Below the pieces are notes generated by a model. The model did no database searches, was not told the DNA's origin, and was given only the letters and a program-made list of their open reading frames with translations. The position numbers were made by a program, and so were the translations under genes. Shown piece after piece: positions 1 through 39,824 of a DNA stretch of 39,824 bases. The stretch comes from an uncultured bacterium. Its GTDB lineage: Bacteria > Actinomycetota > Humimicrobiia > Humimicrobiales > Humimicrobiaceae. Position 1 is the first letter of the stretch. The number at the start of each line of letters is the position of its first letter. The DNA lies in contig CBEVGD010000003.1 in NCBI GenBank assembly GCA_965549355.1, positions 1 to 39,824 of the forward strand, written 5' to 3'.

Positions 1-2
1 GC

Positions 3-230
3 GGTATAAGAAGCGGACTTGATATTGCGAAGTCGATCGCGCTTGGAGCCGATATTGCCGGAACCGCCCTTCCTATGCTGAAAGCAGCTTCGGTGTCTGC
101 AGAAAGAGCCGGAGAACTTATAGATGAATTCGCTATGGGGCTGCGCATTGCTATGTTCGGCATAGGAGCAGCAGATATAATGAGTTTAAAAAATACAAAA
201 TCGCTTATAAAAAAAGGTAGGAATCTTTGA
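3..230 (+). CDS. fni: type 2 isopentenyl-diphosphate delta-isomerase, C-terminal part (5' truncated by window edge; not in ORF track)
   Basis: Frame from nt 3 reads GIRSGLDIAKSIALGADIAGTALPMLKAA...LRIAMFGIGAADI...*, the FMN phosphate-binding C-terminus of IDI-2. TGA at 228-230 overlaps the TTG start of hpnH. Isoprenoid context. Confidence 0.88.
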   Translation, partial: GIRSGLDIAKSIALGADIAGTALPMLKAASVSAERAGELIDEFAMGLRIAMFGIGAADIMSLKNTKSLIKKGRNL

Positions 231-1231
231 TATATTCACCCGGACTATCAGCTGCCCTTGTAAAACATATGTATAGGAATAAAAAGCGGGGGAACAGATA
301 TGTTCCTTTTGTGCTCATGCTGGAACCTCTGTTTAAATGCAATCTCGCCTGCTCCGGATGCGGGAAGATCAGGGAATACAGGGATATGCTGGATAAGATG
401 ATGAGCGTAGAACAATGTATGGAAGCAGCGAGACAGGCAGGCGCACCCATAGTATCTATAACAGGAGGAGAGCCTCTCCTGCATCCTCAAATAAAGGAGA
501 TCACAGACGGGCTCCTGAATAAGGGCTATTTTGTATATCTCTGTACAAATGGACTGCTCCTTGAGGATTTCCTGGATGATATAGAGCCGCATCCGAGGCT
601 GAGCCTTGTGATCCATCTGGATGGAATGGCAGGGACACATGATCATTTTGCCGGTAAAAAAGGTGTATTTGAGAAAGCAGTAAGGGCCATAAAGAAAGCC
701 AAAAGACTTGGCTTTAATGTCAGGTCGAATACTACGATCTACAGCAATACTGACGTGGGAGAGATAAGCGAGCTTTTTGGCCTTTTAAAGGAAATAGGCA
801 CTGACGGGGTGCTGGTATCTCCGGCATTTAGCTATGAAGTCCTGGAGGAGGACAGCTTTCTTGCCAGGGAACAGATATTTGAAGTTTTTCAGGAGATATA
901 CAGGAGGCTTGCCGGTATAAGGCTGTATAATACACCAATTTACTGGGACTTTCTGCAGGGGAAAAGGAAACTTGAATGCATACCGTGGTCGACTCCTACA
1001 TATAATCTTAAAGGGTGGAAGAGCCCGTGTTATCTTATAACCGATACACATTACCCGGAGTATAGGGAGATGCTTGAGAACACAGACTGGGAAAGATATG
1101 GAACAGGGCGCGATCCAAGATGCAGAAACTGTATGGCGCATTGCGGCTATGAGGCTTCATCAATACAGGGTAAAAAAAATATTAAAGATATATTAAGGCT
1201 CGCAAAATGGAACCTTACCGGGAGAAGCTGA
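227..1231 (+). CDS. hpnH: adenosyl-hopene transferase HpnH (radical SAM)
   Basis: VLMLEPLFKCNLACSGCGKI (CX3CX2C), GGEPLLHP, CIPWSTPT, C-terminal YGTGRDPRCRNCMAHCGYE; next to shc. Confidence 0.93.
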   Translation: MIYSPGLSAALVKHMYRNKKRGNRYVPFVLMLEPLFKCNLACSGCGKIREYRDMLDKMMSVEQCMEAARQAGAPIVSITGGEPLLHPQIKEITDGLLNKGYFVYLCTNGLLLEDFLDDIEPHPRLSLVIHLDGMAGTHDHFAGKKGVFEKAVRAIKKAKRLGFNVRSNTTIYSNTDVGEISELFGLLKEIGTDGVLVSPAFSYEVLEEDSFLAREQIFEVFQEIYRRLAGIRLYNTPIYWDFLQGKRKLECIPWSTPTYNLKGWKSPCYLITDTHYPEYREMLENTDWERYGTGRDPRCRNCMAHCGYEASSIQGKKNIKDILRLAKWNLTGRS

Positions 1232-1232
1232 T

Positions 1233-2222
1233 TTGAGGGTACTTGTCACAGGCGCTACAGGATTTGTGGGAAGCCATATTGCACGCAGGCTTTTTAAAAG
1301 GGGGCATGATGTAAATATCCTTATAAGAAAGTCAAGCAATACCAAAAATATACAGGATCTGCCGCTGAAGATCCATTATGGGGATCTCAGGGACAGGAAT
1401 ACGCTTGCAGGAGCAATAGCCGGATGTGCGGGACTTTTTCATACTGCGGCCATGTATGGCTTCTGGGCCGCCGATCCCCGGGATTTTTACCGGGTCAATG
1501 TGGAGGGCACAAAAAATATTATAGGTGCCGCACTTGAGAAGGGAGTAAAAAAAATAATCTATACCAGCAGCGAATCTACTCTTGCCTGCGGGAAAGGTCC
1601 GAATGGCGATGGTCTTGAGCTGGCCGGCATTGATGATGTTTATGGGGATTATAAGAGGTCCAAACTTCTTGCCGAAATCGAAGTGCTAAAGTTGTGTGAA
1701 AATGGCCAGCCGGTAGTGATTGTGAATCCGACCACTCCGATAGGAAGCAGGGATATAACTCCCACGCCCACAGGCAGGATAGTGCTTGATATGCTCAATG
1801 GAGCGATGCCTGCCTATGTAAATACCGGACTTAATATCATAGATGTCGGGGATGTGGCCGAGGGGCATATACTTGCATTTGAAAAGGGCGGCCCGGGGGA
1901 AAGATATGTGCTGGGCAATAAGAACCTGACCTTAAAGCAGGTACTGGAAATAATAGCCGAAGTAGCAGGGATTGCTGCTCCAAAAGTACAGATACCGCTG
2001 GGAATTGCAAAGACCCTTGCATATTTTGATGAATTTATATCCGGGAGGATAATAAGAAAACCTCCGAGGATTCCTCTTGCTGCTGTAAGGACAGCATATA
2101 AATATAAATATTTTGACTGCAGCTTTGATACAGACAGGCTCGGCCTCAAACTGACACCTGTAGAAGCTGCATTTAAAAAATCGGTAAAATGGTTCAGGGA
2201 GAACGGATATGTCAAAAATTGA
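1233..2222 (+). CDS. hpnA: hopanoid-associated NAD-dependent epimerase/dehydratase HpnA
   Basis: VTGATGFVGSH Rossmann motif, YKRSK catalytic motif, VNPTTPIGSRDITPTPTGRI and TGLN segments typical of HpnA; context. Confidence 0.88.
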   Translation: MRVLVTGATGFVGSHIARRLFKRGHDVNILIRKSSNTKNIQDLPLKIHYGDLRDRNTLAGAIAGCAGLFHTAAMYGFWAADPRDFYRVNVEGTKNIIGAALEKGVKKIIYTSSESTLACGKGPNGDGLELAGIDDVYGDYKRSKLLAEIEVLKLCENGQPVVIVNPTTPIGSRDITPTPTGRIVLDMLNGAMPAYVNTGLNIIDVGDVAEGHILAFEKGGPGERYVLGNKNLTLKQVLEIIAEVAGIAAPKVQIPLGIAKTLAYFDEFISGRIIRKPPRIPLAAVRTAYKYKYFDCSFDTDRLGLKLTPVEAAFKKSVKWFRENGYVKN

Positions 2223-4119
2223 TCTAAGAAAGCTTGACAGCAGTATAGAAAAAGCACAGGAGTATCTTCTCTCCAGGCAGCATGAAGACGGGTACTGGAT
2301 GGGCCTTCTTGAGGCTGATGTGACTGTTGTGACAGACTTTATACCGCTTATGAGGATATTCGGCATAAGGAATCCGGAAAGAGAGAAAAAGGTTGTGAAA
2401 TATGCGCTGGAGAAACAGAACAGCGACGGCTCCTGGAGCCTTTTTTATGAAGGAGGCGGAAACATAGACGCGACTCTCAGGACCTATTTTGGGCTGAAGA
2501 TGTGCGGGATATCTCCGAAAAGGGACTATATGGAGAGAGCAAAAAGATTCATAATGGAAAACGGCGGCATAGAAGCGACCAATACATATACAAAGATAAT
2601 ACTTGCATTATTCGGACAATATAGCTGGAAGGGTATTCCGGAGATACCGCCGGAGATAATATATCTGCCGGGGTGGTCATATATAAATATTTATGATTTT
2701 GCCAGCTGGACCAGGGCGACAATAATGGCATTTAGCGTCATACTTTCCCTTAAGCCAGTGTACAGGGTCTCTGAAGATGAGAAGATACTGGACCTGTATA
2801 AGGATATCTCGCATTTTGAAAGACCGCTGCCATTTAAAGCTTCGGGACCGGGGAGTCTGGGAAATATATTCATTACCCTGAACCATGCTTTTAAAATGTG
2901 GGACCGGGTGCCTGAGACTCTCAAAGTCGGACGGACCGCAGCTCTTAAAAAAGTCGAGAAGTGGATAATCGGGCATCAGGAAGATGACGGCAGCTGGGCA
3001 GGCATAATGCTTCCCTGGGTATTTTCCCTGATAGCACTGAAATATCTTGGATATGATAATGGCCATCCTGTAATGAAGAAGGGACTGGCCGGACTTGAGG
3101 ACTTTGTCATGGAAGATAGTGAGAATTTTATTCTCCAGCCTGCGACTTCACCTGTATGGGATACAGCCTGGGCGGTGATCGCTCTAAGGAAATCAGGGGC
3201 CGGAGCGTGCGATCCTGCACTGGCCAGGGCTGCACACTGGCTCCTTGACAGACAGGTACAGGTGGAAGGGGACTGGAAAGTAAATAATCCGCGTAATGAA
3301 CCGGGCTGCTGGTCCTTTGAATTTGAGAATAAGTATTATCCGGATATCGATGATACCGTCCAGGTGAGCCTGGCAATCAGCCTGGTAAATACCGGAAGGG
3401 AAGAAGAAAAGAAAAGAGCCGTAGAGAAAGCAATGAAATGGGTGCTAAAGATGCAAAACAGTAATGGAAGCTGGGCGGCATTTGACAGGGATAATGATAA
3501 GGGACTTTTAAGGGACATACCTTTTGCAGATTTTGTAACTCCTCTTGATTTTGGCAGTCCGGATATTACCGGCCATGTGCTCTGTGCAATGGGCGAGCTG
3601 GGTTATTTGGATAAAAGGAAAATATTGAAGGCTCTTAGATATCTAAAGAAGAGCCAGAGAAAAGACGGCAGCTGGTACGGAAGATGGGGAGTGACCTTCA
3701 TATATGGCACGAGCAAAGCGCTACAGGCCCTGGAGGTCCTTAAAAAAAATGGATTTTCTTTAAACGGATATAGCGAATCGGCCAGAAAGTCAATCAAATG
3801 GCTTGAGTCATGCCAGAATAAAGATGGCGGATGGGGTGAAAACTGCATATCCTTTGATAGGGACCGGTACTGTCCCCTGGGCAGCAGCACGGCATCACAG
3901 ACTGCCTGGGCCATGCTTGGAGCAATGGGGGGAGATAATAAAAGCTCTTCCATAGACAGGGCCGCAGATTATTTGATATCTACACAGACATCCGGCGGCA
4001 ACTGGTCGGAGCAGCATTATACCGGCGGAGGATTCCCTGGAACATTTTACCTGAAATATGAGCTTTATAAAGATTATTTTCCATTAATGGCTCTGGGAAA
4101 GTATAGGAGTGAGGAGTGA
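2209..4119 (+). CDS. shc: squalene-hopene cyclase
   Basis: Multiple QW repeats (QHEDGYW, QNSDGSW, QEDDGSW, QRKDGSW, QNKDGGW), SPVWDTAW, YYPDIDDT (DxDD), WYGRWG, YTGGGFP. Confidence 0.96.
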   Translation: MSKIDLRKLDSSIEKAQEYLLSRQHEDGYWMGLLEADVTVVTDFIPLMRIFGIRNPEREKKVVKYALEKQNSDGSWSLFYEGGGNIDATLRTYFGLKMCGISPKRDYMERAKRFIMENGGIEATNTYTKIILALFGQYSWKGIPEIPPEIIYLPGWSYINIYDFASWTRATIMAFSVILSLKPVYRVSEDEKILDLYKDISHFERPLPFKASGPGSLGNIFITLNHAFKMWDRVPETLKVGRTAALKKVEKWIIGHQEDDGSWAGIMLPWVFSLIALKYLGYDNGHPVMKKGLAGLEDFVMEDSENFILQPATSPVWDTAWAVIALRKSGAGACDPALARAAHWLLDRQVQVEGDWKVNNPRNEPGCWSFEFENKYYPDIDDTVQVSLAISLVNTGREEEKKRAVEKAMKWVLKMQNSNGSWAAFDRDNDKGLLRDIPFADFVTPLDFGSPDITGHVLCAMGELGYLDKRKILKALRYLKKSQRKDGSWYGRWGVTFIYGTSKALQALEVLKKNGFSLNGYSESARKSIKWLESCQNKDGGWGENCISFDRDRYCPLGSSTASQTAWAMLGAMGGDNKSSSIDRAADYLISTQTSGGNWSEQHYTGGGFPGTFYLKYELYKDYFPLMALGKYRSEE

Positions 4120-4120
4120 T

Positions 4121-4588
4121 ATGACGATGCAATCGAAACTGATGGAAGAAAGCAAAAAAAATGAGGAAAGGCTGAAAGCAATAAGCCCCTCCAACAGGAT
4201 ACTTTTAATATCCCACTGCTTGAGGTCCAGCAAGAAGTGCACAGCAAAGATGACAAAGGCGGGACTTATGTGCAGGGACGACTGTCCGGATAGATGTACA
4301 GTGGGAAGGCTGAGACTATTAGCTGAAAAAGCAGGCTATAAGGGGGTGTGCATAGCTCCCGGAGGATCCATGGCTCTAAAGTTTATAAAGGAAAACAAAC
4401 CCGAAGGCATAGTCGCCATAGCATGCATGAGAGAGCTGGAGGAAGGCGTATGCGCCGTTAAGGAATTTGCAGGGATAGAAAGCGGTGAAGGCAGTTCTCC
4501 GGTGATTGTGCCGGTGCCGCTTTTAAGAGACGGATGCGTGGATACAGAAGTAGATGAAGAAGAAGCAAAAAGGATAATAAATCTATAA
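4121..4588 (+). CDS. DUF116 family Cys-rich protein
   Basis: HCLRS-KKC-GLMC-DC-RC, CIAPGGS, IACMRELEEG, VPLLRDGCVDTEVD pattern. ATG 4121 preferred over the track start because GAGGAG lies at 4111-4116. Confidence 0.82.
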   Translation: MTMQSKLMEESKKNEERLKAISPSNRILLISHCLRSSKKCTAKMTKAGLMCRDDCPDRCTVGRLRLLAEKAGYKGVCIAPGGSMALKFIKENKPEGIVAIACMRELEEGVCAVKEFAGIESGEGSSPVIVPVPLLRDGCVDTEVDEEEAKRIINL

Positions 4589-4618
4589 AAAAGTATATTT
4601 GTTTTAGGTGATCAAAAG

Positions 4619-5530
4619 ATGATATGTGAAGTAGCGCCGGCAAAAATAAATCTTACGCTGGAAATACTGGGAAAGAGGGAAGACGGCTACCATGATATAA
4701 ATTCGGTCATGCAGACCATAGACCTGTGCGATATCCTGACATTCTGGAAAAATGAATGGCTGCATGTAGTGCCGGAATACGGAAGCCTGCCCGGCAATGA
4801 TACTCTTTCAACTCTGGATGGATGCAATTATCTGGGGGAAAACCTGGTATACAGAGCCGCAAAAATACTAAAGGATGAAACCGGTTATTCAGGCGGAGCT
4901 CTCATCCAGTTAAGAAAGAGCATACCTTCAGCTGCCGGTCTGGGCGGAGGATCAAGCGATGCCGCAGCAGCGCTAAAGGGACTCAATCGGTTATGGAAAC
5001 TGGGACTCTCCACTGATGAGCTCATAGAGATAGGTGCAAAGATAGGCTCGGATATAGCCTTTTTTATACATGGAGGGACCTGCCTGATAGAAGGAAGGGG
5101 AGAAATAGTAAGACCCGTAAAGCCGCTTCCCGCTAAATGGTTTCTCATACTGCTTATCCCTATGATATTGAGAGATAAAACAAAGAGATTATATTCATAT
5201 ATTGACAGCTCCAATTATTCAGAAGGAAAGAAGACAGCTGACCTTCTGGAAAAAATAAAGGACCATTATGGGAATAAAGATAATCCAGGGCATGGAATCA
5301 AAAGCAGCCTGTTTAATGTTTTTGAGAGGGTGTATGACAATGGATGCGAGGAATTCAGGCAGTGGAAGGAATATACTGACAGACTGGACCTTGAACCTCT
5401 TCACCTTGCGGGGAGCGGACCCGCAGTCTATTATATTTCTGATGATGAGAAAGAATTACTGGATCTGGCCAATCACAGGCTTTCTGGCCAGAAAGAGATA
5501 AAAAAATATATTGCAAGAGCGGTACCTTAA
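4619..5530 (+). CDS. ispE: 4-(cytidine 5'-diphospho)-2-C-methyl-D-erythritol kinase
   Basis: APAKINLTLEILGKREDGYHDINSVMQTIDLCD, KSIPSAAGLGGGSSDAAA, IGSDIAFF, LAGSGP. Confidence 0.95.
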   Translation: MICEVAPAKINLTLEILGKREDGYHDINSVMQTIDLCDILTFWKNEWLHVVPEYGSLPGNDTLSTLDGCNYLGENLVYRAAKILKDETGYSGGALIQLRKSIPSAAGLGGGSSDAAAALKGLNRLWKLGLSTDELIEIGAKIGSDIAFFIHGGTCLIEGRGEIVRPVKPLPAKWFLILLIPMILRDKTKRLYSYIDSSNYSEGKKTADLLEKIKDHYGNKDNPGHGIKSSLFNVFERVYDNGCEEFRQWKEYTDRLDLEPLHLAGSGPAVYYISDDEKELLDLANHRLSGQKEIKKYIARAVP

Positions 5531-5545
5531 AGGAGCGGGCTGCAA

Positions 5546-6133
5546 ATGAAACAGGAGATAAGAAGCAAGACAACCAGAGAAAATATAATAGCTACAGCAT
5601 CGCAGTGCTTTTCAAAGATTGGTTATGGCCGGACGGATGTAGGGGAGATATGCCGAAGGGCCGATCTTAGCAAGGGAGCATTCTATTATCATTTTTCATC
5701 AAAGCAGGATCTCTTTCTGGAGATACTTGACCAGTGGATAAAAAAAGTTGCGGGAAAGATGGATCATATCGGGATGACTTCACCAGAGATACTCGAAGTC
5801 ATTATAGGGATACCGGATAATTTCAGCCCTCTCTTTGAAGAAATCGGAAATCAGCTTCCCATATTTCTTGAGATCTATGTTAAAGCACTATCGGATCCGG
5901 ACCTTAAAAAAATTGTACTTAAATCCTATAAGAAATTTATAGTGTTTTTTACAGGAATACTCAAAAAAGGAATAGAGGACGGGCATATAAGGAGAATGGA
6001 TCCTCTCGAAGGAGCTGAAATGCTATTTTCGATGACTATCGGCACGATCATGCAGGGACTTCTAAGACCCGGGAGCCGGGACTGGGCGGATCTTTCTAAA
6101 AAGAATATAAGGCTCCTTCTGGCTCCGCAGTGA
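5546..6133 (+). CDS. TetR/AcrR family transcriptional regulator
   Basis: N-terminal HTH EICRRADLSKGAFYYHFSSKQDLF. Confidence 0.93.
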   Translation: MKQEIRSKTTRENIIATASQCFSKIGYGRTDVGEICRRADLSKGAFYYHFSSKQDLFLEILDQWIKKVAGKMDHIGMTSPEILEVIIGIPDNFSPLFEEIGNQLPIFLEIYVKALSDPDLKKIVLKSYKKFIVFFTGILKKGIEDGHIRRMDPLEGAEMLFSMTIGTIMQGLLRPGSRDWADLSKKNIRLLLAPQ

Positions 6134-7312
6134 TCACCGGACTCCGGCTGCTGATCTGTAAACAGAGAGGGTCCTCTTTGCAGTTTCCTCCCATGAAAAG
6201 TCTTTTGCCCTTTTAATTGAAGCCTCAGAAAGCTTTTTTCTTAAATCTTCGTCCCGACAGACTTTTATTATATTATTTGAAAATCCGTTTACATCACCCG
6301 GTCTTAACAGTACTCCAGCATTTCCCACTACTTCCTTCATTGAGGAACTGTTCGAACATATAATAGGAAGGCCGCACCCCATAGCTTCAAGCGGGGGGAA
6401 TCCAAAACCTTCAAAAAGTGAAGTATATACAAAGGCATCTGCCTGATTATAGAGCTGGATAAGCTCTCTGTCAGTGGTCCTTCCGGTAAATATAATATCG
6501 TCCTTATAGGGCGAGCCGTCCCTTTCGCTATAAGTTGCTTCACTTTTCCATCCGGTCCTTCCGGCTATGGCAAGCTTATGCTTAAAGTTCGGATAATTTT
6601 CCCTCGCAAGATTAAAAGCTTTAATAAGGGTCATAAAATCTTTTCTTGGCTCAATGGTTCCTACCGAGAGCAGATAGGGCCCGCCTATATTGAACTTTTC
6701 AGGGACCTTGCCGTCAAGTTCGCCGGCGCCCAGCTTTTTAAAAACCGGTTCTGCGGCAAGATGGATCATATCGATCTTATCTTTTTCTATTTCAAAATAT
6801 TTATGTATATCATCTGCGGTGCTCTGTGATGAAGCCAGAATCCTTAAGGAGGTATTTGCATTTTTTCTGACCAGGCGGCTGTATTTCTTGATGAACCAGT
6901 CAAAATTGAATTCCGGATACCTCATAAATGCCAGGTCGTGGATGGTAAGCACAATATTTCTATTTAAAGTGGGCGGAATGAGATAGTCCATACAGTGGAG
7001 GAGATCTGCTTTAAATCCAAGAAGCTCTATGAAAGGGAATCTAAGGCGCTCATAAAGCTTTAGAACCTTATGGCTGGCTTTTATGAATTTAAAGCTGATA
7101 TCAGCATCAGTAAATTCTTTTTTTAGATTATAAGCTATATCAAGGTATTCGCTGCTGCTGCAGGTGCCGAATAATAGATATTCATTTCTTTTATCTATAG
7201 AAAGAAGACCCCTTATAAGATTTAATATATATCTTCCGGCTCCTATATCCTGGCCGTGATTTATAAGAGAAGAGACTTCAAGGCCTATTTTAAGTTTTCT
7301 GGAATCTGTCAT
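6134..7312 (-). CDS. glycosyltransferase family 4 (group 1)
   Basis: TIHDLAF, VGTIEPRKD, SLFEGFGFPPLEAMGCGLP (E-X7-E). Confidence 0.92.
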   Translation of the reverse strand: MTDSRKLKIGLEVSSLINHGQDIGAGRYILNLIRGLLSIDKRNEYLLFGTCSSSEYLDIAYNLKKEFTDADISFKFIKASHKVLKLYERLRFPFIELLGFKADLLHCMDYLIPPTLNRNIVLTIHDLAFMRYPEFNFDWFIKKYSRLVRKNANTSLRILASSQSTADDIHKYFEIEKDKIDMIHLAAEPVFKKLGAGELDGKVPEKFNIGGPYLLSVGTIEPRKDFMTLIKAFNLARENYPNFKHKLAIAGRTGWKSEATYSERDGSPYKDDIIFTGRTTDRELIQLYNQADAFVYTSLFEGFGFPPLEAMGCGLPIICSNSSSMKEVVGNAGVLLRPGDVNGFSNNIIKVCRDEDLRKKLSEASIKRAKDFSWEETAKRTLSVYRSAAGVR

Positions 7313-9678
7313 GATAATCTATCGATAAATCTATGAACGGAAATTGGCTCATATTCAAGCTTGCTGTGGAGTATGTCTTTAAAAAGGCTGGATTCTATAA
7401 TGAATTTGGTACTCTCCAGGGTGGTCAGGTAATTTACGATGCCTTCATACCTTTCATTGCCGAGAAGAGCGAAGAGCCGTCTGTAGGACTGTAGAAGATT
7501 CGATATCGTATAAACCGGTTCATTGCGGGCAATATCAAAAAAGACAGATTCGCCCCAGCAATATTTGATGACATCCGAATCAAATATCTGTCTTGAGAAC
7601 TGTATATACTGTCTTTCCTTTCTTAGCTTTCTTGCACTTTTTTGAAAGTCCCTTAAGATCTTTTTGGATACATGCCTGAGATTGGGGTCCCTGAAATTGG
7701 ATCTGTGTATATTGTATTCATTGGATATTATTCTTTTAAGATTATTATCTTCAGAGTTTTTATAGGCAGTTTTAAGCTGGTTTAATTTTTGCCAGTAATA
7801 TTTGGTCTGGAATCCGCTGGCCTCATCCCTGAAACTATATCCATGCCTGTGATGAAGTATTGCCTGGGGACAGGATCTGAATTTATATCCATGCAGATGC
7901 GCCCTGTAGCTAAAATCTGCATCTTCATAGAAAAGGAAAAATCCAGGGTCCACCGGACCCACTTTACCCTCAAGGAACGCTCTTCTCCTTATCATTGCAG
8001 ATACAAAAGATACACCGAAGATATCCTCGCATCTATTATACTGGCTCATATCAAGCTGTCCCATGCCGTAGTGGCCAAGATTAAGATTACTATCTAAATA
8101 TAGTCCTATGCTTTCTATGAATTCCTTCTGATAATACAATTTGATCTTCGGAGCCACACCGATGTACGAGTTTTCTGACTTATTTAGAAGGGATACCATC
8201 TGTTCGATGGCATCCATATTGTATACGACGTCAAAGTTTGATATTAGAATCAGATCCGAGCTGACATCGTTTATGGCCCGGTTCAGACCCCCGCCATAAC
8301 CCAGATTTCTATTTGAATATATGATCTGTATGCCGGGAAATGCTATTTTTATCTCATCAAGTACCTCAGGATTGGAAGAATTATTGTCAAAGATCACTAT
8401 CTCAATTTTTTTATATGTTTGCCTTTTCAATGAATCAAGACATTCCTTCATTACCGGATAAGAGGAGTTATAATTGACTATCACAACTGATACATCTATA
8501 GCCTTCCCGGGACTGTAGCGATTGATATCAGGTTTGGGCTGGATATCGCAGTCTTCCAGCTTTAGCATCTTTTTAATAAGGCTGTTATAATTGTCAACGC
8601 TGTTTTCCCAGGTGAAGTCTTTTGAATATTCTAAAGCATTTTTACCCATTTTTTTCCTGATATCCGGATTAAGGATCATTATCTCTAATTTTTCTTTAAA
8701 CTGTTTATTGTCCTTTACCAAAAATCCTGTCTTCTCATCATTGGCTACTTCCGGATGGGCGCCGATATTAAAGCTTATTGTAGGTTTTCCAAAGCTCTGA
8801 GCTTCGGCAATAGGTAGATCAAAACCTTCCCACTCTGAAGCAGTGGTATAGATATCGCATGAATTGTATATTAAAGGCATTTGACTCTCGGGAGCATTTC
8901 CTATCGCGAGTATTCCCTGATTTTTTAAATACTCCTCATCATTTTTTGAACCATAGCCAACCGCCAGAAGCTTAAGATTCTTATGCCTGGAATAAGTTTC
9001 CTGATACATGGACACCAGCTCAGCAAGGCCCTTATATGGCTGATTGGTAAAGTTGAGCCTTCCCACATACAGAAGCAGGATATCGTCTGCGGATACCCCC
9101 ATGCTTTCTCTAAAATCTGTTATTTCAGAGCTGGGGACATCTCTTATTTTATAGTGGTTGGCACCATTATATATGAAAGACGCTTTCTTCCTTAAGGAAA
9201 GGGGAAGGCAGCCCAGCAGATATTTGGATACTGTTACCAGCCCCTCAGCTTCTTTGAAATATGACGTATTCTGGGAAAAATTCATATATTTGAACTTCAG
9301 CCTTCTTTTGAGCGGCATATCGGTCACCGATACTATTCCATGGTCCACTGCGAGCACCGGAGCATTGAGCTTTGGAATGAGGCTGTAGAATGGAAAGGAT
9401 TGGATTATAAACAGGTCCACTTGCTTGCTATTAAGATAGGGCACCAGCCTCCTGATCCTCTGTTCATAGATAATAGGGTTGGCGGCAGGTTTGAAATAAT
9501 GAAGTCTTTCTATCCAATAGGATTTCCTGCTGGTAAAGGTCTCATCGAAATAATTGCAGTATACCTTAATGGAGTATCCCTTCCTGGCAAGGCCGTCTGC
9601 CAGCCGGTCGACTACCAGATCCACGCCATGGCCCCTGATCATCCTCTCGGTAATAAATGCTATATTTATATCTTTCAT
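7309..9678 (-). CDS. GT4 + GT2 fusion glycosyltransferase
   Basis: N-half YVGRL...SEWEGFDLPIAEAQSFGKP (GT4); C-half VSVVIVNYNS, FDNNS, NLGYGGGLN, FFLFYEDADFSYRA (GT2). Confidence 0.9.
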   Translation of the reverse strand: MKDINIAFITERMIRGHGVDLVVDRLADGLARKGYSIKVYCNYFDETFTSRKSYWIERLHYFKPAANPIIYEQRIRRLVPYLNSKQVDLFIIQSFPFYSLIPKLNAPVLAVDHGIVSVTDMPLKRRLKFKYMNFSQNTSYFKEAEGLVTVSKYLLGCLPLSLRKKASFIYNGANHYKIRDVPSSEITDFRESMGVSADDILLLYVGRLNFTNQPYKGLAELVSMYQETYSRHKNLKLLAVGYGSKNDEEYLKNQGILAIGNAPESQMPLIYNSCDIYTTASEWEGFDLPIAEAQSFGKPTISFNIGAHPEVANDEKTGFLVKDNKQFKEKLEIMILNPDIRKKMGKNALEYSKDFTWENSVDNYNSLIKKMLKLEDCDIQPKPDINRYSPGKAIDVSVVIVNYNSSYPVMKECLDSLKRQTYKKIEIVIFDNNSSNPEVLDEIKIAFPGIQIIYSNRNLGYGGGLNRAINDVSSDLILISNFDVVYNMDAIEQMVSLLNKSENSYIGVAPKIKLYYQKEFIESIGLYLDSNLNLGHYGMGQLDMSQYNRCEDIFGVSFVSAMIRRRAFLEGKVGPVDPGFFLFYEDADFSYRAHLHGYKFRSCPQAILHHRHGYSFRDEASGFQTKYYWQKLNQLKTAYKNSEDNNLKRIISNEYNIHRSNFRDPNLRHVSKKILRDFQKSARKLRKERQYIQFSRQIFDSDVIKYCWGESVFFDIARNEPVYTISNLLQSYRRLFALLGNERYEGIVNYLTTLESTKFIIESSLFKDILHSKLEYEPISVHRFIDRLS

Positions 9679-9743
9679 TATTTTCCTTATTTCATGGATT
9701 TTATTTTTAATCTAATTTTTAAATTATATAATATTAAAACTCC

Positions 9744-9800
9744 CAATGATAATAAATTCTGGAAAAACTATTATGGGCTCATTGCTCTAAAATATTAGTT
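9744..9800 (+). repeat. imperfect direct repeat, left copy (~55 bp)
   Basis: caatgataataaattct-gga-aaaactatta-tgggct-cattgctctaaaatatt; matches 11739-11794, with the first 17 bp identical. Confidence 0.85.
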
Positions 9801-10039
9801 TGACAAATAGTAAGCAAGGGGTTGAGGGTCCTCTTAAAACTAGTCCACCTAGAATGTCAGTAATTTGGCTTATTTGAGGTTTCACTGATATAATGAGTAT
9901 CAATATTGATAGAGTTATAAGTGAGTGTGTCAAAGATTGGTTCTGATGGTTATTCACCTCCTGAAATGGAGAAGAGGGTAGAATCTGCCAGTGCGGTTAA
10001 ATAAAAAGCAAATAATCAAGACCAAAAGGAGGAGTAAAA

Positions 10040-10423
10040 ATGTTAAAGAAATTAACTCCAAACTTAATAGTCGATGATGTCAATGCTACAGTCAAATGGT
10101 ACCAGGATATTCTTGGTTGCTTTGAAGTTGTTGTGACGGACCCTGATAAAGGCAAGCTGAACTGGGTATTGATGTCTTGTGAAGATGTAGAAATCATGTT
10201 TCAGTCCAAAGACAGCATTGCTAAGAGTGTTGAGGGGCTCACAAATAGTGGAAACGGTGGAAATGTAATTATTTATATAGAACTGGAGTATTTGAAAGGA
10301 TTAAGAAAAAGAATCAAGGGTAAAGTGGAAGTAGTAAAGGATATTCATACTACTACTTATGGAATACAGGAATTTGCTATCAGGGATTGCAATGGGTTTA
10401 TTTTAGTTTTTGCGGAGTGGTAA
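10040..10423 (+). CDS. VOC (glyoxalase/bleomycin resistance) family protein
   Basis: LTPNLIVDDVNATVKWYQDILG ... TTYGIQEFAIRDCNGFILVFAE; strong AGGAGG SD upstream. Confidence 0.9.
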   Translation: MLKKLTPNLIVDDVNATVKWYQDILGCFEVVVTDPDKGKLNWVLMSCEDVEIMFQSKDSIAKSVEGLTNSGNGGNVIIYIELEYLKGLRKRIKGKVEVVKDIHTTTYGIQEFAIRDCNGFILVFAEW

Positions 10424-10425
10424 AA

Positions 10426-10645
10426 GTGAACAGAATTAAAAGTAGGAATACAGATAAGAGTAAGTACGAAGCCTGGGTAATAAGCCTAAAAAAAATATGG
10501 TTATAAACTTACAGATCCCAGAAGTACTATATTGGATTACTTAAGTAAAGAATCAGGAGTCAAAAGTGCTGAAAAACTATATAGGAGAGTTGTATCGATC
10601 AGAACATGGCAGAGTCATGCAGAAACTCAGGAGTATAGTTATTGA
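10426..10645 (+). pseudogene. Fur-family regulator remnant (frameshifted, truncated)
   Basis: GTG 10426 reads ...YEAWVISLKK. After one extra A in an A8 run (10488-10495) it continues YGYKLTDPRSTILDYLSKESGVKSAEKLYRRV, resembling the Fur N-terminus (G.K.T.PR..IL..L......SAE.LY). Stops at 10645. Confidence 0.65.
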
Positions 10646-10696
10646 GGGGGTTTTTACACAGGCAAAAGACTTATTCTTCTTTTATCAAATAAAAGC

Positions 10697-11428
10697 TTAG
10701 CTCTGCTCCCGTACGACAAATACCTTGCCGTTACGTTCATACTCCATTACCGGTTCAAATTTCAGGTGTTTATTTTGCTGCTGAAACTCTTTCAATGCCC
10801 GCTGCTGCCCCAGTTCTTCGCCCTCAGTAAACGAGTACCAGTCGTCGAAGACAAGTACGGTCTTATTGGTAATCAAGTCCCCTAACCAATCCAGCGCAGT
10901 GCAGGTGGAAGAGTATAAATCGCAGTCGAACAGCACCACACCCGCACGCCTTGCCGGCAGATCTTTCTTTAGCTGCTCGTCCAGTGTATCTTCGTAAAAG
11001 CCCTCGATTAGCCGGATCTTTTCGAAGTCCACGCCGTATTTGCGCAGATTTTTCTCCACCCGCTGGCGCGTGCAGGTAAATTGGCCCTTAAAGAACCGCC
11101 CACCGGTCTTGTCCACATCCTCTACCTGAGGCAGTCCCTGGAACGAGTCAAATCCATAGAAGCGTGTTTCTGTCAGCCCCAGCCGCCTGGCGGCACGATA
11201 AGCCGAGAAAAATGTGTAGCCTTTGTATATCCCAAACTCGTAGTAGTCGCCAAACGGTTCGCCAGCATGCAGGTCCCCGGCTAACTTGAATGCCCGGTCA
11301 ATCGCATCCGGTGCTCCCGGGCTTAGCGACTTGAACCCGGGGTTCATGGCATGATATATTCGCGAACCAAGCCGGAAGAGCGGCGGACAATGCCGCAAGA
11401 CCGACTCAAGCTTCTTCTTTATAACCAT
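10697..11428 (-). CDS. TylF/MycF/NovP-family sugar O-methyltransferase
   Basis: YYEFGIYKG, YGFDSFQGLP, LIEGFYEDTL, LFDCDLYSST, LVFDDW; clearly more GC-rich than flanks. Confidence 0.88.
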   Translation of the reverse strand: MVIKKKLESVLRHCPPLFRLGSRIYHAMNPGFKSLSPGAPDAIDRAFKLAGDLHAGEPFGDYYEFGIYKGYTFFSAYRAARRLGLTETRFYGFDSFQGLPQVEDVDKTGGRFFKGQFTCTRQRVEKNLRKYGVDFEKIRLIEGFYEDTLDEQLKKDLPARRAGVVLFDCDLYSSTCTALDWLGDLITNKTVLVFDDWYSFTEGEELGQQRALKEFQQQNKHLKFEPVMEYERNGKVFVVREQS

Positions 11429-11620
11429 CGCCTCTCCCTTTTCTCTTTGTTTCGATTTAGATTGCTTCCCAGCCTCCCGGGCAGTTTAACCCTGAGTTGG
11501 CAGCCCATGCTCCATCGCCTTAAATACCAGCATTTGTTTTAGGTTTATCTATCAACCCTATTATTTCCTTCTATGTAATATCTATGAACCGAATACAGTA
11601 ATATGTAACCGTTCACGGGC

Positions 11621-11650
11621 CGCTTCCTGCCTGCCTGCTGCAGGCAAGCG
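11621..11650. repeat. GC-rich hairpin
   Basis: cgcttcctgc-ctgcctgct-gcaggcaagcg imperfect inverted repeat, no U-tail. Confidence 0.5.
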
Positions 11651-11738
11651 CCATAATGGATGTATTTCCGGCAACAGAGTCAGTATAATATAATCTCTTT
11701 AGGAAAATCAAGGGTAATTGTCATGTGAAACCGGATAG

Positions 11739-11794
11739 CAATGATAATAAATTCTCAGAAAACTATTAGAAGCCATTGCTTTAAAATATTGTTT
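11739..11794 (+). repeat. imperfect direct repeat, right copy (~55 bp)
   Basis: caatgataataaattct-cag-aaaactatta-gaagc-cattgctttaaaatatt; matches 9744-9800. Confidence 0.85.
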
Positions 11795-11816
11795 AAAAAA
11801 AATTGTTTGTTATAAT
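11789..11816 (+). promoter_or_regulatory. putative sigma70 promoter for the 11858 operon
   Basis: TTGTTT (11789-94), 16 bp spacer, extended -10 TGT-TATAAT (11808-16); second TATAAT at 11829-34; SD AGGAG 11845-49. Confidence 0.55.
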
Positions 11817-11857
11817 TTAGCCTAACTTTATAATCAGGTGTTTTAGGAGTTAAAAAT

Positions 11858-14368
11858 ATGGCAGATATCATGGATCATCCACTGATCTCTATCTCCATTA
11901 TTAATCTGAATGGTAAAAACTATCTAAAAGATTGTCTTGAAAGTCTCGGGAAGCTGAATTACCCCCCGGATAAAATAGAGATACTATTAGTCGATAATGG
12001 GTCCAGCGATGATTCTGTTAAATTCATAAGGGAAAGATTCCCACGGATTAAAATAATACAAAACAGTAAGAACAATGGCTTTGCAAAAGCCAATAATCAG
12101 GCTGCCGAACTGGCAAAAGGCGAGTATATCGCATTTTTAAATAATGATACCAGGGTTGATAAAAACTGGGCAATAGAGCTGTTAAGGCCCATATATGAAA
12201 ACAGGGAAGTAGCCGCTTCCGGTTCAAAGGTCCTTTCCTTTGACGGGAGCTCCATTGATTTTGTGGGCGGTATGATAAATTTTGAGGGCAAGGGTTTTCA
12301 AATAGACTATGGAAGGCCGTCAGAAGATGATAACCATGATATCAAAAAACTGCTGCCCTTTGTAAATGGCGGAGCTATGATGATAAGAAAGGATGTATTT
12401 CTGGATGCAGGCGGCTTTGATGAGGATTTCTTTGCATATTATGAAGATGTCGATCTTGGATGGCGTCTCTGGGTCCTCGGCTATAAGGTAGTTTTTGCCC
12501 CCGGTTCAATCGTATATCATCACCATCATGGGACATCAAAGATCTTTGGAGAAGACAGGCTGAGATTTTTAAAAGAGAGGAATTCATTATATTCAGTATT
12601 TAAAAACTATGATGACAGCAATCTTGCAAGAGCCTTTTCGGGGACCCTTGCAAATATATTTAATAGAGTATTTGTTGATCTGGACTTTGACTATGGGAAA
12701 TATTATGACCTGTCTGCAGCAGAGGAGGACGACAGCAAAGAAGAGCCCGGGGTATGCATATCAAAGGAACCTCTGAGCTCGCTTGCCGCTGCAAAAAGCT
12801 TTTTTGACAATCTGCCGAAACTGGTGAAAAAAAGGGAGAGAATACAGGCCGCAAGAAAAAGAGATGATAAGGCTATCTTTTCATATTTTAAGGCACAGTT
12901 TATGCCTGTCTCAGCCGACCCTGTCTACCAGAGAAATCATATTGAGATATTAAAGAGCCTTGGCATCCATAAAATATTTGAGAAGGAGATTAAAAGAACG
13001 CTGGTGATCATATCGGGGGAAGTCGTTTCAAGCAGTATGGCCGGCCCTGCTATTAGAGTCTGGAACTTCGCGCGCGTACTCTCTGAATATATGAATGTCA
13101 TACTCGCGGTGCCCAATAAACCGGATATGGCGGAGCAGGACTTTCAGATCATCCAATATAGCGATGAAGGGAAACTAAAAGAAATAATATCATCAGTAGA
13201 TATGATCCTGTGTAATGGGATGACGGTATCCAAATACAGAAGTTTAAAAGATTCGGGGAAATACCTGATAATAGATATTTATGATCCATACAATCTCGCA
13301 ACACTGGCTGAATATCAGGGTGAAAATATGAAGGAGAGATTGGAGATCCACAGCTCTATTCAGAAATATTTCAATGAACAATTTTACTATGGAGACTTTT
13401 TTATATGTGCGTCTGACCGGCAAAGGGACTTCTGGCTCGGCATGCTTGCAGCGCTGAACAGGGTCAATCCTTTCTCGTATAATATTGATCCGAGTATGAG
13501 AAAGATGGTAGATGTGGTGCCTTTCGGGATGCCATCGCATAAACCGATCCATACCGCTGATGTGCTGAAAGGCAGAGTAGAAGGAATCGGAAAGGATGAT
13601 TTCGTTATAATATGGGGAGGCGGGATCTATAACTGGTTTGATCCGTTGACACTAATAAATGCTATGAAGATAGTAAGCTTCAAAAGAAAAGACATAAAGC
13701 TTTACTTCATGGGGATAAAACATCCCAATCCTGAGGTCAAAGAGCTTGATATGGCAGGGAAAACTGTTGAGCTGGCAAAAAGGCTGGAGCTCTATGAGAA
13801 AAACATATTTTTCAATTTTGGCTGGGTAGATTATGACCAGAGGCAGAATTACCTCCTTGAATCGGATGTCGGCATTATTACCCATCCCGGACATATAGAG
13901 ACAAGATTTTCATTCAGGACAAGGATACTTGATTATTTATGGGCGGGCCTTCCTATAATATCGACAGAGGGAGATCATTTAAGTGATAAGGTGAAAACTG
14001 AAAGTCTTGGACTTATTGTAAAAGAAGAATCTCCGGAGGACCTTGCAGAAGCGATCATCAAATTGGCAGAAAAAGGTAGATTCTATGAGGATTGTATTGA
14101 AAACATAGAAAGAATTGGAAAGGATTATACATGGGATAAAGTATGCGAGCCTATTATAGGATTTTGCAAGGACCCTGTTTCCAATGCTCTTAAGCCATCC
14201 GATTCTCCAGATAGCCAAAATACAGAAAATCCCGGTGGTCCGGTAGATAAAATATCAGGGGTATACCTTATTAGAAGGTTCTTCTATCATCTTTTCCGCA
14301 GCGGACCGGGGAAAACCGCAAGATATTTATCAAATCATATGAGCCGCAAACAGGTTAAAAGGATTTAA
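11858..14368 (+). CDS. GT2 + GT4-like fusion glycosyltransferase
   Basis: N-half ISIINLNG, VDNGSSD, NNGFAKANN, FLNND, FFAYYEDVDLGWR (GT2); C-half MAGPAIR, WGGGIYNWFDP, ETRFSFRTRILDYLWAGLP (GT-B). Confidence 0.9.
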   Translation: MADIMDHPLISISIINLNGKNYLKDCLESLGKLNYPPDKIEILLVDNGSSDDSVKFIRERFPRIKIIQNSKNNGFAKANNQAAELAKGEYIAFLNNDTRVDKNWAIELLRPIYENREVAASGSKVLSFDGSSIDFVGGMINFEGKGFQIDYGRPSEDDNHDIKKLLPFVNGGAMMIRKDVFLDAGGFDEDFFAYYEDVDLGWRLWVLGYKVVFAPGSIVYHHHHGTSKIFGEDRLRFLKERNSLYSVFKNYDDSNLARAFSGTLANIFNRVFVDLDFDYGKYYDLSAAEEDDSKEEPGVCISKEPLSSLAAAKSFFDNLPKLVKKRERIQAARKRDDKAIFSYFKAQFMPVSADPVYQRNHIEILKSLGIHKIFEKEIKRTLVIISGEVVSSSMAGPAIRVWNFARVLSEYMNVILAVPNKPDMAEQDFQIIQYSDEGKLKEIISSVDMILCNGMTVSKYRSLKDSGKYLIIDIYDPYNLATLAEYQGENMKERLEIHSSIQKYFNEQFYYGDFFICASDRQRDFWLGMLAALNRVNPFSYNIDPSMRKMVDVVPFGMPSHKPIHTADVLKGRVEGIGKDDFVIIWGGGIYNWFDPLTLINAMKIVSFKRKDIKLYFMGIKHPNPEVKELDMAGKTVELAKRLELYEKNIFFNFGWVDYDQRQNYLLESDVGIITHPGHIETRFSFRTRILDYLWAGLPIISTEGDHLSDKVKTESLGLIVKEESPEDLAEAIIKLAEKGRFYEDCIENIERIGKDYTWDKVCEPIIGFCKDPVSNALKPSDSPDSQNTENPGGPVDKISGVYLIRRFFYHLFRSGPGKTARYLSNHMSRKQVKRI

Positions 14369-14376
14369 ACTTAAAA

Positions 14377-15462
14377 ATGAATACAGAAAAACCGGGGAAA
14401 AAGATAGAGAAGAAGGCAATACTGCTCAGGGTGCTGATCGTAGTGATAGTAGTTACTTTTGGGGCGCTTCTTGTCAGGAAGCTTCTTAATCAGATAAGCA
14501 TATTTGATATAAAAGAGGCTTTTTTTGGCATGTACGGGCCGACTCTTATCGGAGCATTTGCGGTACTGTTGATCGGCAATTTTTTCAGGGCTTACCGCAA
14601 GAACATACTTGTGGGTTCTGACCGCATAGGAATGGGGGATATGTTCCTTGTGTCGATGATAAGGAATGCATTTAATATGGTGCTTCCTGCCAGGACCGGC
14701 GAACTCTCATATATATATGTGCTTACAAACCGGTTTAAATTCCCACTTGAAGTAGGGGTAGCAACACTTATGGTAGCTCTCATATTTGATCTGGCAATAG
14801 TATTCTCATTGATTGTTATAGCGATAATTATCGTAGGGATCAATGCTTATTCTATTTCTTCGGTTTCGGTCATATTGATAGCGGCGGCACTTCTGATATT
14901 TTCGCTGCTTATATTATTTTATATCGCAAATATCATAGACTTTGTACTCATTGCCTACAGAAAAATTCTTAACAGATTCAAAGTGCGGGAAAATAGGCTC
15001 ATATACCGTATCTATAAAAAGCTGCTGGATACCGGTAAAAATCTGAAAATAATAAAAGAAAGAAAGATATACTGGAAGGTGTACCTTTCTTCAATAGCGA
15101 TAAGGGTGCTAAAATTTACCGGTTATTATCTTATAATACATGCAATACTATCTCCTATAGCTATGGGAGGATATAAGTTCAGCGATCTTAATTTTTGGGA
15201 AATACTTCTCGCCACGGCAGCGGCTGAGATATCAGCAGTACTCCCCACTCATGCACTGGCAGGATTTGGAACATATGAGTATGCCTTTGCCGTACCTTTA
15301 ATGGTATTGGGTTTTTCAGAGAATACAGCATTAATTACCGGATTTACCTATCATCTTGTGGTGCTTCTTTATACTGTCGTGCTTGGTATATTATCGATGA
15401 TAATAATCAGCATGCCTTTTTACCGCATTAAGAAAAACAAACCGGAAGAAAACAAACTATAA
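14377..15462 (+). CDS. flippase-like membrane protein (lysylphosphatidylglycerol synthase TM / UPF0104 family)
   Basis: Multi-TM; NMVLPARTGEL, LIFDL, PTHALAGFGTYE motifs. Confidence 0.85.
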   Translation: MNTEKPGKKIEKKAILLRVLIVVIVVTFGALLVRKLLNQISIFDIKEAFFGMYGPTLIGAFAVLLIGNFFRAYRKNILVGSDRIGMGDMFLVSMIRNAFNMVLPARTGELSYIYVLTNRFKFPLEVGVATLMVALIFDLAIVFSLIVIAIIIVGINAYSISSVSVILIAAALLIFSLLILFYIANIIDFVLIAYRKILNRFKVRENRLIYRIYKKLLDTGKNLKIIKERKIYWKVYLSSIAIRVLKFTGYYLIIHAILSPIAMGGYKFSDLNFWEILLATAAAEISAVLPTHALAGFGTYEYAFAVPLMVLGFSENTALITGFTYHLVVLLYTVVLGILSMIIISMPFYRIKKNKPEENKL

Positions 15463-16775
15463 TGGGCAGAGTGAAAATTTTTTTCAATAATATAGGCAAG
15501 GGGCTCTTAACCCCGGGGATCTTTGAAGACAGCAAGCTGTCAAAGAGGTTCTATAAATATTTTCTTACAGGGATGCTTATAAGGCTGATCCTGCTGCCGT
15601 TTTTTTTCCAGAGGGACCTTCTTTCCACCTATCAGAGGGCCGCAGAGACTGTATTTGCCGGAAATATGGCCTCAGGCTTTAAACAGATGCTTATAAGCAT
15701 AATACATTCTTCGTATCTTTTTATTATTAAGAGCATAGTCCCGGCTGTGGGTGATTTCTCAACCATACTCCTGGATCCGGATACATGGACCTCATGGATA
15801 GGATTTGTAAGCAGCTATAATGTATTTACAGTGCTTGCGCTTTTCAAGGGGTTATATCTTATCTTTGACCTGATCTGCATGTTTCTTATCCTGAGGCTCT
15901 CTTTTGATGATGATCCGGAAGGGCGCCTGAATGTGTTTAAATTCTGGATGTTCAATCCTGTAGTGATATTTGTGCTGTATATATTTGCAAGGCACGATAT
16001 TATAGGCGTATGTGCAACTATAGCCGCGCTGATACTGGCGAAAAAGGGCCGGAAATACTGGGCCATCATTGCGCTTGCAGTTGCTATCGCTTTGAGGTTC
16101 TTCCCCGTAATGATATTGCTTCCCCTTATAATATACCTTGCGAGGAGCAAGAAAGATTATATCGCGCTATCTGTTATCGGAGTATCGGGCCTGGCCATTG
16201 TAGAGGTCTTTTCAAATGTCTATTACGGGAAGAGCCTTATCTTCTCACTTTTAAATACCCAGCATTTCAATTATATACTGTCGGCAAAGCTCGACCTCAT
16301 GATCCATGACAGGATATTTTTATTTATTGTGGCCTACTTCCTGATAATATTCAGCTTTATACATGCAAAGAAAAAGAGTTTTGACCTGCTGCTGAATTAT
16401 GGAGCGATAATATATCTGGCATATGTGGCCCTTTGTTATTTTCATCCGCAATATGTACTATGGGCCATACCGTTTCTGGTGATAATCTTTGTCAGGAGAA
16501 GGACGCTTGCATACTATCACTGGCTGCAGTTCGGCCTCTTGATGATAGTGCTCATATACTGGGGCGACCTTGTGACTAAATTCGTTTTTGCCCCTATCGA
16601 TCACAGGTTTTTTATATATATAACCGGACCCATACCATTTATTGAGAGATTCTATAGCTCTGCAACATTTGTAAATATCTTCAGGAGTATATTCTCTGCG
16701 GTCTCATTGTGGATGATATACCTGATATACAGGGACAACCGCAGGATCATTGGAGAAGGGCCGGCAGGAGACTAG
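15462..16775 (+). CDS. GT-C-fold polytopic membrane glycosyltransferase (GT87/PIG-M-like)
   Basis: ~11 hydrophobic segments; LIRL..FF..DL, KGLYLIFDL, WMFNPVVI, ARHDII, HPQYVLWAIPFL motifs. Confidence 0.7.
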   Translation: MGRVKIFFNNIGKGLLTPGIFEDSKLSKRFYKYFLTGMLIRLILLPFFFQRDLLSTYQRAAETVFAGNMASGFKQMLISIIHSSYLFIIKSIVPAVGDFSTILLDPDTWTSWIGFVSSYNVFTVLALFKGLYLIFDLICMFLILRLSFDDDPEGRLNVFKFWMFNPVVIFVLYIFARHDIIGVCATIAALILAKKGRKYWAIIALAVAIALRFFPVMILLPLIIYLARSKKDYIALSVIGVSGLAIVEVFSNVYYGKSLIFSLLNTQHFNYILSAKLDLMIHDRIFLFIVAYFLIIFSFIHAKKKSFDLLLNYGAIIYLAYVALCYFHPQYVLWAIPFLVIIFVRRRTLAYYHWLQFGLLMIVLIYWGDLVTKFVFAPIDHRFFIYITGPIPFIERFYSSATFVNIFRSIFSAVSLWMIYLIYRDNRRIIGEGPAGD

Positions 16776-16777
16776 AC

Positions 16778-17482
16778 ATGGCCAGAAAAAATATATATAT
16801 AATATTAATAATGTTATTACTTCTCGCAGTTATAACGACAGCTGTTTCCGGGTGCCGGAAAGTATTCTTCATGCCCGGAGCAAGCTATGGCTATTATGTA
16901 TGGGAAGAAGAGGGAAAGATCCATATATCCTGGAGCGTTGACAGGAAAGATACTGCTTTTTCCGGTTTCATAGAGACAGACGGCAGGATAGAAAGCTTTG
17001 AAACTGTGGATTGGGAAGAGGCAGATATTGCAGATGCGGGGGAGAATAGGATATCATATTCTTCGACTCTGGACGAAGGGGACTATACTGATGGGATGAT
17101 AATCGAGATAGCAGATCATGAGTATATCGAGCTTGACCTTATGATAAATGGCGGCTATGACCTATCGAGGGTCCATCTCGGAGCATTTCTGGAAAATCCC
17201 ACAAACAGTCCTTTCCGCATCGAAAAGGATCATTTTGATAATGTCAGCGGCATTCCCTGGTACGGGAGACATCCATTCTCAGGTCTTTTTTATAAGCTTT
17301 TTTCTAATAAATATTTTACTTTCCCATATATCTTTATACTTGGAGTCGTGATAATAGAGATCATAAGGATAACTTATGTTTCTACGAAGAAGCGCAAATC
17401 TCTCTATACCGCTATTTCATATATTATATTGATATGTCTGGAAATAATGGTATATTTTATCCTCAGGTTTTTTGTTTTATAA
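16778..17482 (+). CDS. hypothetical lipoprotein with two C-terminal TM helices
   Basis: Start moved to ATG 16778 (AGGAG upstream); MARKN + hydrophobic stretch + AVSG-C lipobox; two hydrophobic helices at the C-terminus. Confidence 0.7.
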   Translation: MARKNIYIILIMLLLLAVITTAVSGCRKVFFMPGASYGYYVWEEEGKIHISWSVDRKDTAFSGFIETDGRIESFETVDWEEADIADAGENRISYSSTLDEGDYTDGMIIEIADHEYIELDLMINGGYDLSRVHLGAFLENPTNSPFRIEKDHFDNVSGIPWYGRHPFSGLFYKLFSNKYFTFPYIFILGVVIIEIIRITYVSTKKRKSLYTAISYIILICLEIMVYFILRFFVL

Positions 17483-17508
17483 ACTATATTAATACCGGGA
17501 GCATTATA

Positions 17509-18372
17509 TTGAAGGTACTTCTGATTGGAGTCGACGGCCAGCTGGGCACTGATATAAGTAAACATTTCACAAAGATGGGTGCAGAGGTGCAGGGCCTTGT
17601 CGGGCTAAAGGAGATCGATATATGCGATTATAATAAGAGTTATGAACTCATAAGGCATTACGGGCCGGACATTGTCATAAACACGGCAGCATTCCATAAT
17701 GTCGACCTCTGCGAGGATGAGATAGTGCAGGCTTTCAAAGTAAATGTAGCCGGTGTGAAAAATATTGCTGCCATATGCAGGGGAATGGATGTGCCCCTGA
17801 TGCATTTTTCGACAGATTATGTATTTGACGGAAGAAAAAAGACCCCCTATCTTGAAGAAGACTGCCCCGGTCCCTTAAGCATCTATGCGATATCGCGGCT
17901 GGGAGGAGAAAGGGTAGTGCAGTATATGCTTGAAAAGTATTATCTTATAAGGCTGTCCGGCCTATACGGCCGTGCCGGTTGTGCCGGAAAAGACAATATT
18001 AATTTTGTCGAGACAATACTCGGGCTGGCAGATACAAAGAAACAGATAAAAGTGGTAGATGACCAGATACTTACCCCGACCGGTACAGTAGATGTGGCAG
18101 AGAAACTCTTTGAGCTTATCGGGACCGGCAGGTATGGACTCTATCATATGACAAATACAGGGAGCTGCTCCTGGTTTGAATTTGCATGTGAGATATTCAA
18201 GCTTGCCGGTATTGATATAGATGTAATCCCGGTATCAAGCGGGCAGTTCGGAGCAAAAGCGGCAAGGCCCGGTTATTCTGTTCTGGATAATGCAAACTTA
18301 AGGGAAGCCGGCCTATCGGATATGAGGGATTGGAAAGAAGCGCTCAGGGAATATATCAGGGATAGAAAGTAA
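17509..18372 (+). CDS. rfbD: dTDP-4-dehydrorhamnose reductase
   Basis: TTG start 17509: KVLLIGVDGQLG, INTAAFHNVD, HFSTDYVFDG, VVDDQILTPT, CSWFEFA, RPGYSVLD. Confidence 0.92.
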   Translation: MKVLLIGVDGQLGTDISKHFTKMGAEVQGLVGLKEIDICDYNKSYELIRHYGPDIVINTAAFHNVDLCEDEIVQAFKVNVAGVKNIAAICRGMDVPLMHFSTDYVFDGRKKTPYLEEDCPGPLSIYAISRLGGERVVQYMLEKYYLIRLSGLYGRAGCAGKDNINFVETILGLADTKKQIKVVDDQILTPTGTVDVAEKLFELIGTGRYGLYHMTNTGSCSWFEFACEIFKLAGIDIDVIPVSSGQFGAKAARPGYSVLDNANLREAGLSDMRDWKEALREYIRDRK

Positions 18373-18389
18373 ATATTTCCGGTATTAAA

Positions 18390-18743
18390 TTAATCATCAG
18401 AAATTTCTTTAATTGCATCTGATTCCTTTAATGCTATGCTTCTTGCAAGTTTCGTGATCCTTGAATCAAGTTCTTCCAGTTTGATAAATATCCGGAAAAT
18501 AAGGTAAAGGATAAGCAAGATGCTGGAAACCATAAAGAAATCAAGACCTCTGCCGAATCCAAAGAAGCTGGCGATGATATGGCTTATATCCGGAAAAATG
18601 GAAAGAAATATCAATATGGTCCAAATCGAGGCCCAGAATATAAATTCATTTATAGTGAGCTTCTTTTTCCTGAGTCTTAGTATGACTTTAGTCAGTGCAA
18701 AAATAGCAAATATTATAGCTATGATCTGAATTGGTTTTATCAT
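18390..18743 (-). CDS. DUF2304 family small membrane protein (GacJ/Rv3632-like)
   Basis: 3 TM, FIFW..IW, IFPD..IASFFGFGRG, C-terminal coiled ITKLARSIAL; directly downstream of DPM1-like GT2. Confidence 0.9.
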   Translation of the reverse strand: MIKPIQIIAIIFAIFALTKVILRLRKKKLTINEFIFWASIWTILIFLSIFPDISHIIASFFGFGRGLDFFMVSSILLILYLIFRIFIKLEELDSRITKLARSIALKESDAIKEISDD

Positions 18744-18774
18744 CAGAACCTCCTGATAAATTTAATTATTAAGT

Positions 18775-19461
18775 TTATCTTAAAAACCACCTGGCCAGCA
18801 TCTTAAATAAGATATTCAGGCCATTGGATATCCTCTGGCCCTTTTTAATGGAGTAGCCAGTGTATCTTATTGTGACCGGGACCTCAAGATAGCGCAGCTT
18901 CTCCAGTTTGATCTTCTCTATTATCTCTGAAGCATGTTCCATGCCATGAGACTCCAGCTTCATCTTTGCAGCAGCAGCTGCAGTGAATGCACGAAGGCCA
19001 TTATGGGTATCGGTCAGCATTATGCCGTACATTAAAAAAAGAATGAAGGCACCGCCCTTAAGTATTATCCGTTTTGTCCAGGGAGTATTGCTCTTTTTAT
19101 TCAAAAACCTTGAGCCAAGGGCCACCTCAGCCTTATCATCAGCAAGGGGTGCCAGGAGATCGGCTATGTCACCGGCCATATGCTGGCCGTCTGAATCAAA
19201 TGTGACAATTATTTCAGCACCTGACATAAGTGCATAGTCCAGACCGGTCTGTAGTGAAGAACCCTGCCCAAGGTTTATAGGATGCGATAGTACAATGGCT
19301 CTATTATCTTCTGCGATCTTGCCGGTTCTGTCATCGGATCCATCATCTACTACAATAATATTATTGTAGCCATAGTTTCTGAGGTCCTTAATGGCTCCAT
19401 CTATACATTTCTCTTCATTGTATGCGGGAACGACTATGTATACTTTATAAGTTTTATCCAA
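18775..19461 (-). CDS. DPM1-like GT2, polyprenyl-phosphate sugar (probably HexNAc) synthase
   Basis: VVPAYNE, VVDDGSDD, NLGQGSSLQTG, TFDSDGQH, GSRF, TDTHNGLRAF; no TM; paired with DUF2304. Confidence 0.88.
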   Translation of the reverse strand: MDKTYKVYIVVPAYNEEKCIDGAIKDLRNYGYNNIIVVDDGSDDRTGKIAEDNRAIVLSHPINLGQGSSLQTGLDYALMSGAEIIVTFDSDGQHMAGDIADLLAPLADDKAEVALGSRFLNKKSNTPWTKRIILKGGAFILFLMYGIMLTDTHNGLRAFTAAAAAKMKLESHGMEHASEIIEKIKLEKLRYLEVPVTIRYTGYSIKKGQRISNGLNILFKMLARWFLR

Positions 19462-19503
19462 AATATTTTGCCGGCTATTATGCTGATTTTTATATTGTAT
19501 ATC

Positions 19504-21072
19504 TTATTGGATATTTATTTCAATATCTTCTGCTCTGAAATATGTATTATGTGTGGTTAAGCCAAGCTTTACAGAAGCATCCCCCGGATTGGAGCCGGAG
19601 AGCTTTAAAATCAAATTGATCTGGTTGCCGGCATCTATTTTGTAATTATCACTTACCCACATAAAGGTGTCATTCACCTTTCCGGGATATTGAGATATAT
19701 ATCCTGATGGGTCCACATCATCCAGTTCCAGATTTTCTATTTCAAGTTCAAATGAAGTTATCTCCAGGTCCAGGGTATCATTATTGGTTATAGTATATTC
19801 AAGAATAAACTGTTTCCCTGCCGCCTTTGGAGAATTATCCAGGCTGTTTTCTATGTTTAAATCAAGAAGATCCAGATATCCGGCATAATCAGCCGGAGGT
19901 ATATAGCTATTAAATTCGACCCTTCTGATATTACTGATATCTATAGTATTGAGATTTTCTATCCCTCCCCAATATCTTACTGCGCCGCGGTAGCCGGCTT
20001 CAGGGAGCAGAGGGATCTTCTCTTCGGAGTGATTATCATACGGCCAGGCAAATAGCAGGACCTCACTGCCCAGATGGGTTTCGATGGCTTCCCTGGAGCT
20101 GATCAATTCAGATAGGAATTCTTCATCATCTGCCAGTCCAAGACGTATATGATTTGCAGAGTGTGAGAGAAATTCACAGCCATAATCATACATTTCCCGA
20201 ACCTCCGGCCATATCAGCATCGGTCTCATCGGGACCGGCCTGTCGGCGTCAAAGTAATTTACCACCCTGCTATCTTCTGTCTCCTTTATGAAATCTGTTA
20301 CCAGAAATATAGTCATCTTATAGCCATATTCTTTTAGGATGGGAAAGGCATTGACATAAAGATCTCCGAATCCATCATCGGATGTAATAAGGACAGACTT
20401 TTCAGGAAGTACCCTTCCATAGTCAATATGGTCCATCAGGTCCTTAAACGTAATGGTCTCAAAACCAAAACTTTTTAATGTCTGGCAGAGTGCATTAAAA
20501 TGATGAGTATATAATTCTATGGGTATTTCTATCTTGTCCTCAATAGCATGAAGTCCTATGATGGGGAGCCTTTCTCTTATATAAGGCTGTACCCCAAAAA
20601 CCAGCAGACTCTCTTCATCTGAGATAAATTCTGAATCTTTTCCTTCATTAATGGATAATAATGCAGAGACAGGAGTATCTCTGACAAGCTCCTCTATGAC
20701 TTTTAGCGATATGCTATGTTCTACTGACTGCCCCGCCCCGGGGCTCTCAATCACAAAAGAAGTAGATCCCGGGTCTGCCAGCAGCAGATCACCTGGTATT
20801 AATTTGACCTCAATACCGGCATCGGCGCCGCCAGAATTAACAATACTGATATCGGCACGGACAGTTTCCCCGGGATAAAGATCCCCTCCATTGATATCGA
20901 TAAGCTCAAGAGTTGATCCTGTAAATGATACAGGAGCGGGCTCTGTCCCAATAGTCTCCGGATCCGTTCCGGGTTCACAGGATATAAGAGATAATAGAGC
21001 CAATAATACAATATTGATGCTTAGGAATATATAGAAATGCCTTTTAAATATGATTTTTAAATAATTGTTCAA
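19504..21072 (-). CDS. CE4 polysaccharide deacetylase lipoprotein with flanking Ig-like domains
   Basis: LLSLIS-C lipobox; LITSDDGFGD, SHSANH, FAWPY (IcaB/PgaB-type CE4 motifs); beta-rich N- and C-terminal domains. Confidence 0.85.
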   Translation of the reverse strand: MNNYLKIIFKRHFYIFLSINIVLLALLSLISCEPGTDPETIGTEPAPVSFTGSTLELIDINGGDLYPGETVRADISIVNSGGADAGIEVKLIPGDLLLADPGSTSFVIESPGAGQSVEHSISLKVIEELVRDTPVSALLSINEGKDSEFISDEESLLVFGVQPYIRERLPIIGLHAIEDKIEIPIELYTHHFNALCQTLKSFGFETITFKDLMDHIDYGRVLPEKSVLITSDDGFGDLYVNAFPILKEYGYKMTIFLVTDFIKETEDSRVVNYFDADRPVPMRPMLIWPEVREMYDYGCEFLSHSANHIRLGLADDEEFLSELISSREAIETHLGSEVLLFAWPYDNHSEEKIPLLPEAGYRGAVRYWGGIENLNTIDISNIRRVEFNSYIPPADYAGYLDLLDLNIENSLDNSPKAAGKQFILEYTITNNDTLDLEITSFELEIENLELDDVDPSGYISQYPGKVNDTFMWVSDNYKIDAGNQINLILKLSGSNPGDASVKLGLTTHNTYFRAEDIEINIQ

Positions 21073-21429
21073 AAATTCTTCTTATTATTTTTATATTCTA
21101 AACCTATTTATTTTCGGGCCCATGACATTAGAAAGTCATGAACCCTGCATACTGAGACTTTTACTAATTCGGTCACATTAATATAACACAAAAACATCAA
21201 ATTTTTAAAAAATTTGTTTGCATATGGATTTTTACCATATTTTATTATTTAAACAGGTATATTTTTGGCATAAAATTTGATTTGATGTTTTAATAAGAAA
21301 GTGCCCTGATCAGGAAATAAAGATATTAAAGGAAAGATTCAATAGATTGAGAATGTCTGGCGATGTTCTTGCTATGGCAGGCATTATAATATTGATTCTA
21401 AAAATAACACTTTAAAAACTGGAGAAAAA

Positions 21430-23319
21430 GTGGCTGATAAAATAAGGGGTCTATATGGCAGATGGAAAAATATTATCTTTATGGCCCTTGCCTTTACCAT
21501 ACCTTTTGTCATATATGTGCTCACGCTGGAAAGAAAGCTCGTAGGAGGGGATACTACCTGGTATGCTCTGCAGATACCGGAAATGAGCATAATGGTCCCC
21601 ACGGGCTATCCGGCTTTCAGCTTGCTTTTAAAGCTCTTCACTTTTCTGCCGGTTGGGGACCTTGCTTACAGGCTGAACCTCTTCTCCGCACTCTTTGGCG
21701 GCCTCACGATATTGTTTCTATTCCTTGCCATAAATAAGCTTATAAAAAATGAGATATTCAGCCTATCGGGTTCGCTTATATTCTCATTCTTATTTCCTTA
21801 CTGGTCCATAGCTAATAGGCTGGAATTTGATACGTTAAACAGCTTTTTTATTGTACTTGTACTGTACTCAGCAGTTTTATACAACGGAATAAAAAACAGA
21901 AAATTTCTCTATTTTTTCTTCTTCTGTCTGGGTCTGAGCCTTACCAACCACCCTATTGCATTTTTTGTGGTGCCCGCAATACTGCTTTATGTAATAATAG
22001 AAAACTCAAAGATATTTAAAAGTTTAAGAGCCGTACTTATTTCCATACTTTATTTCATCCTGCCGCTTCTTTCATATTTTTATCTGCTTATAAGGTCCAG
22101 GCAGGGGCATGGGCCCGTTACTGATCCGGTGAAGCTCTTTTATTATATGACTGGAAGAAAGGTGACGGGAACGCTCCACGGAGGAACTTTTTTTGATGAG
22201 TCTCCCGGTCATGTGCTGGGTGTTATGGGGGATTATCTCTGGATAATCTATGATGCTTTTGGCCCCATCCTGATAATCGTAGCGGTGGCAGGGCTGGTAT
22301 ATCTTATCAGAAAGAACTGGAAATTTGGTTTATGTCTGATGCTCTTTATGGGATTCAATATAATAGTGCCGCCGCTTTATCTTCCTTTTGCTAATGACAA
22401 TTATGTGATAGATTCCATGATCGTGGCTGCTATTTTCATAAGTTTTGGCTTCCTGCTTATCATGGACGGCTCTGCATGGCTATTTAAAAAAGCAGTCATG
22501 GACAGGAAGCTTTTAAAGGCGGACCGGTTCCTGAAGTATTTGATGATAGCTGCGATATTTATAACTTCAATGGCCATTCCAATTTTTCAGGTAACTCAAT
22601 TTTATAAGGTACATGACCGTTCAGAGCCGCTTAGCATTTATAAATTCTGGGAACAGGCTTTTGAAAATATGGAAGAAGATTCGGTTATATACGTTCATGC
22701 TACTTCTGAGAATGTAGGAATGTTTCTGGACCGCTATGAGTATCATGATAAGAATATTGATTTTTATTGTTCCCGAACCCCTGGATATTCCCAGGAGAAT
22801 GCCCTTAAGGATTTTGAGGCCGGAAGGGATGTATATTTTGTCGGAAGAGAAGCTCTGTTTAAGTTTATATTTAATACTGAAAAAGTAGGCAGGATTTTTC
22901 TGGTGAGAAGATATGGAGAGTTCCTTCAATTATATAAGACTACCGGTGTTTTTAAATCACTGAAGATAGACTATTCCATAGATGGTAAAGTGAAGGAATT
23001 CGGGGAAAAATTTCAGATAGAGTTTACCATTGAGAACAAGAACCCTGAACCGGTGCAGATAACCTCTATTGAACTGGAGCTTCCCGGCAATATAGATCTT
23101 CTAAATGTGGATCCGGAAGGATATATCAGCCAGGGCCCCGGTATGAGCCGCGGCATCTATATGTGGGTAAGTGATAACTATGTTGTCGATCCTGACAGTG
23201 AAGTAAACCTGATAGTGTATCTGCAGGGGACAGTGCCTGGAAAGGGCGTGATCAATTTCAGGATAACCACTCATGATGTATATATTGAGGCCAGTGGAAT
23301 TGAGATAGATATAAAGTAG
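21430..23319 (+). CDS. DUF2723 (TMEM260-like) GT-C membrane glycosyltransferase with C-terminal Ig-like domain
   Basis: YVLTL..GGDT..Y, PTGYPAF, AYRLNLFSALFG, LGLSLTNHP, YFYLLIRS match the DUF2723 pattern; multi-TM then soluble tail. Confidence 0.85.
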   Translation: MADKIRGLYGRWKNIIFMALAFTIPFVIYVLTLERKLVGGDTTWYALQIPEMSIMVPTGYPAFSLLLKLFTFLPVGDLAYRLNLFSALFGGLTILFLFLAINKLIKNEIFSLSGSLIFSFLFPYWSIANRLEFDTLNSFFIVLVLYSAVLYNGIKNRKFLYFFFFCLGLSLTNHPIAFFVVPAILLYVIIENSKIFKSLRAVLISILYFILPLLSYFYLLIRSRQGHGPVTDPVKLFYYMTGRKVTGTLHGGTFFDESPGHVLGVMGDYLWIIYDAFGPILIIVAVAGLVYLIRKNWKFGLCLMLFMGFNIIVPPLYLPFANDNYVIDSMIVAAIFISFGFLLIMDGSAWLFKKAVMDRKLLKADRFLKYLMIAAIFITSMAIPIFQVTQFYKVHDRSEPLSIYKFWEQAFENMEEDSVIYVHATSENVGMFLDRYEYHDKNIDFYCSRTPGYSQENALKDFEAGRDVYFVGREALFKFIFNTEKVGRIFLVRRYGEFLQLYKTTGVFKSLKIDYSIDGKVKEFGEKFQIEFTIENKNPEPVQITSIELELPGNIDLLNVDPEGYISQGPGMSRGIYMWVSDNYVVDPDSEVNLIVYLQGTVPGKGVINFRITTHDVYIEASGIEIDIK

Positions 23320-23470
23320 AACCGCACACTTAAAAATTTTATATAGAGCTGCATAGATGCTTAAAATCTGCAATCAAAGTTTGCGGATAAGTAAAAGTAT
23401 TGCAAAATAGCAGGGTTTGTAGTAAAAATTATTCTAATTAATCAAGAATATATAAAAACAGTTATTTTTA

Positions 23471-25435
23471 ATGGAACTTAAGAAACCGGCAACTATAGTA
23501 AAAAACAGACTGAGCTCTTCTTATAAAAAGTCTAAGAAACAGGCAGTTGGATCAATAAGCAGATTGGGCTCTTTGCTAAAAAAGGTTTTTAAAAAAATTA
23601 AAAATTTTCGGATAAAAATAAAATTGGGCAAGAAGAACATAATAATTATAGTATCAGTTTTCGTGGTGGTACTGATTGCTGCCGCAGCTGGATATTACTA
23701 TTATTTCCACATATACAGTATGCCTAATTTCGAGGATGAATTGTATAATAATGTAGTTACTGCTTCTATGGAAAGGATCAGCCCCGGGGATTCTCTCACC
23801 TATAAAGTGAATTACAAAAATAGCGGATACCGCGATGTAGACATATTACAGATAACTATCGGGATCCCGGAAAACACCTCCCTTGAGTCAAGTACCGGGG
23901 GTGGGACCTATGATGAGCAAAACAGGCTGCTTCAGTATACGATAAAAAAAATACCCAGAGAATCTTCAGGAAGTATCGAATTTGTAATGGAAGTAGCAGA
24001 GCCGCTTGATAGCGGGACAGAGATCATTCCGGGAGAAGTGAAGTTCGATTATTCCATCGGAGAAGGAAGCTTTGAGAAACTTTTGGACAGCGGGGGTGGC
24101 CATATTGTTGAAAGCAGCCCGGACTTTAGCTCCCTTTCTGTTTCTTCTGTGGATATTAATGGAGGCATACTGGGGCTTGAAGATGAAATAAAATATACTA
24201 TTAATATTAAAAATACCGGAAATATGATAGCAAGAGATGTAGAAGTAAGGAGCCGGTTATCACCGCATATGAGCCCGAACGGGAGCTACATAAGTCAATC
24301 CGGCAAGTATAGCGACGGATGCGTGGTATGGGATTTTGAAGAACTGCTGCCGGGCGAGCAGAAAACGCTGACCTTCAGGGCAAAGCTTGAGAGCGGCGAA
24401 GTCGGAGACAGGGAAGAGATAATAAACAGCACAGCACTTATCTATGGCGGCGAGGTAAAAGCTGAAAAAGAAGTTGTCAATATAGTAAGGCTTTTCCCGG
24501 ACTTTTCTGAAAGTACCGCCACTATTGCAGATACAAATGGCGGAAGCTATCTATGGTCCGGCGATACAGTAAGAGTCAAGGTGACTATTAGAAATACCGG
24601 CCAGATAAAAGCTGATGACTACAGGCTCTTTTGCCCCATACCCGGTCCCGCAACATATGTAAGCAGATCAGGAACAGCTGAGGGCATCAAATGGAGCGAT
24701 GATATAAAAGGGTTAATCTGGGACCTGAGCGGACTGGAAGTGGGGGAGTCAAAGGAAATAACTTTCAATATGACTGTAGATAGCAGCTATTACTATAAAA
24801 GCGGCACCATAACGACAGATTTTCATATTGCAGCCGGTGATGAGGATTTTGTCATCGAACCGGTAAGTATCTATATACAGGGGCATCCATACCTTAATGT
24901 TGTGGCGATGGGAGATTCTCTTATTGCAAAGTCAGACTGGGTACAGAGGCTGGATGGCAAACTTGAAGCGGCATATCCAGCTGCTGATTATAATACGCTT
25001 GCCAGTGCTGTGAGCGGTGAAGCTTCTTACCAGGGACTTGCCAGATTTGACGGCACAGTAGCTCCCCTGCATCCACATATACTTATTGTTGCCTATGGGA
25101 CAAATGATGCCGGAGGGAGCTTAAGCTATTTTCAGTACAGTATTGATAGTATTGTTGCAAAGGCAAAAAATATCGGGGCCACTGTATTTATAAATCTGAT
25201 AGGACCCATAAGTGCATCGGGCAAATCCAACTGGCCCAGATACAATGAAGTTATAATGGCGGTATCTGCCAAATATGGGGTGCCTGTTATAAATGTGACC
25301 TCGCCGCTTTCACAAAATACGGGCAAGTATTTGTCAGATGGGGTGCATTATACGCCCGCAGGTTCGGAAGTAGTGGCACAGACTGTATTTAATAGTATTT
25401 CCCAATACCTTAATGGTCTTGGCGGCAGGAGGTAA
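23471..25435 (+). CDS. membrane-anchored SGNH/GDSL hydrolase with three DUF11-like repeats
   Basis: Basic N-terminus + TM; three ~126-aa repeats (..GD.L.Y.I...NTG..); AMGDSL, YGTND, DGVHY catalytic blocks. Confidence 0.88.
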   Translation: MELKKPATIVKNRLSSSYKKSKKQAVGSISRLGSLLKKVFKKIKNFRIKIKLGKKNIIIIVSVFVVVLIAAAAGYYYYFHIYSMPNFEDELYNNVVTASMERISPGDSLTYKVNYKNSGYRDVDILQITIGIPENTSLESSTGGGTYDEQNRLLQYTIKKIPRESSGSIEFVMEVAEPLDSGTEIIPGEVKFDYSIGEGSFEKLLDSGGGHIVESSPDFSSLSVSSVDINGGILGLEDEIKYTINIKNTGNMIARDVEVRSRLSPHMSPNGSYISQSGKYSDGCVVWDFEELLPGEQKTLTFRAKLESGEVGDREEIINSTALIYGGEVKAEKEVVNIVRLFPDFSESTATIADTNGGSYLWSGDTVRVKVTIRNTGQIKADDYRLFCPIPGPATYVSRSGTAEGIKWSDDIKGLIWDLSGLEVGESKEITFNMTVDSSYYYKSGTITTDFHIAAGDEDFVIEPVSIYIQGHPYLNVVAMGDSLIAKSDWVQRLDGKLEAAYPAADYNTLASAVSGEASYQGLARFDGTVAPLHPHILIVAYGTNDAGGSLSYFQYSIDSIVAKAKNIGATVFINLIGPISASGKSNWPRYNEVIMAVSAKYGVPVINVTSPLSQNTGKYLSDGVHYTPAGSEVVAQTVFNSISQYLNGLGGRR

Positions 25436-25441
25436 GGGCCT

Positions 25442-25600
25442 GTGAAGAGAATACTGCTTCTAAAAATATTATATTATCTTTTCTTTGCCGCAATTATATT
25501 TATTGTGCTTATAGTCTTTATAGATATAATAGATCTTCCATTTTATGAGCAGCATATGTCTAGTTTTTTTCATAAGATCATGAATATTCTTGATTTTTAA
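25442..25600 (+). CDS. small single-TM protein (52 aa; not in ORF track)
   Basis: AGGAGGT at 25427-33, GTG 25442: MKRILLLKILYYLFFAAIIFIVLIVFIDIIDLPFYEQHMSSFFHKIMNILDF*. Confidence 0.65.
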   Translation: MKRILLLKILYYLFFAAIIFIVLIVFIDIIDLPFYEQHMSSFFHKIMNILDF

Positions 25601-25628
25601 GCTGTCCTTTTATTTTCCTGTAAATTTA

Positions 25629-26630
25629 CTATGCTGAAATATTGTCCCTTACAAAAGCATTAATATACTCTTTCGGTATCCCCATAAAGGTATCTCTGGC
25701 GATCCTGTCGCAGTTGTCGCATGGGAGATTCTTCATTATCTCTCCTGACTTAAACATCTTCCTCAGTTCTTTTATTTCCCGACCATTGAATATTTCCATT
25801 ATTGAATTTTTACCAAGATCACCGAGGGATATCCTTCCCATAAAATCCTGTGGGCACGGATAGACTCTTCCATCAAAAAATATTGTAAGCGAGTACCAGG
25901 GAAAGGTACATGCGTGCTTTTTGCTTACCGTCAGGCTATCTGGCTCCGATCCGCTGTCATTCAGAAGGCCTCCCCAGTTGTGGGGTGTTCTTGTTATTAT
26001 TCTATCCGGGCGGCGGCTTTCAAAACCTTTTAAAAAAGAATATCTCTGCTGCAGTCTTTCTTTAGTTTTTTTGCCGGAGCCATGCTCCATGACCTGTATG
26101 ATTGTAAGGGGCTTTTTTGCTTTTAGCTCTTTCTTTATTTTTAAGAATCTTTTTATATTTTCCAGGGTTTTCTCATAGTCTGCACCTTCCCGGTTTTTCT
26201 CATATTCCTTCCGGGTGTATCCGTCAAATGAAAATGATATCATATCCAGTCCGGCAAGTATTATGTCCCGGCTGAGCTTTCCGTCAAGCAGGGTAGCATT
26301 GGTATGCAGCCTTGTTTTGATATTTTTTGCTGTTCCGTAAGATACCATGTCTGCTATCTGCGGATGAAGCAACGGCTCCCCGCGGTGGAAGAGATTTGCA
26401 TCATATACGGATCCCGCAGCCTCATCTATGATCTTTTTATAAAGGCCAAAGTCCATGTCTTTTTTTTCGCTGTCAGGCATATCTTTATTGATGCACAGAC
26501 TGCATGATAGATTGCACCTGCTTGTGGTCTCTATCCAGAGTCTTGAAGGCATATAGCCAGGGGTTTCTCTTCTTTTCAGATATGAAAAAAATATTTTTGC
26601 CAGGTGTAAAAGATGTCTTGTCCTGTTCAT
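25629..26630 (-). CDS. radical SAM protein with SPASM/twitch domain
   Basis: IETTSRCNLSCSLC, GEPLLHP, TNATLL; C-terminal CTFPW...GRVYPCPQD...CDNC. Confidence 0.9.
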   Translation of the reverse strand: MNRTRHLLHLAKIFFSYLKRRETPGYMPSRLWIETTSRCNLSCSLCINKDMPDSEKKDMDFGLYKKIIDEAAGSVYDANLFHRGEPLLHPQIADMVSYGTAKNIKTRLHTNATLLDGKLSRDIILAGLDMISFSFDGYTRKEYEKNREGADYEKTLENIKRFLKIKKELKAKKPLTIIQVMEHGSGKKTKERLQQRYSFLKGFESRRPDRIITRTPHNWGGLLNDSGSEPDSLTVSKKHACTFPWYSLTIFFDGRVYPCPQDFMGRISLGDLGKNSIMEIFNGREIKELRKMFKSGEIMKNLPCDNCDRIARDTFMGIPKEYINAFVRDNISA

Positions 26631-26637
26631 CTTTATC

Positions 26638-27645
26638 TTATTGGATTATATTCCTTATTACATAAGTAGGTTTGTCCTGAGCCTCATGGTATATCCGCAT
26701 ATTGATCTCTGCAAGGAGTCCCATGGTGATAAGCTGTATGCCTATAAAGATCATAAAGATCGACAATATAAAAAGCGGCCGGTCAGCAAGACTATGGCCG
26801 AAGAATATCCTCATTATTATGAGATAGGCTGTGACGGCAAAACCGATTGTTCCCGAGAACAGGCCAAGCAGCCCGAATATCTGTATGGGCCTCTGTGAAT
26901 AGCTCAGCAGGAATTTGATCGTGATTATGTCGAGTATGACCCTTATGGTCCTTGATATTCCATACTTGGATTTCCCATATTTTCTGCCGTGATGGGTCAC
27001 CGGGATCTCTGCCACATTTACACCCATCCTGCTGGCGACAGCCGGGATATATCTGTGCATCTCGCCGTAAAGCTCGATGTTTTCGATGACTTCTTTTCTG
27101 TATGCTTTGAGTGTGCAGCCATAATCATGAAGGTGGACACCCGTCAATCCTGATATCATCTTATTGGCCACTACAGAAGGGAAGCGTCTTGAAACAACTT
27201 TATCCTTCCTGTCCTTTCTCCATCCGCTGACTATATCATAGCCCTGGTCAAGCTTCTTTAGTATTGCCGGTATATCTTTTGGATCGTTCTGAAGGTCCCC
27301 GTCAAGGGTTATTATTACATCGCCGCTACAGTAGTGGAATCCGGCGCTCATGGCAGAAGTCTGGCCGAAGTTTTTCCTGAACCTTATTATTTTATAGGAA
27401 CTGTTCTTCTTATGTATCTTTTGAAGCTCCCCGTAGGTCCCGTCTGTGCTCCCATCATCAATAAGTATGACTTCATAGGCGATCCCTAATCCCGGCAGTG
27501 TTTCATTGAGTCTGCTGTAAAGCTGGCCCACGCTTCCCTCCTCATTATAAACAGGTATTACTATTGAGAGGCCCATCTTCTTTTTAGAATTTCTGCCGGA
27601 TGCTTTTGTGTTTTTATTATATTTTCCACTTATCTTATCAGCCAT
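26638..27645 (-). CDS. GT2 polyprenyl-phosphate glycosyltransferase (ArnC/GtrB-like, two C-terminal TM)
   Basis: IVIPVYNEE, IDDGSTD, NFGQTSA, LDGDLQNDP, HDYGCTLKAYR, YGEMHRYIP. Confidence 0.9.
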   Translation of the reverse strand: MADKISGKYNKNTKASGRNSKKKMGLSIVIPVYNEEGSVGQLYSRLNETLPGLGIAYEVILIDDGSTDGTYGELQKIHKKNSSYKIIRFRKNFGQTSAMSAGFHYCSGDVIITLDGDLQNDPKDIPAILKKLDQGYDIVSGWRKDRKDKVVSRRFPSVVANKMISGLTGVHLHDYGCTLKAYRKEVIENIELYGEMHRYIPAVASRMGVNVAEIPVTHHGRKYGKSKYGISRTIRVILDIITIKFLLSYSQRPIQIFGLLGLFSGTIGFAVTAYLIIMRIFFGHSLADRPLFILSIFMIFIGIQLITMGLLAEINMRIYHEAQDKPTYVIRNIIQ

Positions 27646-28606
27646 TAATATTTCCTTCTTTTAACTTTTCTCTATACCAATCAATAAAATATCCCAGACC
27701 TTCCTCTATAGGGGTCCGGGGGTCATATTCTATCAGTTTTTTGGCTCTTTCAATATCAGCATAAGTGATAAATACATCTCCAGGCTGCGGTTCCACATGT
27801 TTTATCACAGCTTTCCTGCCGGTTTTTTCCTCAATAAGCTTTACCAGGTCCAATAGCCTGACAGGATAAGAATTTCCCAGGTTTATGATCTCATAGCCGG
27901 AGACCAGGTCGAGACTGCCTGTTATCCCGTTTATTATATCATCTATATATGTATAATCCCTGGATGATGAGCCGTCCCCGTATATTTCTATCGGGTCTCC
28001 ATTGAATATTTTTCTTACAAATTTGTGAATAGCCATCCCGGGCCTTTGTCTGGGACCATATACAGTAAAGAACCTGAAAGCTAATACCGAGATATTATAA
28101 AGATGGTGATATGTATAGCATATAAGCTCTCCGGACTTCTTTGTCGCGGCATAGGGTGATATGGGAAAGTCGACCTTATCTGTCTCCGAAAATGGTACTT
28201 TCTTATTTCCGCCATACACAGAAGAAGAGGAGGCAAAAATGAATCTATTTATGGATCTTCCCCTGCAGCTTTCAAGCAAATTTATCGTACCTTCGACATT
28301 TACTTTCTCATAAAGCGCTGCATTTGAAAGAGAGGGCCTGACGCCGGCCCGGGCAGCAAGGTGGATGACTATATCTATATTGTGGGACGAAAATATCTCA
28401 TGCACGGCCGTCCTGTCCACTATATCTGCTTTGTGCAATATGAAGTTTTCATTATCTATTATATCTTTTAGATTATATTCCTTGATGGCAGGATCATAGC
28501 AGTCATTAAAATTATCTATGCAGATCACTCTATGGCCGAGCCCTATTATTTTCTCTGAAAGGTGTGAGCCGATAAAACCGGCCCCTCCTGTAATAAGTAT
28601 GTTCAT
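27638..28606 (-). CDS. NAD-dependent NDP-sugar epimerase (UDP-glucuronate 4-epimerase-like)
   Basis: TGGAGFIGSH, HLAARAGVR, ASSSSVYG, SPYAATKK, RFFTVYGPRQRP, QPGDV. Confidence 0.88.
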   Translation of the reverse strand: MNILITGGAGFIGSHLSEKIIGLGHRVICIDNFNDCYDPAIKEYNLKDIIDNENFILHKADIVDRTAVHEIFSSHNIDIVIHLAARAGVRPSLSNAALYEKVNVEGTINLLESCRGRSINRFIFASSSSVYGGNKKVPFSETDKVDFPISPYAATKKSGELICYTYHHLYNISVLAFRFFTVYGPRQRPGMAIHKFVRKIFNGDPIEIYGDGSSSRDYTYIDDIINGITGSLDLVSGYEIINLGNSYPVRLLDLVKLIEEKTGRKAVIKHVEPQPGDVFITYADIERAKKLIEYDPRTPIEEGLGYFIDWYREKLKEGNING

Positions 28607-28742
28607 ATTTATTTTTCTAAAAATATTTCCGCCTGCAATGGGCGGCAGGATTTTGAATTAATTATACACAAAAAACAGCTTTAAGTAATATATTTAAAAA
28701 ATAAGCTGATGCATGGGCTGTCTTTTATCCAATAGAAGAGAA

Positions 28743-30635
28743 TTAATTCTTCATTTTCTCGGCCAGTTCATTTAGATATGTCCACCGCTGTATTTTTTCG
28801 CCAAGCTCTGCCTGGAGTTCTTTTTGCCGGGCAGCAAGCTCCTTCATTTTTGAAGGATTGGACCAGCTATCGTTTATTTCCTGCTCGATCCCTGTCAGGG
28901 AAGATTCTATTGTCTCAATGACTCTATCGATTCCGGCAAACTCCCTGCTTTCAGCAAAAGTAAATTTTGGTTTTTTATTGATTTTTACCGGGTCCTTATC
29001 CCTGTTTGCCGATTTACTTTTTTTTAATATCCCGGACTTCCCGCGTGATAAGCTGCGTCTATATGCCTCAAGGTCATTATAGAACTCAATTTTTCCATTG
29101 CTTTTGACTGCTATTATCCTGTCAGTTGTCTTGTTTAAAAAATATCTGTCATGGGATACCACAAGAACGGCTCCCGGGAAGTATTCCAGATATTCCTCCA
29201 GTACTTCCAGGGTCTGGATATCGAGATCATTTGTCGGCTCATCGAGAAGCAAGACATTAGGCTTTTCAATCAGCACTTTAGCGAGGTAGAGCCGCCTTTT
29301 CTCACCGCCGGAAAGACTATTTATCAAATTGTATTGATGGCTGCTTTCAAAAAGGAACCTTTCGAGCATCTGACCCGCTGAAATAGAGCCGCCATTGCCT
29401 GTCTCGACATATTCTGCCGTTTGCCTGATATAATCTATTGCCCGGATAGAGGGATCCATATCTTCATTATTCTGGCGGTAATAAGCGACTTTGACCGTTT
29501 TGCCGATATCGACGCTGCCTGTATCCGGAACAGTCAATCCGGCAATAAGATTTAGAAGGATCGTCTTCCCGGCTCCATTTGGGCCGACTATGCCTATCCT
29601 GTCGCTACGGCCCAGAAGGAAACTAAAGTTCTTTATCACTGCCTCGCTATCGAATGATTTGGAAACATTGTCAAATTCAACTACCTTTTTCCCAAGACGG
29701 GTATAGGCTGCCGGTATTTCGAATTGCCTGCCGGTAATTTTATTTCCAGCTTTTTTGATCTCCTCAAAACGCTGGATCCTGGCTTTCTGTTTGGTCGTTC
29801 TTGCTCTGGCTCCCCTCCGTATCCAGGCCAGCTCATTTGCGTATAGCCTCCTGCGCTTTTTTTCCATAGAAGTCTGTACTTCTTTTTGAAGAGTCTTCTT
29901 TTCCAGATAATATTCAAAGCTGCCATTATATGAATAGAGCCTGCCCCTGTCGATCTCAATAATACGGTCGACTACCCTGTCCAGAAAATAACGGTCATGG
30001 GTCACAAGAAGCAGCGCCCCCTTTTGCTGGCTCAAATAATCCTCAAGCCATTCAATCGTCTCAAGATCTATATGGTTGGTAGGTTCATCCAGGATCAGGA
30101 GGTCCGCAGGCTGGATAAGTGCCTCTGCCATGGCAATTCTTTTTCTCTGTCCTCCTGACAGCTCTCCGACTTTTCGGTTCATATCTGATATGCCGAGCTT
30201 GCTCAGGATGCTTTTAGCTTTGCTTTCCAGGGTCCAGGCATTAAGTTCGTCCATTCTTGAGGTATGCTCCATTAGCATGTTTTGAAGGTTTTTGTCGTCC
30301 GGCGCCCTTTCCATGCGGTTCATTATGTCCCCATATAATCTGACAGTCTTCATCAGTTGGTTTCCGCCCTGCAGAATCTGCTCCAGCACAGTCATATTTC
30401 CATCAAATCTTAAGTCCTGTGATAGATGCCGGATCTTTAAATTATTTCCCCTGACGATGCTTCCTGAGTCAGGTTCGACGGCCCCGCTGACCATATTTAG
30501 GAATGTAGATTTTCCTGCTCCATTAATACCGACCACGCCAATGCGGTCGCTATCGGTGATCCCAAGAGATATATGCTCAAATAGTATCTTCTCATTAAAG
30601 CTCTTCGCCGCATCTTCGATAGAAATAATATTCAT
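28743..30635 (-). CDS. ABC-F family ATPase, Uup-like
   Basis: Start moved to ATG 30635 (MNIISIE..., TAATG overlap); two ABC cassettes (GINGAGKST, LSGGQ, LDEPTNH; GPNGAGKT, LSGGE, LDEPTND), ARARTTKQKARI linker, C-terminal coiled coil, no TM. Confidence 0.92.
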   Translation of the reverse strand: MNIISIEDAAKSFNEKILFEHISLGITDSDRIGVVGINGAGKSTFLNMVSGAVEPDSGSIVRGNNLKIRHLSQDLRFDGNMTVLEQILQGGNQLMKTVRLYGDIMNRMERAPDDKNLQNMLMEHTSRMDELNAWTLESKAKSILSKLGISDMNRKVGELSGGQRKRIAMAEALIQPADLLILDEPTNHIDLETIEWLEDYLSQQKGALLLVTHDRYFLDRVVDRIIEIDRGRLYSYNGSFEYYLEKKTLQKEVQTSMEKKRRRLYANELAWIRRGARARTTKQKARIQRFEEIKKAGNKITGRQFEIPAAYTRLGKKVVEFDNVSKSFDSEAVIKNFSFLLGRSDRIGIVGPNGAGKTILLNLIAGLTVPDTGSVDIGKTVKVAYYRQNNEDMDPSIRAIDYIRQTAEYVETGNGGSISAGQMLERFLFESSHQYNLINSLSGGEKRRLYLAKVLIEKPNVLLLDEPTNDLDIQTLEVLEEYLEYFPGAVLVVSHDRYFLNKTTDRIIAVKSNGKIEFYNDLEAYRRSLSRGKSGILKKSKSANRDKDPVKINKKPKFTFAESREFAGIDRVIETIESSLTGIEQEINDSWSNPSKMKELAARQKELQAELGEKIQRWTYLNELAEKMKN

Positions 30636-32431
30636 TATGGCAGCTGATAGATGAAGGCCGGGTCCCAATCATCGCCCGGTATGCTGGTGAGGCGCGTCTC
30701 TCCCGATCCGTCCAGGTTTATTATAAATATCTCGCTCTGTCCGTCTACACTCGATTCAAAGGCTATAATAGAATTATCAGGCGATATAAAGGGATGCCCG
30801 CTATTGGGCCTATCTGACATTCTGCGGATATTTTCACCATCTCCATCCATTATATAGACAAACTTGATATCTCCTTCATATCCCATAAAAGCTATGTACT
30901 CTCCGTCCACTGATATACAGGGCACCCTTTTGCGGGCGCTGCTTTCTGAGAGCTTCTCAATATTATCCCCGTCATGGTCCATTATATATATATCCTCATG
31001 GCCCCCCACGCCTGATTCAAATATGACCCTATGCCGGTATGGGTGTGCAAATGGGTGCCAGTCATATGCGCCGGCATTAAAGGTAAGCCTTTCCCGTCCG
31101 CTTCCATCGCTATTTATCCTGTATATCTCCCAATCCTCATCCTTGTAGACTTCATAAAAAATATACCTGCCGTCAAAGGACCAGGTTGGATATCCGCTTC
31201 TGACAGGATCATCTGTTAACTGGATCTTGTTTTCTCCATCCCAGTCCATAACCACTATCTGCCAATATCCATCAATATCTGAAGTATAGGCTATCTTCTT
31301 TCCGTCAGGGGAGACATCAGGGTATGCATCTTTATTGATGTTTTCTGTAAGCTGTGTTAATCCCGAACCATCCAGATTGATGCTGAATATATCTTCATTT
31401 CCATTTTTGTTTGAGGTAAATACTATCTTCTTGTTTATATATTCAATATTTGTATCCCTGGGTCCGGTATTCTGAACATCATCTGTGCTCACTGCCCATC
31501 CGGTTACTTCTATTGAACCGCCGCTAAACTCAGCATCTACTGAGATTGTCGTATTTAAAGCGCTCTTTTCCCCTTCCATTACTATATCCCTCATAGCCAG
31601 GGCATATGTACCGCTTTTTGAATATGAATAGATATAGATCGTGTTCCAGGTTCCCGGCCCGAGCTTGCCTGCATCAAAAGTAAAGTTATAGCCGGAAGCA
31701 CTATAATTTGCATTTCCATATGCATTGGCTACATCCTGTCGTTCAAGGCCGTAATCAGCTTCTCCAAGGAAGGTTCCGAAGTTCCTCGGTCCGTTCAGAT
31801 ATATTTCTATCTTTTCTATACCTGTATTTTCCTGGACCGAAAGATCTGCGGACCATCCGGATATGCGGAGGTTTTTCTTATCCCCTTCCTTGATAACTGC
31901 ATCATGGCCCGGTCCGTCTATATGAAGCTCTATATTCTGAGAGTGGTCCGCATCTCCTTCCACGGGCACTCTCTGCCTTATATAATCCCATCCATATTTC
32001 GGTATAAAAGCATATACATACATATAATGTATGGAGCCGGGTTCAAAGTCATATCCGGTATTTTTTGATGCAAGTAAAAAACCTGACTGTGAGAGCCTGT
32101 CCCCGTATATAGAATAGGCATCTTTTGAAGTCAGGCCGTATTTGGCCTCTCCAAGGAAAATGCCCTCATCGCGGAGGCCGCCAAGGTATATCTCTATTGC
32201 TGAAATCTTCTCAGGGTCGGGTTCCTCCTCCTCAACCGGCTCTTCTTCGGTCCCGGGGCCGTTTTCCTCCGGCATGGAAGGGGGTTCTTTTTTTATGATT
32301 TCCGGCGTTTCTTCAATAGGCGGTTTTTCTTCGGTTACGGAAGGACCCAGCATGCTCTTGCCTGCCATTGTTCCAAAGAGTATGACCGCAGAGATTAGAA
32401 GCAGTATTAAAATCGTTGTAACAGTTTTCAT
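30635..32431 (-). CDS. membrane-anchored TolB-like (PD40 beta-propeller) protein with Ig-like repeats, paralog A1
   Basis: N-terminal TM/signal, acidic linker, IYLxG..LGEA.YG repeats, then PDVSPDGKKIAYTS, PTWSFDG, PFISPDN repeats. Confidence 0.85.
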   Translation of the reverse strand: MKTVTTILILLLISAVILFGTMAGKSMLGPSVTEEKPPIEETPEIIKKEPPSMPEENGPGTEEEPVEEEEPDPEKISAIEIYLGGLRDEGIFLGEAKYGLTSKDAYSIYGDRLSQSGFLLASKNTGYDFEPGSIHYMYVYAFIPKYGWDYIRQRVPVEGDADHSQNIELHIDGPGHDAVIKEGDKKNLRISGWSADLSVQENTGIEKIEIYLNGPRNFGTFLGEADYGLERQDVANAYGNANYSASGYNFTFDAGKLGPGTWNTIYIYSYSKSGTYALAMRDIVMEGEKSALNTTISVDAEFSGGSIEVTGWAVSTDDVQNTGPRDTNIEYINKKIVFTSNKNGNEDIFSINLDGSGLTQLTENINKDAYPDVSPDGKKIAYTSDIDGYWQIVVMDWDGENKIQLTDDPVRSGYPTWSFDGRYIFYEVYKDEDWEIYRINSDGSGRERLTFNAGAYDWHPFAHPYRHRVIFESGVGGHEDIYIMDHDGDNIEKLSESSARKRVPCISVDGEYIAFMGYEGDIKFVYIMDGDGENIRRMSDRPNSGHPFISPDNSIIAFESSVDGQSEIFIINLDGSGETRLTSIPGDDWDPAFIYQLP

Positions 32432-32690
32432 TGATATAGCAAGTCTTATAGTCTTATTTTAATGCCACTTAATTATAAAGTTATATTCTTCAAAGTCAAA
32501 ACCTTATAGGAGTGCCGCAGCTGCCGGCCCACATAAAATATTTGCCAGTATTTATATGATCATACGAGGCTGATTCAGGAGGGCGGTTTTATATTTAAAT
32601 GTTCTCCATGAATAAGTTATTATATATTTTTATGATTTATGGTATTTTTATTTATATAAGGTTTGTACTATTTTATTTTTGGAGCAGCCT

Positions 32691-33212
32691 ATGAGGATTT
32701 TTTTAATAATATTATCTTTTATAAACACCCTTTTATATGTACTGATATATGCATATTACGACACTATACTGGGTCTTCTGGGAACCTCATTACTATCGGC
32801 AGGCATGCAGAACTTTCTTAAAGCGGCAGTCCTTATAGCCGCCGGCTTCTGTATAGGACTCATGCCGATGCTCTTATTGTCTCCCGGGATAATGAGGAGC
32901 CGGTTCGATGTAAAGAACCTTCTTCTGGTGGGGACGGTCCCTTTTATACTCCTTGTACTTTCTCCGGGTCCCGTGACAGATATGATAGCATCCAGGATAT
33001 TTGGAAACAATGAAAGCATAAGGGAAATGCTGTTTTACCTTTTATCCAGGCAGGTCCTGTGGTCCGTGTGGCTTGGATTTGCGGCGGGCACTTCTGTGAG
33101 GATCCATTTTGGCAGAAGAAGACAAAAGCATACAGCAAGCTATATTTCGGGCGAAAAAGAAATGCCGAAAACAGGGCAGGATGAAAATCAGGAGAGCAGG
33201 GAAGCTTTTTAA
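32691..33212 (+). CDS. hypothetical 4-TM membrane protein, paralog B1
   Basis: ATG 32691 after GGAG; four hydrophobic segments; homologous to 33271-33768. Confidence 0.8.
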   Translation: MRIFLIILSFINTLLYVLIYAYYDTILGLLGTSLLSAGMQNFLKAAVLIAAGFCIGLMPMLLLSPGIMRSRFDVKNLLLVGTVPFILLVLSPGPVTDMIASRIFGNNESIREMLFYLLSRQVLWSVWLGFAAGTSVRIHFGRRRQKHTASYISGEKEMPKTGQDENQESREAF

Positions 33213-33270
33213 ACAGATATTATATGTTTCCATCCGGAGGCAGGCATAGGCGGAGGAGTTGAGGGACCAT

Positions 33271-33768
33271 ATGGCAGGGGATTACGGAAAAATGAGATTC
33301 ATCCTCATAATCATAAGTTTTATAAATATTTTTCTTTATTATGCTGCGTATGCATATTTTGATAGTATTCTTGCTGCTCTTGCCAGATATGAGCTTCCCC
33401 TGAGTTTTCTTACCTTCCTGAAATATTTTATAATCTTTGTGCTGGGCTTTTTGATTGGTTTTCTGATAATTCTCGCTATGAGGCTGAGAGTCAGCATGAA
33501 TTACTTCGACTTAAAGGTACTTCTGATGGTAGGGCTTGTTCCGGCGCTTGCTATCATCCTTTCATATTCCGGTCTGGTAAGTTTTCTTGTAAACTCTATC
33601 TTTAAATCCAATGAGGCTATAAGTGAGCTGTATTATTATTTCTTCTCAAGGACCGATATATGGGCCCTCTGGCTGGGTGTTGCGACCGGTTCGTCGATCA
33701 GGCTCAAACTGCTCCATAAGAAAAAGTATAAGCATCAGGCGATCGAACAAAGGACAAATCACTTCTGA
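33271..33768 (+). CDS. hypothetical 4-TM membrane protein, paralog B2
   Basis: Start 33271 or 33292; MRFILIIISFIN vs MRIFLIILSFIN, FDLKVLLMVGLVP vs FDVKNLLLVGTVP, WALWLG vs WSVWLG. Confidence 0.8.
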   Translation: MAGDYGKMRFILIIISFINIFLYYAAYAYFDSILAALARYELPLSFLTFLKYFIIFVLGFLIGFLIILAMRLRVSMNYFDLKVLLMVGLVPALAIILSYSGLVSFLVNSIFKSNEAISELYYYFFSRTDIWALWLGVATGSSIRLKLLHKKKYKHQAIEQRTNHF

Positions 33769-35729
33769 TACATGAAGCAGGCATCGCTGTCCTTATACCC
33801 GCTATTGGTAATGTTTGTCTTATTGCCGGTTTCTATATTAAATATTATAAGGTCCTCTTTCCCGCCGGATTTTTCCTCATAGACGATCAGTTTATCATCG
33901 GGAGAAAACATGGGATGTCCGTCCCAATCGCCATTATACGTGATTCTTATTTCATTCTGATCCCTTATGTCTGCATAATATACTTCGCTATTGTCTCCGA
34001 AGTATCTGGTATATGTGATCTTTGTCGAATCATTTGAGAGGTCGGGGGTCCTGCGGCGCACATGGCCGCTGAAGATCCTGGAGACTGCCGAACCGTCATG
34101 GTTCATTATATAGATATCATCATGTCCGGGCATACCGGATTCAAATATTATCTTGGAATCGAAAGGATGGCCATTTGGATGCCAGTCATGCCCTCCGCTG
34201 TTATGGGTGAGCCTTATCTGATCCGTCCCATCGCTCTTTATGCGGAAAAGCTCCCAATCGCCATCAAGGTATGCTTCAAAATAGATATATTTCATATCGT
34301 AAGACCAGGAAGGATAGGCGGACCTGACACTATTATGGGTTATCTGTTTTTTATTCTGCCCGTTCCAGTCCATTATTACTATCTGCCAGATGCCGTTGAT
34401 ATCTGAGGTATAGGCTATCTTTTTTCCATCCGGGGATACTTCGGGGTAGAGATCGGCGCCATTGTGGTCAGTCAGTCTCTGCCAGTCCGAACCATCGATA
34501 TTGATGCTGTATATATTGTCATTTCCATCCCGGTTGGATTTAAATACCAGCTTTTTTATGGCAGATCCACCGGAAGCGGAAGACTGAGAATCCTCCGGAG
34601 CTGGAGTCTGGCCGGCGCTGCTTTCCTCTTTCTGCTGTTGCAGGAATTTCTCCACTCTGCCGATCTCTACAGCATAGCCCTCTATATAAAGCTTATTATC
34701 GGAGATAATGTCCCCAAAATTGACCACAACTTTAATGACAGCTTTTTTTTCTTTTTCGCCTGAAATATAAATATCGGTTTTTTCAAAATTATATGAATTG
34801 GGATTGCCCGAACTATCAGCGTATATAAAAAGCGTATGCTTTGAACCGGGTTTCAGGCCGGGATCCTCAATACTCATGTCAAAACCGCTATAAAGGTAAT
34901 TTCCATTATTAAAAAATTCTACGACTCCGCTGCGCGGGATCCCATAATCAGCATCTCCGAGATGTCTTCCGAAATCTGCGGGGCCGTCCAGATATATGCT
35001 GACCTTTCCTATGCCTGTATTGTCTGAGGAAATGGTATCAAGGGCCCATCCCTTTATTCTCGCAAGGCCCTCTATTACCTTCTGCCGGGCAGGTTCGTCA
35101 ATGAATATCTTGATACTGGTGTCTCCGGGTTTCTGGCCGGTGATATTTATCTCTTCCCGTATATGATCCCATCCTGATTCTGTATTATAATAATATATAT
35201 AGAGGAAATGAGTCGACCCGGCCTTCAACTCAAGGTCTGTATTGTCCCATTCAAATCTAAAACCGGTATCTGCAAGGTCCGGTCCATAAAGTTCCGCGGC
35301 CCTGGAAGAATCAATGCCGTATGAAGCGGCACCAAGATATATTCCGTTTTCCATATCCCCGTCCAGATATATCTTTACTGTGTCCTGCTCAGGGTCCCCG
35401 CCTTCCCGGGCCGGAAAAGACTCTGGTGCGGTCGTGTCATCCTGTTCAGTGTTCTGCTCTTCCTCTGCAGGGGCATCTTCGTCTTCTATGTCAGCATCGG
35501 GGCCGCCTGACTTTATTTCATCCTGCGAGGGATTTTCCAGGCTCTGTGCTTCCGGCATGGTATCGGGCTTTATATCAGATATTATGGATAAGCTTTCATC
35601 TTTGACTGGTTCTTCCGCAGTTAGCTCCATATTGCGGCTGGAAGAAGCCATCTGGCTGAAAATAGTGGTGAGAAAGAGAGAGGAAATTATTACAAATAAT
35701 ATTAAAAACAATATTAAGATAACTCTCAT
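33759..35729 (-). CDS. membrane-anchored TolB-like (PD40 beta-propeller) protein with Ig-like repeats, paralog A2
   Basis: Same architecture as 30635-32431; YPEVSPDGKKIAYTSDINGIWQIVIMDWNG near-identical to A1. Confidence 0.85.
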   Translation of the reverse strand: MRVILILFLILFVIISSLFLTTIFSQMASSSRNMELTAEEPVKDESLSIISDIKPDTMPEAQSLENPSQDEIKSGGPDADIEDEDAPAEEEQNTEQDDTTAPESFPAREGGDPEQDTVKIYLDGDMENGIYLGAASYGIDSSRAAELYGPDLADTGFRFEWDNTDLELKAGSTHFLYIYYYNTESGWDHIREEINITGQKPGDTSIKIFIDEPARQKVIEGLARIKGWALDTISSDNTGIGKVSIYLDGPADFGRHLGDADYGIPRSGVVEFFNNGNYLYSGFDMSIEDPGLKPGSKHTLFIYADSSGNPNSYNFEKTDIYISGEKEKKAVIKVVVNFGDIISDNKLYIEGYAVEIGRVEKFLQQQKEESSAGQTPAPEDSQSSASGGSAIKKLVFKSNRDGNDNIYSINIDGSDWQRLTDHNGADLYPEVSPDGKKIAYTSDINGIWQIVIMDWNGQNKKQITHNSVRSAYPSWSYDMKYIYFEAYLDGDWELFRIKSDGTDQIRLTHNSGGHDWHPNGHPFDSKIIFESGMPGHDDIYIMNHDGSAVSRIFSGHVRRRTPDLSNDSTKITYTRYFGDNSEVYYADIRDQNEIRITYNGDWDGHPMFSPDDKLIVYEEKSGGKEDLIIFNIETGNKTNITNSGYKDSDACFMYQK

Positions 35730-35783
35730 ATAAAAATCTTAAAAATCTTTCAAGTTTTTTGTTTTTATTATAGTATTATAAAT

Positions 35784-35805
35784 AATTTATTTGTACAAAT
35801 AAATT
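35784..35805. promoter_or_regulatory. perfect 22-bp palindrome in divergent promoter region (candidate operator)
   Basis: aatttatttgt|acaaataaatt between divergent starts 35729 and 35974. Confidence 0.5.
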
Positions 35806-35973
35806 TAAGCTTGCTAAAATAAAGCATTGCCCTCTAAAATAAAAATGAGGGTATTACGGCACTGTCTTTAGGAAATGAAACGATAACTTTTGATTCCGAC
35901 TGAAGAAATAATTGATATAGTATAGCCTGGCTATTAAAAGAAAAATATGATTATTTTTTATTGGCATAGATAG

Positions 35974-37470
35974 ATGAACAGCAAGAAAATACTGATCCTC
36001 GGCATGAGCCCCATGCCTTTTGAAAATGACAGAAAGGTATATGGGACCGGCATAAGAACCTGGCAATTTATCCGGCCCCTCCTGGAGAAGGGGCACAGGC
36101 TCTGCATTGCAGGATATGCCATACCTTCAGCTTATCCCGATGGGTTCAAAAGCATAAAAGGGAAAAACTGCCATTATGGCGGATACGAGTTTGAATACCA
36201 TATACTTGAGAAAGATGATTTTGAAAACACCGGTCTTCTAACAGACATGGCCCGGAGCTTTGGGCCGGATTGCATCATAGGCTGCACTTTTTATCCTTCA
36301 TATTTTGCCGCAAAGATAAAGGATGCGATAGCTGAGGATCCCGGGGGGATAAAAGTACCTCCCCTGTGGGCAGATCTATTCGGACATGTTATGGCGGAAG
36401 CCCAGGCACGGGCATTTATAGACGGCAATGATGCGCCACTCTTTCATTACTGGAACAGCGAATACAATATTCTCAAAACGGCGGACATTTTCTCATGCGT
36501 ATCGGGAAGGCAGGAATATGCCACTATAGGCGAACTTGGAGCAGTGGGAAGGCTCAATAGATTCACTTCCGGATATGAGTTTACAAATACGATACCCTGC
36601 GGCCTTCCTCTGGAAGATTATGAGCATAAAAAAACAGCCATAAGGGGAAAACAGGGGATAAGCAAAGATGATTTCGTGGTGCTCTGGTCAGGCGGATATA
36701 ATACCTGGACAGATGTAGACACTCTTTTCAACGGGCTCGAAAGAGCTATGGAAAAGGATCCTTCGATAAAATTCGTCTCAACTGGAGGGGAAATACCAGA
36801 ACAGGACCTCAGGACCTATCCCCATTTCCTCTCACTTATAAAGTCAAGCAGGTTTGCCGGCCGGTTTATCATGAAGGGCTGGATCCCCGGAGAAGAGGTC
36901 CCGGATCATTACCTTGAGGCTGATATAGGGATAAATATAGATAAAGATATATATGAAGTGCGGCTGGGAAGCAAGAATAGGATACTTGACTGGTTCAGGG
37001 CCGGACTTTGCGTGCTTTCCTCAGATGTGTGCGAGCTTACCGGCCAGATGGCAGATGCAGAAGCAGGGTATGTTTTCAGGCCGGGAGATCCAGAGGACCT
37101 TGCAGATAAATTATTAATGCTGGCATCCGACAGGGAAAAGACAGGGGCAGCCGGCCGGGCCGGAAGGCAGTTTGGCCTTAAGGAGTTTGGTTTTAAAAGG
37201 ACCACGCGGCTTCTTCAGCAGTGGGTGGAGGATCCGGCGATGGCTCCAGACTATGGAAGGGTAAAAGGACTGCTTTTTGAAAAGGAAAGGGCCCTTAAGA
37301 ACCTCGGGGGAATCGCAGACAGGCAGAAGAAGATGATAAAAGAGCGGGACGGGAAGATCTCAGAACTGGAAGGCATGGTAAAGGGGCGGTTTCCCTACAG
37401 GATATATAATTATTTGAAGATGGCGGGCAGAAAGATCAAAAATAGAAGTATGACGGATGATCCGGGGTAA
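35974..37470 (+). CDS. GT4-like glycosyltransferase
   Basis: YGTGIRTWQF, DIFSCVSGRQ, VLWSGGYNTWTD, SKNRILDWFRAGL; paralogous to the C-half of 11858-14368. Confidence 0.85.
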   Translation: MNSKKILILGMSPMPFENDRKVYGTGIRTWQFIRPLLEKGHRLCIAGYAIPSAYPDGFKSIKGKNCHYGGYEFEYHILEKDDFENTGLLTDMARSFGPDCIIGCTFYPSYFAAKIKDAIAEDPGGIKVPPLWADLFGHVMAEAQARAFIDGNDAPLFHYWNSEYNILKTADIFSCVSGRQEYATIGELGAVGRLNRFTSGYEFTNTIPCGLPLEDYEHKKTAIRGKQGISKDDFVVLWSGGYNTWTDVDTLFNGLERAMEKDPSIKFVSTGGEIPEQDLRTYPHFLSLIKSSRFAGRFIMKGWIPGEEVPDHYLEADIGINIDKDIYEVRLGSKNRILDWFRAGLCVLSSDVCELTGQMADAEAGYVFRPGDPEDLADKLLMLASDREKTGAAGRAGRQFGLKEFGFKRTTRLLQQWVEDPAMAPDYGRVKGLLFEKERALKNLGGIADRQKKMIKERDGKISELEGMVKGRFPYRIYNYLKMAGRKIKNRSMTDDPG

Positions 37471-37493
37471 TGATCTGAAGGTCTCAGGATAAT

Positions 37494-38528
37494 ATGGAAG
37501 ATAGAAGCCTTATAATAATCATAACATATAATAGTGAAAGCTTTATAGAAGGCTGCCTTAAGTCGGTTGTTGGACAGACATATAAAAACTGGAAGCTAAT
37601 AGTAGCAGACAATGATTCAAGCGATGATACAATCAGGATAATAAGAGATCTCAGGAATCAGACCACAGCCTTAAATGGAGATAATTTCAGGCTCATACAT
37701 CTAAAGAAAAATATAGGATTTGCCGGTGCTGTAAATCATGTCATATTCAGGGGCGGAAGGAAGGCAATCCGGAAGGATGATTTTAAATACCTGATCCTTT
37801 TAAATCCCGACATATCTCTTTTCCCTGATGCGCTGGAGAACCTTATAGCGTCTTTTGAACCCGGGAAATATGGAGCAAAGTCCGGCATAGGGGCCTGCGG
37901 GGGACTTATCCTGGAATATGAAAGGAACATAATACAGCATATAGGCGGCAGGACGGGCCCGAACTTTATAACCCATCACGAGGGAGCGGGGCAGGAGTTT
38001 TACGGTAAGGGTCATGGTAAAGATGGCGGAGACCCAAAAAATCATAATGACCCGCCTGCTATTCAAGATAAAAGCAGCCTGATTAAAGCAGATTATGTCA
38101 CTGGAGCATTTTTTGCAACGGTCCTTTCATTATTCTATGATTCCGGGGGTTTCGATAGGGGATATAGGCCGATGTATTTTGAAGAGCTTGATTACTGCCT
38201 GAGGATAAAGAGAGCAGGATGGCGGGTAGCCTCCAATCCGGGAGCCATATGCAGGCATTTCGAGGGTGCATCGGTCGGGAAATTTAGCAAAAGGTTCTAC
38301 CGCTATTATCACAAGAACCGGCTGCGATGTGTGGTAATAAATATGGGTCTGCCCGGACTGCTGTTAAAATTCATCCCGGCAGAAATAAGCTGGCTCAGAA
38401 GCGGTGCGACCGGGGATCAGGCAGCACCTCTTGCCTATGCATATATTATAAATATAGTCTTTTTTATTTATAATCTTGCTGTCAGGATAAAAAATTATTT
38501 TATATTGAATAGAATAGAGTTAAAATGA
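37494..38528 (+). CDS. GT2 glycosyltransferase (rhamnosyltransferase-like)
   Basis: IIITYNS, ADNDSSD, NIGFAGAVN, LLNPD, YVTGAF, MYFEELDYCLR. Confidence 0.9.
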   Translation: MEDRSLIIIITYNSESFIEGCLKSVVGQTYKNWKLIVADNDSSDDTIRIIRDLRNQTTALNGDNFRLIHLKKNIGFAGAVNHVIFRGGRKAIRKDDFKYLILLNPDISLFPDALENLIASFEPGKYGAKSGIGACGGLILEYERNIIQHIGGRTGPNFITHHEGAGQEFYGKGHGKDGGDPKNHNDPPAIQDKSSLIKADYVTGAFFATVLSLFYDSGGFDRGYRPMYFEELDYCLRIKRAGWRVASNPGAICRHFEGASVGKFSKRFYRYYHKNRLRCVVINMGLPGLLLKFIPAEISWLRSGATGDQAAPLAYAYIINIVFFIYNLAVRIKNYFILNRIELK

Positions 38529-38588
38529 ATATTAATTTCTGGATTCTCAAGGTTTTATTTATGAAATTTACGGACCGGGAGCGATAAA

Positions 38589-39824
38589 ATGGTACTGGAG
38601 ACTTCTAAAAGGAAAGCACTGACAAAGATATCCATAATAAGCTATGATATTGTAGGAAAAAAGATGGCAGGACCTGGCATAAGGTTTTTCGAATTTTCAA
38701 AGATACTTTCAAAATTTGCCGATATTACGCTGCATACCCCCAATAAGGTGGATATTGAGATAGAGGGAGTAAAAGTAAAGCATTATAATGCAAAGAATTA
38801 TAGCAGCCTGCAACGGAGCCTGGAAAAAGCCGAGGTAATACTTATTCAGGGCCATATACTTTATTACTTTCCATTGCTGAAGAATTTCCCCGGGAAAATA
38901 ATAGTCGATCTTTATAATCCCTTTAATCTTGAAAGTCTTGAGATGTTCAGGGAGAAGAATATTGCTGAGAGGCTCAGGATCGACAAAAACAATAATGATA
39001 TAATCAAACTCCAGCTTGCCGTCGGTGACTTTTTTATCTGTGCCTCTGAAAAACAGCGGGATTACTGGATAGGCATGCTGAGTGCATTGGGAAGAATAAA
39101 TCCTTATAGCTATGATGCCGACAATACACTCAGAAACCTTATAGATGTGGTACCGTTCGGCATCCCTTCGGATCCTCCCAAAAGGGTGGGGACATCCATA
39201 AGCGATATTATACCTAATATCAGGGAAGGCGATAAAATACTGCTCTGGGGCGGGGGCATATGGAACTGGCTGGACCCCATAACGACAATAAAGGCATTGT
39301 GGGAAACTGCGAGAAACAGAAATGATCTGAAACTTCTTTTCATGGGAATCAAGCATCCGGACCCAAAACTGCCGGAGATGAAGAAATGTCTTGATGCCAT
39401 CAAGCTTTCAAAAGAACTGAACCTTTATAATGATAAGGTTTTTTTCAATGAGTGGACGCCCTATGATATGAGGCAGGCAATGCTTCTGGAATCTGATGCG
39501 GGCCTTTCGATCCACCAGGAAAGGATTGAGACTGAATTCTCTTACAGGACCAGGGTGCTTGATTATATATGGGCAGGTCTTCCGGTCATAGCTACTGAGG
39601 GCGATTCCATTGCGAAGATGGTAAAGGAAGAAGATATAGGCGAGGTGGTAAAGTATGAGGATACCACCCAGCTGGCAAGGGTGATGGCAAGCATATTAAG
39701 CAATAAGAGTCTCCAGGATATCTACAAAAAGAACATCAAAAAGATAAGAACGCGGTTTTATTGGGAAAATGTGACAAAACCGCTGGTAAAATACTGCAGG
39801 AATCCTTCTTATGCAGTAGATAAA
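38589..39824 (+). CDS. GT4-like glycosyltransferase (runs off window; not in ORF track)
   Basis: ATG 38589 MVLETSKRK...MAGPGIRFFEF, DFFICASEKQRDYWIGML, WGGGIWNWLDP, ETEFSYRTRVLDYIWAGLP; still in frame at the window end; close paralog of the C-half of 11858-14368. Confidence 0.9.
   Translation, partial: MVLETSKRKALTKISIISYDIVGKKMAGPGIRFFEFSKILSKFADITLHTPNKVDIEIEGVKVKHYNAKNYSSLQRSLEKAEVILIQGHILYYFPLLKNFPGKIIVDLYNPFNLESLEMFREKNIAERLRIDKNNNDIIKLQLAVGDFFICASEKQRDYWIGMLSALGRINPYSYDADNTLRNLIDVVPFGIPSDPPKRVGTSISDIIPNIREGDKILLWGGGIWNWLDPITTIKALWETARNRNDLKLLFMGIKHPDPKLPEMKKCLDAIKLSKELNLYNDKVFFNEWTPYDMRQAMLLESDAGLSIHQERIETEFSYRTRVLDYIWAGLPVIATEGDSIAKMVKEEDIGEVVKYEDTTQLARVMASILSNKSLQDIYKKNIKKIRTRFYWENVTKPLVKYCRNPSYAVDK

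Follow-up and report, generated by a model that had tools for sequence, protein, structure and literature searches.

In the window, the whole 39,824-nucleotide stretch of DNA that was analysed, an exported CE4 deacetylase and a TMEM260-like GT-C transferase encoded by neighbouring genes end in homologous domains of 118-119 residues (Table 1). This domain, here called the tail, is predicted to be an Ig-like beta-sandwich. Our preferred reading, put forward tentatively, is that the tail is a module by which the GT-C enzyme targets an acceptor or ligand, and that the deacetylase acquired a copy of it, which would let both enzymes work at one target.

Table 1. Coordinates of the tail-bearing genes and their neighbours in the window
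Feature	Position	Strand	Basis or remark
DUF2304 small membrane protein (GacJ/Rv3632 family), presumed GT2 activator	18390..18743	-	PF10066
PpgS-like GT2, putative polyprenyl-phosphate HexNAc synthase	18775..19461	-	begins 42 bp past the CE4 stop, same strand
CE4 C-terminal tail domain, residues 405-522	19507..19860	-	paralogous to the GT-C tail; extends to the stop codon
CE4 deacetylase lipoprotein without tail: signal peptide (lipobox LISC), Ig-like domain resembling CARDB/DUF11 at the N-terminus (about 45-155), CE4 domain (222-363)	19861..21072	-	Pfam PF01522
Intergenic region between CE4 and GT-C genes, 357 bp, divergent, presumed promoter region	21073..21429		gene layout only
TMEM260-like GT-C: transmembrane core (about 1-391) and extracytoplasmic alpha/beta domain (about 396-507)	21430..22959	+	Pfam PF11028, AF2
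GT-C C-terminal tail domain, residues 511-629	22960..23316	+	Ig-like beta-sandwich, unnamed family; BLASTP, AF2
Membrane-anchored protein: DUF11 x3, CARDB, C-terminal SGNH/GDSL hydrolase	23471..25435	+	Pfam; downstream of GT-C

The two enzymes and their common tail

By BLASTP, the last 118-119 residues of the two proteins aligned with 53/119 identities (45%), 78/119 positives and one gap (E 7e-35), exactly reproducing the hand count of about 53 identities in 119 positions given in a preliminary description of this DNA. The common blocks listed there (ITS.ELE, VDPxGYISQxPG, MWVSDNY, NLI and TTH..Y..A..IEI.I) were each found in the aligned tails, and the catalytic parts are indeed unrelated: Polysacc_deac_1 occupies residues 222-363 of the 522-aa deacetylase, and TMEM260-like/PMT_2 residues 45-211 of the 629-aa transferase. 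Identity between the two tails at third codon positions is 0.36, and the same codon is used at 23 of the 53 identical residues. Judging from these two values, the similarity is old and maintained at the protein level, which rules out recent gene conversion or an assembly artefact as its source.

The deacetylase is a member of PF01522 (E 8.2e-22, 77.9 bits, cutoff 23.1), and its nearest solved relatives are the PgaB/BpsB deacetylases (E 8e-12). It remained below the cutoffs of the PgaB/IcaB PNAG deacetylase equivalogs (79.9 bits against 321.9 for TIGR03938, 38.3 against 248 for IcaB). The metal and catalytic motifs of CE4 enzymes are TxDD, HxxxH and xPY; among the orthologues, TSDDG and H[ST]xNH were each present in 11/11 sequences and WPY in 9/11. 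The N-terminal domain of one orthologue (P0005) matches DUF11/CARDB.

The transferase is a member of PF11028 (CAZy GT117; 77.7 bits, cutoff 24.2), and the nearest solved relative of its core is human TMEM260 (9rql, E 4.5e-19). Asp41, which aligns with Asp52 of TMEM260 and is invariant in 24/24 sequences, provides the catalytic aspartate of the first extracytoplasmic loop; the D52A mutant of TMEM260 is described as inactive (PMC10214176). The AF2 model of the full-length protein is confident overall (pLDDT 89.2, pTM 0.79), and its residues 4-507 match STT3 (Z 26.3) and ArnT (Z 24.3), with PMT and PglB also within Z 24-26. The tail is an extra module beyond the part that superposes on STT3, PglB and ArnT. 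In TMEM260, a GT117 protein O-mannosyltransferase, the alpha/beta domain is likewise followed by a variable extracytoplasmic module at the C-terminus, but that module consists of TPR repeats binding the peptide acceptor, whereas the window enzyme ends in an Ig-like sandwich. A C-terminal TPR domain is absent from the window enzyme, which matched no TPR family in Pfam and whose model is alpha/beta at residues 396-507 and all-beta at 511-629. Unlike those of TMEM260, its donor and acceptor are probably HexNAc and a glycan. On both proteins the tail is predicted to lie outside the cytoplasmic membrane, because the lipobox cysteine of the deacetylase is kept in 11/11 orthologues and the C-terminus of the transferase follows a K/R-rich loop and the last transmembrane segment (residues 370-391 in a hydropathy scan).

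Distribution and fold of the tail

A protein search for the tail among 1,835,955,588 representatives gave 65 matches, 42 of which contain a real tail: 18 on GT-C enzymes, 4 on CE4 enzymes and 20 on fragments too short to class, with no third enzyme type. Forty of these 42 tails end 0-9 residues before the C-terminus. The 32 tails taken from the window and from 20 loci all end 0-4 residues before the stop. The tail was detected in 57/87 genomes of the class, all 57 in the family of the window, and in 0/2 and 0/5 genomes of the other two families. The window's own genome holds only two copies; related genomes hold one to four, usually two. Where at least two copies are present (43 genomes), two lie within 4 kb on one contig in 31. 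Both enzymes have kept the tail across at least 12 genera, although synonymous sites are saturated.

The tail is therefore always C-terminal and restricted to two enzyme types, and the two genes are co-located across the family. Neither of the patterns that the preliminary description had set against its own reading was found when looked for, namely a DUF11/CARDB module scattered at internal positions in many unrelated proteins, or orthologues of both enzymes that usually lack the tail and are not co-located. Its description of the two genes as divergently transcribed is correct for the window but exceptional elsewhere: among the 31 genomes with both tails on one contig, the genes are in tandem in 23, convergent in 7 and divergent in the window alone. 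Both enzymes have paralogues without a tail, which in the case of CE4 carry DUF11/CARDB stalks; these enzyme classes therefore do not generally require the tail.

The position at the extreme C-terminus and the beta-sandwich fold would suit a tag for sorting or secretion, such as a T9SS-CTD, a PEP-CTERM or a sortase signal, and the T9SS C-terminal domain is itself a C-terminal beta-sandwich comparable to the tail. We nevertheless reject such a role, one of those proposed earlier, as extremely improbable: the copy number is two, whereas the T9SS CTD, PEP-CTERM and LPXTG classes are defined by presence on many secreted cargo proteins per genome; the transferase, being a polytopic membrane protein, cannot be secreted, and the deacetylase is a lipoprotein in any case; the domain is followed by neither a hydrophobic nor a charged anchor; and the host belongs to an Actinomycetota lineage.

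The earlier proposal of a beta-sandwich was borne out by an AF2 model of the tail (pLDDT 97.2, ten strands), which is all-beta and superposes on solved Ig-like (E-set) domains at Z of about 11. With VIA-align, the model matched a macroglobulin (MG) domain of C5 at Z 11.6 (rmsd 1.9 over 103 residues), and 137 chains reached Z >= 8, all of them generic Ig-like domains; no specific carbohydrate-binding module was among the matches of this fold search. The GT-C tail matched MG domains at Z 11.6-12.5, and the rest of the enzyme gave matches separate from these. Cohesin 2vo8 aligned over 115 residues at Z 11.0. Cohesin modules and MG domains are alike to the tail in fold, but their sequence identity to it is 7-18%, and many unrelated Ig-like domains score equally. 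No dockerin-like partner for the tail was found.

The tail belongs to no named family, as had been suspected: 0/32 tails reached a Pfam threshold, including the gathering thresholds of DUF11 (PF01345) and CARDB (PF07705), and NCBIfam gave nothing for the two tails of the window. The suggested distant likeness to DUF11 is faint. Sub-threshold Pfam matches to DUF11 occurred in 4/32 tails (best E 0.037), with CARDB not listed; in the window, the CE4 tail matched no family and the GT-C tail matched DUF1573 at E 0.077. In hhalign, the tail was weakly similar to the N-terminal Ig-like domain of the deacetylase (probability 19.5%, E 0.0012) and to a DUF11 repeat of the neighbouring protein (8.2%). 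Long DUF11/DUF7933/DUF1573 repeat proteins match it at positions 12-46 only. In the ESM Atlas, the clusters closest to it are DUF11, at scores of 0.88-0.91; the features in common number 144-162, below the 170 typical of the same family. DUF11, CARDB and DUF1573 are all-beta sandwiches like the tail and resemble it at the level of motifs (G..F.IEY.I.N, S.ELELP, MW), but DUF11-type domains are internal repeats, whereas the tail is single-copy and strictly C-terminal.

The conserved residues of the tail are N26, S36, E38, P60, M68 and W69, several of which presumably lie in motifs that resemble structural hallmarks of DUF11. Such a resemblance, which is weak in the profile comparisons, would fit a passive structural module: an Ig-like spacer or stabiliser acquired by both enzymes through local duplication between neighbours, with no common target. 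The generic fold agrees with this reading, as does the occurrence of Ig-like DUF11/CARDB domains elsewhere among the family's envelope enzymes (the SGNH protein, the CE4 N-terminus and the tailless CE4 paralogues). We consider it quite unlikely, however: this subtype is found on two enzymes only and always at the extreme C-terminus, and it has been retained on both over all those genera, whereas a neutral spacer would be expected either to give way to a domain of the common DUF11 kind or to turn up on further enzymes.

Origin and possible role of the tail

The tail probably arose on the GT-C enzyme and was later copied to the deacetylase. In a midpoint-rooted tree, the tails of GT-C enzymes form a paraphyletic group and alone make up the deepest branches; monophyly of the CE4 tails was not rejected (AU p 0.286), and the direction of copying is without statistical support. 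Genomes such as G021, G014, G025, G026 and G036 encode a tailed GT-C enzyme but no tailed CE4, and the tail therefore has a role independent of CE4. In the GT-C enzymes, tail and core are conserved to a similar degree (33-66% vs 30-68% identity), whereas in the CE4 enzymes the tail is the less conserved part (35-47% vs 48-70% for the core) and evolves faster. Within one clade, tail identity was 58.5% to the own partner and 58.4% to other partners; in that clade, the two tails showed no co-variation by genome other than that due to clade.

On the targeting reading that we prefer, the tail would be a lineage-specific Ig-like domain that originally formed the outer end of the extracytoplasmic C-terminal region in the GT-C enzyme, the region that recognises the acceptor in GT-C enzymes, and that was then copied to the C-terminus of the neighbouring CE4 lipoprotein. 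On both enzymes the tail would bind one and the same acceptor polymer or ligand of the pathway, bringing transfer and deacetylation to one place. In favour of targeting are the restriction of the tail to these two enzyme types, its distribution, the signs of an origin on the GT-C enzyme, its place beyond the GT-C fold, its predicted exposure outside the membrane and the pathway suggested by the neighbouring genes. The faster evolution of the CE4 tails, the generic fold, the tailless paralogues, the lack of partner co-variation and the GT2 score below the PpgS cutoff speak against targeting.

Alternatively, the tail may be a docking module. The tails may bind each other, or the CE4 tail may bind the GT-C enzyme, holding the lipoprotein on the transferase so that deacetylated lipid-linked HexNAc passes directly to the GT-C active site. 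By the logic of the Arn and PpgS pathways, the product of the deacetylase could be the donor of the transferase, which would favour physical coupling; the genes are commonly adjacent, and a self-associating domain, once copied, would be a simple means of recruiting a partner. The likeness to cohesin, among other Ig-like domains, and a single cysteine at one common position in 9/10 tails of both enzymes in genera g3, g7 and g8 are also consistent with docking. We regard it as unlikely all the same, given that many unrelated Ig-like domains score as well as cohesin does, that the tails of partners do not co-vary by genome and that tailed GT-C enzymes occur where no tailed CE4 does.

The tail could also be a substrate, with the GT-C enzyme modifying Ser36 on itself and on the deacetylase. 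Ser36 is invariant in 32/32 tails and T103 nearly so, the locus is rich in Ig-like domains, and human TMEM260 is reported to O-mannosylate Ig-like IPT domains (PMC10214176). By inspection, however, the sequon proposed for TMEM260, P-x5-P-x3-G-P-x2-[GA]-G-G-x2-[TS], is absent from the tail sequence; the CE4 enzyme and the PpgS-like GT2 suggest HexNAc chemistry on a glycan and not protein O-mannosylation, and an enzyme bearing its own acceptor would be unusual. We consider this highly unlikely, and targeting of a common acceptor or ligand remains the reading that we prefer.

The locus and known pathways

By far the best NCBIfam match of the GT2 is PpgS (NF058614; E 4.6e-62, 209.4 bits, full length, below the 370-bit equivalog cutoff); it also matched dolichol-P-mannose synthase 5mlz (E 2.5e-12). 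Directly after it, the small membrane protein matched PF10066 with E 1.6e-27 (96.3 bits, cutoff 25.5), and its presumed role as an activator of the GT2 is based on the role described for GacJ/Rv3632 (bioRxiv 10.1101/180810). The GT-C gene lies about 2 kb away, and the arrangement of GT2, DUF2304 and GT-C genes recurs in G021 and G036. The third conserved member of the cluster is the SGNH protein, which lacks the tail and follows GT-C and CE4 syntenically in 7 distinct loci of other genomes. An RmlD-like gene adjoins the locus. Promoter-like sites between 18300 and 23600 numbered 26, not clearly above the 18.3 +/- 4.5 in shuffled sequences.

From this gene content, we infer a lipid-linked HexNAc decoration system composed of the PpgS-like GT2, the DUF2304 protein, the GT-C enzyme, the exported CE4 and the SGNH hydrolase. 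Its chemistry, proposed by analogy, would begin with the GT2, aided by the DUF2304 protein, placing HexNAc on polyprenyl phosphate. The lipid-linked sugar would be flipped to the outer face and moved by the GT-C enzyme to an envelope acceptor, and CE4 would strip the N-acetyl group from the lipid-linked sugar or from the product, leaving an amino sugar.

The Arn pathway consists of the GT2 ArnC, the CE4-type deformylase ArnD, the flippase ArnE/F and the GT-C enzyme ArnT. Like the window locus, it combines a GT2, a CE4-family de-N-acylase and a GT-C enzyme and places an amino sugar on an envelope acceptor; it also has a small flippase pair. The GT-C model of the window superposes on ArnT at Z 24.3, and in the related genome G034 the GT-C/CE4 pair lies beside an ArnE/F-like small membrane protein and a GT2 resembling polyprenyl-phosphate-sugar synthases. 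The relation in sequence is weak, however (GT2 vs ArnC, E 1.7e-6), and ArnD acts on the cytoplasmic side, whereas the window CE4 is an exported lipoprotein. To our knowledge, ArnD and ArnT have no domain in common.

GacI/GacJ/GacL of Streptococcus pyogenes and PpgS/Rv3632/Rv3779 of Mycobacterium tuberculosis are described as three-component systems for HexNAc side chains (bioRxiv 10.1101/180810). In these systems a GT2 loads HexNAc onto polyprenyl phosphate with the help of a small partner of the DUF2304 family, and a GT-C enzyme then passes the sugar to a polysaccharide of the wall on the outer side of the membrane; the window has DUF2304 and GT-C genes together with a putative counterpart of the GT2. 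The window differs in that its GT2 is below the equivalog cutoff of PpgS, its cluster adds an exported CE4 and an SGNH hydrolase, and its GT-C and CE4 enzymes have a common C-terminal domain; it may also differ in the family of its GT-C enzyme, which is TMEM260-like. In the mycobacterial GalN pathway the sugar ends de-N-acetylated, and the account consulted describes the deacetylase as unidentified (PMC9671496). It is conceivable, although rather unlikely, that the exported CE4 represents the kind of extracytoplasmic de-N-acetylase still missing from lipid-linked HexNAc pathways of the PpgS/GacI kind, recruited by copying the Ig-like domain of the transferase and coupled to it through a GT-C/CE4 complex or through co-binding of the acceptor. 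If so, domain copying would be a simple way for an extracytoplasmic metabolon to evolve.

A C-terminal domain shared by two envelope enzymes

Aligning the last 118 residues of the CE4 deacetylase with the last 119 of the divergently encoded GT-C transferase gave 53 identities and 78 positives, with one gap, in 119 columns (E 7e-35). The preliminary description had counted about 53 identities in 119 positions by hand, and the computed number is the same. The sequence blocks it listed were all found in both tails (as we call the shared C-terminal domain), and the catalytic parts are unrelated as it said, with nothing in common between them. In a DNA-level comparison, third codon positions of the two tails were 36% identical and the same codon was used at 23 of the 53 identical positions, so that the resemblance must be ancient and has been preserved by selection at the protein level. 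Recent gene conversion was ruled out by the third-position identity (0.36), and an assembly artefact by the codon-level divergence.

Features of the window and of loci in related genomes (G-numbers, genomes; L-numbers, loci cut from them)
Feature	Length (aa)	Position	Strand	Remarks
Hopanoid-type cluster		227-5530	+	radical SAM with DUF3463 (HpnH-like), NAD-dependent epimerase/dehydratase, squalene-hopene cyclase (636 aa), DUF116, GHMP kinase
GT4+GT2 fusion	789	7309-9678	-	fused glycosyltransferase
GT2+GT4 fusion	836	11858-14368	+	fused glycosyltransferase
ORF	437	15462-16775	+	no Pfam or NCBIfam match
ORF	257	16709-17482	+	no Pfam or NCBIfam match; C-terminal hydrophobic segments
RmlD-like dTDP-4-dehydrorhamnose reductase		17434-18372	+	E 1.6e-82; adjoins DUF2304/GT2 genes
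CE4 protein	522	19504-21072	-	Polysacc_deac_1 (CE4) domain, residues 222-363
GT-C protein	629	21430-23319	+	TMEM260-like/PMT_2 GT-C domain, residues 45-211
PD40/beta-propeller protein	598	30635-32431	-	
PD40/beta-propeller protein	656	33759-35729	-	
Two tailed GT-C paralogues, G065:C140		5443-7749		tandem
Tailed CE4, L031 (G017:C64)	312 (tail-bearing ORF)	2625-3915		catalytic match in two pieces
Two small membrane ORFs, L052 (G034:C6)	140, 113	4536-5303	+	just upstream of GT-C

The CE4 protein begins with a signal peptide and a lipobox (LISC), the cysteine of which is present in 11 of 11 orthologues. It retains the CE4 motifs and, among solved structures, is closest to two PNAG deacetylases, PgaB and BpsB. 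In the GT-C protein, the last hydrophobic segment spans residues 370-391 and the loop before it carries six K/R; based on the positive-inside rule and GT-C precedent, residues 392-629 are placed outside the membrane. Residues 4-507 of the full-length GT-C model (pLDDT 89.2, pTM 0.79) superposed on STT3 (Z 26.3), Pmt1/2 (25.8), PglB (24.6) and ArnT (24.3), whereas residues 508-629 matched only isolated Ig-like domains. By sequence, the closest solved relative is human TMEM260 (E 4.5e-19), whose catalytic D52 aligned with D41 of the GT-C, a residue invariant in 24 of 24 relatives. Where the window's GT-C has the Ig-like tail after the alpha/beta domain, human TMEM260 has TPRs instead.

Besides the features tabulated, the window carries several more GT2 and GT4 genes and encodes a TylF-like methyltransferase as well as an LPG_synthase_TM protein; as a whole it is an envelope-glycan island. 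Hopanoid synthesis genes occur here in a small-genome Actinomycetota MAG. The 437-aa and 257-aa ORFs are syntenic in relatives at 44-69% identity (L031, L038, L040).

Occurrence and fold of the tail

Employing a profile built from the two tails, we searched 1,835,955,588 representative proteins and re-scored the 65 matches (E <= 1e-3) with a 32-sequence profile. A genuine tail was present in 42 of them: 18 on GT-C, 4 on CE4 and 20 on fragments too short for classing. Forty of these tails stop 0-9 residues short of the C-terminus; the two exceptions are fragments. The 23 matches without a genuine tail are long Ig-repeat proteins that matched weakly or not at all on re-scoring. Among the matches that could be classed, the tail thus sits at the C-termini of these two envelope enzymes and on no third enzyme type. 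In the window and 20 loci, 32 tails (13 on CE4, 19 on GT-C) all end 0-4 residues from the stop. A search with a single tail retrieved five related loci, four from records titled uncultured Actinomycetota MAGs and one from a record titled only "bacterium".

The tail was found in 57 of 87 genomes of the class, all within the window's family (56 of its 79 other members, versus 0 of 2 and 0 of 5 genomes in two other families); 17 genomes drawn from the phylum's other families yielded no copy. The window's own genome (a 1.75-Mb MAG, 94% complete) contains exactly two copies. Copy number and the nature of the carriers speak against a sorting tag, one of the roles first proposed, and we regard that role as ruled out. 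Two or more copies were present in 43 genomes, and in 31 of these two copies lie <=4 kb apart on one contig, so that the tailed genes are co-located beyond the window as well. The close pairs are arranged in tandem (GT-C then CE4; 23), convergently (7) or divergently (1, the window itself); among the 12 genomes in which the copies are not adjacent, many have fragments at contig ends or GT-C pairs. The tailed GT-C/CE4 pair has been retained in at least 12 genera of this uncultured Actinomycetota family. Two tailed GT-C paralogues take the place of GT-C plus CE4 in G065, G014, G021, G073, G090 and G091. The tailed CE4 of G017 appears split, through a frameshift, pseudogene formation or faulty assembly.

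Neither window tail matched a Pfam or NCBIfam model, in agreement with the initial remark that the motif was not recognised as a named family, and none of the 32 tails reached a Pfam threshold. Their weak sub-threshold Pfam matches were mostly to Ig-like families, with DUF11 in 4 of 32 (best E 0.037). AlphaFold2, run on the 32-sequence alignment, produced an all-beta model of ten strands (pLDDT 97.2, pTM 0.89). Foldseek and an exhaustive VIA-align search with this model returned generic Ig-like sandwiches only (137 chains with Z >= 8). The MG domain of complement C5 scored Z 11.6 (rmsd 1.9 for 103 aligned residues), followed by bacterial alpha-2-macroglobulin at 11.3, the transglutaminase C-terminal barrel at 11.1 and a cohesin module at 11.0. 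Pilins and YcnI were also among the matches, and in these fold searches neither a carbohydrate-binding module nor a functional relative was prominent. Searching solved structures by sequence with the 32-tail profile gave a chance-level match only (E 1.7).

Long DUF11/DUF7933/DUF1573 repeat proteins matched only positions 12-46 of the tail. In profile-profile comparison, the tail matched the CE4's own N-terminal Ig-like domain with a probability of 19.5% and a DUF11 repeat of the neighbouring protein with 8.2%; the closest ESM Atlas clusters were DUF11 (scores 0.88-0.91), with few features in common. With links to DUF11/CARDB this faint and no Pfam threshold reached, membership in DUF11 was rejected. 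Of the initial proposal of a beta-sandwich, possibly distantly DUF11-like, the sandwich stands as a confident Ig-like model, whereas kinship with DUF11 is faint; the tail is possibly a remote relative. Since no family matched, the fold is generic Ig-like and the DUF11/CARDB links are faint, the tail is an unnamed family of the Ig-like class.

Origin and possible role of the tail

In the midpoint-rooted tree of tails, the deepest branches are GT-C only, and CE4 tails are nested among GT-C tails. A single CE4 clade was not rejected (AU p 0.286), and the tree is compatible with one copy event as well as with several. Several genomes, among them G014, G021, G025, G026 and G036, encode tailed GT-Cs, sometimes as two paralogues, and CE4 homologues that are all tailless. 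The GT-C tail is about as conserved as the GT-C core, whereas the CE4 tail is less conserved than the CE4 core. From the tree, these genomes and the conservation contrast, we infer that the tail was first on this GT-C clade and was then copied to the neighbouring CE4.

The tailless CE4s of G026 (L047, 823 aa) and G014 (L048, 681 aa) have an N-terminal DUF11/CARDB stalk and a C-terminal CE4 domain, an architecture mirroring that of the DUF11-SGNH protein; that of G020 (L050, 516 aa) showed a weak CARDB match only (E 1e-4, below the Pfam cutoff). A protein similar to the window's PD40/beta-propeller proteins adjoins the tailless CE4 of G026.

Tails of the same genome were more alike than tails of other partners (47.1% vs 43.1% identity), a difference exceeding that in all but 25 of 10000 permutations. 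Within one clade, the values were 58.5% and 58.4%; the excess is therefore due to shared ancestry, and nothing suggests that the two tails are still co-evolving at the level of genomes. In a single clade (G013, G017, G018, G029, G034; L022-L025, L031), 9 of 10 tails, on CE4 and GT-C alike, have Cys at one position, in 'N/D-C-DD'; this position is occupied by Ala or Ser in other clades. The shared Cys could reflect common ancestry, or possibly an intermolecular disulfide.

We tentatively favor, at somewhat under even confidence, a common targeting module with a predicted binding function: the module at the outer end of the GT-C, binding acceptor or ligand, would have been copied onto the deacetylase, bringing transfer and de-N-acetylation to one envelope target. 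That the CE4 docks directly onto the GT-C via the tail would be attractive if the CE4 works on the lipid-linked donor, and seems doubtful to us; a complex prediction with the two tails as alignments scored 0.00 against a mark of 0.32, an uncontrolled value that speaks neither for nor against binding. A passive Ig-like spacer would suit a lineage that habitually adds Ig-like domains to envelope enzymes, but it leaves unexplained the confinement of this subtype to two enzymes and its invariable terminal place, and we consider it unlikely. The IPT substrates of TMEM260 suggested that the tail may itself be a glycosylation acceptor; the proposed TMEM260 sequon was not seen in the tail upon inspection by eye, and this role is highly improbable.

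Neighboring genes and comparison with known systems

The two genes directly after CE4, on the same strand, encode a GT2 and a DUF2304 protein. For the 228-aa GT2, the best NCBIfam match by far was PpgS, the polyprenyl-phospho-N-acetylgalactosaminyl synthase (full length, E 4.6e-62, 209 bits; equivalog cutoff, 370 bits). The gene 3' of GT-C encodes a membrane-anchored DUF11x3/CARDB-SGNH hydrolase; in other genomes, 7 distinct loci have this hydrolase after the GT-C/CE4 pair. In three loci with the tail on GT-C only (L034, L041, L045), a PpgS-like GT2 (51-54% identical) adjoins GT-C; L034 and L041 have a DUF2304 gene after it, and L045 showed none. In 5 of 6 tandem-type upstream stretches, G034 included, GT-C is preceded at about 1 kb by a GT2 of ~30% identity; in the sixth (G062), the distance is nearly 3 kb. 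The G034 GT2 (319 aa) is divergently oriented and AglJ/dolichyl-P-hexose/PpgS/ArnC-like. Of the two small membrane ORFs in G034, the 140-aa one has weak ArnE/ArnF similarity (E 1e-9, below cutoffs); the window's 357-bp intergenic region contains no counterpart of them. A promoter/terminator scan of 18300-23600 gave nothing above shuffles.

Based on the combination of PpgS-like GT2, DUF2304 protein, GT-C and CE4, the logic of the locus is, by analogy, that of a lipid-linked amino-sugar decoration system with an exported deacetylase. An RmlD-like gene, as found in the window, is also near GT-C in L026, L028, L031 and L038. The gene raises the possibility of a rhamnose-containing wall polysaccharide as acceptor, as for streptococcal GacI/J/L.

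Neither the enzymes nor the fold nor the three-component logic is new. New are the sharply delimited, unnamed C-terminal domain family, the single tail common to the GT-C and the exported CE4 of one cluster, and the persistence of that pair in at least 12 genera of a single uncultured family of Actinomycetota. In openly available articles, we found no paper on a bacterial TMEM260-like enzyme or the shared domain. The uncultured hosts and the ordinary fold limit the significance. To our knowledge, how follow-up enzymes stay at the same extracellular site is poorly understood; here nature supplies a comparative clue, in that a deacetylase bears a copy of the transferase's outermost domain.

Widespread systems decorate cell walls, lipid A and glycoproteins by means of a GT2, in many cases assisted by a small membrane protein, which charges a lipid carrier with sugar, and a GT-C, which transfers the sugar on the outer side of the membrane; Arn, an amino-sugar decoration system, is comparable to the window's locus in its predicted logic. 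In two earlier reports, the DUF2304 proteins GacJ (Streptococcus pyogenes) and Rv3632 (Mycobacterium tuberculosis) act as activators of GacI and PpgS, after which the GT-C enzymes GacL and Rv3779 move lipid-linked HexNAc onto wall polysaccharide (bioRxiv 10.1101/180810; PMC3485146). In a third, flipping and deacetylation in the mycobacterial galactosamine pathway are ascribed to unidentified factors (PMC9671496). If the tail is a common targeting or docking module, the locus would provide a model by which the coupling of glycan-modifying steps outside the cytoplasm could be tested, suggest a class of candidates for the missing deacetylase, and yield a new sharply delimited domain family definable from the 32-sequence alignment. 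The PpgS pathway, too, appears comparable in its logic to the window's system, the deacetylase of which is exported.
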